Shown: in pieces, positions 1-64,000 of the stretch | Numbering within the stretch: position 1 is the first letter of the stretch | Layout: every line of letters starts with the position of its first letter | From: a virus | Lineage: Duplodnaviria > Caudoviricetes | Virus record (IMG/VR): IMGVR_UViG_3300037067_007160 | Location: 32,001 to 96,000 of that record | Strand: one strand, 5' to 3' | Length of the DNA stretch: 64,000 nucleotides | The notes under the pieces: generated by a model | The model's database searches: none | The model's input: only the letters and a program-made list of their open reading frames with translations | What the model was told of the DNA's origin: nothing | Program-made: the position numbers and the translations under genes

Positions 1-2
1 AC

Positions 3-629
3 TCTGGAACGGATATCCACGCGGTATTCAATGATCTGCCGATATCAACTGTCCAGGGTATCAGTTACTCCATCACCCGTCAGAAGGCCCCCATCTATAC
101 GATGGGGTCTTCTGATCTGAGGGCTATTGCCCGCTCTAAGAGAGGTATTGCCGGATCGCTCATCTTCACGACGACCGACAAGCATGCCTTAAATGAGTTC
201 ATGTCAACCAGTACCTTCGCGGCCAAACCAGGCAGTCTAGAATCAAGTTCAGCTAATCCAGTTGCTGCAGATGATACAGTCAGTACTATTGACTCGGCCA
301 TTGAGGCAAGTACACTTGGTGGCGGAACTGGAGCAGGTGCTAATGCGCTTAATGCGAACATCGTAAATAGGGCTGTTGGTAGCATTATTGCCCGACCTAT
401 GTATGCAGACGAGATCCTACCGTTCGATGTTACTCTTTCATCAGCGAATGAGTATGGCAAAGGTGCAGTAATGCGTATTATTGGCCTTGAAATCCTTAAC
501 GAGGGTTCTGGTCTTTCCGTGGATGATACATCGAACGAAATTCAGATGACGTATCTTGCCAGACTTATCCTACCATGGGTTGAGTTTGTCAATATAATGG
601 ATCCGAACGACTTAGATCCAACCATCTAA
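3..629 (+). CDS. tail-tube-like virion structural protein (5'-truncated by window)
   Basis: Frame is open from position 3 (SGTDIHAVF...QGISYSITRQKAPIYTMG...RGIAGSLIF...PFDVTL); paralogous to the next two ORFs; upstream of chaperones and tape measure. Confidence 0.65.
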   Translation, partial: SGTDIHAVFNDLPISTVQGISYSITRQKAPIYTMGSSDLRAIARSKRGIAGSLIFTTTDKHALNEFMSTSTFAAKPGSLESSSANPVAADDTVSTIDSAIEASTLGGGTGAGANALNANIVNRAVGSIIARPMYADEILPFDVTLSSANEYGKGAVMRIIGLEILNEGSGLSVDDTSNEIQMTYLARLILPWVEFVNIMDPNDLDPTI

Positions 630-645
630 CGGATAAGGGGAGGAT

Positions 646-1293
646 ATGAAGTCCAACCTTACCCCATTCGGTTCGCGCCTTTCCCGATCAGTCTTTGATC
701 GGGAAAGGGATGCGTACTCTGCCACCGATATTGAAGCGATAATCCATGGTATAGATCGTACCACGGGTAATCCAGTTACCGCTAAACTTGGTGACATCCA
801 GACCATTACCTACTCCATCCATAGAGAGTCAAGTCCCGTGCGCACGCTCGGGCGAACTAATCCTGCTGGTTATACTGCTGGTGGAAGAACTACAGCTGGA
901 AGTCTTATATTCGCAACATTCAATAGAAGGGCTCTAGAAGAACTATACACAGGATCTGACTACCAGACAGCCGCTGTCAATGGTACTCTATCCGATGCAA
1001 GAATAAGACAACCAACCGATACTATTTCACCATTCGATATTATTCTCTACTTCACAAGCGAACATGGAAATGACTCTGTCATGTATATATACAGAGTCCA
1101 GATTGTTGACGAAGGTCAAACCTTCTCTATTCAAGATGTATATACTGAACATACAATGCAATATATGGCATCTGGTATATCAATGCTTGAAAAGATTGAT
1201 GATGTCTGGAAGAGAGCGTATATTGGAGAAGGTGCAATATTCAACAATCTCACAGCAATTCATAGGGCAGAAGCAGCAGGCCTCATAATATAA
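646..1293 (+). CDS. tail-tube-like virion structural protein
   Basis: QTITYSIHRE..PVRTLG..AGSLIF..PFDI motif shared with upstream ORF; RBS GGAGG. Confidence 0.65.
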   Translation: MKSNLTPFGSRLSRSVFDRERDAYSATDIEAIIHGIDRTTGNPVTAKLGDIQTITYSIHRESSPVRTLGRTNPAGYTAGGRTTAGSLIFATFNRRALEELYTGSDYQTAAVNGTLSDARIRQPTDTISPFDIILYFTSEHGNDSVMYIYRVQIVDEGQTFSIQDVYTEHTMQYMASGISMLEKIDDVWKRAYIGEGAIFNNLTAIHRAEAAGLII

Positions 1294-1314
1294 GTTCCTA
1301 CCAAAGTCATTTAC

Positions 1315-1347
1315 CGGCCCGTAAGCCCTCCCCTTACGGGCCGTTTT
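1315..1347 (+). terminator. intrinsic terminator
   Basis: CGGCCCGTAAG/CTTACGGGCCG 11-bp stem followed by TTTT. Confidence 0.75.
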
Positions 1348-1369
1348 ATTGTGATATAATCCTATAGAT

Positions 1370-2386
1370 ATGAAGACAAAACAGACAGACACTCTTAGTA
1401 CCGTTCTTGCTGAGGCACTAAAGTCATCAAACCTTTCTCCGTCAACTGTTGGAAAGGTTGATGATCATGGAAACACGCCAGCTTCGTGGGAAGTTCTAGA
1501 TGCTGAGGAACGAGCCAAAGCAATAAAAGAAAAGTCAGATAAGAAGAATGAGGAGAGAAGTAGAAGAGAAGAGATCAAAAAGAAAGAAGCAATGGATGCT
1601 GTCATTAAAGAGAGGCAAAAACAAAGGAACACCAAAGCCTCATATGAGTATCCAAATCCATATTATGCAGGACCTCAGGTTGGTCTCTTCATTGGTGACA
1701 CCTGGGTCTCAGATGTGGTTACAATCTCATATACAGAAACTGTCAATAAGGTTCCCCTCTATGGATATGCAAGTACGCACTTTAATGCTGTTGCAAAGGG
1801 TACAGTATTAGTTCAGGGCCAGTTTGCTATTGCATATACACAACCAAACTATCTTCAAACAATACTGGCTAGATATAGTACTTCAGAAGGACGACTGGCC
1901 ATGTTTCCTACTCAAATATCAGATCCTATAGAGAAGGCCAAGAAGTTATTCTGGAAACTTGAAGATCTCCAGAATACAGTTAATCTAACTCCATTAGAAT
2001 ATGGATATGAGTATGGCGTAACTGGCCAGGTAAGGAATGGTTTTGATATCAGAGTATTCTATGGTGCATCAGAATTCGTAACTAATTCTGTGTTGCGAAG
2101 AGCATCAATATATACTGGCGCCGATATTAAGACAAAGGGTGTCATAGAAGAGATAAAGAATGTACATCTTACGTCGAGAGGCCTATCTGTGACACCATCA
2201 GGAGAACCAATAGCTGAGATATATTCCTTCTTCGCTTCACATGTCCAGACAAGTGGGAAGTTGACACCAGGAACCCGTACCATAGGAGTTTCAGTAGATG
2301 CATCTACTGGACTCGTACCAATAGCAAATGTTAACAGCAATAATAGCGTAAACCAAAGATATATTAATAACCTAAAAGGGAGGTAG
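1370..2386 (+). CDS. virion structural protein with tube-like domain
   Basis: TISY..KVPLYGY..VAKG.VLVQGQF resembles the two upstream tube-like ORFs; preceded by GTGATATAAT. Confidence 0.6.
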   Translation: MKTKQTDTLSTVLAEALKSSNLSPSTVGKVDDHGNTPASWEVLDAEERAKAIKEKSDKKNEERSRREEIKKKEAMDAVIKERQKQRNTKASYEYPNPYYAGPQVGLFIGDTWVSDVVTISYTETVNKVPLYGYASTHFNAVAKGTVLVQGQFAIAYTQPNYLQTILARYSTSEGRLAMFPTQISDPIEKAKKLFWKLEDLQNTVNLTPLEYGYEYGVTGQVRNGFDIRVFYGASEFVTNSVLRRASIYTGADIKTKGVIEEIKNVHLTSRGLSVTPSGEPIAEIYSFFASHVQTSGKLTPGTRTIGVSVDASTGLVPIANVNSNNSVNQRYINNLKGR

Positions 2387-2388
2387 AG

Positions 2389-2730
2389 ATGGAAGGACCA
2401 ACAAAAGAGTGGATTGATGCCGCAAAGGAAAAGTATGGAAGGCTAAGTAGGATCACAATCAATGGTGTAATGTATATCTTTCGCCAGTTGAAGAGGAAGG
2501 AACATCTTGACATTCAAAAAACAGTATTCCCTACTGGTGTTCCAACTGATCAAGCACTGATTAAACCAGAAGAAAATACTCAGATAGAAGATATGATTGT
2601 TAAGTCCTGTGTCCTCTGGCCAGAGAATCTTGACTTCAATAATGAAGGGGCTGGTGTTCCTCAAAGTATCACGCCATCGATCTTGTTCTTCTCAGGTTTT
2701 GTTGGACCACAGGAACCAGAGGAGATATAA
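2389..2730 (+). CDS. tail assembly chaperone
   Basis: Small ORF (KEKYG..YIFRQLKRKE..CVLWP) between tube and tape measure; RBS GGAGG. Confidence 0.6.
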   Translation: MEGPTKEWIDAAKEKYGRLSRITINGVMYIFRQLKRKEHLDIQKTVFPTGVPTDQALIKPEENTQIEDMIVKSCVLWPENLDFNNEGAGVPQSITPSILFFSGFVGPQEPEEI

Positions 2731-2748
2731 GAGTCCCGCCAGATGCGA

Positions 2749-2787
2749 GAGAGGGAACATCACCCAGATGTTCCCTCTTTATTTTTA
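2749..2787 (+). terminator. stem-loop / probable terminator between chaperone genes
   Basis: AGAGGGAACATC/GATGTTCCCTCT 12-bp stem then TTATTTTT. Confidence 0.55.
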
Positions 2788-2797
2788 GGGAGGAATA

Positions 2798-3424
2798 GTG
2801 ATTGAAGAGAGCATGATACGCAAGTGGAAAAAGATGTATGGAAGAGTATTCCGCTGCGTCATACAAGATGATGTATGGTACTACCGTGCATTGAGACTTG
2901 GAGAAGTAAGAACCGTCTCAATGTGTGAGGATCAGGAGCAAAAAGAACTCATGATCCTAAAGTGTGGTATTATACATCCAAAGATAGAGGATCTGGAAGG
3001 AATAACAGCTGGCGCTGCCGATAGATTAGTGTTACTGATATCGGGTGTTACAGGTGCTGATGAAGAATCCATTCTAAAGAGAGTTTCCGACGAGCGAGAT
3101 AAACTTGGAATAAGTGATGACTACTTGAAGTGGAAGGTCCAGATTATCAAGACTCTTAACTACAATCCCGATGAGGTTGATAGGATGACGATGGACGATT
3201 TCGTACGTGCCATTGTTCTTACAGAAGAAGTGCAGGGAAGACCATTAGTTAGTGTTGGAAAGGATGATGGGACCACTGCACAGCCAGTTGAAGAGGAAGA
3301 AGAGGGTGAACTTGAGAATGTAGATACTAGTACCGCAGCAAATATATCAGAGAGACGACTAAGAGCTAGATACGTAGCGGAGAAGCAGAAAAAGAGAAAT
3401 AGAATTGGAAGAAATTCGAGATGA
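2798..3424 (+). CDS. tail assembly chaperone (paralog of upstream ORF)
   Basis: KWKKMYG..WYYRALRLGE resembles the upstream chaperone; GTG start with RBS GGAGG; overlaps tape measure start. Confidence 0.6.
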   Translation: MIEESMIRKWKKMYGRVFRCVIQDDVWYYRALRLGEVRTVSMCEDQEQKELMILKCGIIHPKIEDLEGITAGAADRLVLLISGVTGADEESILKRVSDERDKLGISDDYLKWKVQIIKTLNYNPDEVDRMTMDDFVRAIVLTEEVQGRPLVSVGKDDGTTAQPVEEEEEGELENVDTSTAANISERRLRARYVAEKQKKRNRIGRNSR

Positions 3425-6400
3425 TATAACGGAAGCCCCCTCACAGCCAGGTCCGACAGTCGCCGGACTATTCGGACGTCTGGCTGCATTCACTATTGCC
3501 GCAGGAGCCACAACAACCCTCCTTAGAAAAGGCTCCAGGATGGCGGCCAAGTACATCACATCAAAGATACCAGCAATAACAAAGTTGGGTGGTAAAGAAG
3601 CTACTGGTAGTCTAGAAGGAATGGCCTCCCAATTTATTCAAAAGACATTTCCTTCCATAGGAAATACAACTCTTTCCCGTGACATTCAGAGTGGAAATCG
3701 AGCCTATCTAAAGTGGGCTGCCTCGTGGAATAGGCAGGATAGAATCTTTAAGGAAGTTAAGTACCTTGAAGAAGGGGCTAGACATGCTGTTGATACAATG
3801 GAAGGAATGTCCAAGGCTACAGACTTCCATTTCAATCGTATGCGGATGCAAACTGCTGACTTCTTCGCTCGTCCAGGTCTTGGGCAAAGAGCAACAGGCC
3901 TCGCCTATCAGTTAACAAAGAAGTCTCTTGCTGGTAATGCTGGAGCCTATGTTGCAGATCAGGCGATGAACATCTTTAGTGAACCAGGTGAAAGAACTGG
4001 TCCAGCTTGGTACAATCCTGTCGGTCATGCCATTAACTTCGCAAAGTTCACTGCACAGAACCTACCATATGGTCTTATGTTTAGTGGCGGTCTTGGTTAT
4101 GCAGCCAAGATGGGTGCCGAAGCTGGTATTGGCAGTCTTAAGTTTCTCACTCATGATGTAATTGGAAAGGCAAATACACAGAGGGCCTTGGCACGTACTG
4201 CCGCTGGAGCTGACTGGATCTTCAAAGGTCTAGCTGGTCTCCACACTGCAGCAAGACAATCAATGATACGATCCCAGGCGGTCCTTCCACAAGATGTAAT
4301 GTCACTTCAGTTCTTCAAAAAGGCGATAAATCCAACTACCTGGGTTGATTTTGCACGAGAAGGAATGGCAGGATGGAAGAAGGGACTTGGACTTGCTAAG
4401 AAAGGGGGAAGTACAGACCTCCAGTTTGATGCTGAGATAAAAAATCTCATCACACGTTCTGCTCATATAAATGAACCACAAGGAAGAGAGACATTCCTTC
4501 GTGATTTCTACACAAGGACCCAGAAAAATAGACAAAGTGCATTCGAATACATCTTTGGTCTTGAGAAGAAGGTTAATTTTGAGTCGGAACTCTCAAGATT
4601 AGCCAACCAATCACTATCAAAGCTAAAACTACCAGGTGGAAACCAAGAAAGACAGGCAGCTTCTGATGCTTTCATGCGTGGATGGAGAGATACATCACAT
4701 CTTCTTGGTAGGATGGGTGTGCAAGTACAACCTGGTGTATATAAGGGTGTTGGAAATGGTGTAATTGATATTAGACCTATTCAACCTCGCCGCATTTTGA
4801 ATAAAGTGGCCGATGTAATGAATATGGCCAGCTTTAGGATACCCGGTATTAATTCTCGCATCAATGTATTTGAAATGTTCATGATTCCAAACCTTATTAA
4901 GAAGACAGCATATGAGGAATGGACTGATGGTGCTGTCTTTCTTGGAACAAATAGGACAACTTCACAGAGAATTGGCCGAAGTAGACTCCTTTCTAGTAAT
5001 AATCCAGATGCAGGAGCACTTATTGAGAATGGTTGGTATGCACCGCAAGGTGGTATTGGTGTATTTGCAGGTGGTGGATTCTACCACTATCAAGATGGTA
5101 GTATAAGACGACTACATACACCAAGAGTAACATATAAGACATTCGCAAAGGGTAGTTGGGGACTTATGGCTGATACAATGGCCTGGCTTGGTGGTAGATA
5201 TCCACAACCACTAAAAGAAACGGAGACTGGTAACAGACCATTTGGTAAGAGAGTTATGGAGGCCCTTGACCTTGACATGACGAACAAGGAAGGTGTCTTC
5301 CGTAGAATTGGATCACATGTAAGAAAGTATGTTTGGTCTCCAGGAAATCCACATCCTAACTTCATATATGATAATATTGCTAATTTTGAACGTAGTGGAG
5401 ACCTAGCATCTGGGCAAGGTTTTGTAAGAGGAATAAAACATCTTGTAGATGATGCAGTTGGTGTATTCTCAAGCGTTAGAACGAAGAGATTTACTGATGC
5501 GATCCTTGGTGGTTCGGCTACAAATCCTAATAACCTTGATGATTTTAGGTATGTTGCTGATCGTGCGCGGGAAGCCCTATCAGAAAGTAATCTACATCCA
5601 TATGTAAGAGATCTTGCTTCATCATGGAACATAAGGAAGATAGTAGATAGGGCAGGAATGGTAGATGATTATAATTCCATCCGTAGGATCATGCTTGAAC
5701 CTGCGGCAGGTGGTAGGAAGAACTATGATCAGATGATAGACTTCCTCTCCATAGATGCATTATCCAAGAAGGATAGTGCTGGAGAGGTAATGACGTATAC
5801 AAATGATCTAGTGAATTCTCTTCAGAGGAAGGGTGAAATAGGAGAATTAGGGGCAGCATCCCTTAGAGTTATATCCTATGGACTCTCAAAGCAACAACAG
5901 AGTACCTTCTTTAAGAATTACCTATCACAGAGAGGAGGAACAATACGTGGCGAGAATCTTCAGGAACTAACTAGATTCCTTAAGACAAACTCAGTTGAGA
6001 GAGATATCAAAACAGTAGCGGGAAAGATATACAAGAATCCTCTTAAGAACTTTATAGACTTAGATGATGCCCCATACAAGTCTGGTATGATATCAAATGA
6101 GTCAAAGATACAAAACCTTAAAGAGGCCCCATTTGTTGCCATTCCATGGACCTCTTCTGGTAGGATGTTATCGAAGGAACTCGCTGCCATAGGTCTATCT
6201 GAGGAAAATGGAGATCCAAGGCCAAAGAGAGCACAAGGTGATATTCTTACTGGGAAAAATATACTTTGGGCTACTGTTGTTCGTAGAATGAGTAACGTTC
6301 TTCAACCATTTGATCTTGGTCTAAATCCTGCTAAGTATAATGGTGGTGGAATATGGAATAAGATAGGTGGACCTGGCACACAGATGTTTATAGAGGGTCT

Positions 6401-9400
6401 TGCCCTCAAACGTGCTGGGGCTATAGCTGGCCTTGCAACAGCCTATAGCATAACTGATAGGCTTGTGGATGTTATGCCTGGACTCCAGAACACTCCATTA
6501 GGCGAGGGACTTACAGTATTTGGTGCTGACCAGTTTGTTAAGGCTAGGATGGGAGTCTCCTGGGCAGCTGATGCTCTTGGTATAACTAGTACGGCTAAAT
6601 ATCTTGAAGGTCTCTTTCCTGGAATGATAGATAGTCCTCTCATGCGGGCGGCCAGGGGCGTTATGGCGCCCCTATGGTTGGCTAATGCCATAGGTCATAG
6701 CGGTGGAGCTACCGGAAAGAGACTACAATGGGGTCTTCTTGGTGGTATGGCTATGGGCGCTGTCCAAGGTTTTGGTATGTTCGATATGACCAAGAACACA
6801 GCTGAACTGAAGGAAATTTACTCAGGTAGAGAAGAAATACCTATTAAACGTGGCCGATGGTGGGAACTTGGTAGTTCCAACTATAGCGGTTCTCGTATAC
6901 GTGGATTCTATCCAAACTGGTATGCTAGGTTAAAGTCACAATCTATGTCCACTCCAGAAGGATGGGGCAGTCCATTAGAGCAGATACTCTACAAACCATG
7001 GCCCCTATTTGACTTTAACCCTCTTGGATGGCTTATGGGAGAACCACATCACTATGCGTACCAGCACTACTATAGCCGCCCATATCCAGAGACTGGTTCT
7101 GCCTTCTATGAATTTCCCTTTATAGGACCAGCTCTCTCTTCTACTCTTGGTAGGATTATGGCGCCACCAAAACAGATGCATAAACAGGAACTATATGCAC
7201 AGTTAGATAAATATGGATACTCTACAGCTGGTGGTTTCTCACAGAGGGTTGGTTCAATTCCTGGAACAAGTGAAATGGCTAGGGCAATGCCTGTCTCCAA
7301 CTTTGGAATAAGACAGACACTTGGAAATCAGTTATACAATATTGAGCAGTTTACTGGTCTATGGGGATTTGGCCTTCAGACGGCAACACAGGAACTGATG
7401 GGTGTCGAGCAACCATATGAAGGTGACAATGTTCTAGAAAATGCTGGAGAAATCACTTCCATGCGCAGGCAGTACTATGATAAGGAACTTGGTGGTCTTG
7501 CTGGTATGAGCGAAGCTTGGCGTCGTTTCCTTCCAAAGAGACAGGCACAGGTCAATAGAATTAATCCACTTCAGAATAGGATGCCAAAGTGGTTACCCGT
7601 TCAGTTCAGAGTTGGAGATGCATACGCAAAGACGCCATGGGGAGAACTAGTTCTTCCTGGGCAAGGATATACTAGTGCTCACGATGTTGAGATGACATAT
7701 CCAGCCTCAGCCGACATGCTCGGTCTCCCACTGGAGGAGACTACCAGAAGAATGTTATCTCTTGGACGACCTGAGCCTATTGGTAGGGAAGAACTGGAGA
7801 ATGTTAATGCGAGGATCAAGGCCGCCGCCGAAGTCTATGAACCATATAACGATGTATCTGGAACATATGATGGAATTATAAGGAAGGGGCGCCGGGCCAT
7901 CCTCCAGAAGATTAAGAACTTCAATAGTCAAGAACTAACTGATGTTGTAGGCCCAACTGAAACAGATATCTCAGAAGTAAACTTCTATATGAGGATGGCT
8001 GGCGTATCTGAGGGTATTATTCAGTATAGAATCGATGGTGTTCCTGCACTTGCCTATCCTGTTCGCTATGATGAACAACGTTTTCAAAAGGATATGGATA
8101 TAGTCAATAGAGCTAGAAGAAAGGCTGCTGATCTATATGCAAAGGGTGTTGGTTTTGAAGGAATGGGATATAGTCATCTTGATAGGGCAAGTATACTCGC
8201 TAATGTAGCTCCGTATAGTAATGAATTTAAGCAAGAGTTAGCAATGGCTAAACAATCTGTTAAGATTGGAAAGGGTGATGTAAATAAATTAGAGAAGATA
8301 AAGAAACATGCCAATGCTATGAAGATGGCCCAAGAATTCTATCCAAGAAGATTTCTTGGAAAAGTTATGACACCTGATGCAGCCTTCAACAATATGTCTC
8401 TCAATGAGTATATGAAGGCTGCTGCCGAATACTCGCTACCAGAAAGGGCTCTTGGTGCACTATGGGAAGGTTTTAACTCTCTTAATCATCCATTTGATAA
8501 GTTTCACTCCTATAAGACACCATTAGATGCCTATAAGGCTGATACACTGTATGGTAGACGTATCAAGATGTGGCAAAGTCCTACTGAACACTGGCTCGAC
8601 TCTATGGAGAGAGGGTTCATGTCAAAGGATGATCCAATGAGTGGTTATCTTGCTGGCTTCATTGGTGGTTATGTGTTTGGTGGTGGATCAGCTGGATCAT
8701 TTCTAATGTCTGGTATAGGTGCTGCCTATGGTACTGTCCATGGTCTATATAGAAAAGTTACAGGATCTACATATATCCCCGGAACGGTACAGGAGACAAG
8801 GAATGTGAATAGATACTTTGACCAGATGAACTACCAGAAAGATATGTTACTTTATGAAATGACCGGAAATAATGAGTATCTAGAAGGTGCTAGAAGTACA
8901 ATGACAGGTATTAACCCCAGTGATTTGTCTCGTCAGTCATGGGCCCGTTTCTATAGGGCAACCCCTTATCAAGAGAAACCATATATTATGTCCTTCCTTA
9001 GGGAAACTGATCAGACTGAGCGAAGGAAGATACTCGAAGTTGTTCCTTCTGATGTTGGAGATGTTCTCGCTTCGAAGTGGGCAAAGATGGATGGTCTTAG
9101 TTATGATAGAGAAATGACTAAACGATCAATGGCGAAGATGCCACCTCCTGAATGGGCAGGATGGGCACCAGAGGTTAATCTTGATGACGTTGAACTCAAG
9201 ACTGTAGAACAAATGGGTTTCGAAAAACATGACTTTGGTCTAGGTTGGTATGAGCAAGAGAGGAGGATTAGAAATTCTCCTGGTATTCCTGGTCCCATTA
9301 ACATGAGGGACCCAGGAAATATGGCAACAATAAGCAATACTCCACTCTTCAATCAGTCTGAGGTAAGAAGGTCGATAGAGAGAGCACTAGAAGGTATGGG

Positions 9401-9464
9401 TGTGCAAGCATTTATATCTATAGGGCCATCTTATAGTGATAACCAACTCACTGTGATAGGATAA
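3405..9464 (+). CDS. tail tape measure-like protein (2019 aa) with internal PD-(D/E)XK-like segment
   Basis: Very long Ala/Gly-rich ORF with hydrophobic helices, directly after the chaperones; segment VSGTYDGII..KIK..VNFYM. Confidence 0.7.
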   Translation: MEEIRDDITEAPSQPGPTVAGLFGRLAAFTIAAGATTTLLRKGSRMAAKYITSKIPAITKLGGKEATGSLEGMASQFIQKTFPSIGNTTLSRDIQSGNRAYLKWAASWNRQDRIFKEVKYLEEGARHAVDTMEGMSKATDFHFNRMRMQTADFFARPGLGQRATGLAYQLTKKSLAGNAGAYVADQAMNIFSEPGERTGPAWYNPVGHAINFAKFTAQNLPYGLMFSGGLGYAAKMGAEAGIGSLKFLTHDVIGKANTQRALARTAAGADWIFKGLAGLHTAARQSMIRSQAVLPQDVMSLQFFKKAINPTTWVDFAREGMAGWKKGLGLAKKGGSTDLQFDAEIKNLITRSAHINEPQGRETFLRDFYTRTQKNRQSAFEYIFGLEKKVNFESELSRLANQSLSKLKLPGGNQERQAASDAFMRGWRDTSHLLGRMGVQVQPGVYKGVGNGVIDIRPIQPRRILNKVADVMNMASFRIPGINSRINVFEMFMIPNLIKKTAYEEWTDGAVFLGTNRTTSQRIGRSRLLSSNNPDAGALIENGWYAPQGGIGVFAGGGFYHYQDGSIRRLHTPRVTYKTFAKGSWGLMADTMAWLGGRYPQPLKETETGNRPFGKRVMEALDLDMTNKEGVFRRIGSHVRKYVWSPGNPHPNFIYDNIANFERSGDLASGQGFVRGIKHLVDDAVGVFSSVRTKRFTDAILGGSATNPNNLDDFRYVADRAREALSESNLHPYVRDLASSWNIRKIVDRAGMVDDYNSIRRIMLEPAAGGRKNYDQMIDFLSIDALSKKDSAGEVMTYTNDLVNSLQRKGEIGELGAASLRVISYGLSKQQQSTFFKNYLSQRGGTIRGENLQELTRFLKTNSVERDIKTVAGKIYKNPLKNFIDLDDAPYKSGMISNESKIQNLKEAPFVAIPWTSSGRMLSKELAAIGLSEENGDPRPKRAQGDILTGKNILWATVVRRMSNVLQPFDLGLNPAKYNGGGIWNKIGGPGTQMFIEGLALKRAGAIAGLATAYSITDRLVDVMPGLQNTPLGEGLTVFGADQFVKARMGVSWAADALGITSTAKYLEGLFPGMIDSPLMRAARGVMAPLWLANAIGHSGGATGKRLQWGLLGGMAMGAVQGFGMFDMTKNTAELKEIYSGREEIPIKRGRWWELGSSNYSGSRIRGFYPNWYARLKSQSMSTPEGWGSPLEQILYKPWPLFDFNPLGWLMGEPHHYAYQHYYSRPYPETGSAFYEFPFIGPALSSTLGRIMAPPKQMHKQELYAQLDKYGYSTAGGFSQRVGSIPGTSEMARAMPVSNFGIRQTLGNQLYNIEQFTGLWGFGLQTATQELMGVEQPYEGDNVLENAGEITSMRRQYYDKELGGLAGMSEAWRRFLPKRQAQVNRINPLQNRMPKWLPVQFRVGDAYAKTPWGELVLPGQGYTSAHDVEMTYPASADMLGLPLEETTRRMLSLGRPEPIGREELENVNARIKAAAEVYEPYNDVSGTYDGIIRKGRRAILQKIKNFNSQELTDVVGPTETDISEVNFYMRMAGVSEGIIQYRIDGVPALAYPVRYDEQRFQKDMDIVNRARRKAADLYAKGVGFEGMGYSHLDRASILANVAPYSNEFKQELAMAKQSVKIGKGDVNKLEKIKKHANAMKMAQEFYPRRFLGKVMTPDAAFNNMSLNEYMKAAAEYSLPERALGALWEGFNSLNHPFDKFHSYKTPLDAYKADTLYGRRIKMWQSPTEHWLDSMERGFMSKDDPMSGYLAGFIGGYVFGGGSAGSFLMSGIGAAYGTVHGLYRKVTGSTYIPGTVQETRNVNRYFDQMNYQKDMLLYEMTGNNEYLEGARSTMTGINPSDLSRQSWARFYRATPYQEKPYIMSFLRETDQTERRKILEVVPSDVGDVLASKWAKMDGLSYDREMTKRSMAKMPPPEWAGWAPEVNLDDVELKTVEQMGFEKHDFGLGWYEQERRIRNSPGIPGPINMRDPGNMATISNTPLFNQSEVRRSIERALEGMGVQAFISIGPSYSDNQLTVIG

Positions 9465-12400
9465 TGGCTAGAGAAGAAGATAACCTTAATGGTATAGAGA
9501 TAGCGATGCGAACCGGGGCCGGACTTGGCCTTGGTTATGCTGCCATCCATGCATATCGATCAGACTATCAGGGGATGAAGAGATCATTTCTTGGTATGAA
9601 TCTATCACCTACCATAAAGAGGGCCTTTACCCGCATTTGGCAATTCTCAGGTGAGTTCTTTGAACACATAAACATGGAAAAGTCACTTAGTCTTCCAATA
9701 TATATGCAGGAGATTAAGAATGATTTTGAAATAACGCGAGTTATAGAGGAAATCAATAGAAAAAGGTCGCAAATTCAGGACATATTCCTTGGTGCATCCG
9801 ATGCTATAGAGAATATAAGGGCAACTGCCCTAGTAGAAGGTATAAATCCTGAACATCTAGTTCCAATGCTCGGAGAATTTAGCACCTTTAGAAACAACTA
9901 CTTTGGTAGAGCTCTTTGGAGAGCTGAAGTTCTCACTGAATCAACATTTAAGGGAAGGTCAGCTGCTGTTGAAACTGGAAGACTTGAATCTCTACGAGTT
10001 GATGAGTTAGAGTCTATAAATCAACAGTTAAAAATCGTTAGGGATAGGGCAAGACAACTAGAATATAATATACGTGGAGCAAAAAATGATATTCAGAGAA
10101 TAGTAAACCTCTCTACATCAAAAATGGGTGGTGTAAGTGAACAAAGGACTTCTGAAATTATTACTGACAAGATGCAGAAGATAAGAGAAAGGATAGATGC
10201 AACGACAAGGACAATAGGTGGACTTGCCGACCTAAGACCAACATCAAATCCAGTTCCACAGACACCAAACTTCAAATTCTGGACAATAGGTGGCGATATT
10301 CGTGATCTCAAATCACAAATATCAAATCAAAGGTTAATAGGTAGGGAGGGGTTGCACACAATCTCCACTGTTGTAAAACAGATGTATGATGATCCACTTC
10401 TGACAAAGAATATTATTGGTCCAGAAAAGATTGCTCAGAGAAAGACAGAGGAAAGACTCGTTCGAAGAGAATTCATGGCGAACATACGTGATTCTATTAG
10501 AGATCTACAAAGGACTGGAATCTTTTCCTCTGTAGAAGTTGGTGTTACAACAGAAGCCATGGATGAAGTTGTTATTAGAGCCACAAAGAGAGGTGGTGGA
10601 GAACTTCTCATTCCATTGGCCATAAATATACCAAAGACAGAGGCAGGAATACGATATGCACGACGCGGAGGAAAGACATTCTTCCAGCCATTCACAAAAC
10701 AGAGAAACATTTTGCTTGAGCAGTCAAGACAGGCATCATATATGTTATCGGATCCAGCCTTTCTTCCTCAAGATATCGATGAGAGGGTAAAAGACTCTCT
10801 TGATTCAATCTTTGATAGAATGATGTTACCATCTAAGACAACATTAGTAGATGCAGTGCAAAGTGCTCAGGTAAATCAACGACTTACCCATCAAGAATCT
10901 GAACTTTTTATGGGAGCTTGGGATTCTTTTAGAAAAATACAGAAAGTAAAGATGGGTAGAGGAAGTATATTACATATAGATCTTGAGGGTGACCAAATTG
11001 GTTGGTCTTTAATGGACTGGAAAGGACAACCTATTGATGGTTACCACTTCGCTATTGGTACAGGTGCTGTTGCTAAGACACCAACACATCTTCGATCAAA
11101 ATCCCTAGGCGGACATAATATCGTCCAGGAAATAGGCGAGAATGAATTGGATAAGGTTGTTGATGCTCTTCATAAGACTATTATGAAGTCCTATGGTAAA
11201 CCTATCCGGATTGCAAGTAAAGCATATGGATTATTTGATAAAGAAAAGCTAAATGCCTTACTTACAGAAGTCGATAAACGCTCAATGGGTGGCAATCCTA
11301 AGATTGCGGCTCTTAAGGCCGCCCTATCATCAGATAATGTCATTGAAATCAATAACTTACCACGTATGAATGGCGAAACACTACAGGTAAAGGGCGTACA
11401 ACTCTTCCGTATTATGTCCAGACACCTAAGGAATAAACCGAAGTTGCGTGCACAGATGGAACAACTAGTAAAGAAGGTTGGAATTCCTTCCTTTGATGAG
11501 ATCGGTCAGATGGTGGTCGAACAGGGACATCATACGGCCTTTATGGATGCCTATATGCAGGGTATCTATGTTGAATTCACAAGGATGCTTCAAAAGAAGG
11601 ATAGAAGGGCTGTAGAACGCGAGTTCAAGAAGATAAAGGAAGGTTTTCTACCAGATAGACTTACTGTAGGTCTCTATCATAGTGAACTCTCCCATCTAAG
11701 GCGTCTGAACGTCTCTCCATCAGCTAGCATTCATGGAAAGTTGGATACAAGTGGTAGCATGCTAACAAATCCATTTCCAGATCAAAGGCCAGGCCATGAA
11801 TATAGGCAAATTCCATCTATGCAACTTAGGAGTATATCAGATCCTGTTACGAGAAGAAGAATTCAAGATGAGTATAGAAGACTTATGGATGCAGGAATTG
11901 AACCTGATCTAAATCAGATACTAAAGCGTGAATTGAATGAAATACATACGAAATCCTTGGTTCTTATTGATCCTGGCGGAACTCGTTACATGGCAAAGGA
12001 TGATTTTGGATTTTCAGATCCTCTTATGAAATCTTCTACTTGGGCTGAGGCCTATGAGGAAGTTGTTGATAAGGGATCTAGTATTGAATTTGGTATAAAG
12101 GAGGGTGCTGAGGTCTCAACTGGTGGATTTGTTGGCCTACGTCGGGATGAACCAATTGCTTTTAAGTCAAGAAAACATACCCAGAAAGGTATAGTTACTT
12201 CCATTATAGATAATAAGGATGGAACGGAGACTATCGTTATTAATAGAATTAATAAGTTAGGATGGGGAATTCCTGTTGTTGTTGGTGGTTCTCAGGCGGC
12301 AACTGTTACAAGATCCATGGATGACTATCTACCACATATTGGTGGTGACTTCAGTTCATTTCGATTGGCTGCATATGCTGAGAAGAATAACCCTGGCGCC

Positions 12401-15400
12401 GTTATGTCAGACATGCTCGCTCTTATGTTTCATCACTCTGGAATGGGCCCAAATGCAATAGTAAAGAATGATATTCTGACAAAGATAATTATGAAGAAGA
12501 TGGGTGCTGATCCAAAGGATGCTAGAAGGACAAGGTTTCCAATGGTAAGAGATACTCTTAGTGGAATGATGAAACCAGATGTAAGAGGAAGAGAATACTG
12601 GTACGAGAACTTCAAAGACATGGATATTGGTAAAATTGTCGAGATTAGCGAGGAGTATAAGAGACAGGTTACCGCTCTTGGAGATTCCTTTACTGGAAGT
12701 CGGCTTATTTTCGATGAAATTCATAAGGTAATGGGTAGGAGTGAGATACGTGAGACACAGGACAAAGTCCTAAGATCCTATGGTATGCTTATGGGCCAGA
12801 AAGGATATATAGAGGCAAATGTGAAGATAGCTTCACATAATATGGGTCGTCCTATTAGTGAGAGTGCTATAAAGTCTAGAGTAAATGATGTAAGGAGAGT
12901 CCTCGAGAGTGGAGATGTCAAATCTGCCATTGCCCTCATGAGAAATGATATTAAAATAGGAGAAGTGGATGATATCTTAGAGCAGTTACCAGCCCACTTT
13001 GGTTTTGTACGTCATAGGGAAGATCTTGATGCTAGACTTACATGGTCACCAGCCACCGTAAGCTGGGATTCTGTTGTTGCCCGTGACTTTGATACTATGA
13101 GTGGTCTTGGTGAGTTGAAACAACTTAATATTAGCATGGCCACTCTTGAGCAACTCTCACCTTTACGGGATAGCAAGGGTCTCTTGGATATTCTTCGAAC
13201 AGGCATCTATAAGAGTGATCCAATTAAGACATATAGGATGTTTCCATTTTCATTTCTCTCCTCTAAGGAGACCTTATCTGGATTCAGACGAGTATCTAGA
13301 AATGATGTTACAAAACATCTCAATAAGTTCCTCGATAGGTGGATGTCTCTACCAGAGACAACAAGAATGGGTAACTTCAATGGTTGGATACCAAAGGATG
13401 CTGTTTATAACCTAAATGGAAGTTGGATGACAAGAGAAGCAGCCCAATCTCACTATGGTATGACATCAATTGAGTTTGATGAAGCCGTTCGTGATGGAAA
13501 GGCTACTTTGGTCGATCCAACTGTCCTAAAGAGTCGTCTAAGAGTTGCTTCTGATGTAGACCAGATGAGAAGAACTAGCATGCAACCATTTTCAGTAGAA
13601 TTTGGTAGGGATGCTAGACTTTCCGTTGAAGCAAGATGGAGTAAGACAAATGTTAATATAGAGCGTCTTCTTATTACACAAGCATCGAGAGAAGACTACT
13701 TTCCTGTCGATATGGTAGGCCCTGGGGGTAAAAAGCAACGTTATCTCATTGAATCTCCCATCCAGACCAAGACAAGAGAGGTCCTACGTCATATTCTATC
13801 TGGCGCCTTCGTAAATCCACGAGATGGTAACACAGGTGGCCCTGTTCTCCAGGAGTTAATGGATCTCTACCAGGACTATACTGTGAAACTCAATTTGAAG
13901 ACCTCCCTGGCAACCTCTATGGTCCCTGTTGTCCGTTTCCATGGAAGTACGTTATTTACCGACCTTCCTCAACTATCTGGTGGAGTAACGACCAAAGAAG
14001 AGGCTATGAAGGTCATGATGGGCGTCTTTGGTACAAAAGAGATGGATTCCAAGATGTTTCTTCGAAGAAGAGGTGTAATGCCAAGAAAAGAAGGATTCAT
14101 AGTTGGTGTCAATGAAAGAGATGTTGATAAATGGATAGGAAACGTCTTTTCAACCCTATCTTCTGATGATATTAAGGCAATGGCCAATCGATTCCTTGGA
14201 AACGTAAAACTTGGTAATAAGAGTGGGATAAATCCAAGTCTATATACTCTACGTCATATGGCTGAATTTGGACCGGCCGATGGAAAGAATTTTGCCTCAA
14301 ATGCTCTTGGTATGATCCAAAATATAGCTAGTTCTAAGGTTACTGGAGATGCTGCTAGAAAAGGCTGGCTTGATCTAGTACTAAAGGGAGTTACTCCTCT
14401 ATCAATGGGCGGACTGAAATTTCCTCTTGCTGACCAAGGCAAATTCGTAGGTGAGGACTTCTATAAGGCTATGGCCTATGGTCAGGATAGGAAGAATCTT
14501 GCTTCTAGAATGGCCATTGGTGGAAGTCCTGTAGGTGTCATGCCTTCTGCGGCCATGTTCCAGGGAACGATCGATACAGACGGTGACTTCCTTGCCTTCA
14601 TGCTAGGTGAAGGTGTAACAGAGAAGGTCCTTAAGATTATGGAGTCTAATACCTTCTTTTCTGAGATTAATCCTATTGCTCAGGTCGTAGGTACGGAGAA
14701 GGGTATGGTCCAACTTTATGATACAGTAAATAATGAGTTTATCAAGCGACCTATGGGTGTAACAACTCACTTTACGGGGTTAAACAAGGCAGAGTCTGTA
14801 CAGGCCGAGTTATGGACCAAGCAGGCGGCCGGTAAGATCACAATCTTCTCTGAGAACATAGGTCAATATATGTCACGAGTCCTATCTCATAGGGGAAGTG
14901 GACTTGCGACGGATCTTGGCCAGGAAACAATGTCAAAGATGAGACTGCAGTTGAGAGAGTGTATGGGTGCCCTTATTGAAGGTGGCGCCCTTAAGGGTAA
15001 GTCTTCAAGTAGTGCTGGATCTGATGCCATGATCGAATTCTTCGATAGACTCTCCCATGAATCAGGGGTAAAGGAGTTTATGGGTGAGGTGGAGACTATT
15101 GTCAGAAATGGAGATCCAAGTGATGTAAAGGTTGGAATGTTCAAGAAACTTCTATCTCCTATAGTCGGTTTACAGGATGTCTTCGAAGGAACAAAGGGAA
15201 TGGACTTTGGGGATGTTATGATCCAGGCAGCTAGAGGAGGTCGGGCACTTGGAAGTCTATCAGCCGAGGAAATACTTGTAGGTACATCACATAGGGCAAA
15301 GGATACATATAAGGGCCAGATGGTAGATGCCATGCGTAATATCCTTCCGGACATTCCTACTCACTTTACACCATGGAAGCAGGAGGGTGTCCTCACGGCC

Positions 15401-15838
15401 ATGAAGAGGAACATAACAAATGACTTAAGTGAACAACAGTGGAGAAAGGTATCAAAAGGTATGGGATGGGCGGCTGCTGCTGGAGCTGTCTTCCTTGCCT
15501 CAAATATGTTTAGGTCAGATGATAACCAGTTTCTTGGAGATAGACCTGGCTTCGGTGGAGAGGCTAGAGACTTTACCTTCACGCGTCCTGAGTATGAAAT
15601 GGGAGGACTTCTTGATACACCATATAAGAATCCATGGAGTAAGAGTAGGGCATACGTAACAATGGCCAATCCTTCAATGAACCAGAAGATGCAACAGTTA
15701 TCTAGAAAAGAGGAGCAAGATATAAGGACTTTCCATGAGGTTATGGGTCTTGAAAAGACTAGAGTTTCGTCATCCTTTAATTATGGAAAACGTGACCTAG
15801 CCGGCTATAGACAGCTTCTCGAAAGATACGGACAGTGA
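9464..15838 (+). CDS. giant virion protein (2124 aa); candidate two-barrel RNA polymerase with DEDDh exonuclease-like domain
   Basis: IDLE/FD/HTAFMD exonuclease-type motifs (aa ~506-695); KFP..VGVMPSAAMFQGTIDTDGDFLAFM (aa ~1704); located in the tail module. Confidence 0.6.
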   Translation: MAREEDNLNGIEIAMRTGAGLGLGYAAIHAYRSDYQGMKRSFLGMNLSPTIKRAFTRIWQFSGEFFEHINMEKSLSLPIYMQEIKNDFEITRVIEEINRKRSQIQDIFLGASDAIENIRATALVEGINPEHLVPMLGEFSTFRNNYFGRALWRAEVLTESTFKGRSAAVETGRLESLRVDELESINQQLKIVRDRARQLEYNIRGAKNDIQRIVNLSTSKMGGVSEQRTSEIITDKMQKIRERIDATTRTIGGLADLRPTSNPVPQTPNFKFWTIGGDIRDLKSQISNQRLIGREGLHTISTVVKQMYDDPLLTKNIIGPEKIAQRKTEERLVRREFMANIRDSIRDLQRTGIFSSVEVGVTTEAMDEVVIRATKRGGGELLIPLAINIPKTEAGIRYARRGGKTFFQPFTKQRNILLEQSRQASYMLSDPAFLPQDIDERVKDSLDSIFDRMMLPSKTTLVDAVQSAQVNQRLTHQESELFMGAWDSFRKIQKVKMGRGSILHIDLEGDQIGWSLMDWKGQPIDGYHFAIGTGAVAKTPTHLRSKSLGGHNIVQEIGENELDKVVDALHKTIMKSYGKPIRIASKAYGLFDKEKLNALLTEVDKRSMGGNPKIAALKAALSSDNVIEINNLPRMNGETLQVKGVQLFRIMSRHLRNKPKLRAQMEQLVKKVGIPSFDEIGQMVVEQGHHTAFMDAYMQGIYVEFTRMLQKKDRRAVEREFKKIKEGFLPDRLTVGLYHSELSHLRRLNVSPSASIHGKLDTSGSMLTNPFPDQRPGHEYRQIPSMQLRSISDPVTRRRIQDEYRRLMDAGIEPDLNQILKRELNEIHTKSLVLIDPGGTRYMAKDDFGFSDPLMKSSTWAEAYEEVVDKGSSIEFGIKEGAEVSTGGFVGLRRDEPIAFKSRKHTQKGIVTSIIDNKDGTETIVINRINKLGWGIPVVVGGSQAATVTRSMDDYLPHIGGDFSSFRLAAYAEKNNPGAVMSDMLALMFHHSGMGPNAIVKNDILTKIIMKKMGADPKDARRTRFPMVRDTLSGMMKPDVRGREYWYENFKDMDIGKIVEISEEYKRQVTALGDSFTGSRLIFDEIHKVMGRSEIRETQDKVLRSYGMLMGQKGYIEANVKIASHNMGRPISESAIKSRVNDVRRVLESGDVKSAIALMRNDIKIGEVDDILEQLPAHFGFVRHREDLDARLTWSPATVSWDSVVARDFDTMSGLGELKQLNISMATLEQLSPLRDSKGLLDILRTGIYKSDPIKTYRMFPFSFLSSKETLSGFRRVSRNDVTKHLNKFLDRWMSLPETTRMGNFNGWIPKDAVYNLNGSWMTREAAQSHYGMTSIEFDEAVRDGKATLVDPTVLKSRLRVASDVDQMRRTSMQPFSVEFGRDARLSVEARWSKTNVNIERLLITQASREDYFPVDMVGPGGKKQRYLIESPIQTKTREVLRHILSGAFVNPRDGNTGGPVLQELMDLYQDYTVKLNLKTSLATSMVPVVRFHGSTLFTDLPQLSGGVTTKEEAMKVMMGVFGTKEMDSKMFLRRRGVMPRKEGFIVGVNERDVDKWIGNVFSTLSSDDIKAMANRFLGNVKLGNKSGINPSLYTLRHMAEFGPADGKNFASNALGMIQNIASSKVTGDAARKGWLDLVLKGVTPLSMGGLKFPLADQGKFVGEDFYKAMAYGQDRKNLASRMAIGGSPVGVMPSAAMFQGTIDTDGDFLAFMLGEGVTEKVLKIMESNTFFSEINPIAQVVGTEKGMVQLYDTVNNEFIKRPMGVTTHFTGLNKAESVQAELWTKQAAGKITIFSENIGQYMSRVLSHRGSGLATDLGQETMSKMRLQLRECMGALIEGGALKGKSSSSAGSDAMIEFFDRLSHESGVKEFMGEVETIVRNGDPSDVKVGMFKKLLSPIVGLQDVFEGTKGMDFGDVMIQAARGGRALGSLSAEEILVGTSHRAKDTYKGQMVDAMRNILPDIPTHFTPWKQEGVLTAMKRNITNDLSEQQWRKVSKGMGWAAAAGAVFLASNMFRSDDNQFLGDRPGFGGEARDFTFTRPEYEMGGLLDTPYKNPWSKSRAYVTMANPSMNQKMQQLSRKEEQDIRTFHEVMGLEKTRVSSSFNYGKRDLAGYRQLLERYGQ

Positions 15839-15850
15839 TATAATCAAACT

Positions 15851-15997
15851 ATGGCATTCCAAGTGGTTGTTAAAGTTAGAGATTCAAAAAAGGTAAGAAA
15901 CCTAAGGGCACTCTCCCAACAAATAGCTAGTCTTTTAGAGCAATTTACTGGGAAGAGGACCGTGTTAACTATTAAAGACTTTGGTAAACCAAAATGA
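15851..15997 (+). CDS. small basic protein (48 aa), probably leaderless
   Basis: MAFQVVVKVRDSKK..TIKDFGKPK; ATG 6 nt after TGATATAAT; below the ORF-track length cutoff. Confidence 0.55.
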   Translation: MAFQVVVKVRDSKKVRNLRALSQQIASLLEQFTGKRTVLTIKDFGKPK

Positions 15998-16278
15998 AGA
16001 AACTCTGCAAGCATTGTATGATAGAAAAAGATTATTGTGAATTTAATAAGAATTCACATACAAAAGATGGTATAAACTATATATGTAAGTTATGTGTTAG
16101 TATATATAATAAGAAATATCATGATCATAATACTGGTAACGTTCATGGTTTACTTTGTAGTTCATGCAACACAGCCATTGGATTACTGTATGATAATCTT
16201 AGTATAGCAGAATCTGTTGTTGCCTATTTGAAAGACCATTTTATTATAACTGTCAAGGACTTCTCTAATGCTAAATGA
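15994..16278 (+). pseudogene. degenerate endonuclease VII-type HNH homing endonuclease
   Basis: CxxC zinc finger then HDHNTGNVHGLLCSSCN; the usual intervening CxxC segment is missing; AT-rich. Confidence 0.65.
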
Positions 16279-19200
16279 TAGGATCAGTCTAGACTACACA
16301 AAGGAACTTGGTGAAGCCTTCGAAAAGGAGAAGGCTTCACGAGGTGCCTTTACAGGTGAAGTTGAGAGAGTTATTGATGGTGATACCTTTGTCCTAGCTG
16401 GTCGCCAGCAACATGTTCGTCTAAAGGGAGTTAATGCACCAGAAAGAAATTGGAGCAAACTAACATCATCCGAGAAGAAAACTCTTGCTGATGTTGATGG
16501 TGAGAATTCCTATAAGGAACTTCAAGATATCCTTGATGGAAAGAGAGTTAAACTCAGTAGTGTAGAGGCACAATCTGGCAAGAATCATTATGGTGAACGT
16601 ATTACTGCCCTAGTATATACATTGGATGGTACTTTTGTCAATGCTGAAATAATTAGAAGAGGATGGGCTGTACCAGAACCAGATTTCGCATCCCAGATAC
16701 CATATGATGAGATGATTATGTTGGATCAGGCTGTAAAGGAGGCAAGGACAAATAAGCGCGGCCTCTGGTCAAAGGACCCTGGTAGCAAACTTCTAGAGCA
16801 ATTCATACCTATTTCACCGACAAATCTTGATCCTATAGACAAACTGGAAGAATACAGAAACATTCCTGGTGCAACTAGGCTAGGAACCATGTGGCTATAT
16901 GTTCCTCCTGCCCAGATAACAATAACAGAACATAACTCTAATGTAGAGTGGCCTACTATGCGCACACCTGGTACGCCACGACTGCGTTCTACTCAACAGG
17001 AACAACGCATTGAAATGGTTGTCATCTTTCCTAATATGTGGAGTATTAACTACCAGTTAAGACCTTTAATTGCTCAGTTCATTAGATCACCATTTCTTCC
17101 ACTTGAAAATGATCATATTAGGAGTATGGTCATGCCAAGTTATCTGAACTCTGTTGAGAGTGTTTCTGAGCAACTTGGATCAAGGTTCGACGATAAAACA
17201 AAGATATCCAAGTTAATAGCAAAACGGCAGGAAGAGGAAGGAAAGAGGATAGCTGAAGATCTTGGAAAGATGTCACTAGGATCCGTGGCTGACAACCAGT
17301 ATCAGGTAAAGCAAAAACCATCAGCAACGAAAGTTGATGATAGACAACTATTTATTGCTCTTAGAAATATCGTAGTAGCAACAATACCAGGAACGCCAGA
17401 AGCTCTCCAAGTAACGTTTACTATGACAGTTTTTAATTACCTACCACATATGGAGAAGGTTGAGTATCTTAGAAAGATGCCAGATCTAGAGAATCAACTT
17501 AAGTATCTTCAGATCATTGCTAATATGCGATTTCCAGATACTGTTAATAAACAGGCCCTCAACATAATAAATAGTTGTGGAACAACGACGAATGCATCAG
17601 ATAGCGAACCTTTCAAACGCTACTATAAAACTCTTCTTTCTGAGACACAGATAGGACAGACTGCTACTCCTGTATCATGGGTAAAAGGCATGATGCCTCG
17701 TCTCTCTCCTCTACAGTCTTCTAGTATGTATAGATTCAAGTTTATTCTACCAACAAATACACTATCAGCTGAGGATGTTGCTAGAAATCAAGATGAGATT
17801 GGTACATTAGAGACGCTTATTCAGAATAAGATAACAGAAGCTATAAGGGCTAGAACGAGAAAATTACTTGGAAATGATCTTGTAAATGATACAGTAGGTC
17901 AATTACTTAAGTCAACTACGGCCGTAATGAGAATATATAGTGACTTTCTTGTAAGAGAACTTCCAAGATCAGTAAAGAACTTTGAAACAAAACTATCTAA
18001 TAAGGAAAGTTTCTCTGTTAGTTTTGGTGACTATCTTGATGCAAATTCGACCGACCTACTTACATCCATCAAAGGTACTATGCTTACTGATAAGTCAACT
18101 GCCTATGATATTCTAAAGGCTGCCATTGGTGACGCTATAATAGGAGCTGATGATATCATACGGGCCACAAAGAGAATATTTGAACTTGATAGTAGGAATG
18201 TTGTGGGAACAAAGGGAACAACAATGGAAGTTGTTGTTGAAAACAACGGAAGTACAACCATAACAGGAGCCAGTGCCACATTCTCTCCTACCATAGTTCC
18301 TATCTCCATAGTTGACCATATTATGCCATCCTGCCAATTCTTAGGAAGAAGTGACTGGATGATGTCGATCAATCTTATGACAAATGACTTTACGCTTGTT
18401 CGAAGGCTTGCCACAATGAGCCAAGTTGGAAGATTAAGTCAGATAGCGAATGAACGGTCTGGGATTAGGTGGTTCATGGTTAAACTAAACTCTACAATGG
18501 TCCCAATGCTTCCAAATGCCAATGGTCTATTTTCCTACCTAGGAATAAGTAGAGTCCTATTTGAGGACTGCGTCTACGAATCAGTGAAGGAAAAGCCAGG
18601 TTGGTTTAATGTATCTCTTAGATTAGTGCAATCAGATATCGATATGGCCGAGTATGAGAGTCTGATACCAACGAACAAAGTAAGAGCTGAGGTTGTTAGA
18701 AGCATAATAAATAACATTGCTAGTGGAACTGTTTCATCTAACAAGAATAAGACAGTTCAAAGAATGTTTAATACTGTCAAGGCCGTTTTTAGACAGTCTA
18801 TGAAGATCTTTAGCACTCTCAGTCTAGTCGATGCAACTGAAGAGGATATCGATGAGCTATCAGATATGCCTGAAGTAATAGGTGGAACCATACGGGCAAT
18901 GGATAATCTTGAGAAATGGTCAGAACATGTGAAGAAACTTCTCATAAGTAAGGATAATAGATACTTTCAAACTGACACACATATTTCTGGTAATGATGTT
19001 GATGGATACGCCATCATTAAAGACGAGGACACAAGTGCTCCTTGGTTCTTTGATGAAAGAGCTCGTATATCCAGACTTACCTTCCAACAGGCGATAAACT
19101 CGGCTGTCATAACTGCTATAGCAACAGATCCAGAAGGAATACTTGAGATATACGATCCAACATTAGCTAAGGCTTCCGAAAGTCAGAGAATGCATGCTAT

Positions 19201-22200
19201 AAAACTTCTAACCTTTTCCAGTGATATAAGGACGACAAGTCCACTTCATGGTTGTTATCCAGATCTTGAACTTCCCTCATATACAGTAGATCCACTTATC
19301 GTTGGTCCAGACTTCTTCTACAAAAAGGAAGAGAGGATTGCTCCAGAAGCAACAAGGATCGTATCAGATAGATTGGAAAGCCTATATAAGAATGCCCTAT
19401 CGACAATGGGTAGAGTAAAGGCCACTGGAGAAGTTGGAAAGAAGGCAGAAGAAGCAATGAATAGCCTTCCAGGAGACATAATACCTGACATCCGCCTATA
19501 TTCTCTTTATAAACAAGTGAAGGAACAACAAGGATCCGAGGAAATAGTAAATAGTAGTGGGTCTAGTGCGGACGAAGTATATAAGAATGTCAAAAGAATA
19601 ATGGAATCTGGAAAGATAACAATGCCTTCCGATGAGGAGGATAAGACTCTTATAGATGAACTAGATGCCCAAGAATACGCAAATGTATCGGCTAAGGAAC
19701 AGGTATCAATGTATCGTGTATCTCTTGCCTTTAGGATAGCAACTCTTCAGGACATGATTAAGCAAGGAGCGGAGAAGGAAGAGTCTGTTCGCTATCTAAC
19801 AAAACAGAGGGATACGTTACTTGAAGAGTACAACGCAATACCAAAGTATGCCTCAGTTGGTACGGATGCTATGCAAAATATATGGGGAGTTGCTACTCCT
19901 TCAACTATAAAGAGAAGCTATCTTTATATGCAAAAGGCAGCCGAGGCCAAAGTCCTAAGGGCTAGGTCTGAGGAAGTATCTGGATCGCTAGCTAGGGTAT
20001 ATCCTACCATGAAACTCTACTTTATTGAAGAGGATCCTCACGAGTGGCAACTCTTTGATGACTACTATGAGTACTCATCCATTCGTAGTGCCCAGGTAGT
20101 GATGTCCGATGATTCAGCTTCAAAAGTGGCAACAATTCAGATATCTAACATTACACAAAGACTAACGGACGCAAAACCTGGTCTTACTGAAGTCTCATCA
20201 GCTGATCAAACTTCACAGGAACAAACTCTTACCTCATTCCTTCTTAGAGAAGGAATGACAATTATGATTAGAATGGGTTATAGTAATGATCCTTTACTTC
20301 TAGAAAGAGTATTCTTTGGAAAGGTTGTCTCGGTCTCTCCTGGTGATACGATACAGATAGTAGCTCAGTCCTTTGGTGCGGAATTCATGTCACAAGTATT
20401 TAATGGAGAGGAAAGAAATCTTGGCTATCTTGGCACAACACGTAGTCATGGAGATGTCCTATCAGTAGCCATGAGTGATATGGATGGGCTTGACCACTTT
20501 GGTAATAGAAATTGGTTAGAAATGCTTAGATTGAAGGATCCGACATTCGCCAGCCCAACCTTTGAAGGTTTTGCCTATAGCAATCCAAAGTATAAGAAGT
20601 GGGACTACTATACATCTATCATTAATCCAATTAAGAAACTTATACAGTTTGGTGTGTATGATCCTAGATTTGAGAATATGTATATTCCATTTAGTGGTAA
20701 CACTTGGAGTGGAACAGCTCAGATAGCAATGACAGCAATGGCAGCAAGCGTTGGAGCGCCAGCAGCACTTCTTGCTTTTCCTGCATATATAACAGCCAAA
20801 ATAATGGGAAAGGAAACACCATCACTCTCAAAGGCTAAAGGAGATGAGTGTTTCGACTGGTATACGACTCCTGGAACTACACTATGGGATATGATGCAGG
20901 AAATGGCTCTCTACTATGAAGATTACATAGTAACTACCCTACCGTATAATGAGGATATTGCAGGCTGGCAGAGGGAGACAATCTATATTGGTCCACGAAG
21001 TGGATACTATAAGTATACTGAGCGATTTGATGATGAGAAGACAGCATCTGATATGTTCAAGAAGAATAAAGAGATGTACGATCTTCCACTTGAATTTTCG
21101 GATAGTAATCGTGCGAAACAAAAGCAAATGGTGTTGCAAAAGATGGCAGAAGATAGGGGAATGAACGGTGGTATCACCGATGGAAAGATCATTACATATA
21201 GTGTAAGAAATGTAAGCGATCCATTTATAACGACCAGAGATGATGCTGGTGTAGTTGTAGCAACGAACTACGGTGGTTCCTACCATCCTTCATACGGTTA
21301 CTACGTAATTATTGAGATGACAGATAATAGAAGTGTTGAGATCGTCAGAGAGGGAACAAAGAACTATACGATGGTCTATGGCCTATCTGATCCAAAGGAT
21401 CTTGTTGATATTATATTTGTAAATGAAAGTATTGGCCAGGGTCAGACACTTGGATATTGCGATACCAACGTGAAGCAGATATTTATCCAGCCAAAAACAG
21501 CTGCTATTCCAAATATAAATACAGTATGGGGCAACTATATTAATATGGTAGAGAAGAATGTTGACTATGAACTTAAACAGTTCGTATCTGTCTCCTCTGA
21601 TGCCACAGTAAAGACATCAATATTAGGATTACCAGTTAATGCTAATGTATCAGATGTAACAAGAACAAGACCTAGTGAGTCTCAAAAAGATGCTGCGAAG
21701 TATACTATTAATATAAAGAACCCTGAACATATTATAGATTCTGAAGGAAAACCAGCTAAGGGATATGCTTCAGTCGTAAATTACCACTGGGTTGATAGTC
21801 GACATGATATTATAGAAAACACAATAATGGCAACAGCAGAGAATCTCCATAATAAGGTTACCATTAGATTTCCTGATGATCCGGGTTCTGGTACAGATAA
21901 TGAGTTTACTATGGTTGCTGATGACAATATAAAACCAGGAAATCTACGCCATCTCATTGTTAAGGCACCAAATATCGATCCTGTTTCATGGGAGTTTGGC
22001 CAGAAGTTCTATCAGCTTGTTATGAAGAATCCTCTTAGGGCTGTCCCTAGTGTTGGTATTATGCCGGCAAAATATACAGTTACGGCAAATATCCTCGCTA
22101 ATGAAATGAGGAAGATGTATGGTGGATATCTGAGAATCTGGGGCCGACCATCTATCAAACCCTTTGATGTTGTATATATGAACGATATGAGCAATCAGAT

Positions 22201-23023
22201 GTTTGGACCATTCGAAGTTGGACAAGTTATCCATGACTTTAATATGGAAAGTGGATTTACCACTATGCTCATACCTAGAGCCGTCATCAATGTAAGGAAT
22301 AGGGAACGTATGTGGCATGATATAGCCCTTAATGGTCTTATTGTTCCCTACTTCAATACACGTCTCTACAAGTTTGCCCTCTTTGGTGTTGATCCTATTG
22401 GAGCTGCAGCTGGTGCATTCCTTAGCTCATCAAAGGGTATAAAGGCCGTGAAGGGAACTAGCAAACTTGGTGTAAAGGTAGCAGCTACTCTTACCAGGAA
22501 GACGCCATTTGTTGGTTCATCAGTCGAAGCTGCCCAACAACTGGGAAAGACTATAGTCGATACTGTAAAATCGTATGGGGCAAAAGCTGCAGGAGCAACT
22601 GCAAGTGCCGCTAATAAGCTGAAAGGAACGGGAAGTCTAGCTAGTTATCTAACAGAGAATAGCCTTTCTGCAACAAGACAGGCTACAGCATCAGCTGCCG
22701 TTAGAGCAAAGGCAACAGCAGCCGTTGCAAAGGGAACAAAGTTCGCTAGCAGTGTATTTGGAACTGCTGCGCAAAATGCCCTTGGTCTTACCCAAATAGC
22801 GACCTTGGCCGCTGTTGGTGTTATGTGGAGCAAATCCGTTGATAAGATTATGGGTCGTGATATAATAAACGTGACAGGACTATGGTACAACGGTGCTCCA
22901 CTAACTGCGGGCATGGAGGGTGCATATAAGGATAGTTATAGGACTCACTTCATGGATACTGTCTCCAGTTGGTTTACTATATCATCACAGCAGGATACGT
23001 TCAAGGGGTCGGCTGAACAATGA
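16268..23023 (+). CDS. giant baseplate hub-like protein (2251 aa) with N-terminal thermonuclease (SNase) domain
   Basis: VERVIDGDTF..VRLKGVNAPE..VNAEIIRRGWA..EARTNKRGLWS at N-terminus; hub-like IRMGYSND..VFFGKV and GRPSIKPFD..FEVGQVIHDF..GFTT. Confidence 0.75.
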   Translation: MLNDRISLDYTKELGEAFEKEKASRGAFTGEVERVIDGDTFVLAGRQQHVRLKGVNAPERNWSKLTSSEKKTLADVDGENSYKELQDILDGKRVKLSSVEAQSGKNHYGERITALVYTLDGTFVNAEIIRRGWAVPEPDFASQIPYDEMIMLDQAVKEARTNKRGLWSKDPGSKLLEQFIPISPTNLDPIDKLEEYRNIPGATRLGTMWLYVPPAQITITEHNSNVEWPTMRTPGTPRLRSTQQEQRIEMVVIFPNMWSINYQLRPLIAQFIRSPFLPLENDHIRSMVMPSYLNSVESVSEQLGSRFDDKTKISKLIAKRQEEEGKRIAEDLGKMSLGSVADNQYQVKQKPSATKVDDRQLFIALRNIVVATIPGTPEALQVTFTMTVFNYLPHMEKVEYLRKMPDLENQLKYLQIIANMRFPDTVNKQALNIINSCGTTTNASDSEPFKRYYKTLLSETQIGQTATPVSWVKGMMPRLSPLQSSSMYRFKFILPTNTLSAEDVARNQDEIGTLETLIQNKITEAIRARTRKLLGNDLVNDTVGQLLKSTTAVMRIYSDFLVRELPRSVKNFETKLSNKESFSVSFGDYLDANSTDLLTSIKGTMLTDKSTAYDILKAAIGDAIIGADDIIRATKRIFELDSRNVVGTKGTTMEVVVENNGSTTITGASATFSPTIVPISIVDHIMPSCQFLGRSDWMMSINLMTNDFTLVRRLATMSQVGRLSQIANERSGIRWFMVKLNSTMVPMLPNANGLFSYLGISRVLFEDCVYESVKEKPGWFNVSLRLVQSDIDMAEYESLIPTNKVRAEVVRSIINNIASGTVSSNKNKTVQRMFNTVKAVFRQSMKIFSTLSLVDATEEDIDELSDMPEVIGGTIRAMDNLEKWSEHVKKLLISKDNRYFQTDTHISGNDVDGYAIIKDEDTSAPWFFDERARISRLTFQQAINSAVITAIATDPEGILEIYDPTLAKASESQRMHAIKLLTFSSDIRTTSPLHGCYPDLELPSYTVDPLIVGPDFFYKKEERIAPEATRIVSDRLESLYKNALSTMGRVKATGEVGKKAEEAMNSLPGDIIPDIRLYSLYKQVKEQQGSEEIVNSSGSSADEVYKNVKRIMESGKITMPSDEEDKTLIDELDAQEYANVSAKEQVSMYRVSLAFRIATLQDMIKQGAEKEESVRYLTKQRDTLLEEYNAIPKYASVGTDAMQNIWGVATPSTIKRSYLYMQKAAEAKVLRARSEEVSGSLARVYPTMKLYFIEEDPHEWQLFDDYYEYSSIRSAQVVMSDDSASKVATIQISNITQRLTDAKPGLTEVSSADQTSQEQTLTSFLLREGMTIMIRMGYSNDPLLLERVFFGKVVSVSPGDTIQIVAQSFGAEFMSQVFNGEERNLGYLGTTRSHGDVLSVAMSDMDGLDHFGNRNWLEMLRLKDPTFASPTFEGFAYSNPKYKKWDYYTSIINPIKKLIQFGVYDPRFENMYIPFSGNTWSGTAQIAMTAMAASVGAPAALLAFPAYITAKIMGKETPSLSKAKGDECFDWYTTPGTTLWDMMQEMALYYEDYIVTTLPYNEDIAGWQRETIYIGPRSGYYKYTERFDDEKTASDMFKKNKEMYDLPLEFSDSNRAKQKQMVLQKMAEDRGMNGGITDGKIITYSVRNVSDPFITTRDDAGVVVATNYGGSYHPSYGYYVIIEMTDNRSVEIVREGTKNYTMVYGLSDPKDLVDIIFVNESIGQGQTLGYCDTNVKQIFIQPKTAAIPNINTVWGNYINMVEKNVDYELKQFVSVSSDATVKTSILGLPVNANVSDVTRTRPSESQKDAAKYTINIKNPEHIIDSEGKPAKGYASVVNYHWVDSRHDIIENTIMATAENLHNKVTIRFPDDPGSGTDNEFTMVADDNIKPGNLRHLIVKAPNIDPVSWEFGQKFYQLVMKNPLRAVPSVGIMPAKYTVTANILANEMRKMYGGYLRIWGRPSIKPFDVVYMNDMSNQMFGPFEVGQVIHDFNMESGFTTMLIPRAVINVRNRERMWHDIALNGLIVPYFNTRLYKFALFGVDPIGAAAGAFLSSSKGIKAVKGTSKLGVKVAATLTRKTPFVGSSVEAAQQLGKTIVDTVKSYGAKAAGATASAANKLKGTGSLASYLTENSLSATRQATASAAVRAKATAAVAKGTKFASSVFGTAAQNALGLTQIATLAAVGVMWSKSVDKIMGRDIINVTGLWYNGAPLTAGMEGAYKDSYRTHFMDTVSSWFTISSQQDTFKGSAEQ

Positions 23024-23676
23024 AGACAATTCTTGTAAAGAACTGGGTAATTGTTGAGCAGGAAAGTCCTGGAAAGAAACATCCTTCATTCTCTGTTGTC
23101 ATTGCTGATAGTGAGATTTCATCTAAGGCAATTCAGGTACGTCTTCCCTATAGTGCAGTAGCTGATACAACTATAGATCCTGAAACACATGACCTTTTTA
23201 TTGTAACTGAGAAGTTAAAGTCGAATACAACAAAGCTAAATAAAAATTCCATCTTCTTTCGAGAGAAGACGGATACTGAAGTAGGTGGTGCCCTACACCA
23301 ATCAACATTCAACAATACTCCCATAGGTTCCGTCTTTGGGACAAAGATATCAAGTAAAAGGAAGACAATAGTCGATCCTGTAACAGGATCTAATGTGACA
23401 GTCGGGCAGGAAGGAACAGCTATAGGAAGCCCTGGCAGAGAGATTCTAGCTGGTAAGAGTGGAACGATGTTCATGTCGGGAAGTCCAATAGTCCCATCTC
23501 TACCTGAACAGGATGGAATACTTATAAAGGAGAATGGTCTATCGGCCCTTATGCCTAGATGTTTCGTTCCTCCATTCTGCATGCCCCGCTTCCTACCAAA
23601 TCTACAATTTTTGGCACAGGTTACTGGTTTTATTGGACTACTTAAGGCCATCTCTGAGATTCGGAAGGAAAAATAA
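23020..23676 (+). CDS. putative baseplate spike/assembly protein
   Basis: Position between hub and gp25-like gene; translational coupling; function from synteny only. Confidence 0.45.
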   Translation: MKTILVKNWVIVEQESPGKKHPSFSVVIADSEISSKAIQVRLPYSAVADTTIDPETHDLFIVTEKLKSNTTKLNKNSIFFREKTDTEVGGALHQSTFNNTPIGSVFGTKISSKRKTIVDPVTGSNVTVGQEGTAIGSPGREILAGKSGTMFMSGSPIVPSLPEQDGILIKENGLSALMPRCFVPPFCMPRFLPNLQFLAQVTGFIGLLKAISEIRKEK

Positions 23677-24119
23677 TGATTGGGACTGATATAAAACTTA
23701 CTTATGAAGGCAGTTCTGTAATAACGAATGGAGATTTTAGTCTCGATTCTGATCTTGATAGCGCATTTACAAACCGTTTACTTAGAGCATCAAAGGGAGC
23801 ATGGCTTTATGATCCTGATATGGGAATTGGACTCCAAGACTATGCTGGTCTTCCAAACACTGCAGAAACAGGTTCTACAATAGAAGATGCTGTTGTAACT
23901 GGTTTGGCCAAGGCTGGTATAAATGCTCACTGTACTGTCTATCCAACTTCATTTGATACCGTAGCCATTGTTATAACAGTGTTTACGGCAGGTGGTACTA
24001 GAAGTGTAACTTATAGTTTTAACTATGAGGATGCCATAGTAACATATCTGGAAAGTGAGACACAGGATACAGTGTTCACGACAAGGAAATCTTCAAATAT
24101 CTATGATCAGCGGAGATAA
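23676..24119 (+). CDS. baseplate wedge gp25/W-like protein
   Basis: DIKL..NGDF..RLLRASKGAWLYDPDMGIGLQDYAG. Confidence 0.7.
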   Translation: MIGTDIKLTYEGSSVITNGDFSLDSDLDSAFTNRLLRASKGAWLYDPDMGIGLQDYAGLPNTAETGSTIEDAVVTGLAKAGINAHCTVYPTSFDTVAIVITVFTAGGTRSVTYSFNYEDAIVTYLESETQDTVFTTRKSSNIYDQRR

Positions 24120-24122
24120 TAA

Positions 24123-25325
24123 ATGGGACTAACATCAGCAGAACTATATCAAGAGGCAAAGAATAGACTACTGGCTGAGACTGATATAACAAATCTCAGC
24201 CCAGGTGGTGTAGCAAGAACTCTATTACAAGTTTATTCTGATCAGATAGGAGAATTCTATAGGTATCTTGATCAGAGAATGCTTAATGCCTACGTATCTA
24301 CAGCCCAAGGTCGCTATCTTGATATGATAGGTGAGTTGGTCAATATTAGTAGGATAGATTCTACTTTCGCCAATGGCAAGATACGATTCTATGTTAATCC
24401 AGAGACTGATACAACAGTCGATGAGATAATCGTAATGCTTAATGCACGAGATGGTGGAGCTAGAACAACGATTCCAATCCTTGCTGGAACAACAGTAAAA
24501 TCAGGAGATAGATCTTATGTAACAACCACAGATGCTATATTTACATCTGGTAGCACAGAAGTTGAAGTAGAAGTAATATCTACACTTGCTGGCTCTTTTG
24601 GAAATGTAGAACAGGGAGCAATAGATACAATCCAGTGGAATGACGCTGTTCTATCAATACTACAGGGTCTAGTCCTAGTTACGAATGATGCGCCAATAGA
24701 GTCTGCTAGAGATGTAATGACAGATGATGAGTATCGTTACTTTGTAACAAACGCTATTGTTGCTAGTGCAAAGGCTAATGAAACAGCTATTCGTCTGGCC
24801 TGCCTATCAGTTCCGGGTGTATCAGATGTTATTATCGAGCCATTTACATACGGTATAGGCACATTTGGTGTCTTCGTCATGACGACTTCTCCAATAACAA
24901 CAGATGGTACTCTGGCAGCAGTTCAACAGGCCATTAATGAGACTCAGGCCATGGGAATGAGAGGAGTAGCAACATCTCCTGATCTCATAGGAATTCAAAT
25001 GAAAATCTCACTAGAATTTCTTCCAACAACAAAGGCAGCCAGTAGGGTATCCATTACAAAACAGGTCCAGCTCAATGTTATCAACTATATAAACAATCTT
25101 AGACCTGGTGAGGAGATGGTCCTTAACGAGGCAAAGCAGCAGATCATGGATGTCTCGGAAGAGATACACGACCACGTTGTCATTTCTATTATAACAGGTG
25201 ACTATAATCTTACTACTGGAATCATAGACAACGTTGACAATACAGGTGCTATATCCAATAGGAACTGTAGTGTAAGGGAGAAGTTCGTAACTAACTCTAC
25301 CCTACTGGAAGTGTGTTATACATGA
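24123..25325 (+). CDS. baseplate J-like protein
   Basis: SPGGVARTLL..YVSTAQGRYLD..AGT.V..GSFGNVEQGAI..DDEYR..LSVPGVSDV. Confidence 0.85.
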   Translation: MGLTSAELYQEAKNRLLAETDITNLSPGGVARTLLQVYSDQIGEFYRYLDQRMLNAYVSTAQGRYLDMIGELVNISRIDSTFANGKIRFYVNPETDTTVDEIIVMLNARDGGARTTIPILAGTTVKSGDRSYVTTTDAIFTSGSTEVEVEVISTLAGSFGNVEQGAIDTIQWNDAVLSILQGLVLVTNDAPIESARDVMTDDEYRYFVTNAIVASAKANETAIRLACLSVPGVSDVIIEPFTYGIGTFGVFVMTTSPITTDGTLAAVQQAINETQAMGMRGVATSPDLIGIQMKISLEFLPTTKAASRVSITKQVQLNVINYINNLRPGEEMVLNEAKQQIMDVSEEIHDHVVISIITGDYNLTTGIIDNVDNTGAISNRNCSVREKFVTNSTLLEVCYT

Positions 25326-26233
25326 TGGAGAGCAAGGCTACAAGGCGTGCCATTCGCGCCTTTCCTATAGATTTTGAACTTACTCAAGATCCTAGTGATC
25401 AACTGAGGAAGTTTCTTGACATACCAGGAAGACAAACTACTATAGCAGGAGAGTACCTTCATAATCAACTAGACAATCTATTTATTGAAACAGCGGATCC
25501 AAATGAACCATACTACGTATATAATAGTGGTAGATATATTCCAAAGGATGCTGATCTTAGTGGATATTGGGTAGAATATATAGATGATCTAACTTCTATG
25601 GAGGTCACTGGATTTTCTCTCGATGAGACAATCTATCCATCAGGACTCACATCATCTACCATACTAGGTGTATCCTTCGCAGATGATCCTATATCAAGTG
25701 GATATCTTTATCTTACATGTGAAGGAGATAGAAATATCTATAGATATATATGGAAGGAACTATATACAAGTCCAGATATTGAAAAGACTGTTGAGGAAGA
25801 ACAATCATATGATGCAAATGGAGAGGATGAGTACCTTATCCTAGATAGGAGTTCTGTACCAGGATCTGTTGTTGCAGAACTTAGACATGAGCCAGTTGGT
25901 GACGTAACTATAATAGATGCTAAGAACTTAGCTTCTCCATGGAATCCGGAAGATTCTGAAGGAATAATAGCAAGTCAAAGCGAGATTACCGTATCAGGAA
26001 AGTATGTTATTCTTACATCTCCACGTCCAAGTTACTCTCCAGCTACAAAAGACGTTCTTGGTAATACCACCTATCCAACTGACTATCAGCCAGATCAGTA
26101 CTGGCAGTCATCATTCATAGCTGAATATGATTATTACTCACAGGAAGCTCCATATGGGATATGCCAACCAACAAATAGGCATGAGCTTGGGTTGGTGGGA
26201 GCTCCTATAGTTGCAGCAAAGGATCTTGAATAA
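25322..26233 (+). CDS. baseplate/virion structural protein
   Basis: Acidic beta-rich ORF coupled to baseplate J. Confidence 0.55.
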   Translation: MMESKATRRAIRAFPIDFELTQDPSDQLRKFLDIPGRQTTIAGEYLHNQLDNLFIETADPNEPYYVYNSGRYIPKDADLSGYWVEYIDDLTSMEVTGFSLDETIYPSGLTSSTILGVSFADDPISSGYLYLTCEGDRNIYRYIWKELYTSPDIEKTVEEEQSYDANGEDEYLILDRSSVPGSVVAELRHEPVGDVTIIDAKNLASPWNPEDSEGIIASQSEITVSGKYVILTSPRPSYSPATKDVLGNTTYPTDYQPDQYWQSSFIAEYDYYSQEAPYGICQPTNRHELGLVGAPIVAAKDLE

Positions 26234-27216
26234 TGAAGTTTACGACAACACCAGATAAGACAGCGCTAGTCTTTTCTCCATGGGAAATTCGCCCAGGTAC
26301 TCCTGTTACAGTATCATACTCTTATGTTGAGAAGAGAGAATGGACATGGGATAGTGATGCTGCATTTAACGATGTAGTTGAAGGTACTCCATATACAACA
26401 TCGGTAAAGTGTGAATATCCAATAGAAGATGACAAAATAACGATAACAGGCAGTGGAATCTATATCGATCCTATAAGTAAAGGTCTTATTGATCTAACAG
26501 TCTATGACAAACGGGAGACTTCAGCAACAATAATAGCGGTAGCAGCAATATCGAGCACAGCAGCTGATTACTATAATGACTGGTTCTATAATGAAGAGGG
26601 CGTTGCCACACCAATGACCATTGTTCCTCTTACTCTTCAACAGAATGAACAAGATTATAAACCTGAGGATTTTACTATTAGCTACTCACAGCCAGAGCGA
26701 GGAATATCCGTTATTAATGATGAAACATGGACATGTGACTCGGCTGGAACTGTGAAGATGACATCGCCGGCTGATGATTTTTCCATGTCAAGAAATCTGT
26801 TCAGAGCTGGTGTGACTGAAGTCGAAGTTCCACTTGCCTGCACTATAGAACCAATCCTTAGATATACATTTCTTAATGGTGCAAGATATAAGAAAGTTGT
26901 AGATGTTGATCTTCAGGATTGGGATGGAACTACCTATGATGTTCGTGGTATATTATGGCATAGAGACTATCTATACACACTCACTAGTGGCGGTCTCTTT
27001 AGCTTCAGTAGATGGGGAAACTTTGATACTCCCGACTTCTCATATCCAGAGGTCATAGGCAATGACCTTACATATGCCCTTGACGATAAGTTCTTAATAT
27101 CATCTGGAGGGGCTATAAAGGTATACTCGGTTCTTCACGACTTTGTTCACTACCATAAGGATACAGAGGTTATTAGACATAGGGAATATAATGCTCAGTT
27201 TAGGATAGACGAATGA
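26233..27216 (+). CDS. virion structural protein
   Basis: Coupled acidic ORF in baseplate block. Confidence 0.55.
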   Translation: MKFTTTPDKTALVFSPWEIRPGTPVTVSYSYVEKREWTWDSDAAFNDVVEGTPYTTSVKCEYPIEDDKITITGSGIYIDPISKGLIDLTVYDKRETSATIIAVAAISSTAADYYNDWFYNEEGVATPMTIVPLTLQQNEQDYKPEDFTISYSQPERGISVINDETWTCDSAGTVKMTSPADDFSMSRNLFRAGVTEVEVPLACTIEPILRYTFLNGARYKKVVDVDLQDWDGTTYDVRGILWHRDYLYTLTSGGLFSFSRWGNFDTPDFSYPEVIGNDLTYALDDKFLISSGGAIKVYSVLHDFVHYHKDTEVIRHREYNAQFRIDE

Positions 27217-27773
27217 GCAGCACATACGAGCGAGTATGGAATCAATATGATGAGATGGGACTTCTAGTAGGCATTCCTAGAATTCCCGGAGAGGGAAATG
27301 CTACCTATAGATATAGACTTCTCAATCATAGTCAATTTGACTCGACAAAGCAGGGTCTAAGTGACTATATATCAAGTTCTCTTCTTCAGAGGGAAGTAAA
27401 TGTGACTGAACGTCTTGTCTTTACTTCCCTGCGTGTTCCTCTATCATACTTTATTTATAAGACTATTGGGTCAACTGATTCCTATATAAGTCCTTCCATT
27501 ATAATAGGAGCAAATACATGGACTATAGAGGCTTCTGATGATGATCAGAAGGATGTAAGTAATATAATTAATGGTGTCTACTGGTCTCTATGGAAACAAC
27601 CTGATGGTTCATATGATCAGATATGGACAACAAATGTGGCACCAATTGGAAATATGGAACTAAAGTATCAGTGGAGAGAAAGCGACTCAACAAACCTCTA
27701 TCTTATTAGGGAACTTCCAACGTTAATGACGTGGAATAATGGTGTTATAGAGGAGGCAAATCCCGATGACTAA
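27213..27773 (+). CDS. baseplate wedge-like protein
   Basis: DEMGLLVGIPRIPGEGNATYRYRL resembles the G..R..GE....YR.R wedge motif. Confidence 0.55.
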   Translation: MSSTYERVWNQYDEMGLLVGIPRIPGEGNATYRYRLLNHSQFDSTKQGLSDYISSSLLQREVNVTERLVFTSLRVPLSYFIYKTIGSTDSYISPSIIIGANTWTIEASDDDQKDVSNIINGVYWSLWKQPDGSYDQIWTTNVAPIGNMELKYQWRESDSTNLYLIRELPTLMTWNNGVIEEANPDD

Positions 27774-28041
27774 GGAGATTCGTCTTTACAACCCAGAACT
27801 TTCAGTGAGTGAGATTGAAGATGGAATAGTCCGCATTATTGATGCAACACCATCGGATCTTATAGAAATTGGTGTAATGGATTCCGAAACAGTACCATCA
27901 GAGAAACTTACAAGAATTATTACCGCTATCTTTGGTCAACTTGGTATGACATGGAGTGGAGAAGCATCATATTGGGATCCAATGGAGAGAAGCATAGGAG
28001 GCACGGTTTTCGTATCCAATCCATGGATGAGGGTCGAGTGA
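27766..28041 (+). CDS. hypothetical protein
   Basis: Coupled ORF with RBS GAGGAGG. Confidence 0.55.
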   Translation: MTKEIRLYNPELSVSEIEDGIVRIIDATPSDLIEIGVMDSETVPSEKLTRIITAIFGQLGMTWSGEASYWDPMERSIGGTVFVSNPWMRVE

Positions 28042-28328
28042 TCTGTCACTGTGGTAACAAGATAAAAGATACGTATTGGGGTGGGTCATACCGCCACGTT
28101 TGTTGTCATTGTGGATGTTGTATAGAAAACAACATAAAGGAGTTAGAGACCGACATACCAATAACATCGGTCAACTGCCAAATGAAATATATGATAGCAA
28201 GATTAGAAGATGGAAAAAACAAGATTATTCATATCGACGATGCTGAAAAACTCATAAGAGAAGATAAGGCTGAGTGGGTTATGGATCTAAATAATGTGCG
28301 TTATCTAAGGATGAAACCTACTAAATGA
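28038..28328 (+). CDS. small Cys-rich (zinc-finger-like) protein
   Basis: GTG overlapping upstream TGA; CHCG..CCHCGCC. Confidence 0.5.
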   Translation: MICHCGNKIKDTYWGGSYRHVCCHCGCCIENNIKELETDIPITSVNCQMKYMIARLEDGKNKIIHIDDAEKLIREDKAEWVMDLNNVRYLRMKPTK

Positions 28329-30184
28329 GCGACTTTAAGTTTATCGACGACTTCGAAGACCTACGCCATTGGTCTGGAACGGGAGCTACCAACACTTCGC
28401 TCACGTTCTCCGGCTCTACGTCCGTAGATGCTGGAAATATTACAACGAAGAATACATTCTGGGATGCTGATAAATTATCAATTCGTCTATATGATAATAT
28501 GGGTTCATTCACTATGAATATTGGAATAGGTGGAACGAACATCTTATCCTTCTCTGCTAATGGAACGAACTATACATTTACAGAAGGAAATGTAACAACT
28601 ATAACTAGTGCAAGAAGTGTGAATTGGCACCTTCTTGAAATTGAGATAAAGGAAAACTATAGAATCTTCATAGATGGAACACTAGTTTTCACCTCAGATC
28701 TACCAGCAAGGCGAGGATTTGATATTAACCTCATTGGTGGCACGTGGGACAATCTTATTGTTGAAAAGACATACGAGGATGAATATATTGGTGGAACTGG
28801 AGGAAAGAAGGATCTTCAGATACAGACCCTTACTGTCAATAATGATGGAACTGTAAGTTATACACTAAATCCAGGCTACTTCTATGTCGATGATCTAGAG
28901 TACTACTACTTTGGAAATATGGGTGTTGCAGATATAGTTCCTAATCCATCGGGAGCATATACATTTCCATCTGGTCTTCCATATATACCAGGAGAACCAT
29001 ATTTTATTGTTGATGAATCCGATATAGCTATGGAAAGTGGTTATATACGAACTCCTCTGAACAGAGATTATGAAGTCATATGGAATCCAGCTACTAGTGG
29101 CTATCAACCAATGGTTAGTGGAGCATACGATGACAAACTTGTCTATGAAGCTGGAACAGAAAGATCTCTAAGCATGGTGGAGCCAATAACAAGCACGAAA
29201 CTTGTCATAACAGATGAGGGAGGAACAGCTGCTTCTGTAACGTCAGAAAGTGCCTATGTCGATTATGTAACGCTAGGATCAACATATGAGACATTTGCTG
29301 TTGTCCTCGATAAGTATGGTGGTCCAGTAGAAGATGTGACAGTATCATGGAAGAGGATAGATAGTAGTGATATTATTAGTGATCTTGGGTCCTCCACGAC
29401 GAACTCGAAGGGTGTGGCAACAAAGACCGTTGTTATCACTGAAGGTGAATCATTTCATATCTATGCTGAAATTAATCCTAATAGTAAGCCAAGATGGATA
29501 CGTGTACCAGCTACACCAGCTGAACTACGTGGTGTAATATTTCAGATGGATAATGATGAAATATATTTTGATAGCATGGAAGCAAGATGTGCGATGGGAC
29601 AAAATATATGGGGTGATACATGGGGAACAAATCCAGGAGAGGCTACTGGATTAGGCTTCCCATTTCCTACTACACACGCCCAATGGGAACTTGAAAATCC
29701 AGAACAGGAAAGACCTCCAATGAATGAGGTCATAGCAACTAATGAAACGACTGGAGCATGGAGTGCACAGGATTTTAATACTATTTATCCAAATGTTGTT
29801 ATAGACGGAGCTGGTACCCTACAACCTTTCATGAATAATATGAGAGTTGCTAGGAATGGTTACTGGGGTCCTTTACTCGTATCAGGCGCTGATATAAGAA
29901 CTGATGTAACTGTTGCATCAGGTCAGATCGTAAATCATGATGATGAATATGAGATAGATAGGGACTATGCTGTAACATCAGGTACATATCTTGATGTCTA
30001 TACAGCAGTTGGAGCATACGACTCTGTCTACTATGTCTTCTATCAGTCAGGTTCTGAGTATGTTGCTGGTTCCTATAATCCAGCTGGTAACTTCTACTTT
30101 AGAGGAGTTGCTCTCTATGACGCAACACTTAGTCAAACCAATAGTAGAATAACGGATCTACTATCATCTGCGGAGTTAGAATAA
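28325..30184 (+). CDS. virion structural protein with lectin-like and Ig-like segments
   Basis: WHLLEIE..IFIDG (LamG-like); VLDKYGGPVEDVTVSW..TTNSKGVA (Ig-like). Confidence 0.55.
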   Translation: MSDFKFIDDFEDLRHWSGTGATNTSLTFSGSTSVDAGNITTKNTFWDADKLSIRLYDNMGSFTMNIGIGGTNILSFSANGTNYTFTEGNVTTITSARSVNWHLLEIEIKENYRIFIDGTLVFTSDLPARRGFDINLIGGTWDNLIVEKTYEDEYIGGTGGKKDLQIQTLTVNNDGTVSYTLNPGYFYVDDLEYYYFGNMGVADIVPNPSGAYTFPSGLPYIPGEPYFIVDESDIAMESGYIRTPLNRDYEVIWNPATSGYQPMVSGAYDDKLVYEAGTERSLSMVEPITSTKLVITDEGGTAASVTSESAYVDYVTLGSTYETFAVVLDKYGGPVEDVTVSWKRIDSSDIISDLGSSTTNSKGVATKTVVITEGESFHIYAEINPNSKPRWIRVPATPAELRGVIFQMDNDEIYFDSMEARCAMGQNIWGDTWGTNPGEATGLGFPFPTTHAQWELENPEQERPPMNEVIATNETTGAWSAQDFNTIYPNVVIDGAGTLQPFMNNMRVARNGYWGPLLVSGADIRTDVTVASGQIVNHDDEYEIDRDYAVTSGTYLDVYTAVGAYDSVYYVFYQSGSEYVAGSYNPAGNFYFRGVALYDATLSQTNSRITDLLSSAELE

Positions 30185-31008
30185 TGCCTACACTTACATA
30201 TATAACACCAATAAGAACTTGGGAAGTTAGAGAAATCCTTAGTGCCTCCGCTCTAATGAGTGAGATTTACTCAAAGATTCAGGTTCTTAATACAAATCTT
30301 GAGACTATAAATACCCACCAAATAAATCTCCTTAAAGGAGCTGATGGTGGAGCTGAGCAGGCAAAAATACCATTCCATCATGCGACAGCACCAACTGGAT
30401 GGACAAGAGATGCCACATTTACTAATGATGTAATGCTACGTGTGACAGACGGATCAACGGTACCACCAGGAGCTGATCCAAATGTTAATGGTGGTGGACA
30501 TGGTGGAGGATGGACAATAACTGGTGTATCTTTATCTACACCATCAGATCACTCACATACAATGTCACATACGCATGATCTACAAAATCATACGCATGCT
30601 ACAGTACTACACTCACATACACATACAAGTCATTCACATAGTCTTACTGTAGATGGTGCTTATAGTCACTCTGTTCCCGCTGCTGGTGTAACAACGGGTG
30701 GACCAACAGCTCTAGATAGCATATTAATCGCAAGTTATCCAATAGCATCAAACTCACATACACACTATGATGCACATGGACACACTATTCACCACGCTAG
30801 TGGATACATGGTTCCCTTTTCTCTTGGTACAGCAAGTCCAGCAACAACATCAGAAACTACAGGAACAACAGCAACGCCATCAACAAATACAAGTGGGGAT
30901 TCCTCTGTTGGTTCCACCGATTCTAAAAACATAGGAGTTCATAGTATAACGCATGATGGTATATGGCGCCCAGCATATTCAGATATTCTAATGTGTAAGA
31001 GGGACTAA
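30184..31008 (+). CDS. His-rich tail fibre protein (collar plus HxH needle)
   Basis: F...TAPTGWTR collar motif, many HxH motifs, C-terminal WRPAY..C.RD. Confidence 0.7.
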   Translation: MPTLTYITPIRTWEVREILSASALMSEIYSKIQVLNTNLETINTHQINLLKGADGGAEQAKIPFHHATAPTGWTRDATFTNDVMLRVTDGSTVPPGADPNVNGGGHGGGWTITGVSLSTPSDHSHTMSHTHDLQNHTHATVLHSHTHTSHSHSLTVDGAYSHSVPAAGVTTGGPTALDSILIASYPIASNSHTHYDAHGHTIHHASGYMVPFSLGTASPATTSETTGTTATPSTNTSGDSSVGSTDSKNIGVHSITHDGIWRPAYSDILMCKRD

Positions 31009-32567
31009 TGCCAACACTATTATCTATAGCAAATACTGAACCATGGTTTAGAGGTGAACATCCATCAAACGAAAAGATGAATGTTCAGATAGGAGATATT
31101 AGTAGTATATGTACAGCAAATATACTATCTCTAGATTCTTACCATCGCTTATTACTACAAGGAAGTTCTGGTGGAGTACATCAAGCAACAATACCTTTTA
31201 TTAATAGTAGTGCACCAACTAGATGGACAAGAAGTATAACAGTATCTACAGATAAACTGCTTAGAGTAACAAGTGGTGCCGGAACAGCTACGGGTGGATC
31301 ATGGACAGTATCTGGTATGATAGTGGCAGCAGATGGAGCCCATAACCATAGTGTAACTTCACATACACATACCATGTCACATACTCATACTTATTCTCAT
31401 AGCCATAATACACAAGGTCATGTCCATGATGCATCACACTATCATATTACTGACACTACATATTCTATTTTCTCTGGTGGTCCTTCTTCTGCTGTTGGAA
31501 CCAGTATTGTTGTTGGTTCCTTGTATACCCTATCTTACCATGCCCATACTGGTGGTCTTCATAATCATACTACAAGTACTGCTAGTTTCTCTACTAGTGG
31601 TCCATCCACAAATCTTATTTCAACCGAAGATGTTGTAAGTGGAACAGCATCTTCTAGTAGTGGAGCTACATCTGGAACAACAGATAATGCAGCTACCCAC
31701 ACGCATACCTTTTCATATGCTCCATCCTGGAAACCGTCTTATCTAACTACTATTATTTGCACAAAAGATGATGATACTACATTAACAGCAGTAACACCTA
31801 GTCAGAGATGGACTACTAGAGAGCAACCTACTTCAACAAAAATGAATCAGGAGATTACAAATAGATTTAATCTTAATATATCTAATCATCAAATATTAAA
31901 TACTAATGTAAGTATGTTACTACAAGGAACAGCTGGTGGTACAGAACAGGCAAAGCTACTATTTGCTCTTTCTAGCGCACCAACAGGATGGACACGTATA
32001 AACACTCATAATGATAAATTAGTAAGGATAGCTGATGGCATTGAAGCTGGTGGCCTTACTGGTGGTCTATGGACAATATCCGGTTATACTATTGATAGTA
32101 GTGGTGCGCATACCCATTCACTCGCTAGCCACGTACATAATATAGAACATGGTCATGGAGCTGGTACAAGCCATAGACATACTATTATTGATCATACACA
32201 TACACTTCCATCCCATGGTCATAATATAGCAGCAGCTGCCGCTTCATCCACGGGATATGCCCCTGGTTATTTTAATGGGACTCCTGGAGCTGGAGATATA
32301 TCATCAGCAGCAAGTAGTGCACATACTCATGCTATACCAGCGCACGCACATAGCACATCATCTGGTTCAGCCATACTACCAACACTAGGCAGTGGAACAA
32401 GTTATACTAGTTATGATCTACTTAATATATCGGCACTTGGAGCAACTAATAGTGCTATAGCATCTCCAGACCTAACAGGATCTAGTGGTAGCCATACTCA
32501 TACAGCAACGCACGACTCGTCCTGGCGCCCACGTTATCTCAATGTAATAGAGTGCTCCAAGGACTAA
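31008..32567 (+). CDS. His-rich tail fibre protein with two tandem collar/needle units
   Basis: Two copies of SAPT(R/G)WTR..GG.WT.SG..HxH..W(K/R)P.YL..I.C.KD. Confidence 0.7.
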   Translation: MPTLLSIANTEPWFRGEHPSNEKMNVQIGDISSICTANILSLDSYHRLLLQGSSGGVHQATIPFINSSAPTRWTRSITVSTDKLLRVTSGAGTATGGSWTVSGMIVAADGAHNHSVTSHTHTMSHTHTYSHSHNTQGHVHDASHYHITDTTYSIFSGGPSSAVGTSIVVGSLYTLSYHAHTGGLHNHTTSTASFSTSGPSTNLISTEDVVSGTASSSSGATSGTTDNAATHTHTFSYAPSWKPSYLTTIICTKDDDTTLTAVTPSQRWTTREQPTSTKMNQEITNRFNLNISNHQILNTNVSMLLQGTAGGTEQAKLLFALSSAPTGWTRINTHNDKLVRIADGIEAGGLTGGLWTISGYTIDSSGAHTHSLASHVHNIEHGHGAGTSHRHTIIDHTHTLPSHGHNIAAAAASSTGYAPGYFNGTPGAGDISSAASSAHTHAIPAHAHSTSSGSAILPTLGSGTSYTSYDLLNISALGATNSAIASPDLTGSSGSHTHTATHDSSWRPRYLNVIECSKD

Positions 32568-32568
32568 T

Positions 32569-33042
32569 ATGAAGGAACTTGATACTATAGACGTTACTCT
32601 ACCAGTCGATCCTGGCCATCCTATAACAGCAAAGTGCGGTCAGATAAATAAGGCATACTGGACTACATTTCATAAAGGAACTGATTTTGGAGCAAAAAGA
32701 GGCAAGAAAGGGAATATAATACCTATGGATGGAAGTCCTATCTACTCGGCTACTCCAGGGATAGTTCAAATACTTGGAAATGATCCAGCTGGTCTACTTG
32801 GACTTAGAGCATGGATACTATGGAAGATGCCTAATGGGCAACAGATAAGATGTGGTTACTTTCATCTTTCTAAAACGATGCTAAATCTAAATCAGATTAT
32901 AACAGAAGGACAATTGATAGCCCTATCTGGTCATAGTGGTACAAGAAGGGATGGAACTCCAAATCCATCACATCTACACTTTCAGGTAGAGACATGGCCA
33001 GATAGATTAGTTTTGTGTCCAAGATTCAAAACAAAGGCATAG
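32569..33042 (+). CDS. M23 family metallopeptidase (peptidoglycan hydrolase)
   Basis: HKGTDFG (HxxxD), YFHLS, SGHSG, HLHFQV (HxH). Confidence 0.9.
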   Translation: MKELDTIDVTLPVDPGHPITAKCGQINKAYWTTFHKGTDFGAKRGKKGNIIPMDGSPIYSATPGIVQILGNDPAGLLGLRAWILWKMPNGQQIRCGYFHLSKTMLNLNQIITEGQLIALSGHSGTRRDGTPNPSHLHFQVETWPDRLVLCPRFKTKA

Positions 33043-33051
33043 GGAGGAAGT

Positions 33052-33456
33052 ATGTCTGATAGAAAAGAAATGTGGTGTCCATTGATGAACTCTATGTGTA
33101 TTGATGGATGGACAGAAACAATGGGTAAGAAAGGCGTATTTGGGAAGAAGAATGGGCCTGATCCAAGATGTCGATTCTGGATTAAACTAAGTGGTAAGCA
33201 TCCACAAGAAGACAAGATGATCGACGAATTCGATTGTGCTATGGCATGGTTACCTACCCTTCTAGTAGAACAGTGCCGGCTTGAGAATAGTACTGGCGCA
33301 GCAGTAGAGAGTCTTAGAAATAGGACAGCAGATGTGGCTGGCGCTCTAACGCAGATGTCAACAACTATAGCCTCTAAACCTGTTGTTATGCTTAATGGGC
33401 CAGCAATTGATGTGACCACTCAGGAAAAGTTGGAACATAAGGAAAAGACAGAATGA
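33052..33456 (+). CDS. tail-fibre-associated Cys-containing protein
   Basis: CPL..CI..CRFW..G.HPQ..CAMAWLP.LLVE..GAAVES.RN pattern recalled from phage fibre loci. Confidence 0.5.
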   Translation: MSDRKEMWCPLMNSMCIDGWTETMGKKGVFGKKNGPDPRCRFWIKLSGKHPQEDKMIDEFDCAMAWLPTLLVEQCRLENSTGAAVESLRNRTADVAGALTQMSTTIASKPVVMLNGPAIDVTTQEKLEHKEKTE

Positions 33457-35798
33457 CATTTGGTGTAAAATACCAATCATCGCCATCAACTAGATCTGTA
33501 TCAATAGGTGACATAAGCGTTGCTTATGAACCTCTTGTTATTGATTTCTCTAGTACATATGATAATAATCAGGAGTCTTCTATATCTGTAAATGGATATA
33601 GTGTCTCTGGTGGCTCTGTTAATATATCTGGTGTGGTTGGAAACTTTGTCATAACAGATAAGACTCTACCAGATGGAACATTTCTATTCTATGAGTATCA
33701 ACCACTCTATGATGTAGCATCTTCTGGTTTCATAGTTAATGATGAGGATGGCCTGCCTGTTCCACATAAGATACAGTATGGTTATATAGAAACAGCTAGT
33801 TTATCAAAGGTAAACTTCAAACTATCTGATCATACTGAGGTTGATTATGATACATTAAGTGGTCATAGTGAAGTTGGCCTTCCATCTAACTCAGGTGCAT
33901 TCGTATTTGCGCCCGTTCCAACTGTTTCAGGTCCAGCTGCTGCTCTTGGCTATGCAACTCATAGTGACTCACTTGCCGCTGGTCAGTTCCTATTTACTGA
34001 GATGGCAGATGGTGAATTTCCATCATCAGGAATGTTAGACTTTACTTTCTTATCAGAGAGTGATTCAACATATAGACAGTCTATATTTGCTGATGATTGG
34101 TCTGTTACAATAGGTAGTGGTATGGTTGGACTAACAGTTGATGGAACAAGCGCCGGAACAGTAGGAATAGTGCAGGATGCCTGGTATAGGGGGCAGCTTC
34201 TATATAATGAGAATCTAACGAGACTTACTGTCCTACGAGCTGCTAGTAGTGGTATGTTGGAGATAGCATCACCTATTCAACCATCTGGTTTTGTCATCGA
34301 CTGTGAAGATCTCTATATGAATCAGGTGGCCCTCTATAATACACCACCTACATATGATTGGAATAAACCTATTATATGTCCACGTTACCATCAAAGTCTA
34401 CGATGGCAAGACTATCCTATTGATAATATAGCACCATATAGAGTAAGGATACTTACTGAGGATAACGCACCAGCAAAGCTTACATATGATGCCTATTTTC
34501 CAGATGGAACAATACAACAAAATAGAAAGGAACCAATGAATTTTGTTCCTATCTACAAGGAGTCAGATACTGAGACAAATGATTGGTCTATCAGTGGAAG
34601 TACACTACTTCTTACTGGTCCTATTGCTAGCGCATCAGTCATATATCTTAAGCCACTATTTGATGGTTTTATATCGGTCGATGTGATAGATAATCATGTT
34701 GTTGTAATGAACGGTTCATTCAAATCAAGTCCATACGATTCTACCACGGGAAAATACACATATGAGCTATTAGAATACGAAGATCTAATGCCATTTGAAA
34801 CTGATAATCAAGGATATGTAAGTCCAAGATGTCTTAAAGAATCAAAATATAAGGCACAGGTTCTATCAGCCTATAGTATCAAGGTTCTTCCTCTTGTAAT
34901 ATATGAAGGAAGATATCCAAACTATGTCCCATCTCTCATTGAGGATATACAGAAGAGTGTGTCCAATGGTGTTGTTACAAGCACAATTGGCGATCTTGAA
35001 CAAGTTACATGGAGAAATACAAGAGGAATAAGAGTCTACGTAAATGAATATCAACTTCCACAAACTGCTATCGTCGGTTTTGATTTTAATCAAGGTATCA
35101 TCTATCTAAACACACCAATAGTACCAGACGATAACGTTCAGGTAAGTGTTCTTAGGAAAGCTACATATTATATATGTAACTATCCAAGACTAAGGCCAGA
35201 GATAGTATCTGGTAATTCATGGAGAATATACCTTAGAAGTAATTATCCTAACTACTTCCTTGATAATCCAGCTGATACGCTGGAAAGACTGGCCTATAGA
35301 CAGCTTACGAATGGTTATCCAACAGGATTTATGAGATGCTGCACTAGTAATCAAGTTGTTACTGATATAGCAGGAACAATACAACTTGCTGATATCTCTC
35401 TAGTTCCAACAATGACGTTTACGGACATAAGATTGTTTGGTGGTGGAATAGTTACTGATTCAGAATTTGAGTCAAAGCAAAATAGGGAAAATAAACATAA
35501 AGCATCGCCATTCTATACTGATATTGCGAGAGTCCATGCTCCACAACCTGGCACCTTTAGCGATCATATGCCTTGGCCTATGATTATTGTGAAGATTCCA
35601 ACATCTGTTCGAACTGATATTGAAACAAGATTTAGCACCACAGATCTAGCTTTGGCCTATATCAAGAAGACAATAGAGAAACATCTTGCTCTTGGTACAT
35701 ACTACATAATAGTTGATGAGAATAATGATCTGTGGGATAAACCATTTCCGACAACAGATCTTAGGAATAAGTCAGTTGGTATGGAGCTTCCTTTATGA
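33453..35798 (+). CDS. large virion structural protein
   Basis: 781-aa coupled ORF; DIRLFGGG and KHLALGTY near C-terminus. Confidence 0.6.
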   Translation: MTFGVKYQSSPSTRSVSIGDISVAYEPLVIDFSSTYDNNQESSISVNGYSVSGGSVNISGVVGNFVITDKTLPDGTFLFYEYQPLYDVASSGFIVNDEDGLPVPHKIQYGYIETASLSKVNFKLSDHTEVDYDTLSGHSEVGLPSNSGAFVFAPVPTVSGPAAALGYATHSDSLAAGQFLFTEMADGEFPSSGMLDFTFLSESDSTYRQSIFADDWSVTIGSGMVGLTVDGTSAGTVGIVQDAWYRGQLLYNENLTRLTVLRAASSGMLEIASPIQPSGFVIDCEDLYMNQVALYNTPPTYDWNKPIICPRYHQSLRWQDYPIDNIAPYRVRILTEDNAPAKLTYDAYFPDGTIQQNRKEPMNFVPIYKESDTETNDWSISGSTLLLTGPIASASVIYLKPLFDGFISVDVIDNHVVVMNGSFKSSPYDSTTGKYTYELLEYEDLMPFETDNQGYVSPRCLKESKYKAQVLSAYSIKVLPLVIYEGRYPNYVPSLIEDIQKSVSNGVVTSTIGDLEQVTWRNTRGIRVYVNEYQLPQTAIVGFDFNQGIIYLNTPIVPDDNVQVSVLRKATYYICNYPRLRPEIVSGNSWRIYLRSNYPNYFLDNPADTLERLAYRQLTNGYPTGFMRCCTSNQVVTDIAGTIQLADISLVPTMTFTDIRLFGGGIVTDSEFESKQNRENKHKASPFYTDIARVHAPQPGTFSDHMPWPMIIVKIPTSVRTDIETRFSTTDLALAYIKKTIEKHLALGTYYIIVDENNDLWDKPFPTTDLRNKSVGMELPL

Positions 35799-37321
35799 AA
35801 TTGTTAGAAAATGTGACAACAGTCTTCGATGATAGCCTTATCTTTCTTATCCAGAAGTATCTTGAGAAGAAAGTAAGAAGTGGTGAAATCATCTGGAATG
35901 ACTCATATAATATGCTTCTTGATATTGCAGCTAAGAAGCTGACAGGATCAGTAGCCCTCGACTATCAAGAAAAACATGGGAAGATTAATCGGGATGGAAT
36001 ACTAAACGATCTTGAACTTGCCAGTCTTTTCATGCAGGCTCTTAATCTAGAGTCAAAGAACATAGATAGGATTCTTGGAACACACGAGCTTCTTAGGAAG
36101 GATAATGTTCGCATCACAACAGATATTAAGAGACGCTATTTGGATATTATCAATCACTCCATCCAAGAGTTTAAGACAACAAATATTGTTGTAAAAGACG
36201 GCATGATACGACTATTTCCAATAATCTCGCAGACATTCTCTCCAAGAGATGTTAATGTATCATATATTCCTAGTACATACGTCGAAAGAATAGGTAATGA
36301 TCCAACAGTCGATAACATATCGGCAGGAACTGATGCCGGATACTGGGAAGCTACGATTTTCACGAAGAACCAATCTCCCGTATCTGCTGTTATAGAACTA
36401 GACTACGTAAATACAATAACATTCAATAGACTAAAGATAAATAGCTCTGGTAAGTTTCCGATAACTATAACAAATATGGAGATATATCAGAATGGTGAGT
36501 ATATTAGTATTCATTCTGATGATGAGACATCAAAATACATTAACATCGTCTATCCTACTACTTATCAGACGTCTAAGGTGAGACTGACTCTTACACAGAC
36601 GATTGGGCAGTTCAAATGGTGGACTATAATAGATAATAAGGAAAGGCTCATAGACGATGATAGACGAGATGATGCTATTAATGAATCAACAAGAGATTCA
36701 ATAGAAAAGATAGAATATATGCCTATTATTAAGAAGAAGATAAATAATATTTATGAATATGCAATTGGTGCATATAATATACTTCTCTTCTTAGACATAT
36801 ATAGTGGAAGTAATAATGGAACATTCTATAGTAGAAAGTTTACATCAACAGATCCAATAGAGAGTGTCGAACTTTCGGATGAGATTATTGAATATAAACC
36901 TGGTACTAGTAGTATCAGTTACAGTATTATCCAACAAGATGGATCCAGAGTTCCTATATCTCCAACTCAAGCTGTGCCAATAACAAAGATATTTACTAAA
37001 ACTCAAACGTTGAGTAATGGTGTATCAAACTGGGTTGAACTTTCTTCTGCTCCACTAAAGAGCAATATAATAGTGGCAGTCAATGGTGAGATAGCCACTC
37101 AGGTAACTCAGTATAGTGGAACTGGTGCTCTAGAGTTCATAATATCTGGAAAGAAACTATACTTTAATGTTCCCATCGAAAAGAAGAGTGTTACCGCATC
37201 CTATACTCATAAAACGGACTATTTCATAATGGAGATACTCATTAATAATAATACAGATGAGAATCAGTTTGATACACCTAGCATAGAAAATTTTGAGGTA
37301 AAAATAAATGGATCTGCTTGA
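35795..37321 (+). CDS. virion structural protein
   Basis: Helical N-terminus plus beta-rich discoidin-like region; ends TP.I..F like its neighbours. Confidence 0.6.
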   Translation: MKLLENVTTVFDDSLIFLIQKYLEKKVRSGEIIWNDSYNMLLDIAAKKLTGSVALDYQEKHGKINRDGILNDLELASLFMQALNLESKNIDRILGTHELLRKDNVRITTDIKRRYLDIINHSIQEFKTTNIVVKDGMIRLFPIISQTFSPRDVNVSYIPSTYVERIGNDPTVDNISAGTDAGYWEATIFTKNQSPVSAVIELDYVNTITFNRLKINSSGKFPITITNMEIYQNGEYISIHSDDETSKYINIVYPTTYQTSKVRLTLTQTIGQFKWWTIIDNKERLIDDDRRDDAINESTRDSIEKIEYMPIIKKKINNIYEYAIGAYNILLFLDIYSGSNNGTFYSRKFTSTDPIESVELSDEIIEYKPGTSSISYSIIQQDGSRVPISPTQAVPITKIFTKTQTLSNGVSNWVELSSAPLKSNIIVAVNGEIATQVTQYSGTGALEFIISGKKLYFNVPIEKKSVTASYTHKTDYFIMEILINNNTDENQFDTPSIENFEVKINGSA

Positions 37322-38906
37322 GAAATTTGCCGAGGATGCAAAAAGGTATATGATAACAAGGCCAGAGGGTCGTAATAGAACCCTACTTGGAATCCTTAAT
37401 GCTTTGGCTGAGTTTGAGAAGAGAATAGATGAGGCTAGAGTTGCTGACATACCAAATATTGATGAAGATACAATACCTATGTCGGCCGAGTATAATGACA
37501 CAGTTCAGATGATAATGGACGATCTTAATTCTATAAGGATCCATCAAATATATATAATATCTAATCTCCTTACATCATGGAATGAAATTGAGCAAGTAAT
37601 TTCTTCGGAAGAGGAAGAGACAACAGTCGATAGAGAATTTTCCCTCTTCTCAACAATGGCAGCTGTAAATGGGCATACAACGCTTGGTGTAAAGGTATCG
37701 CAATCTGCGATACAACAACTTAAGGAGCCTCCAAAGCTTACAGCAGCATGCTCTGACTCTACGGTAGTTCCAATTTATGGAAAGAGTTATGGCCTATATG
37801 TTAAAGGAAATGAGACAGGAGAAGATGGAGTTAGACCAGACGATAATGATGGCACAAAGATAATCGACAATAAAGATACTTTCTGGGAGGCAGAAGCTGT
37901 AACTCTTCAAGAGAAGATGGACGATGACACATATAGTCCCCAGATAACGAATACGAATGAGATATCACTATCAGTAAACATAACATGCGTATTCAAAGCG
38001 CCCATTAATATCAACTTCTTTAGTATAGATCCACATGCCTTTGCTCAGAGTAACTACTATGATATAACATCAATCAATGTAATATCCGGAGCTACTACAA
38101 TTCCTGTCCTTACAGATTTGGTTACTGTAACAGGTAAGACTAGAGTAACATTCAATACGACTATGGCGAATGCTATTCAAGTATCTCTTCTACAGAATAA
38201 GGGATATTATCAAAAGTACAGTCTAGCAAAGTATAGCATAGGAAATAATTCACTATGGATAGATATAACAGGACCACATCTTATAGAGAAGATAGGAGTA
38301 AAGACGGGAGATATAAACAAGGTCGTGAGAGAACAGATAGAAGATGCTAATGAGTGGATAGCATCTATCTGGATGCCAGATGCGCCAACCTCAGAGTCTG
38401 CAGTTCTTGACTATCTAGCAGGTGATGAAGGATATATGAGGATAGACTCTTCAGAGAGTAAGAGAAAGAGATGGGCTATTGGAATACAAGAAATTGATTT
38501 TGGTGAAGAACTCTACGAAGATGTATCAGAAGTTGTTAGCCTTCCATATGATATGCCAGATGAAACAACATCTGTCTATGTTCTAGCTGACGAGGATGTA
38601 CCTAGTGGAACTGAGATTATATATATGCTCTCATTTGATGATGGTGCTACATGGTCTGAGATCCTTCCACTAAATAGTAAACCTAAGTTAAAGGATACTG
38701 GCTATCTTATCCCCCAGAGAATCTATATCAATAATGATCTATCATTTACAAGGAAGCAAAATAGTCTTACGGGAATTGATGGATTTGTAAATACGCCAAA
38801 TAGAAAACTAAGGACAAGGGCTATCCTAAAGAAGGGGGAGACATCCTCGAACACGCCACGGATTAAAAGTCTATTGCCAGTGTTCGACACGTCTGTGCCA
38901 ACATGA
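37308..38906 (+). CDS. virion structural protein
   Basis: Same architecture as neighbours (FWEAE, SFDDGATW, NTPRIKS). Confidence 0.6.
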   Translation: MDLLEKFAEDAKRYMITRPEGRNRTLLGILNALAEFEKRIDEARVADIPNIDEDTIPMSAEYNDTVQMIMDDLNSIRIHQIYIISNLLTSWNEIEQVISSEEEETTVDREFSLFSTMAAVNGHTTLGVKVSQSAIQQLKEPPKLTAACSDSTVVPIYGKSYGLYVKGNETGEDGVRPDDNDGTKIIDNKDTFWEAEAVTLQEKMDDDTYSPQITNTNEISLSVNITCVFKAPININFFSIDPHAFAQSNYYDITSINVISGATTIPVLTDLVTVTGKTRVTFNTTMANAIQVSLLQNKGYYQKYSLAKYSIGNNSLWIDITGPHLIEKIGVKTGDINKVVREQIEDANEWIASIWMPDAPTSESAVLDYLAGDEGYMRIDSSESKRKRWAIGIQEIDFGEELYEDVSEVVSLPYDMPDETTSVYVLADEDVPSGTEIIYMLSFDDGATWSEILPLNSKPKLKDTGYLIPQRIYINNDLSFTRKQNSLTGIDGFVNTPNRKLRTRAILKKGETSSNTPRIKSLLPVFDTSVPT

Positions 38907-40612
38907 CATTTACTGAAGATTTTAATACCTCTATTAATGAACTAAAGACAACTATAGAAGAGCTTCATACTAGGTCGAAAGAGCAGGTCACGTCCTTTAT
39001 ACAGAAGAGTGGATCTTCCTATACCGAGCTTCTTAACATTCTCAAGAGAGATACCTTGCTCGAAGATACATTTGTTGATGGTAGCAAGATAGCAGAGATT
39101 GATCAGTTGTCCTATGATAGGGATGGTTGGACAAATAGTTTTGTTACAACCGAAGTTCCTTTTCTTAATGAATACTACACAAGTACGACTTATCCAATGA
39201 TCATGGATGGTGGTAGAATTATTCCAGGAAGTGATTTTTCCAAATTATTCCTTGATAGAGAAGGATTCTGGGGATACATGAAAGACGATGACATAAGTAC
39301 ACCATCTGAGTTTTCTCTAACTTTTAAGCTTAAGAATAACCAACCAGTAAGTGCAAATAGAATCTATCTTAGAACCAATAATATTCTTGACGTAGAGTGC
39401 TTCTATCGTCCTGATTTTGGAGAAGAGTGGGTCTCGCTTGGATCACGTGGTGGTAGACATCATGTATGGACAGCTCCTTTCGTTGGTGTAGAAATAAAAT
39501 TTTCTACTACTACGACAATGTTTGCTATATCATTCGTTGCCGTCTGTGAGGCCATATTTGCTAAGAGTGGTAGTTTTACGAGCACATACTACACAGTAGA
39601 TGACTTAAGAAAGCTTAGGATAGATGTTGATGCTGATATACCAGCTGGAACAAATATAAGAAAGTTTATAAACATAACAAACACAATACCAAACACAGTT
39701 CCTGACTCTGGTTGGATAGAATGGAATGGTGATGATGTTATAACACTCTCTACGATTGAGACGCTAGCTCCTGTAGAGAGTGGATATATTATACCAAGTG
39801 GTTACGTTCAGGATTCAATAGTTCTTAGGAAGGGCTATAGAGAATGGGATAATGTTACTGAAGTAGACTATCCACTAGTAACAGAGTCTATCGAACGCCT
39901 TGGTACAAACTATCTTGATATACCAGCTGGTTATATGGTCGTACAGGATGGTGTAGCATCAATGTTTATTGGGGATGGAGATAGTAGAACAAACTTTACA
40001 AAGGATGAAGACTATACAGTTACGTACAATACTGATGCTGATACTGTGCTTGTCACTAACATTCCTGGCGGAAGGTTAGATGGTATCTTAGAGCATCCAT
40101 ATGCTGAAATACGTATTAGAAAACCAATAAGCGTTGTCCAAAGAAGAACATTTGTCTATCTTGAGAATGATAATGACATAGTTGTTTCTATACCTACTCC
40201 AGGGATTACGCTTCGTTCTCTTCATATTGGTGATACCATAGAGAACGAAATAACTATTGAGAATATTGAGACTGGAGAATATACAATAGAAGGAAAAAGT
40301 GGGCTTACTCTAGTCGAGGTTGAAAACTTTGATTCGGTAAATGCTCCACAGATACTAAGCGTGTATGATTACTTTTCAAGTCGATACTGGTTAAGAGAGA
40401 GTGAAAGTATACCACCAGAGACTAACGAATATTATCTAGATCCAGCCGAGAGTGGATTCAAACTAGTGGCTATTGATACAAATTTATATCTTCGCTACCT
40501 AATACCAACAGACTATAACAATGTTGCTATCAGTTTCGAACTAGAAGGAACAGAACAGATAGCACCACTTCTTCGTGGTTATGAATTAACAAATACAATC
40601 GACAAAATTTAA
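38903..40612 (+). CDS. virion structural protein
   Basis: Coupled ORF, DADIPAGTNI, ends APLLRGYEL. Confidence 0.6.
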   Translation: MTFTEDFNTSINELKTTIEELHTRSKEQVTSFIQKSGSSYTELLNILKRDTLLEDTFVDGSKIAEIDQLSYDRDGWTNSFVTTEVPFLNEYYTSTTYPMIMDGGRIIPGSDFSKLFLDREGFWGYMKDDDISTPSEFSLTFKLKNNQPVSANRIYLRTNNILDVECFYRPDFGEEWVSLGSRGGRHHVWTAPFVGVEIKFSTTTTMFAISFVAVCEAIFAKSGSFTSTYYTVDDLRKLRIDVDADIPAGTNIRKFINITNTIPNTVPDSGWIEWNGDDVITLSTIETLAPVESGYIIPSGYVQDSIVLRKGYREWDNVTEVDYPLVTESIERLGTNYLDIPAGYMVVQDGVASMFIGDGDSRTNFTKDEDYTVTYNTDADTVLVTNIPGGRLDGILEHPYAEIRIRKPISVVQRRTFVYLENDNDIVVSIPTPGITLRSLHIGDTIENEITIENIETGEYTIEGKSGLTLVEVENFDSVNAPQILSVYDYFSSRYWLRESESIPPETNEYYLDPAESGFKLVAIDTNLYLRYLIPTDYNNVAISFELEGTEQIAPLLRGYELTNTIDKI

Positions 40613-40639
40613 GATAGTGATATAATTAAAGAGGAAGAC

Positions 40640-40855
40640 ATGGGAATTCGATCATTTAGAATCAATTTTAGGACAAGAGCTGGGGTAGATCCATTCCTAT
40701 GGAATCAATTCTGGAACAATCTCGAAGAAGATCTAAATGATATCATAGGAAGTGGGGCAGAACCTATTCTAGATGAAGATCTTGGTGTGCCTGACTTTCT
40801 GGATCTCTATGATATAGCAGTATCAGGAATGGCAGGTAAGGAGAGCTACGATTAG
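40640..40855 (+). CDS. small virion-associated protein
   Basis: RBS GAGG; preceded by TCGACA-16-TATAAT. Confidence 0.6.
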   Translation: MGIRSFRINFRTRAGVDPFLWNQFWNNLEEDLNDIIGSGAEPILDEDLGVPDFLDLYDIAVSGMAGKESYD

Positions 40856-41882
40856 GATAAGAAACTATACAGTTAGCGATACAAGTCAACTGACATCGGA
40901 ACTTCTCAATAATATAACCGATGACTTTAGTGGCGCCATGGCAGAAGCCTATCTTGAACTACGTGATCTAAAGATAAGGAATGCTGCCTTTCGTAGTGCA
41001 TCTAGCCTATCAATGGACTATCTAATAGGAAGGATCAACGCCCTTCCTAGTACATTGACGGGACTAAAGATTAGTGCATATAATCCAGTCGTTTCATCAA
41101 CCGGGATTCAGCTGGATAATGTATATGGTCAGTTGACTCTTGAGGAGCAGGATAGAACAACCCACATACCAGTGGATGATGATAACTATGGAAACTCACG
41201 AGCGTTATCATCCGTTTCAATAGAGACAGGATCAACAGAGTCAAACTTCGCACCAAATGCTGATATTAGAGCTGTTATCGATGAAGAAGATGAGATATGG
41301 TGTGTGACGATGGCTGATGCTGATACAGACGCTGGTTCCATATGGATAAGGGTAGCTACTCCAGCGATAGCCCAGGTACCAAACTTTGTTGCCGTATATC
41401 CATTATCTGGAACGATAGTTGATACGATAAAGGTTAGACATACAAGTGGATATACGACATTTACACCATCTTCTGAATGGCCAATAAAGTATCATCAGAA
41501 CTTCTCAGACTACCAGAACGAGGTTAGAATCAAGCTAAATGGTGTAAGTAGTGGTAATGGAACCTATAAGTTTTCCCTTAAGAAGATAGAAATATATAGT
41601 GTTAGGTACGCATCAGAGGGAACCTTTACCTATCTAACGGAGGACGCATTTACTGATATAGCATCGGTGACTATCAATAGCTCATACTTCTATCCAATAG
41701 TCTCACAGAATGTTGGAATGTTACGGATTAGAGTCCTAACAAAGGACTCGAGTACGGTGCTCTACGATAGCTCAAGAGGGTCATCGGCGTTCGTTGTGCC
41801 TGCCGGACCAGAGCAAGTTGTCGTCGAGGGCACCCTCTATCGTACAGATGGGAATACGCCGTTTATAAGAACCATTACTTGA
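40848..41882 (+). CDS. virion structural protein (possible non-AUG start at 40848/40851; first ATG at 40938)
   Basis: Frame open from 40818; AAGGAG precedes ACG/ATT; ends NTPFIRTIT like paralogs. Confidence 0.6.
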   Translation, partial: TIRIRNYTVSDTSQLTSELLNNITDDFSGAMAEAYLELRDLKIRNAAFRSASSLSMDYLIGRINALPSTLTGLKISAYNPVVSSTGIQLDNVYGQLTLEEQDRTTHIPVDDDNYGNSRALSSVSIETGSTESNFAPNADIRAVIDEEDEIWCVTMADADTDAGSIWIRVATPAIAQVPNFVAVYPLSGTIVDTIKVRHTSGYTTFTPSSEWPIKYHQNFSDYQNEVRIKLNGVSSGNGTYKFSLKKIEIYSVRYASEGTFTYLTEDAFTDIASVTINSSYFYPIVSQNVGMLRIRVLTKDSSTVLYDSSRGSSAFVVPAGPEQVVVEGTLYRTDGNTPFIRTIT

Positions 41883-41922
41883 CACATGAAGAGGGTGCTA
41901 CTATATAGATTGGGAGGGTTTA

Positions 41923-42222
41923 ATGAGTGCTGGATATGTAACTATCGAGCAATTTGAAGATCTAAAAGCCACATTTAATGAGCTACATGAGCAGACACGG
42001 AAACTAATGAATGGACAGGCTATTGCTATAGATAGGAAGTTACAGACTTTGACGCGACAACTAGAGACATTTATGAGCAAGAAGCCCGATCCAACTATCA
42101 TTAGAGACGCATGGATCCGACAGATACCAAAGATAAGAGACGAGCTGAAGCTCATATCCATGGATATTGCTCAGCTGAAATCAGTAAGTGAAAAGAGAGG
42201 TAGCTCATGTCCTCAGAAGTAA
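41923..42222 (+). CDS. coiled-coil hypothetical protein
   Basis: RBS GGGAGG; resembles N-terminus of next ORF. Confidence 0.6.
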   Translation: MSAGYVTIEQFEDLKATFNELHEQTRKLMNGQAIAIDRKLQTLTRQLETFMSKKPDPTIIRDAWIRQIPKIRDELKLISMDIAQLKSVSEKRGSSCPQK

Positions 42223-44951
42223 CCATATCAGCAGCTGAGTTCGCTGCTTTTAAGGCAGATGTTGACGAACGTTTTGAAAACTTCGTATCCCAGCTTGCTC
42301 TCTTAAACGTTAGTATAACAACTCTACAGAGTTCAACAGGTTCTACAAGCTCTTCTAGTATTGATCTCGCAGTTCTAAAAGCTGATATAGATGAGCGTTT
42401 CGAAAACTTTGTATCACAACTTACACTACTTAATAATGATGTTGTTGCAATACAGAACACAACGGTAGTCACTGATTTTCCTGATGAAGAGCAACAGATA
42501 AGAGAGAAGTGGTTAAGTGCCTTTAGTGATGAGGTAGCTTCTCTTCTTGCTAATGTTAATAAAATAAATACCGATATTATCACATTACAAAGACTTGTTG
42601 GAGCTACAGAAGTAGATCACGGAAACCTAACTGGTCTATCTGATGATGACCACCAACAGTATCTATTAGCAAATGGAAGTAGGACGCTTGATGGATCTTT
42701 AACAGTTTCTGGAAGTGGAGTAGTAACAGGAGATATAAGAACAGGCGGATCCTACTATGGGGATGGGAGTCATCTTAGTGGAGTAGGTGTAGCAACTAAC
42801 CATAGTACTTTATCCAATCTTGGAGCTGATGATCATATTCAATATCTTAGGACGGATGGAACAAGAAATAGCACAGGAACACAACACTTTGATCAATCAC
42901 TTGTTGTTGATGGAAGTGGAGTTATCAATGGTGATGTTAGAACAGATGGAATAGTACATACTAAGGCAATACAGTTAAATACAGATCCAACAGTAACACA
43001 TAGGGACGGTCAGATATTTTATGATGCATCACATAGAACTTTAGGTGTTCATCTTGATAACGATATAACATTGCAGGTTGGTCAAGAGGAACATATATAT
43101 GTTACGAATAATACTGGTGTTGCGATAGCCAATGGTAAACCTGTATATATTTCTGGCGCTAGTGATGAATTCCCATATATTGCACTAGCAAAGGCCGATA
43201 ATTTTGCAACATCTTTTGTTGTTGGTTTAACAACACAACAAATACCAAGCGGACAGAAAGGTTATGTTTGTGTCCGTGGAATAGTGCATGATGTAGATAC
43301 TTCATCATGGGCAGCTGGTGACGAGCTATTTCTATCAGCAAATAATGCTGGAGGAATTGAGAACTATACGGCAGAAAGTCCATACTATGATGTAAGACTT
43401 GGGCGCGTACTTGTTTCAGACCCAACATCTGGATCGCTTTATGTTAGGCAGAGAGTCGCTACAAGACTAGATGATATTTCTGATGTTAATACATCTGGCG
43501 TTATTCTAGATCAAGTACTAAAATATAATGGTTCAAGTTGGGTCGCTGGAAGTCCAGTAACATCATCAGCATCTGTAGGTATTGACTTCTTTCAGGATGA
43601 TACAGTAATTGTTCCATTGTCAGGAACAGTAAATACGTTAGAGATAAATGCATTATCTAAAGTACCAGTACAAACAACAGAACACGTTGATAGTGTAGTA
43701 GTTACAGCTGCAACATCGCCAGTTACTGGAGAAGCGTATCTATATAATACAGCACTAAATAGGTTGACTTTAGATGCTGGTATATGGACTTTTAATACGT
43801 ATGCTTCTGTTAGCTCTGTTGGTGGTGGAAGAGTATCTAGTATTAAGAGAAATATATTCAAAGTTAGTGAAGGAACTGGTACAGTAACAATAACTAACTT
43901 GGGTGTTGGAACGAAAACTGTAACAGCATCGTCTGGCAATCCATTTCCTGTAGGAATAGATAATGTTAATAAAGCACTGGCTGGATGGATCCAAACACCC
44001 ATCGGTCTTTATCAGGTTATAGCTCGTGCAAGTTCTACAAGTGTTACTATCTCAGTTCCTACTGGTTACACAACCGAGACAGCTGTTGCATATAGTGTTT
44101 GGAACTATATAGGAACATCACAAACTAGTACGATAACAGCGATAACAACCAACTACTCTTTATATACATCTGAAATTAGTTTAGCTGCTGTCACAACACT
44201 ATTAACAGATAAACTTGGTGAAATAGTATTTGGTATTAGTAATAATAACACAACTATATATTGGACACATAATGGAACATCACATTATAGCAACTTTAGA
44301 ACACCACTAATAACACTGCACAATAATCTAGCTGGACTTCAAGGTGGATCAAGTAATGAGTATTATCACTTAAGTTCTGCTAATTATACTGATTTGACAG
44401 ATGGTGGAGCAACAACTCTTCATAAACATGATCATGGTAGTATGGATGACCTTAGCCATGATGATCATCCACAATATGCATTAGTCAATGGTTCAAGAAA
44501 CTTTACGGGAACTGAACGATTTGAAAAAGATATCAATGTATCTGGTAGCGGGGTATTTGAGAATGGTTTGTACGTTAATGGACAAATACATGGAGAAAAA
44601 CGAACAGTTAGATTCGTAATGGATAATGGTAGTAGTGAAATATCAACTGGACTTATTAATGCTCAAGTAAAGTTGCCCTATGCTATAAACTTAAGTGAGT
44701 GGTCGATTTTAGCTACTCCATCTGGTAATATTGAGTTGGACATTTTAATGGGTAATCCAACATCTCTTCCTCCAACAGAAAGTATTACTGGTAGTGAACA
44801 ACCATACGTAACAGGAGATAGATACAATAGTTCTACTCTACTCACTGGATGGACAGATACTATTCCAGAAGATAAAGTATTGGATGTTAATGTTGTATCT
44901 TGTAGTGGTGTTACTAAATGTTTTCTCGATCTTTATGGAGTAGAGGTTTAA
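42207..44951 (+). CDS. tail fibre/spike protein with H..L..L..DDH.QY repeats
   Basis: Duplicated KAD.DERFENFVSQL; repeats DHGNLTGLSDDDHQQYL, NHSTLSNLGADDHIQYL, DHGSMDDLSHDDHPQY. Confidence 0.65.
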   Translation: MSSEVTISAAEFAAFKADVDERFENFVSQLALLNVSITTLQSSTGSTSSSSIDLAVLKADIDERFENFVSQLTLLNNDVVAIQNTTVVTDFPDEEQQIREKWLSAFSDEVASLLANVNKINTDIITLQRLVGATEVDHGNLTGLSDDDHQQYLLANGSRTLDGSLTVSGSGVVTGDIRTGGSYYGDGSHLSGVGVATNHSTLSNLGADDHIQYLRTDGTRNSTGTQHFDQSLVVDGSGVINGDVRTDGIVHTKAIQLNTDPTVTHRDGQIFYDASHRTLGVHLDNDITLQVGQEEHIYVTNNTGVAIANGKPVYISGASDEFPYIALAKADNFATSFVVGLTTQQIPSGQKGYVCVRGIVHDVDTSSWAAGDELFLSANNAGGIENYTAESPYYDVRLGRVLVSDPTSGSLYVRQRVATRLDDISDVNTSGVILDQVLKYNGSSWVAGSPVTSSASVGIDFFQDDTVIVPLSGTVNTLEINALSKVPVQTTEHVDSVVVTAATSPVTGEAYLYNTALNRLTLDAGIWTFNTYASVSSVGGGRVSSIKRNIFKVSEGTGTVTITNLGVGTKTVTASSGNPFPVGIDNVNKALAGWIQTPIGLYQVIARASSTSVTISVPTGYTTETAVAYSVWNYIGTSQTSTITAITTNYSLYTSEISLAAVTTLLTDKLGEIVFGISNNNTTIYWTHNGTSHYSNFRTPLITLHNNLAGLQGGSSNEYYHLSSANYTDLTDGGATTLHKHDHGSMDDLSHDDHPQYALVNGSRNFTGTERFEKDINVSGSGVFENGLYVNGQIHGEKRTVRFVMDNGSSEISTGLINAQVKLPYAINLSEWSILATPSGNIELDILMGNPTSLPPTESITGSEQPYVTGDRYNSSTLLTGWTDTIPEDKVLDVNVVSCSGVTKCFLDLYGVEV

Positions 44952-44952
44952 T

Positions 44953-45399
44953 ATGGCAAAGACTGAAATTATTGGAAAAAGACTTTATAATTGGAATAAG
45001 GATGGATCAGCTGGTATTATTAAAGACACCATCTTTCGCAGATGTTTCTGGCCTGTATCTGATGTACCACTCTTTCCTTTTGCTGATGGAAGTAGTGGAA
45101 TAGAAGTGGAGGGTCCACCAACACCAAGGAATATTCGATTTCCCAATGACACTAAGTTCCTCAATGGTACTCGCGGTGACTGCTTCTATTCTGTGACTAT
45201 TAAGAAAGACCAGGATGTAGTGAAAACTGTCGAGGTTGTAAAGACCGGTGTTACCGTCGAACCTGGCAAGGTGAAGGATGTGAAGTACACCGATACCGTC
45301 ACCGTCAAAGAGGACGTGCGCGAGGTGACGGAAATTCCTGTTCCTGTCTACAAAACAGTTAAGGAGTTGAAGGTGAACGGAAATGGAAAGGTAAAATAG
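44953..45399 (+). CDS. hypothetical protein
   Basis: ORF with RBS GAGG; Val/Lys/Thr-rich C-terminus. Confidence 0.55.
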   Translation: MAKTEIIGKRLYNWNKDGSAGIIKDTIFRRCFWPVSDVPLFPFADGSSGIEVEGPPTPRNIRFPNDTKFLNGTRGDCFYSVTIKKDQDVVKTVEVVKTGVTVEPGKVKDVKYTDTVTVKEDVREVTEIPVPVYKTVKELKVNGNGKVK

Positions 45400-45400
45400 C

Positions 45401-46726
45401 GTGGGAACTCTTTATATCGACACAGGTGGATCAGCCACTAATAGCGGAAGCCGTGACGAGAATGCAGCAATCCTGACGGGATCAGCAGCTACTGCATCTG
45501 GCGTTGTTGTTTCTCTCGATGGAAGCCCCGACCTATCATCGGTTATCTATACTGCTGGACCTACACAAGACAGTATCTATCTTGCACAGGCAACGAACTC
45601 CAATCAGAAAATATTTTGGATAACAAACATTGATAATGTAGCGAAAACAGTAACGACTAATGTGGCTCCAACGGGTATTGTGTCCTCGGCGTGGGCGATT
45701 GGTGGAAGGCACGTCCTTACGAACGCATCCATTGAAGGAGCCCCACGCGCTGGGGATGTAATCCAGTTTAACAATAGTCCAGCAGCAAGCGCTTCGACAC
45801 TTTGGACATGCCGCACAGCAGGGGACAATACGTCGGGCTGGATCACTCTACGAGGGAAGGCCGGGACGCGTCCGGTTCTCACGAATACGTCGACGAACTG
45901 GTGCATAAACGCAAACAACCAGGCGTATTGGAAAATCGAGAACCTGGAACTGCAACAACAAGGCGCGTCAGGTAACGCTCTTACATTTTCTGGATACTGG
46001 CAACTCAAAAATGTAAAAGTCAGTGACAGTGCTGGGGGATTCAACATCAGTATAGGGAACATCATTGCCGACTCTGAGTTTTCCGGCATCGGGGGTACTG
46101 TGTTTTCCGCCCCAGGAGGGGCGCAAAGTCTCCAAGTGCTCAACAGTTATATCCATGACAACACTGGGAATGTTCTTAGTCTCTGGTCGACAGCTAGCTT
46201 CGTGATTTTTCATAACAATATCGTCGATAGTATGACCGGGAAAGGACTTTACATCGCGGCGGCTTACACGTCGCCGAACATGCCTATTTGGATAACGCAA
46301 AACACGTTCTATAGGTGCGGCGATAGTGCTATAGAAATAACAGACAAGGACGTTGGGCCCGTCATTCTCTACAACAACATCTTCAAGGACAATGGAAATG
46401 CCGCTGGAGAATACAACTTTGAGCAGACTGGTGGAACCTTTAATGCATCTGGCGGAATCTCTCGGAGCAATATTTTCAGCATCGATGGTATTGTTGGGGG
46501 TGGAAACACCTATGGAATCACGCTAGACTCCACTGATATTGTAGCCGATCCTCTCTTTGTTGATGCCCCTAATGGTGATTTTTCTCTTCAATCCACTTCA
46601 CCAGCTAAGGCAGGGGGATATCCCGGAGTATTCCTGGGTGGTCCTATCGGATACCTTGACATTGGAGCGGTGCAACGACAGGAAGAAAATAGTTCTGTAC
46701 AAAAGGCCTATTCATTTATTGGATAG
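45401..46726 (+). CDS. right-handed beta-helix protein (tailspike/depolymerase-like)
   Basis: Repeated I.N..I.DN/F.NN turns; C-terminal DPLFVD...GDFSLQSTSPA..DIGAVQ. Confidence 0.7.
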   Translation: MGTLYIDTGGSATNSGSRDENAAILTGSAATASGVVVSLDGSPDLSSVIYTAGPTQDSIYLAQATNSNQKIFWITNIDNVAKTVTTNVAPTGIVSSAWAIGGRHVLTNASIEGAPRAGDVIQFNNSPAASASTLWTCRTAGDNTSGWITLRGKAGTRPVLTNTSTNWCINANNQAYWKIENLELQQQGASGNALTFSGYWQLKNVKVSDSAGGFNISIGNIIADSEFSGIGGTVFSAPGGAQSLQVLNSYIHDNTGNVLSLWSTASFVIFHNNIVDSMTGKGLYIAAAYTSPNMPIWITQNTFYRCGDSAIEITDKDVGPVILYNNIFKDNGNAAGEYNFEQTGGTFNASGGISRSNIFSIDGIVGGGNTYGITLDSTDIVADPLFVDAPNGDFSLQSTSPAKAGGYPGVFLGGPIGYLDIGAVQRQEENSSVQKAYSFIG

Positions 46727-46759
46727 GTTGGATAATATTACGTTAGGACGAGGTATTAT

Positions 46760-47041
46760 ATGAACGAAAAAGGACTGTTTAATAGAATATGCACAGCATG
46801 GCCAGTTGTTGTATCGTTTGCTGGACTCATGGCAGCAGTAGCAAGCTTCTTTATATGGTATGGTGGTTGGTCATATAGAGCGGATATTCTCAATAATACT
46901 GTAGCAAAATCTGTCGAAAGGTTGGACAACCAAGAGAAGCGGATCTCAGAAGTAGAACGGGCTGTAAGAGAAATTCCGGAAATGAGATCTGAGATTAAGC
47001 GCATTCTCGAAATAGTGTTGTCCATAAAGAGGAATGGATAA
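46760..47041 (+). CDS. membrane-anchored coiled-coil protein (holin/lysis-like)
   Basis: N-terminal TM helix plus coiled coil. Confidence 0.5.
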   Translation: MNEKGLFNRICTAWPVVVSFAGLMAAVASFFIWYGGWSYRADILNNTVAKSVERLDNQEKRISEVERAVREIPEMRSEIKRILEIVLSIKRNG

Positions 47042-47303
47042 GAGCGATGTACTTTATGCAATATCAATTTTCATCTTCTTCTTCTTCCCACTCATGGGAG
47101 GAATGTTCTACGTTGTTAGTATTATAGATCCAATAGCAAATCACCTTGAAACGATAAACAGAAGGCAGGAGAATCACGAGGAAAGACTTATCAATATAGA
47201 AGATAACATAGTTGATATTGTACAGATGAGAGAAGAACTAGAAAAGATTAGGAATAAACTCGAACAATTACAGAAGGAAAAGAGGAATGAATGGCAAAAT
47301 TAA
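47034..47303 (+). CDS. membrane-anchored coiled-coil protein
   Basis: TM helix plus coiled coil; similar to upstream ORF (QEKRISEVE vs HEERLINIE). Confidence 0.5.
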   Translation: MDKSDVLYAISIFIFFFFPLMGGMFYVVSIIDPIANHLETINRRQENHEERLINIEDNIVDIVQMREELEKIRNKLEQLQKEKRNEWQN

Positions 47304-47971
47304 TTCCCTATCCTAAATTTGATACTGTATCTCCTGAACAGGTGCTTAAGGCCAGCATCTGGCTCTTCTATGGTGGAAATAAGGTTACTGAGTTCTTTGG
47401 AAATCATGTATATAAGCATCCATTCTGGCCAGCTGCCTTTCATGCTGCCGGAGGACTTGGTGGTGCCGAAATGCTTAATATTGGCATTGAAGCAACAATT
47501 AAGGATGTTAGAAAGGAATATCAAGAGACTAGAAGGATCGACGTTATTGAGCTACTTGACCTTACCGACTTCGAGCGAGATATAATCTGTAGGAAGTTTA
47601 GAAGAGATGCTGGTAACAATATATACGATGCCGGTGGATACGCTAGAATGGGTAGCAAGTTCTGGGTCCTCCGTTTCCTAAAGAATATACATGCTTCTGA
47701 TAAGAATGACTTCTGTTCAGATAACGTAGTTGATAACTTCTCTGAACCTCCATTAAGGAGGAAGGGAGAAGCTGATGAAGAATATAACAGTCTCTTGCTT
47801 CCAAGGAAAATAGAAGTAAGCTACCTCTCATCAGAGGATACGGCACCATGGCATCTCTTAGAACATGCCATAGACAAGAACTTTCAGAATGGAACAAGGA
47901 GAATAAGGACTGTTCATATTGGGCCCGACTTTCTAGCAGCTCAAAAGAAAAAATTTCCTGAGCTAACCTAG
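47291..47971 (+). CDS. permuted papain-like (YiiX/NlpC-P60) enzyme
   Basis: FHAA..YD..DFCSDNV, His-before-Cys order. Confidence 0.55.
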   Translation: MAKLIPYPKFDTVSPEQVLKASIWLFYGGNKVTEFFGNHVYKHPFWPAAFHAAGGLGGAEMLNIGIEATIKDVRKEYQETRRIDVIELLDLTDFERDIICRKFRRDAGNNIYDAGGYARMGSKFWVLRFLKNIHASDKNDFCSDNVVDNFSEPPLRRKGEADEEYNSLLLPRKIEVSYLSSEDTAPWHLLEHAIDKNFQNGTRRIRTVHIGPDFLAAQKKKFPELT

Positions 47972-48037
47972 CCAGGGAAGGACTACCGCAAGGAGTCCAT
48001 CACACGCGAGCCTATGAGGCCGCAAAAGGAGAAACAC

Positions 48038-48508
48038 ATGTTCAAGACGTTTATGCCATTAGTAAACATCGACGAAGACTTCGATGGAGTGTTTGATAGA
48101 CTCCATGATCAACTTATGAATTCCCTAAGTCAAAAGAGTGGCTTCATTAAGTTAATCGGAGATTCTTCCTACCCAAAGTGTAATGTACGTGTGGATGGCA
48201 ATGATGTTGTATTCGATATTGCCATTCCATATCACAGAAGTGAAGATGTAAAGGTTAGCATAGAGGACAACGTCCTTACAATCTCTGGACAGTCAGCGGC
48301 GCCAAAGGCTGATGAAGTATTCCTTCTCAGGGAAATACCCCAGAGATCATTTGCAAGATCGTGGAGGCTTCCTGCAGTTCCATCTAGAGTTCTAAGCGAG
48401 AGTGACATTGCCGCCGATTATAAGGACGGTCTGCTCACAATTCGTGTCAAAGAACTTATACCTCCCAAGGTTGAAAAGAAGCGAATTGACATTAAACTAA
48501 GCAAGTAG
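48038..48508 (+). CDS. small heat shock protein Hsp20
   Basis: SYPKCNV..DVKVSIEDNVLTISG..REI..RSFARSWRLP..ADYKDGLLTI. Confidence 0.92.
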   Translation: MFKTFMPLVNIDEDFDGVFDRLHDQLMNSLSQKSGFIKLIGDSSYPKCNVRVDGNDVVFDIAIPYHRSEDVKVSIEDNVLTISGQSAAPKADEVFLLREIPQRSFARSWRLPAVPSRVLSESDIAADYKDGLLTIRVKELIPPKVEKKRIDIKLSK

Positions 48509-48514
48509 TATAAT
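48486..48514 (+). promoter_or_regulatory. consensus sigma70-type promoter of nrdJ
   Basis: TTGACA-17 nt-TATAAT; a GC-rich leader hairpin follows at 48530-48570. Confidence 0.8.
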
Positions 48515-48587
48515 CTCAGATCATAGTACTGGTCAGTGGAGGCGTAGTATACGCTGCGCCTCCATTACCATTTTGAGGAGAGAACAA

Positions 48588-50441
48588 ATGAATCCATCTA
48601 ACAAACTCTTGTCGGATATCGTTGCTTTTAGAACGTACGCTCGATATATATCTAATCTATCAAGACGAGAATCATTGGAAGAAACGATTAACCGAAATAT
48701 GGTAATGCATCTTGAGAGATTTCCAGCTCTCTCAAAAGATATTATCAAAGCATATGGGTTGGTTCATGACAAACTTGTTATGCCTTCAATGAGAGCCCTT
48801 CAGTTCTCTGGCGAGGCTGTAAGAAGGAATAACCTTCGTCTCTTTAACTGCTCCTATCTCTCTATAGATGATCCACACGCTTTCGCTGAAGTCCTCTACC
48901 TCCTTCTATCAGGTACAGGAGTCGGCTACTCCGTTCAGAAGAAACACATTAACAAGCTTCCTATCGTTGGTAGTCCGAGAGAGGATAACATATTCAAGAT
49001 TCATGACTCCATAGAAGGTTGGGCACAGGCTATCCACGTTCTTGCTGAAGCCTACTTCTATAGTAGAATTCGCCCAATATTTGACTACTCACAGATAAGG
49101 GTACGAGGGGCCAGACTATCTACTACAGGAGCAAAGGCTCCTGGGCCAGAACCACTTAAACATATGCTAGAAACAGTTGAGAAGAAGTTTCAGAATGCAA
49201 GAGGAAGAAGGTTACGTCCAATAGAGGTTCATGATATCGCATGTATTGTTAGTGACTGCGTCCTCGCTGGCGGAGTACGTAGATCTGCCATGATTAGCCT
49301 ATTTGATAGGGATGATAAGGAGATGCTTACCTGTAAGAGTGGTGAGTGGTACATACAACATCCATATAGAGCTAGGGCTAATAATAGTGTTGTCCTTCCA
49401 AGGAAAGAGGTTACAAAAGAAGAGTTTGAGCATATCTTCAAGATAACAGAGGAGAGTGGGGCCGGCGAACCTGGCTTCACATGGACAAGCAATTCTGACA
49501 TGGGCGTCAATCCATGTTCAGAGATATCTCTCTTTTCCAATCAACTCTGTAACCTCACTAGCATTAATCAAAGGGGAATTGAAGATAAGGCCGACTTCCT
49601 TAGAAGAGTAAATGCTGCTACCCTTATTGGTACTCTTCAAGCTGCTTATACTGACTTTCCATTTGTTAGACCAGTATGGAAAGAAGTGACTGAGAGAGAA
49701 GCTCTCCTTGGAGTTTCATTCACGGGCATTGCTGATAGTGGTAGCAAAATTACTAATGATTGGCTTGAAGAAGGAGCCATCTATGCGAAAGAAGTTAATG
49801 AACGGATAGCGAAGAAGATTGGTATAAATCTTGCAGCACGAATAACCTGTGTTAAACCAGAAGGAACACTATCAACTATTGTTGGTTCATCTTCTGGAAT
49901 TCATGCACGACATGCGCCATATTACATACGAAGAATTCGTATGAGTAAGAACGATGATCTAGCTCATTATCTATCTAATACAATACCCGATCTTGTAGAA
50001 GATGATATTGCAGCAGCCAATACTGTAGTCGTGTCAATACCGCAAGAAGCACCAGATGGTGCTATTGTAAGGAATCAGGAAACTGCTCTAGACCTCCTTG
50101 ATCGTGTAATGCGCTACAATAATAACTGGGTAAAACCAGGACATAGAAGTGGAGATAATCTTCACAATGTGAGTTGTACTGTGTCTGTGAAACCTGATGA
50201 GTGGAACAAGGTTGGTGAGTTCATGTGGAAACACAGGGCCAATTACACAGGTATCTCCCTTCTACCATATGATGGAGGAGAATATAAACAAATGCCTTTC
50301 GAAGAATGTACAAAAGATAGGTATGATGAACTGATGTCGCATATAAAGACCATTAACTTAAGGGAAATACATGAGAATGATGATATGACGGAATTTACTA
50401 AGACTGTAGCATGTTCTGGTGGAAAATGTGAACTTATATAA
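48588..50441 (+). CDS. nrdJ: class II (adenosylcobalamin-dependent) ribonucleotide reductase
   Basis: RTYAR, MPSMR, FNC, GGVRRSA, NPCSEI, LCNL, TCVKPEGT, C-terminal CSGGKC. Confidence 0.93.
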   Translation: MNPSNKLLSDIVAFRTYARYISNLSRRESLEETINRNMVMHLERFPALSKDIIKAYGLVHDKLVMPSMRALQFSGEAVRRNNLRLFNCSYLSIDDPHAFAEVLYLLLSGTGVGYSVQKKHINKLPIVGSPREDNIFKIHDSIEGWAQAIHVLAEAYFYSRIRPIFDYSQIRVRGARLSTTGAKAPGPEPLKHMLETVEKKFQNARGRRLRPIEVHDIACIVSDCVLAGGVRRSAMISLFDRDDKEMLTCKSGEWYIQHPYRARANNSVVLPRKEVTKEEFEHIFKITEESGAGEPGFTWTSNSDMGVNPCSEISLFSNQLCNLTSINQRGIEDKADFLRRVNAATLIGTLQAAYTDFPFVRPVWKEVTEREALLGVSFTGIADSGSKITNDWLEEGAIYAKEVNERIAKKIGINLAARITCVKPEGTLSTIVGSSSGIHARHAPYYIRRIRMSKNDDLAHYLSNTIPDLVEDDIAAANTVVVSIPQEAPDGAIVRNQETALDLLDRVMRYNNNWVKPGHRSGDNLHNVSCTVSVKPDEWNKVGEFMWKHRANYTGISLLPYDGGEYKQMPFEECTKDRYDELMSHIKTINLREIHENDDMTEFTKTVACSGGKCELI

Positions 50442-50922
50442 GAGAAGGAAAACGGGAGGAAGGACAAAATATCTTGGATATTGTGTTGATTGTAAGATAG
50501 AAAAGACACAAAGATGGTATAGACTTAAAGAGAACAAATCAATGGCAAGATGCCAACATTGTTATGGAAAACTTAGACTTTGCAATAAACAAGTAAGAGA
50601 AATAAGAAATAAGCAAAGAAAAGAATGGGGAGAGAAATATGCGTACAGAGTATTTCTCAATCTAGTAAAATATAAGAAGTACACAACAGATATAACAAAT
50701 GAGGAATATCTAACCTATATAAAACAACCATGTCATTATTGTGGAGGTAGCCTTCCAAATAGCGGCATTCGTCTTGATAGGGTAGATAATACGATAGGAT
50801 ATCTAAACTCAAATGTCGTTCCTTGTTGTAAAACTTGTAATATTGCAAAGAACAACAAGTCAGTAGAAGAGTTTAAGGTATGGGTTATCAATGTCTACAA
50901 TAAATTTCAAATAGTTAAATGA
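50419..50922 (+). CDS. free-standing HNH endonuclease
   Basis: CHYCG..LDRVDNTIGY..SNVVPCCKTCNIAK; AT-rich; overlaps nrdJ stop. Confidence 0.8.
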   Translation: MENVNLYKRRKTGGRTKYLGYCVDCKIEKTQRWYRLKENKSMARCQHCYGKLRLCNKQVREIRNKQRKEWGEKYAYRVFLNLVKYKKYTTDITNEEYLTYIKQPCHYCGGSLPNSGIRLDRVDNTIGYLNSNVVPCCKTCNIAKNNKSVEEFKVWVINVYNKFQIVK

Positions 50923-50934
50923 TATAATTCCAAC

Positions 50935-51624
50935 ATGGAACCAAACTACTCACTTCAAAGGCCAGATTATGCCCTTCAGACGGGGTGGACACCAATACCA
51001 CATGCTGTAGTACGGGTCTCCAACAATACCATATCTATTCTCTGTAATAGATCTACATACATATCAGTTGGTGATAAGATACTTCTAACACAGACGACTG
51101 ATAAGTACTTCGAAGTTACCAACATATCAGTTGTTGGAAATACAACAACAATAACTCTTAGTAGTCCTGAGGGTAGTGTTGTGAGCACTGACACAATCTA
51201 CTATTCCTACTTCTCCAAGAATGATAGACCCTATGGTTATACTTCGGTGGGAAGGTTCAAGGCAGGAAGTTTCTTGACACCACATGGTGCTGATCCTGAT
51301 GTCCAAAGTGTGACAGGTATTGGATTTAAGCCAAAGGCTATTGTATTTCTTGGCGTTTGTGGCCAGACTCCATCTGCTGAAAATGGTATAGGAGTTGGTA
51401 TAACAGATGGAACTTCCTCCTTCTCCATTGTAGGATATACAGTAGATGGTGGAGCCTCTGGTGGAGAAGGACCAACTGCGAATACGGTTTTCCAACAGAT
51501 AGATACTGTAGGCGCCATAACTATGAGCGCCAATCTAACTTCTATGGATGTTGATGGATTCACCCTTCTATATAGTTCAAAAGCAGTGAATCCATATGTC
51601 ATTGCCTATCTTGCTATGGGATAA
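50935..51624 (+). CDS. virion/fibre-like protein, probably leaderless
   Basis: VTGIGFKPKAI..DVDGFTL..YLAMG fibre-tip-like motifs; ATG 6 nt after TATAAT. Confidence 0.55.
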   Translation: MEPNYSLQRPDYALQTGWTPIPHAVVRVSNNTISILCNRSTYISVGDKILLTQTTDKYFEVTNISVVGNTTTITLSSPEGSVVSTDTIYYSYFSKNDRPYGYTSVGRFKAGSFLTPHGADPDVQSVTGIGFKPKAIVFLGVCGQTPSAENGIGVGITDGTSSFSIVGYTVDGGASGGEGPTANTVFQQIDTVGAITMSANLTSMDVDGFTLLYSSKAVNPYVIAYLAMG

Positions 51625-51695
51625 TAGTGATATAATAATAGTAATATACATGTGGCGCCTCTGTCTATGACACGCGCAAACTCCACATGTTTTAT

Positions 51696-51762
51696 GGGCC
51701 TTGGTGAGGACGCATAGAGCGTACCTGACACCTTAAGATAGGTTTTACTCCTATCTGGTCCA
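51696..51762 (+). ncRNA. tRNA-like RNA (acceptor plus T arm, no canonical D or anticodon arm)
   Basis: GGGCC/GGTCC-A acceptor with G3:U70, AGATAGG-TTTTACT-CCTATCT arm, one long internal hairpin; alternative 3' end with CCA at 52294-52313. Confidence 0.6.
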
Positions 51763-51819
51763 AACTAGCAAAGATAGCCACCTCCACGTGGTGCTAGTTG
51801 GATAACGCTAAGAGCTATC
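51763..51819 (+). ncRNA. minimal HDV-like (theta-type) self-cleaving ribozyme
   Basis: P1 AACTAGC/GCTAGTT, P2 GATAGC/GCTATC, P3 ACC/GGT, L3 TCCACGT, P1.1 CC/GG, J4/2 GCTAA, no P4. Confidence 0.85.
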
Positions 51820-51847
51820 ACACAGGACGAAGGTCCAGGAGGATACA

Positions 51848-52294
51848 ATGGGAAATAATTCAAATTCCAAGAAAGATAGACTATTGGGAATACCACACGG
51901 AACTGCTAATGGACAGTTACGAAAAATGTTGGTCTTTGACATGGCTAAACGTCTTGGATTACTAGACTGCTATAGATGTAAAGAACCTATTCTTAAGATA
52001 AGAGATTTTTCTATAGAACATAAAATACCATGGCAGTCATCTGAAGAACCAAAAGTAGCATTCTTTGACTTAGAAAACATTGCTTTCTCACACTTAAGTT
52101 GCAATAGTGGTGCGGGCAGTGGAAGTGGAAGAACCATTATATATCCTGAAGGGCAGAAGTGGTGTGGTATATGTAAATCGTTCAAATCACTCACAGAGTT
52201 TCCTGCCTGTGCAAAACGAGATAGAAGTAGAAACTGTAAAGAATGTCATAGCAACTTAATGGCAAAATGGAGAGAAAGAACGGGAAGACACTAA
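51848..52294 (+). CDS. HNH homing endonuclease (paralog of 56434-56838)
   Basis: GTA..LRK..CYRC..DFSIEHKIPW..NIAFSHLSCN; RBS AGGAGG. Confidence 0.8.
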   Translation: MGNNSNSKKDRLLGIPHGTANGQLRKMLVFDMAKRLGLLDCYRCKEPILKIRDFSIEHKIPWQSSEEPKVAFFDLENIAFSHLSCNSGAGSGSGRTIIYPEGQKWCGICKSFKSLTEFPACAKRDRSRNCKECHSNLMAKWRERTGRH

Positions 52295-52313
52295 CTCCCA
52301 TTCTGGTCCACCA
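52294..52313 (+). pseudogene. displaced 3' end of the tRNA-like RNA
   Basis: ACTCCCATTCTGGTCCACCA vs upstream ACTCCTATCTGGTCCAAA. Confidence 0.65.
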
Positions 52314-52384
52314 ATTTCGCTGACTGTGCGGGGCAGTCCATCTACATAAGATCCCCGTTGTCCCTTGCGAAAGGGGAGGTCATA

Positions 52385-53191
52385 ATGTACAAGAACAATT
52401 ATGTTCTAACCATTAGAAGGAATAACCAAACCCTACCAGAAACAAATGGTGAGTGTCTACTCCCATTCCAATCAGAATACGAAGTGAGGCTCAGGAACAA
52501 GAATAGGAAACGATCCCTGGTCGACCTCTACATTGATGGCCGACTTGTCACTAAGGGCGGTCTAATTGTTGATGCCAATAGTTATGTCGACCTTGAGAGG
52601 TTCATCGATAGTGACCTTACTAGAGGTGATCGGTTTAAGTTTGTTCCGATCAGTGATGACAGGATCGACAAGGGTGAATCACAGAATGGCCTAGTAGAGG
52701 CTAGATTCTATGATGAGAGAGAACGAAAGTTTGAGATTCTTAACACTAGTTGGTCCCATACTTGCCACTATCAAAACTGTTGGCAATGTGGTACATGGCA
52801 TTGTTCATGTCAATACTGTCCTATTCGAAACTATACAATCAACTCTGGTGGAACAAGTGGCAACGCCATCTATAGTTCAAATGTGGCAATATATAATAGC
52901 ACCGACATTAGTCAATGTTCAACGGCACATCCCACCAGTAGCGTCCTACGTGGTGAAGCATCGGCTGGAGGAACTGTTCGTGGTGGCACCTCTAGCCAGA
53001 GGTTTACAGCATCCTACCTAGATGTTGATAAGGAAAAGCCCACAGTTATTAGGCTTAAGCTCCTTGGTGTTCCTCCACAAGGACATGAATGCAAGGGAAA
53101 GATCATCTCCTACTGCACTCGATGTGGCCAAGAGACTGGTCAGGAAGATAGGTACTGTTCCAAGTGCGGAAAAGATCTAACCCGCAGATAA
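52385..53191 (+). CDS. hypothetical protein with C-terminal double zinc ribbon
   Basis: LPFQSEYEVRLRN..DLERF..NGLVEARF; CTRCG..YCSKCG. Confidence 0.7.
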   Translation: MYKNNYVLTIRRNNQTLPETNGECLLPFQSEYEVRLRNKNRKRSLVDLYIDGRLVTKGGLIVDANSYVDLERFIDSDLTRGDRFKFVPISDDRIDKGESQNGLVEARFYDERERKFEILNTSWSHTCHYQNCWQCGTWHCSCQYCPIRNYTINSGGTSGNAIYSSNVAIYNSTDISQCSTAHPTSSVLRGEASAGGTVRGGTSSQRFTASYLDVDKEKPTVIRLKLLGVPPQGHECKGKIISYCTRCGQETGQEDRYCSKCGKDLTRR

Positions 53192-53547
53192 ACTTCATAG
53201 AGACTGGTCTATCGGTACTCATAGAGGGAGCTGGATCAATTTCCGGCTTCCTTTATGGGCCGATAAATGGTATGATGCTGGAAGATGGGCGGGTAGCGCT
53301 ACAGATGTTCATCAAGACCCCTACCCACTTTCCACTTGGAAATACAGATGCTAACTACAAGATAAGGTTTGTGGCGGCCAATCTGGCTACAGAAGCTGTG
53401 CAAATTGGTAGATATAGGGATGAGGGTTCGATGTACTTCGTTAGGGTAGCTCTGACGACAGATGAGATTCAACAGGTAAGTTCAGCCCTTAGCTACAATA
53501 AGCTAAGGGAAGGTATGGGCCAAGTGATAAAGATGTTGACAAATTGA
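53164..53547 (+). CDS. hypothetical protein
   Basis: ORF fills gap; start uncertain. Confidence 0.5.
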   Translation: MRKRSNPQINFIETGLSVLIEGAGSISGFLYGPINGMMLEDGRVALQMFIKTPTHFPLGNTDANYKIRFVAANLATEAVQIGRYRDEGSMYFVRVALTTDEIQQVSSALSYNKLREGMGQVIKMLTN

Positions 53548-53564
53548 AAAATCTGTGATATAAT
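53536..53564 (+). promoter_or_regulatory. consensus promoter heading the stable-RNA operon
   Basis: TTGACA-17 nt-TATAAT with extended -10 TG. Confidence 0.85.
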
Positions 53565-53570
53565 ATATAC

Positions 53571-53696
53571 ATGCCAAAGAAGCTAATGTCATGCGTCAGA
53601 CAACTGAAGAGAAAAGGAAACTCTAATCCTTGGGCAATTTGTATTGCGGCCACAGGGCAACACCCTGAGCCGAGGCGGCACAAGAAAAGACGGTAG
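53571..53696 (+). CDS. leaderless small basic protein (41 aa)
   Basis: MPKKLMSCVRQLKRKGNSNPWAICIAATG..; ATG 6 nt after TATAAT. Confidence 0.55.
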   Translation: MPKKLMSCVRQLKRKGNSNPWAICIAATGQHPEPRRHKKRR

Positions 53697-53728
53697 ACAA
53701 CCTCCAGTTGCAACAGACGACTCAGCAC

Positions 53729-53777
53729 CAAGGGTGGGGTTCTACTAAAAAGGAATCTCACCCTTGCTCTTTGACAA
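53729..53777 (+). promoter_or_regulatory. hairpin plus boxA-like antitermination element
   Basis: Long stem CAAGGGTGGGGTTC/GAATCTCACCCTTG overlapping TGCTCTTTGACAA (rrn boxA is TGCTCTTTAACA). Confidence 0.65.
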
Positions 53778-53780
53778 TAT

Positions 53781-54217
53781 GGGCCTGAATTAGGTTTGAC
53801 GGGGCTCACCGAGTGAAAGCGGCAAGCAGGGCCGGCACAACGTCCCTTGAAAAACTTGTGCAAAGCCTAAATGGCAAAGTAAAAGAAGAGTCCAGCCTGC
53901 TCTCTCAGGCTATGGCGATTATTGACGCAGCGTTCGAAAGAGCGCCGGAGTTCGTTCTCGCCTAACCCGCAAGGGTTGTCTCGATCCTAACTAGATTCGT
54001 TCACCTTGTAAGGGATCGGGTAACACTAGGTGAATGGCGGTCTCTATCAGCGCCTTATCTGGTAGATGGTGGAGGAGCCTAGAAGATTTACCAAATGATT
54101 TGGTAAATCTTAGTTCGCTCCCTGTAGTAAACCAAGCCATTGGTTAATTGGCTAAGCTTGTAGATGCGATCATAAAGGAGTTTCGGACGCGGGCTGCGAT
54201 GCCCGCCAGGTCCACCA
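53781..54217 (+). ncRNA. ssrA: tmRNA
   Basis: GGGCCTG/CAGGTCC-ACCA with G3:U70, GG..GAC D-loop region, tag ORF 53873-53965 GKVKEESSLLSQAMAIIDAAFERAPEFVLA*. Confidence 0.93.
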
Positions 54218-54224
54218 ATATAAG

Positions 54225-54298
54225 GCCGGTTTCGTATAAAGGAATTATACCTCACTCGTAATGAGGAGATCCTGGATCGTTACCAGGAACCGGCTCCA
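54225..54298 (+). tRNA. tRNA-Thr(CGT)
   Basis: Cloverleaf, CCTCA-CT CGT AA-TGAGG, CCA. Confidence 0.9.
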
Positions 54299-54370
54299 GT
54301 GTTGTAGGGAATCCGTGGATCCTCTCGCATAGAGCGAGTGCTGGTAAGACCGGCGGTGAAACCACGGGCT

Positions 54371-54448
54371 GCTCATGTGGCGCAATTGGCAGACGCATCC
54401 GGCTTAGAACCGGAAATCCTGCAGGTTCGACTCCTGTCATGAGCACCA
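54371..54448 (+). tRNA. tRNA-Leu(TAG), short variable loop
   Basis: TCCGG-CT TAG AA-CCGGA, CCA. Confidence 0.9.
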
Positions 54449-54464
54449 GATTTGAGGAGGTTAT

Positions 54465-54560
54465 ATGGATATTGAAGAGTTCGTTAGGTCACAAGTTGAC
54501 CTACCAGAAGACTTTAAGAAATTACTTGAGGAGAACTTCTGGAATCTGATTCTTGAATGA
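54465..54560 (+). CDS. small acidic protein (31 aa)
   Basis: GAGGAGG RBS; MDIEEFVRSQVDLPEDFKKLLEENFWNLILE. Confidence 0.55.
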   Translation: MDIEEFVRSQVDLPEDFKKLLEENFWNLILE

Positions 54561-54564
54561 TTTT

Positions 54565-54641
54565 GCCTCATTGGTGTAGCGGCTTGCATGCTTCCCTGTC
54601 AAGGAAGAGGCTGGCGGGTTCGACTCCCGCATGGGGCGCCA
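54565..54641 (+). tRNA. tRNA-Asp(GTC)
   Basis: CTTCC-CT GTC AA-GGAAG, GCCA. Confidence 0.92.
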
Positions 54642-54651
54642 GATAGTAATT

Positions 54652-54737
54652 GGGCTTGTGGTGGAATGGCAGACACGTGCGCTTGAGGTGCGCATGGCCG
54701 CAAGGTCGTGGAGGTTCGACTCCTCTCAAGCCCACCA
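54652..54737 (+). tRNA. tRNA-Leu(GAG)
   Basis: TGCGC-TT GAG GT-GCGCA, long variable arm, CCA. Confidence 0.93.
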
Positions 54738-54738
54738 T

Positions 54739-54826
54739 GGAGAGTTGGGTGAGAGGCTTATACCAGAGGTTTGCTAAACCTCCGAGCCGCAAGGCTCCAC
54801 AGGTTCGAATCCTGTACTCTCCACCA
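54739..54826 (+). tRNA. tRNA-Ser(GCT)
   Basis: GAGGT-TT GCT AA-ACCTC, long variable arm, CCA. Confidence 0.92.
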
Positions 54827-54832
54827 GATTTT

Positions 54833-54910
54833 GCGCCTGTCGTACAAATGGAAAGTACACTCGGCCTTTAACCGAGACTAGTGTGGGATCATACCCCACC
54901 AGGCGCACCA
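54833..54910 (+). tRNA. tRNA-Lys(TTT)
   Basis: CTCGG-CC TTT AA-CCGAG (C33), atypical T-loop, CCA. Confidence 0.85.
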
Positions 54911-54926
54911 GATTTATGGGAGAAAT

Positions 54927-55241
54927 ATGGATAAAAGAACATATAAAGATAGAAGAGAATATCTCATAAAAGCAGTAAAGAGAAGAAGACGAGAATTAAG
55001 AAAACAAGCAGTGAATTATGCTGGAGGAAAGTGCATTTTATGCAATTATAATAAATGCTTACATGCACTAGAATTTCATCATAAAGATCCAACACAGAAA
55101 GATTTTGGAATATCAAATGGTAATTGTAATAGTTGGAATAGAATGAGGAATGAAATTGATAAATGTATTCTAGTCTGTGCAAATTGTCATAGAGAAATAC
55201 ATGAGAAATTGGCGTCTACCCATCAAGGTGACGGGTCCTGA
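54927..55241 (+). CDS. tRNA-associated HNH endonuclease
   Basis: GGKCILC..LEFHH.DP..EIDKCILVCANCHREIH; stop lies inside tRNA-Asn. Confidence 0.85.
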   Translation: MDKRTYKDRREYLIKAVKRRRRELRKQAVNYAGGKCILCNYNKCLHALEFHHKDPTQKDFGISNGNCNSWNRMRNEIDKCILVCANCHREIHEKLASTHQGDGS

Positions 55242-55287
55242 CTGTTAATCAGGCACAAGGGTGGTTCGATCCCACCGACGCCAGCCA
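55210..55287 (+). tRNA. tRNA-Asn(GTT)
   Basis: CCTGA-CT GTT AA-TCAGG, GCCA. Confidence 0.9.
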
Positions 55288-55305
55288 AATTTAGGAGATA
55301 TATAT

Positions 55306-55740
55306 ATGCATCTAACATACACAAAAGCACAATTAGCATCACTTAAAGTTCAAATGTGGGCTAATCAATTAGGATATGTCGTTTCAATACCAACTGTTGA
55401 ATCTAGATATGATATTCTTGTTGATGTTGATGGAAAAATATTTCGTTGTCAAGTTAAGTATGCTGGAAGAAAGCTTACAAGTGGGGCAACAGAGTTGGAT
55501 CTTCGTAAAGAGACAAGAAATAATGGGAAAAAAAGATTATATACGAAAGATGAGATAGATGTTATTCTTGTATATGTTCCTGAAGAAGACAAGGTTCTTT
55601 GGATTGATCATTCTAAATTTCATAATAGAAAAAGTCTAACAATTAGACATATTGAGAATACAAAATGTAAACAAGATTCAATATTTGTTAACGATTATAT
55701 ATGGGTCCAGAGCTCGGTTGGTAGAGCAGACGCCTCTTAA
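55306..55740 (+). CDS. PD-(D/E)XK homing endonuclease (I-Ssp6803I-like)
   Basis: GYVVSIP..RYDILVD..RCQVK..YTKDEID; RBS AGGAG; stop lies in tRNA-Lys anticodon loop. Confidence 0.8.
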   Translation: MHLTYTKAQLASLKVQMWANQLGYVVSIPTVESRYDILVDVDGKIFRCQVKYAGRKLTSGATELDLRKETRNNGKKRLYTKDEIDVILVYVPEEDKVLWIDHSKFHNRKSLTIRHIENTKCKQDSIFVNDYIWVQSSVGRADAS

Positions 55741-55778
55741 GCGTAAGGTCGTGGGTTCGATTCCCACTGGTCCCACCA
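55703..55778 (+). tRNA. tRNA-Lys(CTT)
   Basis: ACGC-CT CTT AA-GCGT, CCA. Confidence 0.9.
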
Positions 55779-55783
55779 ATTTG

Positions 55784-55813
55784 TTGTGGGTCCAACTCCC
55801 ACTCGACGCACCA
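55784..55813 (+). pseudogene. orphan tRNA 3' half (T arm, acceptor strand, CCA)
   Basis: GTGGG-TCCAACT-CCCAC TCGACGC ACCA with no matching 5' half nearby. Confidence 0.75.
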
Positions 55814-55818
55814 GATTT

Positions 55819-55894
55819 GGCCTTATAGTGAAATTGAATATCACATCTCCGTCCTAAGGAGAAGTTTTCGGTTTGAGTCCGAATAAGGCCGCCA
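55819..55894 (+). tRNA. tRNA-Arg(CCT)
   Basis: TCTCC-GT CCT AA-GGAGA, GCCA. Confidence 0.88.
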
Positions 55895-55909
55895 GATATA
55901 GGAGTCTTC

Positions 55910-56278
55910 ATGAACAAGATACCACTAGTCTCAGTAACCAAAGATGACTTGGAAATACAGACGTTTAGATGTGGAGGAAAAGGTGGCCAGCATCAGAATA
56001 AGACAGAAAGTGGAGTAAGAATTATTCATCCTCCATCTGGAGTAACAGTAGAGTCAAGAGAGGAACGGTCACAGGCACAGAACAAGGCTATTGCATTTAA
56101 GAGACTTACTACTAATAAGAAGTTTCTATTATGGTTAAAGATGGAATCGGCTAGGAAGATGGGCATCCTTGAAGATATTAATAGGGCAGTTGATAGGATG
56201 ATGGATCCAAAGAATATAAAGACCGAAGTTAAAGAAGATGAGAAATGGGTAGAGAAGGAATTAGCGGGTGTGGTGTAA
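55910..56278 (+). CDS. class I release factor-like peptidyl-tRNA hydrolase (GGQ; ArfB/PrfH-like)
   Basis: FRCGGKGGQHQNKTESGVRIIH.PSG..ERSQAQNK..AFKRL. Confidence 0.9.
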   Translation: MNKIPLVSVTKDDLEIQTFRCGGKGGQHQNKTESGVRIIHPPSGVTVESREERSQAQNKAIAFKRLTTNKKFLLWLKMESARKMGILEDINRAVDRMMDPKNIKTEVKEDEKWVEKELAGVV

Positions 56279-56337
56279 TGGTAGCATGAGACCCTTCCAA
56301 GGTCCAGGTACGAGTTCGAGTCTCGTCATCCGCTCCA
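56264..56337 (+). tRNA. tRNA-Gly(TCC)
   Basis: GACC-CT TCC AA-GGTC, TCCA. Confidence 0.92.
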
Positions 56338-56342
56338 GTTTT

Positions 56343-56414
56343 GACGGTGTAGCCTAATGGCTAGGCAACGGATTGCAAACCCGTTTTATGCTGGTTCGAT
56401 TCCAGCTGCCGTCT
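56343..56414 (+). tRNA. tRNA-Cys(GCA), CCA not encoded
   Basis: ACGGA-TT GCA AA-CCCGT, U73; acceptor GACGGTG/TGCCGTC. Confidence 0.88.
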
Positions 56415-56433
56415 CATTTTAGGGGTATTATAA

Positions 56434-56838
56434 TTGTTAAATAATAATAAGAAGAATATACAACTCGAAATGAAATATGGAACAGCTTGTAATAAACTTA
56501 GAAAACTAATACTATTCACATTAGTTAAAGAAACAAAGAGAAATATATGTTATCAATGTAAAAAAGAAATAACAAGTATCGATGATTTCACAATAGAACA
56601 TAAGATTCCTTGGTTAGATAGTTTGGAACCAAAGAAATTGTTCTTTAGTATTGATAATATTGGATTTTCTCACTATAAATGTAATATACGAGTTGCAAGA
56701 AAGATAAACAAGAAATATGCAACAAGAAATCAACGAGTAAGAGAATCTAGTAAAAGAATAAGAGATAGAATAAGGAAAACTAATCCAGAATTACTTAGAC
56801 AGATTAGAAGAGAACAATATAGAAGGACAGGAAATTAA
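56434..56838 (+). CDS. HNH homing endonuclease inserted at tRNA-Cys 3' end
   Basis: GTACNKLRK..CYQC..DFTIEHKIPW..NIGFSHYKCN; very AT-rich; start uncertain. Confidence 0.8.
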   Translation: MLNNNKKNIQLEMKYGTACNKLRKLILFTLVKETKRNICYQCKKEITSIDDFTIEHKIPWLDSLEPKKLFFSIDNIGFSHYKCNIRVARKINKKYATRNQRVRESSKRIRDRIRKTNPELLRQIRREQYRRTGN

Positions 56839-56839
56839 T

Positions 56840-56850
56840 CACCGTCTCCA
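56840..56850 (+). pseudogene. displaced original 3' end of tRNA-Cys
   Basis: CACCGTC-TCCA is the perfect complement of GACGGTG plus U73-CCA. Confidence 0.75.
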
Positions 56851-56851
56851 T

Positions 56852-56945
56852 GGAAGAGCTGACCGAAGGCTGGCGCCGGTAGCTGTCTCGAAAACAGTCA
56901 GTCCAATGATTGGACCTGTGGGATCGTTCCCCACCTCTTCCGCCA
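56852..56945 (+). tRNA. tRNA-Ser(CGA), enlarged D region
   Basis: GCTGT-CT CGA AA-ACAGT, long variable arm, GCCA. Confidence 0.85.
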
Positions 56946-56955
56946 GATTTTAGAT

Positions 56956-57031
56956 GGACCTTTGGTGTAGGTGGTGTGCACGTCTGTCTGAAGCACAGAA
57001 GGAATCCGTTCGACTCGGATAGGGTCCACCA
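56956..57031 (+). tRNA. tRNA-Phe(GAA)
   Basis: TCTGT-CT GAA GC-ACAGA, CCA. Confidence 0.92.
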
Positions 57032-57037
57032 GAATAT

Positions 57038-57136
57038 GCGCCCGTTGACTAACGGTGAAGTCTCCCGCCTTATAAGCGGGCAAGTCAGGTCCTAGATTGG
57101 GGCCTCATCCAGGTTCGAATCCTGGCGGGCGTACCA
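57038..57136 (+). tRNA. tRNA-Ile(TAT) with long variable arm
   Basis: CCCGC-CT TAT AA-GCGGG; ~28-nt variable region containing an 8-bp hairpin; ACCA. Confidence 0.85.
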
Positions 57137-57144
57137 AGTTTAGT

Positions 57145-57157
57145 TGTTCTTTGACAA
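57145..57157 (+). promoter_or_regulatory. second boxA-like element
   Basis: TGTTCTTTGACAA, same context as before tmRNA. Confidence 0.6.
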
Positions 57158-57160
57158 TAT

Positions 57161-57235
57161 GGGCCTGTGGTGTAATTGCGAGCATTGATCCCCTGCAAGG
57201 ATTAGGCGAGGGTTGGAATCCCTCCAGGTCCACCA
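57161..57235 (+). tRNA. tRNA-Ala(TGC)
   Basis: G3:U70; GATCC-CC TGC AA-GGATT (C33), CCA. Confidence 0.9.
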
Positions 57236-57239
57236 ATTT

Positions 57240-57314
57240 ACCCCTGTGGTGAAACGAATATCATTTTGCGCTTCGAACGCAAAGTTGCGGGTTTGAATCC
57301 TGTCAGGGGTGCCA
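57240..57314 (+). tRNA. tRNA-Arg(TCG)
   Basis: TTGCG-CT TCG AA-CGCAA, GCCA. Confidence 0.9.
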
Positions 57315-57315
57315 T

Positions 57316-57390
57316 GGGCCTATAGTGTAATGGATAGCACAAGACTCTACGAAAGTCTAAGTGATGGTTCAAGTCCATCTAGGCCCGCCA
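57316..57390 (+). tRNA. tRNA-Arg(ACG)
   Basis: AGACT-CT ACG AA-AGTCT, GCCA. Confidence 0.92.
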
Positions 57391-57398
57391 AATTTTAT

Positions 57399-57473
57399 CT
57401 AGCTGTAGCGTAATTGGTAGCGTCCACCGTTTGGGGCGGTGTGGTGAGAGTTCAAGTCTCTCCAGCTAGACCA
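57399..57473 (+). tRNA. tRNA-Pro(TGG)
   Basis: C1-G72; CACCG-TT TGG GG-CGGTG, CCA. Confidence 0.92.
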
Positions 57474-57490
57474 GTTTATGGGAGGAAGAA

Positions 57491-57682
57491 ATGAATAGGG
57501 GTAAAGTTGCTACAATTATAATTAAAGAAAAGAATGGGAGAAAATTACAGTTTGATGTATCAGGTTACTCATATCGTTTCTCTAGGAAGAAAGTTCCAGT
57601 ATTTGGAGTGACAGAGTTAGATCATATTATTATTGGTCCAGGAAAACTAACTATTTCAGCAAGATTACCTGCACCAAAATAA
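57491..57682 (+). CDS. hypothetical protein
   Basis: RBS GGAGG; fills inter-tRNA gap. Confidence 0.6.
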   Translation: MNRGKVATIIIKEKNGRKLQFDVSGYSYRFSRKKVPVFGVTELDHIIIGPGKLTISARLPAPK

Positions 57683-57745
57683 GATTTATAGATGTAGCAC
57701 TTTTGTAAGAAAAATGTAGACGTTTTCCTTACAAAAATGTAGAAT

Positions 57746-57821
57746 GCTAATGTAGCACAATTGGCTGTGCACTTTCTTGGTAAGAAAGAGGATGTGGGTT
57801 CGAATCCCATCATTAGCTCCA
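57746..57821 (+). tRNA. tRNA-Thr(GGT)
   Basis: CTTTC-TT GGT AA-GAAAG, CCA. Confidence 0.92.
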
Positions 57822-57826
57822 GATTT

Positions 57827-57901
57827 GCCGATGTAGCTCAATGGTAGAGCAGTCGCTTTGTAAGCGAAAGGTTGGAGGTTCAAGTCCTCTCTTCGGCTCC
57901 A
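57827..57901 (+). tRNA. tRNA-Thr(TGT)
   Basis: TCGC-TT TGT AA-GCGA, CCA. Confidence 0.92.
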
Positions 57902-57906
57902 GATTT

Positions 57907-58098
57907 ATGAAGATCATAGAGACTATAAAAAGGTTCTGTATTAGACATCCAAAGTTGGCCCGTGTAGGTTGGACCTGGAGTCTACCAACTTTCAGTAAGA
58001 AGAATGAACCAGTAGAACATGAGGAAAGAAAGGTAGTAGCCCATTATTGTTGGTGTGGTCATTGTCATTGGGATCCACCTACTTGTTGTCAGAAGTAG
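57907..58098 (+). CDS. small Cys/His-rich hypothetical protein
   Basis: Exactly fills gap between tRNAs; CWCGHCH..CC; no clear RBS. Confidence 0.4.
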   Translation: MKIIETIKRFCIRHPKLARVGWTWSLPTFSKKNEPVEHEERKVVAHYCWCGHCHWDPPTCCQK

Positions 58099-58102
58099 AT
58101 TT

Positions 58103-58189
58103 GCCGCGTTGGCAGAGTGGTCTATCGCAGCTGACTGTAAATCAGCCGGACTATGTCCTTCGGTGGTTCGAATCCACCACGTGGCACCA
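58103..58189 (+). tRNA. tRNA-Tyr(GTA)
   Basis: GCTGA-CT GTA AA-TCAGC, long variable arm, CCA. Confidence 0.93.
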
Positions 58190-58226
58190 TATTTGGTTCG
58201 CGAAGCCAAGCTAGAGCTTAAGATAT

Positions 58227-58315
58227 AATTTGGCCATAACCACAAATCCTGGTGGTATTAGGCAAGTAAGCGTTGGTCCAGGAATCCAACGGACTATAAG
58301 TCCTGTAGCCAAATT
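58227..58315 (+). ncRNA. unidentified multibranch RNA with kissing loops
   Basis: Closing stem AATTTGGC/GCCAAATT, three hairpins, complementary loops TCCTG(G)/CCAGGA. Confidence 0.5.
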
Positions 58316-58389
58316 GCGGGTGTAGTATAAAGGTAGTACGACACGTTGCCAACGTGTAGGCGCCGGATCGTTACCGGTCACCCGCTCCA
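58316..58389 (+). tRNA. tRNA-Gly(GCC)
   Basis: ACACG-TT GCC AA-CGTGT, TCCA. Confidence 0.92.
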
Positions 58390-58397
58390 AGTTTATC

Positions 58398-58471
58398 GGG
58401 GTCGTGATGCAACTGGCAGACATCGAAAGCTCAAACCTTTCGTCCTGTGGGTTCGAGTCCCACTGACCCTA
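58398..58471 (+). tRNA. tRNA-Leu(CAA), short variable loop, no encoded CCA
   Basis: GAAAG-CT CAA AC-CTTTC. Confidence 0.87.
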
Positions 58472-58472
58472 C

Positions 58473-58500
58473 GGTCCTGTAGCTCAAGTGACAGAGACAA
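58473..58500 (+). pseudogene. 5' half of split tRNA (partner at 59074-59121)
   Basis: GGTCCTG-TAGCTCAAG.. pairs with CAGGACT-ACCA about 600 nt downstream. Confidence 0.8.
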
Positions 58501-58557
58501 ATGTTACTATTGACATATAGTTCTGTTTAAGATATAATCTTGGTAGGAGGTCAGATC

Positions 58558-59010
58558 ATGAATCCACCAAGATATTTACATCTGAAAGAACAAGTGATAC
58601 ATCTTCGTAAGCAAGGATTTGGTTATAGGTCAATTTCAAACAAGCTTAATAATACCATTCCATGGAGTTCTGTAAGAAGACTAGTAATTGGAATGCGTAG
58701 TAATCCAAGACTAGCTTATCTAATGGCGACTGAATACTCTCAAAGGAGACCAAAGGAATGGAATGATATACGAACAATGAGAGTTCGTCGTTTGTATCTT
58801 ATTCAAGAACGTGGTCATAAATGTGAAAGCTGTAATTTAAGTTTCTGGAAAAATCATACTATTCCACTAGAACTTGAGCATAAGGATGGATGTAGAACTA
58901 ATAATAGTAAATCTAATTTAGAGTTATTATGTCCTAATTGCCATGTTTTTACTCCTTATTATAAAGGAAAGAATACTTCATCTTTTCGAAGTAGGGCGAG
59001 TGTGGTGTAA
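58558..59010 (+). CDS. HNH endonuclease with N-terminal HTH-like region
   Basis: RGHKCESC..IPLELEHKDG..NN..SNLELLCPNCH; RBS AGGAGG; stop inside tRNA-Leu. Confidence 0.88.
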   Translation: MNPPRYLHLKEQVIHLRKQGFGYRSISNKLNNTIPWSSVRRLVIGMRSNPRLAYLMATEYSQRRPKEWNDIRTMRVRRLYLIQERGHKCESCNLSFWKNHTIPLELEHKDGCRTNNSKSNLELLCPNCHVFTPYYKGKNTSSFRSRASVV

Positions 59011-59072
59011 CTGGCAAACACTCTGATCTTAAAAATCAGATCTTGTGAGTTCGAATCTCATCACTCGCACCA
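58996..59072 (+). tRNA. tRNA-Leu(TAA), short variable loop (cassette cargo)
   Basis: CTGAT-CT TAA AA-ATCAG, CCA. Confidence 0.9.
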
Positions 59073-59073
59073 A

Positions 59074-59121
59074 TTTAATATTAGCGAACTAGTGTCGGTT
59101 CGAGTCCGACCAGGACTACCA
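59074..59121 (+). pseudogene. 3' half of split tRNA
   Basis: GTCGG-TTCGAGT-CCGAC CAGGACT ACCA. Confidence 0.8.
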
Positions 59122-59138
59122 TATTTATGGGAGGATGT

Positions 59139-59273
59139 ATGAAGAAAGACACATTAAGATGCCCATATTGTAAGGGTGATATGAGGCATTCGAAACCGGA
59201 TCAGAACGGAAACGTAATTTGGAATTGTGACTATTGTAAAGCAACATTAGCTGATAAAATATCCACCAAGTAA
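59139..59273 (+). CDS. small zinc-ribbon protein (44 aa)
   Basis: CPYC..WNCDYC; RBS GGAGGA. Confidence 0.6.
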   Translation: MKKDTLRCPYCKGDMRHSKPDQNGNVIWNCDYCKATLADKISTK

Positions 59274-59276
59274 AAT

Positions 59277-59531
59277 ATGGCAGCGATACTAGGCTGGATC
59301 TCTACCATCATCTTCTCAGTCTGTATCCTACCACAGATCTGGAAGACTTGGAAGAGTAAGAGGGCTGATGATATCAGTATTGTCTCATGGCTCATGTTCT
59401 TTACTGGTAACGTAACCGCCCTAATATATGCTATAATGATAGTCCAATGGCCGCTGATCATTAAGTACGTTTTCGCACTTGCTGCATCTTTTCTATTGAC
59501 AGTATTATGTTTATTGTATAAAAGGAGGTAG
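59277..59531 (+). CDS. SemiSWEET / PQ-loop family transporter
   Basis: 3 TM helices, LPQIWKTWKSKRADDIS. Confidence 0.85.
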   Translation: MAAILGWISTIIFSVCILPQIWKTWKSKRADDISIVSWLMFFTGNVTALIYAIMIVQWPLIIKYVFALAASFLLTVLCLLYKRR

Positions 59532-59532
59532 C

Positions 59533-59757
59533 ATGCTCATGAAAGCGAAAGTAAAAGAATGGTTCCTTGGAAAGGCACTGAAGAAGGTTGCATCACAGGT
59601 TGCCATATTCGCGGTCGCCATAGTAGCGGCCGTCAACGCCAAGAACCTTGGAGTAAATATTAACATTGATCCTGATGTGCTGGCTGGATCCGTCTTCGCT
59701 GGTCTTCAGCTATTGCGCAACTTCCTCAAGACAAAGTATAATGTAGACTGGCTTTAA
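59533..59757 (+). CDS. small membrane protein
   Basis: Two hydrophobic segments; RBS AGGAGG. Confidence 0.6.
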   Translation: MLMKAKVKEWFLGKALKKVASQVAIFAVAIVAAVNAKNLGVNINIDPDVLAGSVFAGLQLLRNFLKTKYNVDWL

Positions 59758-59767
59758 CATTCTCAAT

Positions 59768-59841
59768 GGCTCCGCAGCTCGAAGGTCGAGCATCCGGCCT
59801 ACATCCGGAAGGGGCTGGTTCAATTCCAGCCGGGGTCACCA
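59768..59841 (+). tRNA. tRNA-Val(TAC)
   Basis: TCCGG-CC TAC AT-CCGGA (C33), CCA. Confidence 0.88.
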
Positions 59842-59846
59842 ACTTT

Positions 59847-59884
59847 GCGCTCAAAGCTCATATGGCTGAGCATATGTCGATAAC
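59847..59884 (+). pseudogene. 5' half of split tRNA-Ile(GAT)
   Basis: GCGCTCA, D arm GCTC/GAGC, ends TC GAT AA C. Confidence 0.85.
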
Positions 59885-59912
59885 TGTGATATAATTTAAC
59901 TAGGAGGATATC

Positions 59913-60320
59913 ATGGATAAGACATGTGTTCTTTGTTGGAATAAAGTAAAGAAGTATAGATCTGATATATGTGGATCATGTATGGTTTTAATACGGAGAC
60001 TTCGTCTAAAACTTGCGTGTATAAAGTTACTTCATGGAAAATGTTTCAAATGCGGAATGATCGCAACATTGAAAAATCTAGGAGCATTTCAGTTTCATCA
60101 TAAAGATCCAAGTGAGAAGAAGTTCCAGTTATCATTTGGTACATACTCTTGGGATAAAATAAAAGAAGAAGCAAGAAAATGTGAACTTTGGTGTGCTAAT
60201 TGTCATTCTATTAATCATGCAACAACATACACAGAAGAAAAGATTAATAGAGCTATACGTTTTTGTGGAACTGAAGATATACATAATCTTGTAGCAGAAT
60301 GGAAAATTATTGGCTCGTAG
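59913..60320 (+). CDS. tRNA-associated HNH endonuclease
   Basis: GKCFKCG..FQFHHKDP..EARKCELWCANCH; stop inside tRNA-Ile. Confidence 0.87.
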   Translation: MDKTCVLCWNKVKKYRSDICGSCMVLIRRLRLKLACIKLLHGKCFKCGMIATLKNLGAFQFHHKDPSEKKFQLSFGTYSWDKIKEEARKCELWCANCHSINHATTYTEEKINRAIRFCGTEDIHNLVAEWKIIGS

Positions 60321-60384
60321 CTTAATGGTCAAGCCATCGCTCGATAAGCGATAGATGTGGGTTCGATTCCCAACGGGCCAACCA
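60311..60384 (+). tRNA. tRNA-Ile(GAT) (cassette cargo)
   Basis: ATCGC-TC GAT AA-GCGAT (C33), ACCA. Confidence 0.87.
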
Positions 60385-60388
60385 ATAT

Positions 60389-60431
60389 GATAACCGGGAG
60401 ATAGCAGGTTCGAATCCTGCTGGGCGCACCA
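60389..60431 (+). pseudogene. 3' half of split tRNA-Ile(GAT)
   Basis: GAT AA CCGGG..GCAGG-TTCGAAT-CCTGC TGGGCGC ACCA pairs with GCGCTCA. Confidence 0.87.
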
Positions 60432-60518
60432 AATACGGAGGACGCATAATGGCGAAGAAGAAACCTCGTGGTGGCTGTAAGTAGATAGAAGACTCCCCTC
60501 AACTTGGGGGAGTTACTT

Positions 60519-60591
60519 TGCGGAGTCATTCAATGGTAGGATGTCGCTCTCTGAAAGCGATAACGTTGGTTCAACTCCAGCCTCCGCAGCC
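60519..60591 (+). tRNA. tRNA-Gln(CTG)
   Basis: TCGCT-CT CTG AA-AGCGA; abuts tRNA-Ser. Confidence 0.9.
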
Positions 60592-60682
60592 GGAAGATTG
60601 GCCGAGTGGTTTAAGGCACTCGTCTTGAAAACGAGAGGACCTGATGAAGGTTCCACTGGTTCGAATCCAGTATCTTCCGCCA
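60592..60682 (+). tRNA. tRNA-Ser(TGA)
   Basis: CTCGT-CT TGA AA-ACGAG, long variable arm, GCCA. Confidence 0.93.
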
Positions 60683-60687
60683 ATTTT

Positions 60688-60762
60688 GGCCTCATCGTCT
60701 AATGGCTAGGATTCCTCGGTCTCAACGAGGAGATACGGGTCCGAATCCCGTTGAGGCTGCCA
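60688..60762 (+). tRNA. tRNA-Glu(CTC)
   Basis: CCTCG-GT CTC AA-CGAGG, GCCA. Confidence 0.88.
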
Positions 60763-60765
60763 TAT

Positions 60766-60804
60766 GCTCTATTCGTCTAGTGGTCTAGGATCTCAGACCT
60801 TCAA
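60766..60804 (+). pseudogene. 5' half of split tRNA-Glu(TTC)
   Basis: GCTCTAT-TCGTCTAGTGGTCTAGGA..CC TTC AA, then AT-rich insert. Confidence 0.85.
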
Positions 60805-60838
60805 ATAAATAATAGTTTGAAAGTGATATAATAGTAAC

Positions 60839-61279
60839 ATGAAAAAATGCACGAAGTGTCTACAGGAAAAAGAAGATGTTGAATTTAGTATAAAACAGAA
60901 ATTGCAACGTCATAGTTGGTGTAAAGAATGTCATAAAATATATCACAAAGAACACTATAGGGCAAATATAGAAATATATAAGAAAAAGTTAATGGAACGA
61001 ACAAGAAGATTGCGAAAGATCGCTAGGCATCTTATTATAGAATATCTTAAGACGCATCCTTGCATTGATTGTGGAATAAATGATCCCACTGTTCTAGATT
61101 TTGATCATATTAGAGGAAAGAAAAATAAGGATTTATCAACAATGATTCATAATGGTTACAATACAGAAACGATAATAGCCGAAATTGCTAAGTGCGAAAT
61201 TAGATGTGCAAATTGTCATAGACGAAAGACAATGCGTCAAAGTAAACACTGGAAAATGACATCATCGTCTAATTGGTAG
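60839..61279 (+). CDS. tRNA-associated HNH endonuclease
   Basis: CTKC..CKEC; HPCIDCG..VLDFDH..EIAKCEIRCANCHRRKT; stop inside tRNA-Glu. Confidence 0.88.
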   Translation: MKKCTKCLQEKEDVEFSIKQKLQRHSWCKECHKIYHKEHYRANIEIYKKKLMERTRRLRKIARHLIIEYLKTHPCIDCGINDPTVLDFDHIRGKKNKDLSTMIHNGYNTETIIAEIAKCEIRCANCHRRKTMRQSKHWKMTSSSNW

Positions 61280-61329
61280 GATAGTTCTCTTTCAAGGAAC
61301 AGATACCAGTTCAAATCTGGTTGGTGTCG
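61258..61329 (+). tRNA. tRNA-Glu(TTC) (cassette cargo), CCA not directly encoded
   Basis: GACATCA/TGGTGTC, GTTCT-CT TTC AA-GGAAC. Confidence 0.87.
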
Positions 61330-61346
61330 CTCCATTTTCTATAAAA

Positions 61347-61382
61347 CAGAAGATGTTGGTTCGAATCCCGTACAGAGCACCA
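61347..61382 (+). pseudogene. decayed 3' half of split tRNA-Glu
   Basis: GG-TTCGAAT-CC..ACAGAGC ACCA pairs 6/7 with GCTCTAT. Confidence 0.8.
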
Positions 61383-61387
61383 GATTT

Positions 61388-61407
61388 GCCCCAGTCGTTC
61401 AACGGAT
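61388..61407 (+). pseudogene. orphan tRNA 5' fragment (Arg-like)
   Basis: GCCCCAG-TCGTTCAACGGAT at the usual spacing after the previous CCA; cut off in the D-loop by an antisense HNH. Confidence 0.55.
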
Positions 61408-61409
61408 GG

Positions 61410-61781
61410 TTAATGAATAGTTGCATTACTACATAATCTATCATTAGTATGACGTATACGGTGACAATTTGAACAAAGCAGGACGCACTTATCAAGTTCT
61501 TTTACTACATTATCCCAAGTATGAAGTCTCATTTTTACCCATTCTAATTCTTTTGTGTTGGCATCGAGGTGATGAAAATCGTAGACTTCTGGTTGATAGG
61601 TTTCTTTACAATCATAACATTTATCACCAAGATAAACAATTGCTTTTTTCTTACGAGATACCCATCGTGTCTGACAGTATCTATTAAAACAGTCTTTACA
61701 GTATGATTGAAGCTGTGTTTTTGTTTTCTTATAAAAACACGATTCATCTTTTTCAACTTTACATTGTGGACATATTTTCAT
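61410..61781 (-). CDS. tRNA-associated HNH endonuclease (antisense)
   Basis: AAGGAG RBS; CPQC..CKDC; LGDKCYDC..YDFHH..ELDKCVLLCSNCHRIRH. Confidence 0.87.
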   Translation of the reverse strand: MKICPQCKVEKDESCFYKKTKTQLQSYCKDCFNRYCQTRWVSRKKKAIVYLGDKCYDCKETYQPEVYDFHHLDANTKELEWVKMRLHTWDNVVKELDKCVLLCSNCHRIRHTNDRLCSNATIH

Positions 61782-61793
61782 ATAATGCTCCTT

Positions 61794-61873
61794 GAGCCAG
61801 TATCTCCTCGGTCTTCTAAACCGATGAAAGAGTAATTGGACACATGTGGGTTCGACTCCCATCTGGCTCGCCA
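61794..61873 (+). tRNA. non-canonical tRNA-Arg(TCT) lacking a D arm
   Basis: GAGCCAG/CTGGCTC-GCCA, TCGGT-CT TCT AA-ACCGA, normal T arm; only 7 nt where the D arm should be. Confidence 0.7.
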
Positions 61874-61931
61874 ATATTATATCTTAGAAACATTTGTTCT
61901 AAACTATAAGACATTAGTCTGGAGGAATGCC

Positions 61932-62111
61932 ATGGAAGAGTTCTTCACGAAGAATATCGTCAATGGAAAGAATCCACTCTACATCGTCTCTACCGCAAAG
62001 GTTCGGCCCCATAAGGGGGAGTACGTAAGACTTGATGGTGCTATTACCAAAATTAAGACAGTACTTCCCATCTCCAAAGAGGAGGTTGGACTCTATATAG
62101 AAAGGAAGTAG
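61932..62111 (+). CDS. hypothetical protein
   Basis: RBS GGAGG before ATG 61932. Confidence 0.55.
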   Translation: MEEFFTKNIVNGKNPLYIVSTAKVRPHKGEYVRLDGAITKIKTVLPISKEEVGLYIERK

Positions 62112-62116
62112 ATTCC

Positions 62117-62701
62117 GTGATAACACAACTTAATACTAAAGTTCTTGTCCTAAACCGCTCATGGATTCCGATAGGATTTTGCGCTGTCCGCGAGGCCTTC
62201 AAGTATATTGCTGAGGATATCGCGGACATAATGGACTCTGACCTTAATACCTATGACTACAAGACATGGTATGAGCTTGAGGTTGAAGAGGATGAGGAGT
62301 CTGTCGGCACAGTCAATAAGAGGATAAAGGTTCCTAGAATAGTAAGGCTAAAGGACTTCAACAAAGTACCAAATACAGTTCTTCGTTTCAATAGGAAGAA
62401 CCTCTATCTACGTGATAGGTATGTCTGCCAGTATTGCGCCAAGAAGTTTCCAGCTGGCACTCTTAGTATGGACCATGTCATACCTAAGTCGCGTGGCGGC
62501 CAAACTAGCTGGACAAATATTGTCACTTCTTGTATAATATGTAATACAAGAAAGGCCGATAGGACGCCAGTGGAAGCAAAGATGAAAGTAATAAAGGCAC
62601 CCTACGCCCCAAGGCATCTTGATATTGATGTCCTTCATATTGAAGGTAAGAGGTATAAGGAGTGGGAGATGTTCCTTAAGCCAAAGGAACATATATGCTG
62701 A
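62117..62701 (+). CDS. McrA-like HNH endonuclease
   Basis: VLVLN..VPRIVRL..RDRYVCQYC..DHVIPKSRGG..WTNIVTSC..CN.RK..RTP. Confidence 0.92.
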   Translation: MITQLNTKVLVLNRSWIPIGFCAVREAFKYIAEDIADIMDSDLNTYDYKTWYELEVEEDEESVGTVNKRIKVPRIVRLKDFNKVPNTVLRFNRKNLYLRDRYVCQYCAKKFPAGTLSMDHVIPKSRGGQTSWTNIVTSCIICNTRKADRTPVEAKMKVIKAPYAPRHLDIDVLHIEGKRYKEWEMFLKPKEHIC

Positions 62702-63009
62702 TACGCTACAAGGATCAGGATTCTCAAGACTGGGAGAATGTCTCAGTAAAGAATATTCATGTCACAATAGATCTTGAGGATGTTATCTTTGGTGATATTA
62801 GGATGTCTCCTACTACTGAGCTATCCTCACTTCTTACGTCAGGGGAGAAGCTGGACATTGAGTTCTCAAGAGCTGCAGATGATGACTTTGATGTTGTCAT
62901 CTTATCAGGGATCGTTATGACTGGAGAGAGTTTTGGTTCTGGTGAAGGCTTTCAAGAACCACTAACTAGTTATCACTTCAGAGCTGATAGTCTGCAAGTT
63001 CACGATTAA
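62695..63009 (+). CDS. hypothetical acidic protein
   Basis: Coupled ORF with AAGGA RBS. Confidence 0.6.
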   Translation: MLIRYKDQDSQDWENVSVKNIHVTIDLEDVIFGDIRMSPTTELSSLLTSGEKLDIEFSRAADDDFDVVILSGIVMTGESFGSGEGFQEPLTSYHFRADSLQVHD

Positions 63010-63013
63010 TTAT

Positions 63014-63087
63014 TGGCCTGTCGTCCAATGCTAGGACCTTCCGTTTTGAGCGGAAAGATGAAGGTTGGAGTCCTTCCAGGCTAACCA
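63014..63087 (+). tRNA. tRNA-Gln(TTG)
   Basis: TTCCG-TT TTG AG-CGGAA, CCA. Confidence 0.88.
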
Positions 63088-63088
63088 C

Positions 63089-63163
63089 GGGGATATCGGT
63101 TAATTGGTAAACCACTGGTCTCCAAAACCAGCACTCTAGGTTCGAGTCCTAGTATCCCTGCCA
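63089..63163 (+). tRNA. tRNA-Trp(CCA)
   Basis: CTGGT-CT CCA AA-ACCAG, GCCA. Confidence 0.92.
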
Positions 63164-63171
63164 AATTTAAT

Positions 63172-63247
63172 GGTAGGTGAAGGCCGATGGACGGCCGCAC
63201 GGCTGTGGCCCGTGCCCTAGCCGGTTCGATTCCGGTCATCTACCCCA
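63172..63247 (+). tRNA. tRNA-His(GTG)
   Basis: G-1:C73, CACGG-CT GTG GC-CCGTG, CCA. Confidence 0.92.
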
Positions 63248-63264
63248 AACTTAGGGAGGGTGTT

Positions 63265-64000
63265 GTGAAAGAGAATTATGTTGTCATAGGTGACATCCAT
63301 GGTTGCTATGACCTCCTACTTGGACTTCTGGGCCAAGTAGCCAAGAGTCCATACAAGGACTATAGGAAGGTCTTCCTTGGTGACATGGTAGATCGTGGGC
63401 CAGATAGCTTTAGGGTTGTCGCAATGGTCAAGAAGCTAATGGAGACAGAGAAGGCTATTGTCCTACTTGGAAATCATGAAGATATGATGATCAAGTATGT
63501 GGAGAATAAATGGTATAATCCACAGGACATCTGGCTCTACAATGGTGGGAAGAAGACTATGGACTCCTATGGTAAAGGTATGAAGATGTATGGTCATGGG
63601 AAGTTCTTTGGCGCCATTGGATCTAGTGGACACTTCCAGTGGCTAAAGAAACTTCTCCCATACTATGAAACAGAGAAAGTGTGGTTTTCTCATGCTCCTA
63701 TACCTGTAGAGGAATATAGGATGGATATCCATGCGAGAAAACTACATGGTGACTTTAGGAATCAGATGGATACTCTTATCTGGTCCTGGCATGGTCACTA
63801 TGGAATAGAAGAAGGTGATGGATTCCTTTACGACCATAAGAAGACTGCTGTCTATGGTCATGTTCATCGACTTCTATCTGATGGAAATCTAAAGCCAAGA
63901 ATTCATGAGAATGGTATCTACATTGATACAGGTGCTGGTTGTGCTCCATATGCACCACTAACAGCAGTGATAATTGAGGATGGAAACTATAAAGAATCCT
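63265..64000 (+). CDS. metallophosphoesterase / Ser-Thr protein phosphatase (3'-truncated by window)
   Basis: GTG start with GGGAGG; GDIHG, GDMVDRG, GNHE, HA, GH motifs; absent from ORF track because there is no stop in the window. Confidence 0.9.
   Translation, partial: MKENYVVIGDIHGCYDLLLGLLGQVAKSPYKDYRKVFLGDMVDRGPDSFRVVAMVKKLMETEKAIVLLGNHEDMMIKYVENKWYNPQDIWLYNGGKKTMDSYGKGMKMYGHGKFFGAIGSSGHFQWLKKLLPYYETEKVWFSHAPIPVEEYRMDIHARKLHGDFRNQMDTLIWSWHGHYGIEEGDGFLYDHKKTAVYGHVHRLLSDGNLKPRIHENGIYIDTGAGCAPYAPLTAVIIEDGNYKES

Follow-up and report, generated by a model that had tools for sequence, protein, structure and literature searches.

Virion-packaged two-barrel RNA polymerases are an already known kind of phage protein, represented by gp96 of Thermus phage P23-45 and gp66 of phi14:2, a crAss-like phage. 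The former is the published precedent for a virion RNA polymerase borne on a giant tail protein (PMC10770324): a tape-measure-fused two-barrel enzyme (PDB 8H2M/8H2N) of 5,002 aa, from a phage with a non-contractile tail. Its polymerase is N-terminal, it includes a metallopeptidase as well as membrane segments, and it lacks an exonuclease. P23-45 also encodes gp64, a separate, non-virion single-chain two-barrel polymerase. The crAss-like gp66 is a virion-packaged single chain of 2,180 aa (PDB 6VR4), in which a divergent acidic motif, DFDID at 1361, lies amid ~1,600 aa of unknown domains. In the literature, missing detectable similarity between two-barrel RNA polymerase families is usual.

P0001 is a 2,124-aa protein of an uncultured jumbo phage, encoded by a gene (9464–15838, + strand; open for 2,124 codons) in the 64,000-nt stretch of DNA analysed here (the window, to which all positions refer). 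A preliminary description had proposed that it is an injected RNA polymerase with its own exonuclease domain, and the ORF and all the motifs named there were found in place. Like gp96, P0001 occupies the tape-measure slot, has a conserved DxDGD motif and lacks detectable sequence similarity to other RNA polymerases, and it shares its phage with a stand-alone single-chain two-barrel polymerase, here P0012. Unlike gp96, its candidate polymerase module, predicted from sequence alone, is C-terminal, the tail is contractile, and the slot is filled by three separate giants. It is near gp66 in size, but gp66 is part of a podovirus-like crAss virion, lacks exonuclease motifs and shows no sequence or profile similarity to P0001. 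That P0001 is a virion RNA polymerase-exonuclease is plausible but unproven, with the chances for and against about equal.

The tail module and its relatives

Genes for three giants of ~2,000 aa fill the tape-measure slot in a contractile-tail module, and the P0001 gene is the middle one. The module runs from a sheath-like DUF2586 gene through two tube-like paralogs, small genes and the three giants to Baseplate_J. With the tail tube/chaperone genes on one side and the baseplate hub on the other, the P0001 gene has the place of one for a tail-lumen or tape measure protein. Giant 1 (3405–9464, +; 2,019 aa) has no family match in Pfam or PHROGs, and corresponds in position to 0305phi8-36 gp145 and ME3_35; its stop codon has one base in common with the ATG of the P0001 gene. 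Giant 3 (16268–23023, +; 2,251 aa) combines an N-terminal SNase with a baseplate-hub/lysin-like C-terminal part (Pfam SNase, 7.6e-8; phrog_20474, 4.9e-57), and its tblastn matches are the baseplate hub giants of 0305phi8-36, WH1, KLEB27-3 and ME3. The tail-lumen/hub block ends downstream with a Baseplate J-like wedge gene (24123–25325, +; phrog_6, 1e-42), and Baseplate_J is also called in the homologous loci. By BLASTP, none of the three giants is a paralog of another.

The phage is not crAss-like, and is distantly related to the jumbo myoviruses of the 0305phi8-36 group. Its tail gene order is common to Bacillus phage 0305phi8-36, WH1 and Acinetobacter ME3, with KLEB27-3 also syntenic; module order and synteny together bear out the earlier assignment of P0001 to the tail module. 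The slot of P0001, between giant 1 and the SNase/hub giant, is occupied by 0305phi8-36 gp146, WH1 gp095, KLEB27-3 gp034 and Acinetobacter ME3_36, and in ME3 giant 1 and the middle giant show the same 1-nt start/stop overlap as here. These four middle giants range from 1,603 to 2,537 aa, do not resemble P0001 significantly in sequence or profile, and their records label them tape measure, structural or hypothetical rather than polymerase. A note in the GenBank record of gp146 states that mass spectrometry places the protein in the virion. Both gp146 and WH1 gp095 carry DxE-type exonuclease motifs, as does P0001, but at different places.

Three of the four (WH1, KLEB27-3 and ME3) have an R-x-P...DHD[GQ]D arrangement at 76–80% of their length, the corresponding motif in P0001 lying at 80%. 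At the motif spot, Pfam RNA_pol_Rpb1_2 is touched by KLEB27-3 (E 0.0045) and WH1 (E 0.036), both below the curated cut-off. Alignment with hhalign places both P0001 anchors in register with the R-Y-P...DHDGD of the WH1 and KLEB27-3 giants, at a non-significant E of 0.2. By motif scan, gp146 has neither a DxDxD nor the R-x-P...DHD[GQ]D arrangement.

The genomic setting also accommodates a different role, judged rather unlikely, in which P0001 is an ejected tail-lumen or tape-measure-like protein whose DxDGD is a structural or regulatory metal site (for example, for calcium), and whose sole enzymatic cargo is a nuclease acting with the SNase of giant 3 against host or competing DNA. The tape-measure slot itself, the annotation of the 0305phi8-36 counterpart as a hypothetical tape measure, its lack of DxDxD by scan, and the SNase domain of giant 3, which makes nuclease cargo a theme of this locus, are all consistent with such a role. 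The recurrence of R-x-P...DxDxD in three of four syntenic giants, two of them touching an RNA polymerase family in Pfam, argues against it.

A small family with sparse invariant positions

The P0001 family is small, comprising nine sequences (eight full-length and the partial L011) after searches of protein sets of ~5.8 billion and 1.8 billion entries and of metagenome contigs. A profile search of 1.84 billion representatives recovered only four family members, the other matches being a repeat protein and a 101-aa fragment, and scans of viral, metagenome and genome contigs together with a shorter-fragment search added one sequence, the fragment L011. No match was obtained by tblastn of P0001 against 50,697 phage records. 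Pfam and PHROGs gave no polymerase or exonuclease match for P0001 or any of the eight family members, PDB sequence and profile searches with P0001 returned nothing relevant, and its hydropathy profile revealed no strong transmembrane segment.

In an alignment of eight homologs with 28–66% identity, 142 of the 2,124 columns (6.7%) are invariant, among them D1704, D1706, D1708, K1652, P1654, K1660 and T1785-K-Q-x-A-G. As so few columns are invariant, and yet the acidic triad and K-x-P are among them, the conserved motif pattern exceeds chance. The best-conserved part of P0001 is the C-terminal tail (aa 1980–2124; 15401–15835, +), with 15–22 invariant columns per 60, which opens with a hydrophobic glycine/alanine-rich stretch. 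It bears a weak likeness to the C-terminal tail of 0305phi8-36 gp146 (E 0.045), and to an internal stretch of ME3_35 (aa 983–1062 of 1,263; E 0.067).

The candidate polymerase module

The candidate beta-prime-type barrel spans aa 1645–1725 (14396–14638, +), and contains K1652-F-P1654 (KFP; 14417–14425), K1660 and then DTDGD (aa 1704–1708; 14573–14587). Its metal-binding-type DxDxD loop (D1704, D1706 and D1708) does not vary in any of the eight full-length members or in L011, at identities as low as 28%, and neither does K1652-x-P1654, fifty residues upstream. Of the two points on which the preliminary description had staked its case, double-psi barrels around aa 1704 and conservation of DxDGD in homologs, the latter holds for the triad in 9/9 sequences; in its middle position the loop has T, A, K, S or V, as opposed to the usual aromatic residue. 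The local pattern in P0001 consists of a basic residue-x-P, ~35–50 aa, a small residue, DxDxD and alternating hydrophobics; by motif comparison, the same beta-prime barrel signature is seen in gp96, gp66, gp64 and P0012. When the 130-kb genome is read in six frames and ORFs of 100 aa or longer are considered, DxDGD is seen three times: in P0001, in P0012 and in a 105-aa ORF. The acidic triad is retained even in the three members without any exonuclease residues, and this persistence marks an indispensable function of P0001.

Two further regions may complete the module. A candidate second (beta-type) barrel would be expected at aa 1466–1552 (13859–14119, +), which holds invariant K1475, P1488, G1537, G1544 and G1548, and lies ~170–230 aa from the acidic loop, a distance resembling that in P0012 (220 aa). 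K1475 is its sole invariant basic residue, with R1536 present in 6/8. Beyond the loop, conservation has its second-highest peak at aa 1775–1850 (14786–15013, +), where 11–12 columns per 60 are invariant and T-K-Q-x-A-G, D-L-G-Q and L-K-x-K occur; this block includes TKQAAGKITIF (aa 1785–1795; 14816–14848), and seems to occupy the place of the bridge helix and trigger loop.

Fold and profile comparisons gave no corroboration. No significant match of P0001 to any RNA polymerase was found with Pfam, PDB profile search or hhalign, including against gp64; in hhalign comparisons of the family with gp96, gp66, P0012, gp146, gp145, WH1 gp095, ME3_35/36 and the WH1/KLEB27-3 pair, the best E values were a non-significant 0.045–0.2. 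P0012, a verified polymerase, likewise fails such sequence and profile tests. An AlphaFold model of aa 1380–2124 built with eight sequences had a mean pLDDT of 38.6, an unusable low confidence at which no barrel appeared around the loop, and Foldseek with this model gave a best E of 0.65, which is meaningless and as expected for such a model. A language-model atlas yielded no usable match for aa 1440–1900.

These results bear again on the possibility of a structural metal site. D-x-D-G-D resembles calcium-binding loops, and the want of a polymerase fold or profile match would be natural for a tail protein of that kind. Against this, the strongest conservation outside the C-terminal tail falls at aa 1770–1860, just after the loop, which is active-site-like rather than spacer-like; moreover, the nuclease residues, the only enzymatic cargo on that account, are dispensable in 3/8 members and the acidic triad never.

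The DEDDh-like exonuclease region

The DEDDh-like motif region (aa ~495–700; 10946–11563, +) has the Exo I D-x-E, the Exo II D and the Exo III H-x4-D all present in the correct order: D506-x-E508 (10979–10987) within IDLE (aa 505–508; 10976–10987), D591 (11234–11236) within FD (aa 590–591), and H690-x4-D695 within HTAFMD (aa 690–695; 11531–11548). It resembles DnaQ/RNase T-type DEDDh exonucleases in motif order and H-x4-D spacing (D506-x-E508, D591 after A-x-x-x-F, and H690-x-A-x-x-D695-A), whereas the ~100 aa between motifs II and III is longer than in DnaQ. The motifs are co-present in five of eight members and co-absent in the other three, and the second-motif residue is E in three members. 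Members keep the whole DxE/D/Hx4D set or none of it, and the tree shows two independent losses; in this the set behaves like a catalytic unit.

Profile evidence is again lacking: Pfam, including RNase_T, gave no match in this region, and hhalign returned E 0.13–0.42 against E. coli DnaQ (0.42), RNase HI and the gp146 exonuclease region. A language-model search gave weak leads (0.78–0.79) to RuvC/Pox_A22-type RNase H-fold nucleases; a RuvC-type assignment was set aside, as both acidic residues of D-x-E come and go together with H-x4-D, and H and D are spaced by 4 rather than 2. The earlier proposal of an injected RNA polymerase with an exonuclease domain therefore stands in part: it keeps the tail position, the invariant loop and K-x-P, and the exonuclease motif set, but has gained no profile match to a polymerase or to a DnaQ-like exonuclease.

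The presence of exonuclease motifs and an acidic loop on one chain raises the question of whether the C-terminal module is instead another nucleotidyl transferase, DNA polymerase-like or primase-like with a DTD/DxDxD metal site, paired with the exonuclease for proofreading. DEDDh exonucleases normally accompany DNA polymerases (DnaQ, PolC), motif C of family B has DTD, and family C palms have DxDxD. This is nonetheless improbable: neither a further family B or C motif nor a Pfam match turned up, the glycine of DxDGD and the K-x-P fifty residues upstream suit a two-barrel signature better, and loss of the exonuclease residues in 3/8 members means that the two are not an obligatory proofreading pair.

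A second RNA polymerase in the same phage

P0012 is a 742-aa protein encoded outside the window, and is verified, on the strength of its predicted structure, as a QDE-1/P23-45 gp64-like single-chain two-barrel RNA polymerase. The model is confident (pLDDT 88) and matches gp64 with a Z of 11.9 over 411 residues, and the protein has canonical motifs, including a clear G-D-K-x4-K second-barrel motif. Homologs of both proteins, P0014 (of P0012) and P0003 (of P0001), occur on one 132-kb contig. A repeated promoter-like motif was looked for in the minus-strand block around P0012, and none was found.

So complete and confidently folded an enzyme could be the only RNA polymerase of the phage, either packaged or made from host-transcribed early genes, with P0001 having lost, or never had, a catalytic role in transcription. 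A parallel exists in 0305phi8-36, reported with one YonO-like polymerase (PMC7824862). There is only a slim chance that this is correct, given that it leaves the invariance of the P0001 acidic triad and K-x-P unexplained, and that virion and non-virion two-barrel polymerases coexist in P23-45.

A proposed role for P0001

A polymerase role for P0001 is favoured by the invariance of the triad and K-x-P, the retention of the triad without the exonuclease, the beta-prime signature, synteny, the presence of gp146 in the virion, the gp96 and gp66 precedents, and P0012. Weighing against it are the missing fold or profile match, the non-aromatic loop residue, the lack of an assignable second-barrel basic pair, and the chance that P0012 is sufficient.

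Under the proposed mechanism, P0001 would be a tail-lumen giant, produced with the tail, packaged, and on infection expelled into the host. The C-terminal third (~aa 1450–1850) is most probably a single-chain two-barrel RNA polymerase of a very divergent kind, in which D1704, D1706 and D1708 would bind the catalytic magnesium ions and which would transcribe the first phage genes. By analogy with P23-45, one possible target is the block encoding the stand-alone P0012, giving a putative cascade. The DEDDh-like 3'-5' exonuclease domain, which looks intact here and inactivated in some relatives, would be accessory. It is possible, and tentatively put forward, that a contractile-tailed jumbo phage lineage (Bacillus, Acinetobacter and this uncultured group) loads the tail lumen with a giant combining a two-barrel RNA polymerase and a DEDDh exonuclease, which launches a two-polymerase cascade with a QDE-1/gp64-like enzyme.

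Implications

P0012 makes this phage a candidate for host-RNAP-independent transcription, and provides an internal reference enzyme for biochemical comparison. No exonuclease-RNA polymerase fusion of the kind proposed for P0001 was found in the searchable literature; if the proposal is true, such an enzyme would for the first time have a nuclease partner built in, the cis-linked DEDDh exonuclease, through which an injected transcriptase would acquire 3'-end editing or RNA/DNA-trimming of its own. Whether the exonuclease would serve in proofreading, in primer or transcript trimming, or in attack on host nucleic acids is the question that such a role would raise. If the module is a polymerase, tail-delivered two-barrel RNA polymerases would recur in jumbo myoviruses, beyond one Thermus siphovirus and the crAss group, and such enzymes would be hidden in genes labelled tape measure or hypothetical.

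Genomic setting of the three giant genes

The window spans bases 32001–96000 of a single viral contig of 130,355 bp, for which CheckV estimates a completeness of ~52%; the complete genome is therefore probably ~250 kb, the size of a jumbo phage. Three consecutive giant genes lie within the window: giant 1 (3405–9464; 2,019 aa), with no recognised domain; P0001 (9464–15838, plus strand; 2,124 aa), the candidate virion RNA polymerase and exonuclease; and giant 3 (16268–23023; 2,251 aa), whose N-terminal SNase domain (16415–16774, aa 50–169; Pfam 7.6e-8) is likely a second nuclease delivered by the tail. The start codon (ATG) of P0001 and the stop codon of giant 1 overlap by a single base, and mutual comparison of the three giants found no paralogy. 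Ahead of them lie a sheath-like gene (DUF2586), a pair of small tube-like paralogues and a few other small genes, and small genes followed by a Baseplate_J wedge gene lie downstream. The giants therefore fill the tape-measure, tail-lumen and hub slot of a contractile tail, confirming the tail-module location proposed in the preliminary description, whose motif positions for P0001 also proved exact when checked on the ORF.

Homology links giant 3 to the baseplate hub giants of Acinetobacter phage ME3 and of the Bacillus phages 0305phi8-36, WH1, KLEB27-3 and Edson. The three-giant layout recurs in 0305phi8-36, WH1 and ME3, which have a common gene order (tube paralogues, chaperonins, giant 1, giant 2, hub giant), and in ME3 giants 1 and 2 likewise overlap by one base. 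The positional counterpart of P0001 in 0305phi8-36 is gp146 (L013:9818–17431), whose record names it a hypothetical tape measure protein and notes its detection in the virion by mass spectrometry. The phage is accordingly distantly related to the 0305phi8-36 group and is not crAss-like.

An SNase domain is also present in WH1 gp094. In related contigs, giants 2 and 3 are separated by a small Amidase_2 or Peptidase_M15 gene (L001:16412–17095, L002:10110–10523) and an ORF of ~49 aa; the window has no such gene between them, the C-terminal part of giant 3 being instead longer and lysin-like. Elsewhere in the genome, a protein of the tubulin/FtsZ family whose C-terminal domain is TubZ-like (107852–109105, L009:11852–13105, plus strand; Pfam 7.9e-13 and 4.9e-10) recalls jumbo phages in which a tubulin spindle positions the DNA, and a 1,298-aa GT4 family glycosyltransferase (109598–113494, L009:13598–17494, plus strand) is apparently split by an intein/Hint domain (Intein_splicing 1.5e-10).

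Conservation of P0001 and its exonuclease motifs

Relatives of P0001 comprise five clusters among 5.8 billion proteins, three more found when 1.84 billion representatives were searched with a profile, and one fragment from metagenome contigs. GenBank phages, viral contigs and shorter proteins added none, and every search to deepen the alignment was unsuccessful. Only 6.7% of columns are invariant across the eight full-length sequences (28–66% identity), among them the aspartates of the acidic loop (D1704, D1706 and D1708), three residues lying fifty positions before it (K1652, P1654 and K1660), and T-K-Q-x-A-G, eighty positions after it. The conservation of DxDGD in homologues, which the preliminary description proposed to check, is borne out, the motif being present in the ninth sequence as well. 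Conservation peaks at aa 480–570, 1770–1860 and 1980–2100, and the C-terminal tail (aa 1980–2124; 15401–15835) is the best-conserved part, with up to 22 invariant columns per 60. This tail is faintly similar to that of gp146 and to an internal stretch of ME3_35 (aa 983–1062), and may be a common tail-incorporation or hub-docking element.

The DEDDh exonuclease initially suggested stands as regards its motifs, with D506-x-E508, D591 after A-x-x-x-F, and H690-x4-D695-A fitting in order and spacing. A complete DEDDh-like set occurs in five of the eight members, three of which have E as the middle residue; the remaining three have jointly lost D-x-E and H-x4-D, in two independent events on a fully supported tree. 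Such all-or-none loss is how catalytic residues behave when an activity is given up, and the domain is therefore taken as a real nuclease centre, intact in this phage. As to the putative exonuclease fold, no family member has a Pfam match to an exonuclease, hhalign against E. coli DnaQ reaches only E 0.42, and a language-model search gave weak leads to RNase H-fold nucleases. As gp146 carries a textbook L-D-I-E-T-T-G and likewise has no Pfam match, the Pfam negative is of little weight.

A second, stand-alone polymerase

A DxDxD scan of the whole contig revealed P0012, a 742-aa ORF outside the window (genome 6545–8773, L007:6545–8773, minus strand) in the left-end minus-strand gene block adjoining the terminase region. 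Its loop (DYDGD) belongs to an L-G-K-D-x-D-G-D motif kept in 21 homologues, in which G-D-K-L-x-P-x-K, 220 residues upstream, is also invariant. Searches of Pfam, PHROG and GenBank phages returned no match. The AlphaFold model (pLDDT 88.3, pTM 0.84) retrieved QDE-1 (E 5.6e-8), RDR2 and P74-26 gp62/P23-45 gp64 (~4e-3) in Foldseek; VIA-align gave Z 14.2 for RDR2, 13.7 for QDE-1 over 581 residues and 11.9 for gp64 over 411 residues; residues 164–254 match isolated double-psi barrels; and the top BFVD matches are gp64 and phage proteins named RNA-dependent RNA polymerase. Judged by its predicted structure, P0012 is a genuine single-chain two-barrel RNA polymerase. Homologues of P0012 and P0001 (P0014 and P0003, respectively) share one 132-kb contig. 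0305phi8-36 is reported to have a YonO-like single-chain polymerase (Iyer et al., PMC7824862); stand-alone enzymes of this sort are thus already known from the group. That P0012 is the sole polymerase of the phage is improbable.

The polymerase reading of P0001

Around its acidic loop, P0001 presents a basic-x-P, ~50 aa, P-x-A-A-x-F, a small residue, DxDGD and then alternating hydrophobic residues, a pattern matching that of P0012, of the P23-45 virion and non-virion polymerases (gp96 and gp64) and of crAss-like phi14:2 gp66. It is quite unlikely that the C-terminal module is instead a nucleotidyl transferase of some other type, with the exonuclease as its partner. Profile comparisons of P0001 with gp96, gp64, gp66, P0012 and the Bacillus and Acinetobacter giants gave nothing significant, and the AlphaFold model of aa 1380–2124, built from the eight-sequence alignment, was unusable (mean pLDDT 38.6) and yielded nothing in Foldseek; it counts neither for nor against the barrels around aa 1704 on which the preliminary description made its reading depend. 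In favour of a polymerase, the acidic triad is retained in lineages without the exonuclease residues. Alternatively, the loop could bind metal without any catalytic role, in a tape-measure-like protein whose cargo is a nuclease, a reading with a modest chance of being correct. As a positive control, the structurally verified P0012 was also negative in every sequence test, and the acidic motif is the only similarity that can be detected between two-barrel families (PMC10770324). Similar reasoning led to the discovery of P23-45 gp96, which turned out to be an active virion polymerase fused to the tape measure (PMC10770324). Overall, the chances that the C-terminal module of P0001 is a two-barrel RNA polymerase appear evenly balanced.

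Related middle giants and a possible role in infection

Published annotations of the middle giants gp146, WH1 gp095 (L014:4913–12460) and ME3_36 (L015:8665–13476) call them tape measure, structural or hypothetical proteins, and D-x-E motifs of exonuclease type are present in the first two. An R-x-P...DHD[GQ]D stretch lies at 76–80% of the length of the WH1, KLEB27-3 (gp034, L016) and ME3 proteins, which are otherwise unalignable with P0001, where the loop is at 80%; none was found in gp146. Exactly on this stretch, KLEB27-3 (E 0.0045) and WH1 (E 0.036) match the same region of the same Pfam profile, RNA_pol_Rpb1_2, both below the curated cut-off, and hhalign places both P0001 anchors in register with theirs (E 0.2). 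These correspondences are indirect evidence for the polymerase reading of P0001, and the middle giants of 0305phi8-36, WH1, KLEB27-3 and ME3 may themselves be overlooked virion polymerases. Fusion of virion polymerases to giant tail or virion proteins is already published (P23-45, crAss); a full-text literature search yielded no paper in which such an enzyme is joined to an exonuclease.

Beyond its encoding in the tail module, we infer each step by which P0001 might act. It would be built into the tail lumen, possibly anchored by its strongly conserved C-terminal tail, and be expelled at infection. Its C-terminal module would then transcribe the first genes. These may be those of the minus-strand block containing P0012, and P0012 would take over afterwards as in P23-45. 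The exonuclease could trim the 3' ends of transcripts or primers, or attack host nucleic acids together with the SNase of giant 3.

What the first reader, a model, noticed from the sequence alone, without database searches (positions are those of the whole stretch)
51696..51762. Anticodon-less tRNA mimic with alanine identity elements
Seen: a 5-bp acceptor (GGGCC/GGTCC, G3:U70, A73, same first five pairs as this phage's tmRNA and tRNA-Ala) stacked on a 7-bp arm with a 7-nt loop. That gives the 12-bp tRNA top half in a 5/7 split. The D and anticodon arms are replaced by one bulged hairpin capped by CGC-ATAGA-GCG. It has a TGATATAAT upstream (51628) and a CCA-bearing alternative end at 52313. 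Known: AlaRS needs only G3:U70 and A73. Inference: an alanylatable decoy or adaptor RNA (for EF-Tu, tRNA-targeting toxins, or non-ribosomal Ala transfer) that tRNA scanners would probably miss.
Basis: partly seen in the sequence, partly recalled or inferred. Interest (0 to 1): 0.7.

Follow-up and report, generated by a model that had tools for sequence, protein, structure and literature searches.

The report
Anticodon-less tRNA-Ala-like RNA gene, ribozyme-capped
A phage carries a small gene for a tRNA-shaped RNA that keeps the alanine-type acceptor end but has no anticodon, and in this genome a selfish DNA-cutting-enzyme cassette has landed on its 3' end together with a self-cleaving ribozyme that would cut the RNA free at exactly the right base.

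Summary
Window 51696-51762 folds as described: a 5-bp G3:U70/A73 acceptor stacked on a 7-bp T arm, with an 11-bp bulged hairpin in place of the D and anticodon arms. tRNA scanners and Rfam miss it.

It is a discrete gene. Near-identical sister phages carry it intact with an encoded CCA and the phage's usual tRNA trailer. In this window a 548-bp cassette (51763-52310) sits between A73 and C74. The cassette holds a minimal HDV-like "theta" ribozyme (51763-51819), an HNH endonuclease gene and a decayed copy of the RNA's 3' end. The predicted cut is 51762|51763. Both alleles occur in independent metagenomes.

The "alternative CCA end" at 52313 is the displaced original end.

Its closest relatives are phage tRNA-Ala genes, and they match in the top half only. 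More distant relatives of the phage lack the gene, and I found no covarying homolog and no RNA data.

Best reading: a tRNA-Ala-derived, non-decoding tRNA-like RNA matured like a tRNA and plausibly alanylated. Its role is unknown, and a young pseudogene remains a serious rival.

Other first-reader notes of this scan describe the same ribozyme, HNH gene and displaced end on this same DNA. I found no look-alike on other DNA in the scan.

The parts
51626..51636 (+). Extended -10 promoter motif AGTGATATAAT (TATAAT 51631-36)
   Evidence: 4 exact copies, all on the + strand, against 0.1 expected in shuffles. The same TGATATAAT stands at the same place in relative L144.
51648..51695 (+). 5' leader hairpin (ACATGTGG...CCACATGT) followed by UUUUAU. 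U at -1 before the predicted RNase P site 51695|51696.
   Evidence: Fold -14.5 kcal/mol, z -2.8. It is absent, together with the tRNA-like gene, from relatives L144 and L146.
51696..51762 (+). 67-nt anticodon-less tRNA-like RNA: 5-bp acceptor (G3:U70), 11-bp bulged hairpin with AUAGA loop, 7-bp T arm with UUUUACU loop, discriminator A73
   Evidence: The intact allele with CCA is L142:4762-4831. The best non-self matches of its covariance model are phage tRNA-Ala genes, top half only.
51746..51746 (+). The only SNP against the empty-site sister within 5.3 kb: T here, G in L142 (fourth base of the T loop; TTTGACT in the intact allele)
   Evidence: window and L142 are identical from 48765 to 54096 except for this base and the cassette.
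51763..51819 (+). Minimal HDV-like (theta) ribozyme. P1 51763-69/51793-99, P2 51773-78/51814-19, P3 51780-82/51790-92, L3 UCCACGU, P1.1 GG 51800-01, catalytic C 51808, no P4. Predicted scission 51762|51763.
   Evidence: Rfam RF02682 gives 26.2 bits, E 0.022, below its gathering score of 44. Covariance model R1, built without this sequence, gives 55.3 bits, E 1e-8, full length. Across 61 family members P1 is 100% paired and 6 of 7 pairs show double changes.
51848..52294 (+). HNH homing-endonuclease gene (148 aa)
   Evidence: Pfam HNH 24.8 bits against a cut-off of 21.4. PHROG 23251, E 4e-22. Homologs lie just downstream of tRNA genes in other phages.
52277..52310 (+). Cassette-borne decayed copy of the T arm, acceptor 3' strand and A73. 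Core repeat is ACTCCCATTCTGGTCCA, 52294-52310. The HNH stop codon TAA 52292-94 lies in its loop.
   Evidence: 15 of 17 bases match 51747-51762. Its hairpin is not better than shuffles (z -1.1).
52311..52342 (+). Displaced resident CCA (52311-13), trailer ATTT, and a 5'-UTR hairpin that is conserved and covaries in relatives
   Evidence: In L142 this sequence follows A73 directly. The hairpin is conserved with compensatory changes in L144 and L146.

Best explanation
Window 51696-51762 is a genuine small RNA gene derived from a phage tRNA-Ala gene. It keeps the top half of a tRNA. That top half is a 12-bp acceptor/T stack, here split 5/7, with G3:U70, A73 and a U54...A58-type T loop. The D and anticodon arms are replaced by one 11-bp hairpin, so the RNA cannot decode.

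It is transcribed from a recurring phage promoter with a short hairpin leader. It is matured like the phage's tRNAs. RNase P cleavage at 51695|51696 is inferred. The 3' CCA is encoded in the intact allele.

In this window a mobile cassette has inserted between A73 and C74. The cassette holds a theta ribozyme, an HNH endonuclease gene and a decayed copy of the RNA's 3' end. The ribozyme would cut exactly after A73, releasing the 67-nt RNA with a 2',3'-cyclic phosphate and starting the HNH mRNA. After end healing and CCA addition by host enzymes (inferred), the RNA would again be a CCA-ended minihelix-type substrate for AlaRS (inferred from G3:U70/A73).

My best guess for its role is a non-decoding alanine acceptor or tRNA decoy. 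That role is the least supported step.

Intact allele:
- It has an encoded CCA plus an ATTT trailer.
- 29 of the 33 tRNA calls in the window also end in an encoded CCA, followed by similar (G/A)ATTT-type trailers.

Allele comparison:
- Window and L142 are identical over 5.3 kb apart from the cassette and one T-loop SNP.
- An independent landfill contig joins 51753 to 52302, skipping 548 nt. Another contig carries the cassette form.
- L143 is also the cassette form.

Ribozyme:
- It starts at the base after A73.
- In 41 of 80 unique family members the same ribozyme follows an ARAGORN tRNA at its discriminator.
- This agrees with PMC10879173.

Cassette type:
- The HNH family lives directly after tRNA genes.
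- The same layout occurs at 8 other ribozyme loci: tRNA, then ribozyme, then endonuclease ORF, then a repeat of the tRNA 3' end.
- So this cassette type normally enters working tRNA genes and keeps their 3' end intact.

Descent from tRNA-Ala:
- Model R2 best matches tRNA-Ala genes in acceptor and T arm only.
- 34 nt are 88% identical to an unannotated tRNA-Ala of Stenotrophomonas phage DLP_6.
- The 5' 12 nt and the 3' 15 nt nearly equal the phage's own tRNA-Ala.

Promoter:
Against: - No RNA evidence exists. Only DNA contigs and two uninformative short contigs were laid.
- No covarying homolog was found.
- Relatives at 66-68% identity of the flanking protein have the same promoter and 5' UTR but lack the leader hairpin and the gene. 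The gene is therefore young or dispensable.
- All copies seen are near-identical, so conservation says nothing about selection.
- The third helix leaves the stack after 5 bp instead of 7. This may disturb AlaRS, EF-Tu or RNase P.
- Ribozyme cleavage leaves a cyclic phosphate that blocks CCA addition until it is removed. No CCA-adding enzyme was found in the 130-kb (about half) contig.
- The cassette allele changes the purine at T-loop position 57 to U.
Confidence: 0.5

Rival explanations
1. It is a young tRNA-Ala pseudogene or scar left by the heavy endonuclease-driven turnover of tRNA genes in this phage. It has no function of its own and matters only as a landing site that still looks like a tRNA 3' end to the HNH cassette.
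For: - It is lineage-specific: absent from L144 and L146.
- No covariation is available.
- The top half resembles tRNA-Ala.
- The region is full of endonuclease genes. The ORF 50419-50922 is also absent from relatives.
- Earlier notes of the scan report broken and replaced tRNA genes in this contig.
- Homing cassettes need only a DNA target, not a working RNA.
Against: - All three helices are perfect, and each is individually better than shuffles (z -3.96, -2.85, whole -3.74). The known relic (copy 2) is not (z -1.1).
- The replacement hairpin has the length of a stacked D plus anticodon arm.
- CCA, trailer, -1 U and promoter are all intact.
- A random decay product of a cloverleaf is not expected to refold into a clean 23-bp three-way junction.
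Confidence: 0.3
2. It is a cis-acting processing or punctuation element. The tRNA-shaped module at the start of the transcript recruits RNase P and 3' trimming to separate the leader from the downstream mRNA (268-aa and 127-aa ORFs). The small RNA itself is a by-product.
For: - It lies between a promoter and a conserved 5'-UTR hairpin and RBS.
- No terminator-like site is called on the + strand in the stretch scanned (51300-54300), which includes the 72 nt between the CCA and the next ORF.
- tRNA-like punctuation is established elsewhere (mitochondria, mascRNA); this is from my own knowledge.
Against: - Relatives express the same ORFs from the same promoter without it.
- An encoded CCA and alanine identity elements are not needed for punctuation.
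Confidence: 0.1
3. It is a stripped-down tmRNA tRNA-like domain, without an mRNA part, that binds SmpB and EF-Tu and modulates host or phage trans-translation.
For: - It has the same first five acceptor pairs as the phage tmRNA 2 kb downstream.
- The acceptor/T stack plus one long helix is the general plan of a tmRNA tRNA-like domain (my own knowledge; see PMC3985003, listed).
Against: - There is no Rfam tmRNA signal even at E<=10.
- The T arm and the junction are unlike those of the phage tmRNA.
- The linker on the 5' side is 2 nt, not a D-loop analogue.
- No SmpB is found in the contig.
- The nearest sequence relatives are tRNA-Ala genes, not tmRNA.
Confidence: 0.05

Closest known systems
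Phage tRNA-Ala(UGC) genes, especially the class with a 4-nt D loop and a UUURACU T loop (DLP_6 KU682439.2:109320-109392, unannotated; metagenome loci L148, L152-L168)
   Same: GGGC.../...GGUCCACCA acceptor with G3:U70 and A73, T loop UUUGACU in the intact allele, encoded CCA, A/T-rich trailer. These are the best covariance-model and BLAST matches.
   Different: Those genes have a 7/5 stack, a D arm and a normal anticodon arm with UGC. Here the stack is 5/7, and the D and anticodon arms are replaced by one hairpin with a 5-nt loop.
tRNA + theta (minimal HDV-like) ribozyme units of phages (Kienbeck et al. 2024, PMC10879173)
   Same: The ribozyme core is the same, and it starts at the base after the discriminator. 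No CCA is encoded in the ribozyme-bearing allele.
   Different: The upstream RNA is not a tRNA by any scanner. The paper's pipeline would therefore have filed this ribozyme as 'isolated'. The paper does not mention endonucleases. Here the ribozyme is shown to be part of a present/absent HNH cassette.
tmRNA tRNA-like domain
   Same: Alanine-type acceptor, no anticodon, top half plus one long helix.
   Different: There is no mRNA-like domain, no pseudoknots, no D-loop analogue and no Rfam match.
Minihelix-Ala / microhelix-Ala substrates of AlaRS (Francklyn and Schimmel; from my own knowledge, reviewed in PMC9976931)
   Same: 12-bp acceptor/T stack with G3:U70 and A73, which is sufficient for alanylation in vitro.
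   Different: This is a natural gene with a third helix leaving the stack after bp 5. Charging was not tested.
Non-decoding tRNA-like small RNAs: mascRNA, MHV68 viral tRNA-like RNAs, T4 stable RNAs C and D in the T4 tRNA cluster (from my own knowledge)
   Same: They are made by tRNA-processing enzymes, are CCA-ended and have no decoding role.
   Different: Those are cloverleaf-like or much longer. None has a 5/7 stack with alanine identity, and none is paired with a self-cleaving ribozyme.
tRNAs with non-7/5 acceptor branches (8/4, 9/3; Mukai et al. 2017, PMC5389517)
   Same: The 12-bp branch is kept while the split point moves. They are also found in phages.
   Different: Those shift the other way and keep D and anticodon arms.
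Free-standing homing endonucleases in phage tRNA clusters (T4 SegB, T5 HNH enzymes), and twin-ribozyme introns in which the GIR1 ribozyme shapes the endonuclease mRNA 5' end (PMC2219692)
   Same: A selfish nuclease gene sits inside or next to an RNA gene, and a ribozyme limits the damage and forms the nuclease mRNA end.
   Different: There is no intron and no splicing. The cassette replaces the 3' end of the RNA gene and cuts itself off with an HDV-like ribozyme.

Membership tests
tRNA (Rfam RF00005 / ARAGORN) | Recognised by tRNA covariance model or scanner | tested here: not met
   There is no ARAGORN call. There is no Rfam tRNA match at the gathering threshold or at E<=10.
tRNA (Rfam RF00005 / ARAGORN) | 7-nt anticodon loop on a 5-bp stem, D arm, 7-bp acceptor with 5-bp T stem | tested here: not met
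   The loop has 5 nt (AUAGA) on an 11-bp bulged hairpin. There is no D arm. The split is 5/7.
tRNA (Rfam RF00005 / ARAGORN) | T loop with U54, U55 and A58; discriminator; 3' CCA | tested here: met
   The T loop is UUUGACU in the intact allele and UUUUACU here. A73 is present. CCA is encoded in L142.
AlaRS substrate (alanine identity) | G3:U70 in the acceptor helix, A73 | tested here: met
   Read directly from the sequence. The first five pairs are the same as in the phage tRNA-Ala and tmRNA.
AlaRS substrate (alanine identity) | Actual aminoacylation with alanine | not testable with these tools
   This needs in vitro charging or acid-gel Northern analysis.
tmRNA (RF00023) | tRNA-like domain plus mRNA-like domain with tag reading frame and pseudoknots | tested here: not met
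   The RNA is 67 nt with no reading frame. There is no Rfam match at E<=10. The real tmRNA is at 53781-54217.
Theta / minimal HDV-like ribozyme (adjacent part 51763-51819) | Nested double pseudoknot P1/P1.1/P2/P3 with the conserved L3 and a catalytic C in J4/2, and a cleavage site at its own 5' end | tested here: met
   All helices can be drawn. Model R1, built without this sequence, gives 55.3 bits, E 1e-8. P1 covaries in 61 members. C51808 aligns with the invariant C. The Rfam RF02682 score of 26.2 is below its gathering score of 44.
Theta / minimal HDV-like ribozyme (adjacent part 51763-51819) | Self-scission activity | not testable with these tools
   This needs in vitro transcription and a C51808U control.
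Homing-endonuclease cassette | Nuclease gene present or absent at the same site in otherwise near-identical genomes | tested here: met
   Empty site: L142, a run X3 contig, and the spacing in SRR22315509. Filled site: the window, L143 and a run X2 contig.
Homing-endonuclease cassette | Endonuclease cleaves the empty allele | not testable with these tools
   This needs a cleavage assay or a co-infection cross.

The most novel reading that the evidence does not exclude
The phage makes a dedicated alanine-accepting tRNA 'top half' that never decodes. It would be charged by host AlaRS and used off the ribosomal decoding path, for example as a decoy for acceptor-end-targeting defence toxins, as an EF-Tu or AlaRS sink, or as an alanine donor. 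It would be valuable enough that the selfish cassette which invaded it carries a ribozyme and a replacement 3' end to keep it working.
Probability: 0.2. Interest if true: 0.85.

Novelty: new variant of a known kind. Interest (0 to 1): 0.64.

Why it matters
If the RNA is made and charged, it would be a natural minihelix-type alanine acceptor: a tRNA reduced to what AlaRS, RNase P, the CCA enzyme and EF-Tu read. That would open the question of what a virus does with such a molecule.

Independently of that, the locus gives a concrete job to a theta ribozyme that automated pipelines would call 'isolated'. Natural filled and empty alleles show that the ribozyme travels with a homing endonuclease and lets it sit on the 3' end of an RNA gene without an intron.

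The same layout at eight other ribozyme loci suggests this is a general way for theta ribozymes to spread next to tRNAs. I found no paper in the held library that says so.

Tried and rejected
Searches for homologs of the RNA:
- Megablast of the locus against GenBank phages gave nothing.
- An exact 18-mer scan of viral contigs gave only a chance hit in a coding region of an unrelated high-GC phage.
- An architecture pattern (GGGCC...TTTNACT N7 GGTCCACCA) was run on metagenome and viral contigs. It returned mostly 7/5 tRNA-Ala(UGC) genes and no 5/7 homolog.
- Model R2 over 100 loci gave no homolog of the hairpin.
- Whole records of L140 and L120 gave nothing. The records behind L144, L142 and L169 are not held.
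- Blastn of the 140-nt insert against the phage's own genome found no paralog.

Other searches that led nowhere:
- Loci syntenic through the RNR gene in viral contigs carry neither the element nor a ribozyme.
- There is no theta ribozyme next to any HNH homolog and none elsewhere in the 130-kb contig.
- Neighbouring proteins (229, 268 and 127 aa) belong to no informative family. They are also conserved in relatives that lack the RNA, so they are not specific partners.

Expression:
- No RNA holder is listed for this stretch. Two runs labelled RNA-Seq gave only one short contig each (51469-51714 and 52380-52555). These say nothing about ends or expression.

Readings I considered and dropped:
- A 7-nt anticodon loop CAUAGAG (anticodon UAG, A33). 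It requires breaking a C-G pair and lacks U33.
- A group I intron between 51696 and 52313. The ribozyme match and the empty-site allele explain the interval instead.

Full report
**1. Observation**

Window 51696-51762 reads GGGCC-UU-[30-nt hairpin]-UUA-AGAUAGG-UUUUACU-CCUAUCU-GGUCC-A.
- Each helix stands on its own. The inner hairpin has z -3.96 and the T arm z -2.85.
- A descriptor asks for a 5-bp stem closing directly on a 7-bp stem with a TTxxAxx loop. It finds this one place in the window and in the whole 130-kb contig. Shuffled windows give 0.07 hits. The same descriptor in 7/5 form finds 21 of the ordinary tRNAs.
- ARAGORN tRNAs in the window and Rfam calls a tmRNA at 53781-54217. Neither calls this element, even at E<=10.
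- The acceptor's first five pairs equal those of the phage tmRNA and tRNA-Ala.

**2. What follows the element**

The permissive Rfam scan gave a weak HDV-ribozyme match that starts at 51763, the base after A73 (RF02682, 26.2 bits, below its gathering score).
- All parts of a minimal HDV-like nested double pseudoknot can be drawn. P1 is 51763-69/51793-99, P2 is 51773-78/51814-19, P3 is ACC/GGU, L3 is UCCACGU, P1.1 is GG 51800-01, and the catalytic C is 51808. There is no P4.
- I scanned viral contigs for the P3-L3-P3 core. 80 unique sequences have a perfect 7-bp P1 and a P2, with P1 and P2 different in nearly every one.
- In 41 of the 80, an ARAGORN tRNA ends at the cleavage site. This agrees with the published theta ribozymes (PMC10879173).
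- A covariance model built from 19 of these, without the window's sequence, scores the window at 55.3 bits, E about 1e-8, full length from 51763.
- On 61 distinct members, P1 is 100% paired and six of seven pairs show double changes.
- It is the only such ribozyme in the 130-kb contig. None of the 33 ordinary tRNAs has one.

**3. The empty site**

The exact 229-aa protein encoded upstream (50935-51624) is found on other contigs.
- In L142 (NCBI GCA_043956575.1) the gene reads GGGCC...GGTCC-A-CCA, followed by ATTTCGCTGAC. That is the sequence which in the window follows 52313.
- Window and L142 are identical from 48765 to 54096 except for two things. One is a 548-bp block, 51763-52310. The other is one base, 51746 (G in L142, T here), in the T loop 17 nt from the junction.
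- A landfill-metagenome contig joins 51753 to 52302, the same deletion with 9 ambiguous bases. Another landfill run and ENA contig L143 carry the filled form. Both alleles therefore segregate in nature.
- The intact gene ends in an encoded CCA plus ATTT, like 29 of the 33 tRNA calls in the window.

**4. The cassette**

It consists of the ribozyme, an HNH endonuclease gene at 51848-52294 (Pfam and PHROG), and a diverged copy of the RNA's T arm and acceptor 3' strand at 52277-52310.
- The core of that copy is ACTCCCATTCTGGTCCA, 15 of 17 bases like 51747-51762. The HNH stop codon lies in its loop.
- That copy folds no better than shuffles (z -1.1). It differs from the sister's intact gene although the flanks are identical, so it came in with the cassette.
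- The insertion could be placed equally after A73 or in the T loop, because of the repeat.
- I cannot exclude that the empty allele arose by deletion between the 9-nt repeats. Homing is the commoner route.
- Homologs of the HNH protein (about 50% identity) sit directly after tRNA genes (Met, Pro, Lys, Ser, Ile) in other phages. One runs into a tRNA-Ala with the same acceptor. None has a ribozyme.
- Conversely, at eight other theta-ribozyme loci the last 13-20 nt of the upstream tRNA are repeated 212-1078 nt downstream of the cleavage site. About 0.14 such repeats are expected by chance over the 80 loci.
- Where the ORFs between are recognisable they look like GIY-YIG endonuclease genes, mostly broken, and an ORF often ends in or next to the repeat. 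At other theta loci, full GIY-YIG/NUMOD genes follow the ribozyme (L101 and L113).
- This is therefore a recurrent cassette type. It enters the 3' end of a tRNA gene and keeps that end usable by self-cleavage. I found no paper in the held library that links theta ribozymes with endonucleases.

**5. Where the RNA comes from**

A covariance model of the 67-mer finds, apart from itself, phage tRNA-Ala genes, aligned only in acceptor and T arm.
- The best match is an unannotated tRNA-Ala(UGC) of Stenotrophomonas phage DLP_6 (25 bits). It has a 4-nt D loop and the same UUUGACU T loop as the intact allele.
- The pattern scans returned more tRNA-Ala genes of that class.
- The 5' twelve bases and the 3' fifteen bases nearly equal the phage's own tRNA-Ala.
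- Two more distant relatives of the phage (66-68% identity in the 229-aa protein) have the same TGATATAAT promoter and the same covarying 5'-UTR hairpin. They lack both the leader hairpin and the tRNA-like gene, about 120 nt in all.
- The gene is therefore a lineage-specific derivative of a tRNA-Ala gene. No covariation test of its own helices is possible with the copies at hand.

**6. How it most likely works**

Shown:
- The gene anatomy.
- The promoter motif (4 copies against 0.1 expected).
- The encoded CCA in the intact allele.
- The ribozyme's membership in its family and its register.
- The present/absent cassette.

Inferred:
- Transcription from 51626-36.
- RNase P cleavage after U-1.
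- 3' maturation to CCA in the intact allele.
- In this allele, ribozyme scission after A73, then removal of the cyclic phosphate and CCA addition by host enzymes. No CCA enzyme was found in the half-genome contig.
- Alanylation, because G3:U70 and A73 in a 12-bp stack suffice for AlaRS in vitro (established knowledge).

Not known: what the charged or uncharged RNA does. I give about 0.5 to 'processed, non-decoding tRNA-Ala-like RNA, probably an alanine acceptor'. I give 0.3 to 'young pseudogene that merely serves as a landing site', 0.1 to a cis-processing element and 0.05 to a tmRNA-domain mimic.

**7. Novelty**

tRNA-like non-decoding RNAs and theta ribozymes are both known kinds. The new points are:
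- a phage gene for a 5/7 top-half RNA with alanine identity and no anticodon;
- its pairing with a theta ribozyme that published pipelines would have called isolated;
- natural alleles showing that the ribozyme is cargo of a homing-endonuclease cassette.

Other first-reader notes of this scan (e1-5844599, e1-5844590) describe the ribozyme, the HNH gene and the displaced end on this same DNA. I reached the ribozyme independently and tested it. Notes on neighbouring stretches (e1-5844598, e1-5844596) report nuclease cassettes replacing tRNAs and the existence of sister phages, which prompted the exact-protein look-up.

Noticed in passing
L006, L034, L043, L045, L056, L065, L085, L109 (viral contigs; ribozyme coordinates): At eight other theta-ribozyme loci the last 13-20 nt of the upstream tRNA (3' part of the T loop through the discriminator) are repeated 212-1078 nt downstream of the cleavage site. 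Where the ORFs between are recognisable they look like GIY-YIG genes, mostly broken, and an ORF often ends in or next to the repeat. This suggests that theta ribozymes commonly travel in endonuclease cassettes that replace tRNA 3' ends. About 0.14 such repeats are expected by chance.
   Followed up: partly
L101:11455-12093 and L113:3608-4249: Full GIY-YIG + NUMOD1 homing-endonuclease genes start 28 and 65 nt after a theta ribozyme that follows tRNA-Gln and tRNA-Met (Pfam).
   Followed up: partly
L007:6110-6258: A complete tRNA-Asn(GTT) gene sits inside the anticodon loop of a tRNA-Lys(TTT)-like gene, whose two halves still pair. A theta ribozyme follows the outer gene.
   Followed up: no
L175:1456-1528 = KU682439.2:109320-109392 (Stenotrophomonas phage DLP_6): An unannotated tRNA-Ala(UGC) with a 4-nt D loop, no G18/G19, and a UUUGACU T loop. 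The same class is common in metagenome loci L148 and L152-L168. It seems to escape standard annotation.
   Followed up: partly
L011, L017, L060, L072, L082, L115 (upstream of their ribozymes): Theta ribozymes that start 0-2 nt after a plain 9-14-bp hairpin instead of a tRNA. This suggests a wider use of the ribozyme for making hairpin-protected RNA 3' ends.
   Followed up: no
window 52315-52342; L144:5684-5712; L146:988-1016: A 5'-UTR hairpin before the 268-aa zinc-ribbon ORF is conserved in three phage lineages with compensatory changes (GACTG...CAGTC against GGCCG...CGGCC).
   Followed up: no
window 50419-50922: An HNH/endonuclease-VII-like ORF lies between the RNR gene and the 229-aa gene. 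It is present in the window and L142 but absent from relatives L144 and the SRR18595300 contig. This is another present/absent nuclease gene.
   Followed up: no
window 53536-53564 and 53766-53780: A perfect TTGACA-17-TATAAT promoter with TG lies ahead of the tmRNA. The motif CTTTGACAATAT stands directly before both the tmRNA and tRNA-Ala.
   Followed up: no
window 54097-54148: Eleven clustered differences between the window and L142 inside the tmRNA gene, in an otherwise identical 5-kb stretch.
   Followed up: no

Follow-up and report, generated by a model that had tools for sequence, protein, structure and literature searches.

An HDV-like ribozyme fold and an HNH endonuclease gene inserted together between the discriminator and the CCA of a phage tRNA-like RNA: a probable composite homing cassette

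The sequence analysed here (hereafter, the window) is a 64,000-nucleotide stretch of a 130-kb fragment of a large phage, a virus record that is about 52% complete. Thirty-three tRNA genes were called in the phage contig, none of them for a suppressor tRNA, and code 11 fits its long genes. The locus of interest, all of it on the plus strand, starts with a 67-nt tRNA-like RNA (51696-51762; fold z -4.5), referred to below as the host RNA. Its last base is followed directly by the fold of a minimal HDV-like (theta-type) ribozyme (51763-51819), then by a Shine-Dalgarno-like sequence (51836-51843), the gene of a 148-amino-acid HNH endonuclease (51848-52294) and, right after the stop codon, a displaced copy of the 3' end of the host RNA (52295-52313). 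The phage tmRNA (53781-54217; 88 bits with Rfam) is encoded just 3' of the locus. An extended -10-like motif (51628-36), recognised by sequence, and a leader hairpin (51648-90), recognised by folding, lie upstream of the host RNA. Both are outside the insertion described below and are found in alleles with and without it; in a sigma-70 scan, the -10-like motif was not above chance.

The host RNA folds into a 5-bp acceptor stem containing a G3:U pair, an A discriminator, and one long bulged arm; its T-like arm has 7 bp and a 7-nt loop. It was called by neither ARAGORN nor Rfam. The CCA at 51760-62 was considered as a CCA tail and rejected, since its first two bases belong to the acceptor stem and its third is the discriminator. 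Except for one base, the host RNA sequence is common to the window and to three other assemblies, L208, L280, and L281. No homologues outside this phage lineage were found using pattern searches, a covariance model, or blastn of phages: the pattern matches were dismissed as chance, the covariance-model matches were weak and those inspected were ordinary tRNAs, and blastn returned only ribozyme-core or short matches. The terminal pairs of the host RNA are those of the tmRNA and the tRNA-Ala of the same phage. One may guess that it is an alanine-chargeable tRNA mimic; the function itself is not established. The 3' half of the host RNA nearly equals that of a real phage tRNA(CAT) (L285, L286), and probable tmRNA ends in other sequences (L287-L289) nearly equal the displaced 3' end copy. 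The ends in L285, L286, and L287-L289 are possible donor-type sites.

The bases directly behind the host RNA had been read in an initial annotation as a complete nested double pseudoknot, and every helix named there was recovered at the same positions, with all pairs Watson-Crick. P1 (51763-69/51793-99) has seven such pairs and is followed by J1/2 (51770-72); P3 (51780-82/51790-92) encloses L3 (51783-89), the GG partner of P1.1 lies at 51800-01, and P4 is absent, with a 6-nt linker (51802-07) in its place. P2 is present as annotated (51773-78/51814-19) and is probably longer than had been assumed, through a C51779-G51812 pair with A51813 bulged, which would make J4/2 CUAA from C51808; an equivalent bulge is found in the sister ribozyme of L208 described below. 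C51808 is the putative catalytic cytosine, as judged from alignment with tRNA-abutting theta ribozymes, and occupies the first position of J4/2, as does the catalytic C of theta ribozymes (PMC10879173), a group of tRNA-associated minimal HDV-like ribozymes (Kienbeck et al. 2024, PMC10879173). Two features of theta membership, a nested double pseudoknot of P1, P1.1, P2, and P3 without P4 and a C first in J4/2, are met. The fold also puts the predicted cut at 51762/51763, directly after the discriminator A.

Scanned with a descriptor, the two strands of the 130-kb genome gave a single match, without mismatches, at 51763-51819, while 30 Markov-shuffled genomes yielded no match with 0 or 1 mismatch. 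The descriptor and the covariance model were our own; the published final RNArobo descriptor of theta ribozymes was not used. With Rfam, the ribozyme bases matched HDV-F-prausnitzii below threshold (26.2 bits, E 0.18). The exact ribozyme pattern had 0 matches in IMG/VR; the pattern of the P3-L3-J4/2 core was found in 70 IMG/VR stretches, mostly directly behind tRNA discriminators, as published for theta ribozymes (PMC10879173), and the P3-L3 core and J4/2 of the window ribozyme are identical to those of dozens of tRNA-abutting gut-phage theta sequences. Over 19 aligned ribozyme sequences, pairing in P1, P3, and P1.1 was 97.8%, with two-sided changes at 7 of the 12 pairs. HDV-like folds with a similar P2/P3 junction were also seen in other phages (L290:1885-1800, minus strand; L295:5954-6010), the first of which may carry a P4 extension; no called tRNA and no evident nuclease adjoins either.

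One feature required for theta membership, a G at position +1, is not met. The +1 pair is A-U, and the annotation had rightly singled it out as unusual: among 50 distinct natural sequences with the same core, the pair is G-U in 28, G-C in 19, A-U in 2, and A-C in 1. G1 of HDV is reviewed as invariant and its wobble as essential (PMC8495972), so the window ribozyme may be slow. Its self-cleavage is likely, in the absence of cleavage data. A pseudoknot-free folding model has the host RNA folded until 51800 is transcribed; once 51819 is transcribed, the 3' part of the ribozyme invades the acceptor stem of the host RNA. Co-transcriptional folding should favour the native form over this competing pairing.

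The reading frame annotated as an HNH gene behind the ribozyme does match PF01844 above cut-off (and phrog_23251), and its product keeps all of the family-invariant residues (C41, C44, H58, H82, C85, and N86). Its structural model has a pLDDT of 89; the best fold match, Gme HNH nickase, was not significant (E 0.09), and neither fold nor PDB sequence searches gave a significant match. The gene has two genomic properties of a free-standing homing endonuclease: it is an intact homing-family nuclease gene outside any intron or intein, and it is absent from the homologous locus of the close relatives L208 and L280.

Uninserted alleles ending in CCA, which the annotation had anticipated, were found in both of these relatives, and both are without ribozyme and HNH gene. 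The sister phage L208 was reached via a protein-identity look-up of the downstream protein; no relatives of the downstream gene were found in IMG/VR. The flanking genes are 212 bp apart in L208 and 760 bp apart in the window. The empty host RNA terminates in an encoded CCA, which in L208 is directly followed by the sequence seen from 52314 onward in the window. The other empty allele, L280, belongs to a more distant relative (98.5% upstream, 91% downstream), and L281 is a second assembly carrying the filled allele. The 212-bp empty spacing was also found in three Logan contigs, for which only gene spacing and no DNA was available.

Comparison with the empty alleles delimits an insertion of 548 bp (51763-52310) that comprises the ribozyme, the leader, the HNH gene, and the displaced 3' end copy. 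A left 9-bp direct repeat (51754-51762), made up of the acceptor 3' strand and the discriminator, precedes it, and the right repeat (52302-10) is followed by the original CCA (52311-13). The second copy of the RNA's 3' end that had been reported is therefore exact over these 9 bp and the CCA behind them; the T-arm strand upstream of the repeat is not, having acquired a substitution and an additional base. Apart from the insertion, the window and L208 differ at a single base in 3,000 bp of upstream and 1,750 bp of downstream sequence: 51746, which lies in the T-like loop, 17 bp from the insertion junction. This base is T in 2 of 2 filled alleles and G in 2 of 2 empty ones, and it tracks the insertion in 4 of 4 alleles; the linkage rests on these four alleles only. 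The T-loop motif GGTTCRANTCC is the recognition sequence of T4 SegB, which then cuts after CCAR (PMC2330249). The change at 51746 removes the purine of this motif. We infer that the substitution is a candidate mark of self-immunity or co-conversion. In the filled allele the CCA is also set apart from the discriminator by the insertion; the true target of the HNH protein is not determined.

Judged by this allele comparison, the predicted ribozyme and the HNH gene travel as one mobile unit. Since the outgroup L280 is empty, we infer that the cassette was gained and not lost. The displaced copy has drifted at two positions and the flanks have not, from which we infer that the cassette is older than the present event and was copied as a block. 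The pattern at the locus is that expected of homing, with a linked T-loop substitution as the sole other difference in 4.75 kb; homing itself is inferred.

A second cassette of the same design is present in L208 (11551-12156). There, a CCA-less tRNA-Ile(TAT) is followed from the next base (11640) by a ribozyme with G-U at +1, then by an HNH gene whose product is 49% identical to that of the window and, at the stop codon, by 10 nt repeated from the tRNA end and a CCA. The predicted cut site coincides exactly with the called 3' end of the tRNA-Ile; that of the window adjoins a tRNA-like RNA called by neither ARAGORN nor Rfam. Compensatory changes distinguish the two ribozymes in P1, P2, and P1.1. 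The window counterpart of this site, at tRNA-Leu(TAA) (57038-57136), has no insert. Together with the empty alleles, this cassette bears out the earlier proposal of a mobile ribozyme-HNH unit with a displaced 3' end; at the level of aligned DNA, this phage group has twice received a block with a putative ribozyme between the discriminator and the CCA. Resolution of the HNH tree is poor. Both ribozyme-linked HNHs belong to a weak cluster of six (SH-aLRT 87), which includes a ribozyme-free member as well, and the tree therefore does not establish a common origin for them.

Similar arrangements were found at gut-phage theta loci. A GIY-YIG gene lies 16-79 nt downstream in 15 of 61 distinct theta-core contexts, compared with 0 of 100 nearby control windows, and at four loci (L232, L244, L256, and L260) a 13-16-nt copy of the tRNA end stands at the GIY-YIG stop codon. 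The ribozyme-nuclease layout thus recurs in gut phages with an unrelated GIY-YIG nuclease. At L221 (ribozyme at 8265), a 17-nt tRNA-end copy is kept behind an apparently internally deleted nuclease, and L231 and L253 share their tRNA and ribozyme with L244 but have neither the nuclease nor the copy. These loci are possible stages of GIY-YIG loss; the direction between L231/L253 and L244 is not settled.

The HNH family to which the window gene belongs is a phage tRNA-array specialist, with a tRNA ending no more than 150 nt upstream of the family gene in 104 of 164 locus rows. CCA was encoded by 28 upstream tRNAs in 67 distinct measurable HNH loci, and by 675 of 1,062 when all tRNAs there are counted. 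At five of the 67 loci, an orphan acceptor strand with CCA is found at the HNH stop codon (permutation mean 0.37, maximum 4), and all five follow CCA-less tRNAs. The window itself has such a cassette at its tRNA-Cys (56343-56853), also present in L208, in which a CCA-less tRNA-Cys, an HNH gene (56434-56838), and an acceptor-strand copy with CCA are found without a ribozyme. Nor was a ribozyme found in about 140 other HNH-family loci with a relaxed descriptor and the covariance model. A strict descriptor (CC/GG in P1.1) would miss the L208 ribozyme; the relaxed descriptor combined with the covariance model gave the same negative. Since some of these loci combine a CCA-less tRNA with a duplicated end, the family can do without the ribozyme. 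Displacement of the CCA end is thus a habit of the HNH family, to which one lineage adds a ribozyme. Many leaders in the family (L001-L163) carry a short GACGGAGGTC-like motif around the ribosome-binding site, just 5' of the HNH start codon; both ribozyme cassettes have a variant of it.

Other nuclease-like genes also lie in these tRNA arrays. At 55261-55813 of the window, a PD-(D/E)XK nuclease and a cargo tRNA-Lys(CTT) replace the resident tRNA-Lys(CTT), which is intact in L208 (10306-10381) and whose 3' half is left as an orphan in the window (55783-55813). An HNH-like gene (54927-55241) separates tRNA-Lys(TTT) from tRNA-Asn; it is missing in L208, where the two tRNAs are adjacent. Conversely, nuclease-plus-cargo-tRNA cassettes split tRNA-Leu(GAG) and tRNA-Ser(GCT) in L208 (8560-9200 and 9479-10130), and both tRNAs are intact in the window (54652-54826). 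At three more window positions (58473-59125, 59847-60431, and 60764-61382), a tRNA 5' half is followed by a small nuclease-like gene, a complete tRNA, and the 3' half. The window also encodes an RF-1-domain ribosome-rescue-like protein (55910-56278), in place of which L208 has an encapsulin-ferritin-like gene.

We consider it probable that the insertion is a composite homing cassette, in which a self-cleaving ribozyme is joined to an HNH endonuclease at the 3' ends of tRNAs or tRNA-like RNAs; cleavage, homing, and benefit to the host RNA are inferred. As the aligned alleles show, the putative ribozyme and the HNH gene arrive together, as the 548-bp block between discriminator and CCA. By analogy with T4 SegB, the HNH protein may then cut or nick an empty allele in the T-arm/CCA region during mixed infection, and repair from the filled allele would copy the cassette along with the change at 51746, protecting the filled allele. 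In the transcript, as the fold suggests, the ribozyme would cleave directly after the discriminator, freeing the host RNA without host endonucleases and giving the HNH message its own 5'-OH end. Finally, host or phage enzymes, which we have not identified, would have to remove a cyclic phosphate and add the CCA. The ribozyme would thereby lower the cost of the insertion and, in return, spread with the nuclease. Cleavage can take the place of splicing because the insertion sits at the very end of the RNA.

The original suggestion that the ribozyme regenerates the end of the host RNA is supported only in part: the predicted cut falls at the discriminator and would leave the RNA without its CCA and, as expected from the chemistry of HDV cleavage (PMC8495972), with a 2',3'-cyclic phosphate. 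Searches for a CCA-adding enzyme, RtcB, a 2H phosphoesterase, and a Pnk-type kinase gave nothing in this contig, which is about 52% complete. A NinI-like metallophosphoesterase gene (63187-64000) adjoins the tRNA array of the window. Lambda phosphatase can open cyclic phosphates, and by this analogy the NinI-like protein is a candidate for healing RNA ends.

This need for extra repair, together with the failure to find a repair gene in the partial contig, fits a different account, in which the ribozyme is active and simply rides on nuclease homing, with no benefit to the host RNA because ordinary RNases would trim the trailer anyway. Most members of the HNH family do manage without a ribozyme at CCA-less tRNA ends. 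We nevertheless hold this account to be unlikely: the predicted cut register is exact at the discriminator in both cassettes and 47 of 50 theta ribozymes have an A directly 5' of the cut, compensatory changes preserve the ribozyme fold, and gut alleles retain the ribozyme where the nuclease is missing (L231 and L253, compared with L244) or decayed (L221).

The ribozyme could also serve mainly nuclease expression, by setting a 5'-OH end on the HNH message that either stabilises it or marks it for decay, the latter as a way of dosing a toxic nuclease; a clean tRNA end would then be a by-product. The spacing is suggestive: in both cassettes the HNH start codon follows the ribozyme by 24-28 nt, and in gut phages the GIY-YIG match follows by 16-79 nt. 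R2 elements, too, release their own RNA from a host transcript with an HDV-like ribozyme (PMC3774820). In three quarters of theta-core contexts, however, there is no GIY-YIG gene downstream, and most of these still abut a tRNA, which makes expression quite unlikely as the main role; it is not exclusive with a composite homing cassette. That the insertion is old and no longer homes, the empty alleles having arisen by precise deletion between the 9-bp direct repeats and the A+1 ribozyme perhaps decaying, is compatible with the drift of the displaced copy at two positions and the atypical +1 pair, but very improbable, since the more distant L280 is also empty with the same G at 51746 as L208, deletion leaves the linked substitution unexplained, and the HNH invariants and ribozyme pairs are all intact.

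A composite homing cassette offers a concrete explanation of how theta ribozymes that trim tRNAs come to lie at tRNA ends and spread, a matter not addressed in the paper that described them, and it lets selfish nucleases enter phage tRNA genes at low cost, in a place that is highly conserved. By its position, the insertion also singles out an uncatalogued 67-nt RNA as one that is treated like a tRNA. As the alleles are near-isogenic, differing by 548 bp and one base, cleavage, specificity, and self-immunity can be tested separately on short substrates. More tentatively, and with rather less than even confidence, we suggest that theta ribozymes as a group arose and spread as the 5' module of homing cassettes at tRNA 3' ends, with GIY-YIG and HNH nucleases having each recruited them independently, and that stand-alone ones are the remains after nuclease decay, kept since the CCA had been displaced. 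If true, such cassettes would be a class of mobile element of their own, the cleaving counterpart of the mobile intron, and theta ribozymes would be explained without a primary role in genetic-code switching.

The window ribozyme resembles theta ribozymes in its minimal P4-less fold and in a predicted cut directly after the discriminator of a CCA-less RNA. It differs in sitting inside an insertion with a nuclease, in following a tRNA mimic in a code-11 phage without a suppressor tRNA, and in its A-U pair at +1. The main text of PMC10879173 does not mention HNH, homing, endonuclease, or GIY, and a literature search, short on subscription journals, found no work joining theta or HDV-like ribozymes with HNH or homing. 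Like the window HNH gene, the gene of T4 SegB stands free in a phage tRNA region and is not found in close relatives, and the target region of SegB is where the window insertion and the linked substitution lie (PMC2330249); SegB is, however, a GIY-YIG nuclease encoded between tRNA genes, whereas the window HNH gene splits the 3' end of the RNA itself, and SegB is not known to come with a ribozyme or a duplicated end.

Mobile group I introns and collaborative homing offer another parallel, being composites of a ribozyme that repairs the transcript and an endonuclease that spreads the element (PMC2988022). The window cassette, in contrast, relies on a 57-nt self-cleaving ribozyme, without splicing or ligation, and CCA must be re-added; a self-cleaving ribozyme is usable here only because the insertion is at the end of the RNA. 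A group I intron core is lacking: no Rfam intron match was obtained in 46000-58000, and the 57-nt HDV-like fold is the sole ribozyme fold found in the insert. R2 insertion is not known to restore the host RNA. R2 is similar to the cassette in that it occupies a specific site in the gene of a stable RNA and carries at its 5' end an HDV-like ribozyme, which frees the element RNA from the host co-transcript (PMC3774820). The window cassette differs in being a phage element with no reverse transcriptase and, by inference, with homing at the DNA level; the insert holds only the 148-amino-acid HNH gene and no reverse transcriptase ORF. On the inferred mechanism, the cassette would work like a mobile group I intron and like R2; it belongs to neither.

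Follow-up and report, generated by a model that had tools for sequence, protein, structure and literature searches.

Tight nesting of genes in the tRNA array of a 130-kb phage raises the question of how three HNH nuclease genes, each joined to a complete tRNA gene, came to lie between the two halves of a further tRNA gene, and of what becomes of the gene that is interrupted. Homing endonucleases are usually said to avoid harm through introns or inteins, or by sitting beside an immune allele. The array was analysed in a stretch of 64,000 nucleotides (positions 32,001 to 96,000 of the IMG/VR record IMGVR_UViG_3300037067_007160; hereafter the window), in which tRNA genes were called with ARAGORN, covariance scores were obtained with Rfam, and nuclease families were assigned using PHROGs and Pfam. 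The comparison material comprised a sister phage from an NCBI assembly (L064; 97-99 % identical to the window), a JGI contig almost identical to the window (L159), four metagenome runs with contigs covering the Glu site described below (X2, X3, X4 and X5), an ENA assembly (L065) and Logan contigs as a further independent source. All window features are located on the plus strand.

Architecture of the nested cassettes

A scan for a T arm and acceptor strand followed by ACCA outside the called tRNAs distinguished exactly three orphans on the plus strand of the array, with T arms at 59094, 60404 and 61355, each directly behind a complete tRNA, termed here the cargo. Their 3' acceptor strands pair at 7/7, 7/7 and 6/7 positions (G-U pairs allowed), respectively, with 7-mers at 58473, 59847 and 60766, which start 1-5 nt past the end of the tRNA ahead of them and lead into D-arm sequence. 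Together with the tRNA calls, these data confirm the layout proposed in the initial annotation, in which a 5' half, an HNH gene, a complete tRNA and a 3' half occur in this order three times. The claim that the nuclease stop codons fall inside the cargo tRNAs was likewise borne out, with those of HNH-1, HNH-2 and HNH-3 situated 15, 10 and 22 nt within the respective genes.

The nucleases are of the free-standing type, with HNH-1 matching phrog_14736 (E 2e-22), and HNH-2 and HNH-3 matching phrog_2255 (E 7e-17 and 2e-31, respectively). The PDDEXK_5 nucleases of two further cassettes, described below, score above the Pfam cut-off, and no match to Intron_gpI or any other intron family was obtained between 58000 and 62200 (Rfam, E up to 10). 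The promoters postulated for the cassettes have counterparts in promoter-like sites, including a 12/12 match to the sigma-70 pattern TTGACA-17-TATAAT before HNH-1 (58510-58538) and an extended -10 motif, TGATATAAT, in cassette 2 (59887-59895) and at 60824; nine copies of this motif occur in the window, all on the plus strand, against 1.9 expected. The outer halves had been described as decaying, which holds for the sequence next to the insertion, where the damage is clustered, but not for the distal acceptor, D and T arms, which are intact. Pairing of the anticodon stems of the outer halves is impossible in all three cassettes.

The Leu and Ile cassettes

In cassette 1, the 5' remnant of a short resident tRNA gene (58473-58509) retains an intact acceptor and D arm next to a degenerate anticodon arm, and its first seven nucleotides find their 7/7 partner in the acceptor strand at 59111-59117. 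It is followed by HNH-1 (58558-59010; 150 aa), a cargo tRNA-Leu(TAA) of 77 nt with a short variable loop (58996-59072; Rfam 62.5 bits), and a 3' remnant (59073-59121) with a loop-like start, a perfect T arm, an acceptor strand and ACCA. The acceptor, D arm and T arm of the remnants resemble those of the 74-nt tRNA-Leu(TAA) of Rhodococcus phage Trina, and the best phage matches of the 3' remnant are mostly annotated as tRNA-Leu. On this family likeness the resident was probably, and only probably, a tRNA-Leu. In T5-like phages, relatives of HNH-1 likewise immediately precede a short tRNA-Leu, which their stop codon overlaps.

The 5' remnant of cassette 2 (59847-59884), the acceptor of which pairs 7/7 with the strand at 60421-60427, includes a loop remnant (59877-59884) with GAT in register. 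HNH-2 (59913-60320; 135 aa), the protein product of which is identical on four independent contigs, is followed by the cargo tRNA-Ile(GAT) (60311-60384; Rfam 54.2 bits), which carries a C at position 33. The 3' remnant (60387-60431) extends from the anticodon loop to ACCA and shows GAT in register, followed by a canonical 3' stem, variable loop and T arm. The resident would thus be a tRNA-Ile(GAT), an assignment resting on the anticodon-loop remnants of both halves.

Gapped patterns for the intact residents detected no empty-site allele of the Leu and Ile cassettes in viral contigs, and none of the joints listed for the metagenome runs spans either cassette. In run X5, the depth inside HNH-2 was zero, with contigs too short to reveal a joint. 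A comparison of the 3'-terminal 28 bases of the Ile resident with JGI metagenomes yielded mostly att remnants of integrases and tRNA genes of bacteria (tRNA-Arg and tRNA-Lys), with L159 the only useful match; an acceptor and T arm alone are therefore insufficient to identify a tRNA. Orphan tRNA-Arg 3' halves of the integrase type were also among the matches to this end.

The Glu cassette and its empty-site alleles

The 5' half of cassette 3 (60766-60804) comprises positions 1-38 of a resident tRNA-Glu(TTC), and agrees at every position with the opening 39 nt of the intact gene in L064 and L159. The insert, delimited by BLAST comparison with L064, consists of 553 bases (60805-61357) that are absent from the empty-site alleles, where 12 other bases are found. 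It incorporates HNH-3 (60839-61279; 146 aa) and the cargo tRNA-Glu(TTC) (61258-61330; Rfam 59.4 bits), in which CCA is not encoded and which shares 57 % identity with the resident. In the 3' half (61346-61382), six of the first 12 nt differ from the intact allele, and mismatches are found in the anticodon stem and T stem.

Empty-site alleles, named in the initial annotation as a check on its reading, do exist for this cassette. At the exact site, L064, L159 and the contigs of X2-X5 carry an intact tRNA-Glu(TTC), equivalent to the rejoined halves, in place of 60805-61357, and the joint of 60804 to 61358 is present in the contigs of all four runs. The flanks of the cassette differ between L159 and the window at only 2/1380 and 0/1374 positions. 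The six differences in the 3' half are confined to 61346-61357, with none in the next 711 nt in comparison with L064 or the next 1374 nt in comparison with L159, a pattern consistent with the copying of a short donor tract. Furthermore, X2 contains both an empty-site contig and a contig from inside HNH-3, indicating that filled and empty Glu alleles occur in one sample. The suggestion that such elements spread defence-resistant tRNAs was rejected for want of support; it is the displaced Glu resident that has an unusual C33, while the cargo has an ordinary U33.

Reciprocal Ser and Lys cassettes

Comparison of the window with L064 revealed two further cassettes, both with PD-(D/E)XK nucleases. 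The Lys cassette of the window includes a nuclease gene that is absent from L064 (55306-55740; 144 aa; Pfam PF11645 with 66.4 bits, the cut-off being 26.1), a cargo tRNA-Lys(CTT) (55703-55778) with 70 % identity to the resident tRNA-Lys(CTT) of L064, and an orphan 3' part (55783-55813) identical to the last 31 nt of that intact L064 gene (4753-4828). The 5' half of the resident is entirely gone. The polymorphism is reciprocal, as L064 carries a Ser(GCT) cassette, with a 5' half from 3927, a PD-(D/E)XK gene (4019-4453), a cargo tRNA-Ser(GCT) (4415-4506) and a 3' half (4533-4579), at a site where the window retains an intact tRNA-Ser(GCT) (54739-54826). Presence and absence at a single site among close relatives is thus seen for the Glu, Ser and Lys cassettes, and not for those of Leu and Ile.

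Shared features and distribution

The initial annotation had also called for cargo and resident anticodons to be compared, and these agree in 5/5 cassettes, with intact alleles proving the match for Glu, Ser and Lys, while loop remnants point to it for Ile and family likeness for Leu. Cargo and resident share 57-70 % identity and differ in their anticodon stems, and in every cassette it is the middle of the tRNA that is interrupted. No two of the five nucleases are the same; they belong to two HNH families or, in the case of the two PDDEXK_5 proteins, share only 24 % identity with one another, which suggests that the architecture arose repeatedly. Relatives of HNH-1 and HNH-3 occur in bacterial contigs as well as in phages (T5-like phages, actinophages and metagenomic phages), where they usually overlap a tRNA gene at its 5' end; most of those examined among the 621 relatives of HNH-3 are found in tRNA arrays.

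No close relative was found by a DNA search of the phage collection or by a search of IMG/VR with HNH-3. A phosphatase encoded next to the cassettes has relatives at ≤30 % identity only, a homologue search with an 84-aa neighbouring protein yielded no match, and the sole matches in exact-protein look-ups were contigs already bearing HNH-2. Flanking direct repeats are significant only for an HNH insertion at 51763, marginal for Ile and not significant for Glu and Ser, and were rejected as a general signature. Repeated units in L076 that resemble permuted tRNAs were likewise set aside as sub-threshold YrlA-like RNAs. Orphan tRNA T arms were also found in arrays of other phages where no cassette is nested, so that some remnants stem from other rearrangements.

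Proposed mechanism and alternative explanations

The cassettes are likely to represent free-standing homing nuclease genes, each joined to a complete tRNA of the same anticodon, that act by "cut and replace" inside the resident tRNA gene. The empty sites, the matching anticodons and the lack of an intron core support the earlier reading of a splicing-free element that replaces its resident. During a mixed infection, the nuclease would cut the resident gene where it is still intact, in a phage lacking the cassette, probably in the stretch from the anticodon arm to the T stem, since this part varies between isoacceptor alleles and is altered in the cassette-bearing alleles. Repair of the break would use the genome with the cassette as its template, the homology arms being provided by the tRNA halves and the adjacent array, and would copy the cassette in and destroy the resident gene. 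The cargo, a diverged isoacceptor with another anticodon-stem sequence, would presumably remain uncut, and the phage would lose nothing because the cassette supplies this isoacceptor. The outer halves would be dead remnants, the distal parts of which are renewed from the recipient with each homing event, while the stretch adjoining the cassette would travel along with it and decay. In this scheme, we infer the cleavage site and specificity, the resistance of the cargo to the nuclease, the direction of change (gain rather than loss) and the origin of the first nested copy. Cassette loss by recombination with an intact allele would yield an identical polymorphism, and ordinary homologous repair leaves unexplained the first landing of a nuclease and tRNA module between the gene halves.

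The halves could, alternatively, be passive scars of an array shuffled by nuclease breaks and microhomology between tRNA genes, much like the segmental amplification driven by SegB; the nested pattern would then arise incidentally, without homing being directed at the same isoacceptor. Such an origin would accord with the orphan tRNA fragments commonly seen in arrays of other phages that have no nested cassette, with the rearrangements that SegB breaks give via microhomology (PMC13096335), and with the Lys cassette, which retains only the 3' part of its resident. It is nevertheless considered unlikely in view of the anticodon match in all five cassettes, the central position of every insertion, and the Glu polymorphism, which is a clean swap of 12 for 553 bases in an otherwise identical genome. 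A chimeric join of repeated tRNA sequences might be suspected where repetitive tRNA arrays are taken from a metagenome assembly, but the same junctions occur in the NCBI assembly, in ENA contigs, in the JGI contig and, across several studies, in Logan contigs. This recurrence of the cassette architecture in independent assemblies (L064, L065 and the Logan contigs) argues that it is no assembly artefact, the probability of which we regard as negligible.

A working split tRNA, from the transcript of which the 550-base insert is removed as an unusual intron, is conceivable for cassettes 1 and 2, where the halves keep perfect acceptor, D and T arms, with ACCA at the end of each 3' half. The absence of room for an intron core, as claimed in the initial annotation, was however corroborated, with no intron family matched and only 34 and 15 non-coding bases flanking the genes of the Glu cassette. 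Given also that the anticodon stems cannot pair in 3/3 cassettes, that the Glu 3' half has a T-stem mismatch as well, that the Lys cassette has no 5' half and that a complete isoacceptor lies inside every cassette, splicing of the outer halves is highly improbable.

The "cut and replace" reading may extend to a general class that has evolved repeatedly, in which any small nuclease gene welded to a diverged isoacceptor could invade the corresponding tRNA gene in phages and bacteria that are not related, with the halves of the broken gene acting as portable homology arms. Such a class would be a main driver of array turnover and mosaicism. This extension is tentative, and we give it slightly less than an even chance.

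Comparison with known systems

The closest published relatives of the cassettes are SegB of phage T4, the HNH enzymes of the T5 tRNA region and the mORF elements of fungal mitochondria. SegB (GIY-YIG) and the HNH enzymes F-TflI/II/IV are homing endonucleases of the free-standing kind that reside in phage clusters of tRNA genes, cut the tRNA genes of phages lacking the nuclease and spread themselves together with adjacent tRNA genes; their stop codons abut the next tRNA, the processing of which may limit nuclease expression (PMC2330249; PMC13096335). For SegB, nuclease-driven inheritance of phage tRNA genes has been described (PMC2330249). The cassette nucleases similarly lie among tRNA genes with their stop codon at the next tRNA, and the HNH domain of HNH-1 shares 54-59 % identity with T5-like phage proteins encoded upstream of a short tRNA-Leu. 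However, while SegB is located between intact genes, recognises a shared T-loop motif and swaps whole stretches cleanly, the cassettes lie inside one gene of the same anticodon, leave both halves, and carry the full replacement along with the nuclease.

The mORFs, found for example in atp6 of Allomyces and in atp6, atp9, cox2 and nad3 of Glomus, are endonuclease genes that have entered a conserved gene with neither intron nor intein; they supply the disrupted part anew as a diverged copy of foreign origin and leave the native part as a downstream remnant (PMC3630166). The cassettes share with them the combination of a nuclease and a diverged copy of the target (57-70 % identity), with native halves flanking, and the order in L073 (tRNA-Glu(TTC), HNH, orphan T-loop and acceptor) is mORF-like. 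The mORFs differ in that they encode LAGLIDADG or GIY-YIG enzymes, reside in protein genes and replace only the 3' end, often as an in-frame fusion to the native 5' part, whereas the cassettes encode HNH or PD-(D/E)XK enzymes, reside in phage RNA genes, carry a whole gene and usually retain both target halves. These elements, which carry a replacement gene segment, were missing from the harm-avoiding strategies listed in the initial annotation (PMC3630166).

Group I introns with homing endonucleases in tRNA anticodon loops share the class of target site and the logic of the presence/absence polymorphism, but the cassettes have no intron core (P3-P8), and a spare gene rather than splicing keeps function. 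In integrase-borne islands and prophages in tRNA genes, a tRNA copy also restores function and a displaced tRNA 3' part is found at the far end; the cassettes, by contrast, are of about 550 bases, with no integrase or att core, a single ORF each (a nuclease), a whole diverged tRNA, and flanking 5' and 3' remnants. Fractured genes with split inteins resemble the cassettes in the free-standing endonuclease gene between two pieces of a target gene, but there the pieces are functional and are rejoined as protein (PMC2677866), while in the cassettes the pieces look dead and the spare copy works.

If the proposed mechanism holds, it would explain the nuclease genes and tRNA fragments that crowd phage tRNA arrays and the exchange of isoacceptors between arrays, and would provide natural nucleases specific for single tRNA genes as well as a compact, naturally occurring model for gene drives of the "cleave and rescue" type. 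The occurrence of empty and filled alleles in the same landfill metagenome suggests that the process is probably active now and directly testable. Beside introns or inteins and the immune neighbouring allele, the cassettes would then constitute a third way of avoiding harm in phages, in which an essential-type gene is broken and a full spare copy is supplied.

Architecture of the nuclease-tRNA cassettes

The window covers positions 32001-96000 of one 130,355-base contig. The contig belongs to a tailed phage with genes for a ribonucleotide reductase and a baseplate wedge protein, and for which no close relative was found in the phage collection or IMG/VR. Its tRNA array spans positions 54225-63247 and includes thirty-three tRNAs called by ARAGORN, none of which is a tRNA-Met, and one more detected by Rfam (61794-61870), while nucleases make up nearly all of the ORFs within the array. 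The initial annotation described three tRNA genes, each split around an HNH nuclease gene and a complete cargo tRNA, and this architecture proved to be correct. A search for orphans, in which an acceptor strand follows a T arm and neither belongs to a called tRNA, identified exactly three on the + strand of the array (59094, 60404 and 61355), all of which end in ACCA. At 3/3 orphans the order is HNH gene, complete tRNA and orphan, each located directly behind the last. The orphan acceptor strands form 7/7, 7/7 and 6/7 pairs, respectively, with the 7-mers at 58473, 59847 and 60766, which begin 1-5 nt past the preceding tRNA and are followed by D-arm sequence. As the chance of at least 6/7 pairs (G-U allowed) at a fixed place is ~0.013, three such pairings are far beyond chance. 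The stop codons of HNH-1 (58558-59010), HNH-2 (59913-60320) and HNH-3 (60839-61279), the nucleases of the Leu, Ile and Glu cassettes, lie 15, 10 and 22 nt into the cargo tRNAs, respectively.

A promoter-like site ahead of HNH-1 is a perfect match to the sigma-70 type, while the motif TGATATAAT precedes both HNH-2 (59887) and HNH-3 (60824). Nine copies of this motif occur in the window against 1.9 expected, every one on the + strand and most of them immediately ahead of a gene (1352, 15836, 40618, 50920, 59887 and 60824 being six of the nine sites), and it is probably the extended -10 promoter of this phage.

Several further features of the array were observed. An RF-1-domain (ArfB-like) gene is located within it (55910-56278) and a phage tmRNA ahead of it (window ~53780-54222; 1844-2279 in the sister phage contig L064). 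As several nuclease ORFs end inside tRNAs, tRNA processing could yield mRNAs without stop codons. The tRNA-Leu(TAA) called by ARAGORN at 57038-57136 is unusually long (99 nt) and carries A33, while an 89-nt tRNA-Ile(TAT) is called instead at this array position in L064 (5998-6086). The near-universal U33 is replaced by C33 in tRNA-Lys(TTT) (54833-54910), tRNA-Ala(TGC) (57161-57235), tRNA-Val(TAC) (59768-59841) and the cargo tRNA-Ile(GAT) (60311-60384), as well as in the resident tRNA-Glu(TTC) of the sister phages (L064 10854-10929). C33 could be a means of evading anticodon nucleases. The suggestion that the cargo is a defence-resistant tRNA found no support, with the cargo tRNA-Glu(TTC) carrying an ordinary U33 and the displaced resident C33.

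Empty sites and the Glu cassette

The empty-site alleles envisaged in the initial annotation, with an intact resident gene, exist for the Glu cassette. The NCBI metagenome contig L064 (71.7 kb) shares 97-99 % identity with the window and encodes an identical HNH-2. Window positions 60805-61357 are absent from it, with 12 other bases in their place, and at this site ARAGORN calls an intact tRNA-Glu(TTC) equal to the rejoined window halves. The same empty-site joint recurs in contigs from four runs of three studies (landfill, three runs; wastewater, one run). One of these runs also yielded a contig from inside HNH-3, so that both Glu alleles are present in one sample. The JGI contig L159 is closer to the window than L064, yet its tRNA-Glu(TTC) gene is likewise intact. 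On the two flanks of the cassette L159 and the window differ at 2/1380 (both 230 nt away) and 0/1374 positions, and the only other change is at 61346-61357, immediately right of the insert, where 6/12 bases differ from the intact allele. Through these six changes, two pairs of the anticodon stem and one of the T stem are lost.

The intact sequence could not be recreated by precise deletion. The simplest reading is that the Glu cassette was recently gained by recombination from a donor in which the nested unit and the decayed adjoining tract were already present. The polymorphism may alternatively reflect replacement of the cassette by an intact allele.

Further cassettes and anticodon agreement

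Cassette presence and absence is reciprocal between the window and L064. In L064 a Ser(GCT) cassette consists of a 5' half from 3927, with a promoter-like motif next to it, a PD-(D/E)XK nuclease gene (4019-4453), a cargo tRNA-Ser(GCT) (4415-4506) and a 3' half (4533-4579), while its empty site, an intact tRNA-Ser(GCT), is found in the window (54739-54826). Conversely, the window encodes a PD-(D/E)XK nuclease (55306-55740) and a cargo tRNA-Lys(CTT) (55703-55778), followed by the last 31 nt of a tRNA-Lys(CTT) gene of which L064 has the intact form; the 5' half is missing. The five cassettes encode five different nucleases, with the two PD-(D/E)XK proteins mutually 24 % identical and HNH-2 and HNH-3 barely alignable.

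The predicted concordance of cargo and resident anticodons holds for Glu, Ser and Lys, where it is proven by the intact alleles, and is indicated for Ile by a GAT loop remnant on both halves, that of the 3' half being in register with the canonical stem, variable loop and T arm that follow it. For the Leu cassette, the resident is probably a tRNA-Leu on sequence likeness: its acceptor, D arm, variable loop and T arm resemble those of the 74-nt tRNA-Leu(TAA) of Rhodococcus phage Trina, and tRNA-Leu genes predominate among the best matches of its 3' half, although acceptor and T arm alone can mislead on tRNA identity. Given ~30 anticodons in the array, chance agreement of the three proven cases would be ~1 in 27,000. 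Cargo and resident share 57, 59 and 70 % identity, and their anticodon stems differ.

Other insertions and fragments

A sixth cassette, in inverted orientation, may lie at 61386-61870, made up of a 5' fragment similar to a tRNA-Arg acceptor and D arm (61386-61409), a minus-strand HNH gene (61410-61781) and an odd tRNA-Arg(TCT)-like gene that lacks a D arm (61794-61870; Rfam 34.5 bits). Part of this tRNA shares 85 % identity with unannotated DNA of a crAss-like phage and of Streptomyces phages. A 104-aa HNH gene (phrog_2255; 54927-55241) between tRNA-Lys(TTT) and tRNA-Asn, overlapping the latter by 32 nt, is missing from L064, whose tRNA-Asn is 100 % identical, and represents an insertion polymorphism in which no tRNA is replaced. 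At 51763-52293 a tRNA-like element is interrupted immediately ahead of its CCA by a further HNH gene (phrog_23251; 51848-52294), also absent from L064, and an imperfect direct repeat of the element's 3' end, 16-17 nt long, flanks the gene (p < 0.002 versus shuffles). Between tRNA-Tyr and tRNA-Gly(GCC), at 58218-58312, a second -10 region of the HNH-1 type is followed by a strongly folding 82-nt sequence with a CCA end and 11 nt in common with the 5' end of the Leu cassette resident. This sequence could represent a small RNA or else an old remnant. The 249-kb metagenome contig L076 contains four tandem units (1280-1900), each resembling a tRNA 3' half and then a 5' half, with conserved linkers and sub-threshold matches to the Rfam family YrlA (Y RNA-like; 39.5 and 31.7 bits).

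Alternative explanations and proposed mechanism

No intron family was matched in Rfam at E-values up to 10, and the non-coding room per cassette is a few tens of bases. Splicing of the outer halves into a functional split tRNA is unlikely judging from their sequences, as their anticodon stems are unable to pair and one cassette has a single half. The cassettes contain no integrase. The same junctions occur in independent assemblies and are therefore not an assembly artefact.

The comparisons support the core of the earlier interpretation, that these units would be homing cassettes. In a phage that lacks the cassette, the nuclease would cut the intact isoacceptor gene, the break would be repaired by copying the cassette from the filled allele, with the tRNA halves and the array providing homology, and the cargo would keep up the supply of that tRNA. 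The anticodon stem would be the natural specificity site, as it varies from allele to allele, whereas the anticodon has to remain the same. The damage pattern in the halves fits homing: perfect distal arms are expected if the recipient renews them at each homing event, and a degenerate cassette-adjoining stretch if it travels with the cassette. How a nuclease and tRNA module first came to lie between the halves is not explained by homing; of the flanking repeats, only those of the HNH insertion at 51763 reach significance, with those of the Ile cassette marginal.

Relatives and comparison with known systems

Relatives of HNH-3 (40-52 % identical) occur in tRNA arrays of Streptomyces and Mycobacterium phages, metagenomic phages and even bacterial contigs, and, with few exceptions, overlap a tRNA at its first bases. 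In one contig (L073) the order is tRNA-Glu(TTC), HNH and an orphan T-loop and acceptor remnant, while HNH-1 relatives in T5-like phages stand ahead of a short tRNA-Leu. On two bacterial-looking contigs, with Mur ligase or HisRS neighbour genes, an HNH-3-family gene ends ~10 nt inside tRNA-Trp(CCA) (L201 2501-3009) or tRNA-Arg(TCG) (L202 2501-3026), so that the nuclease and tRNA module is not restricted to phages. As orphan T arms without nested cassettes are also common in such arrays, some fragments are of other origin.

In a full-text literature search, no phage tRNA gene was found described with a nuclease and a complete replacement tRNA nested inside it, an arrangement of relevance to the evolution of phage genomes and to homing endonucleases. 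SegB and the T5 HNH enzymes are published cases in which nucleases drive the inheritance of phage tRNA genes (PMC2330249, PMC13096335). The cassettes resemble SegB in having the nuclease stop codon inside a tRNA, where tRNA processing is thought to restrict nuclease expression (PMC2330249), and the mORFs of fungal mitochondria, in which endonucleases bring a replacement for the displaced gene part (PMC3630166).
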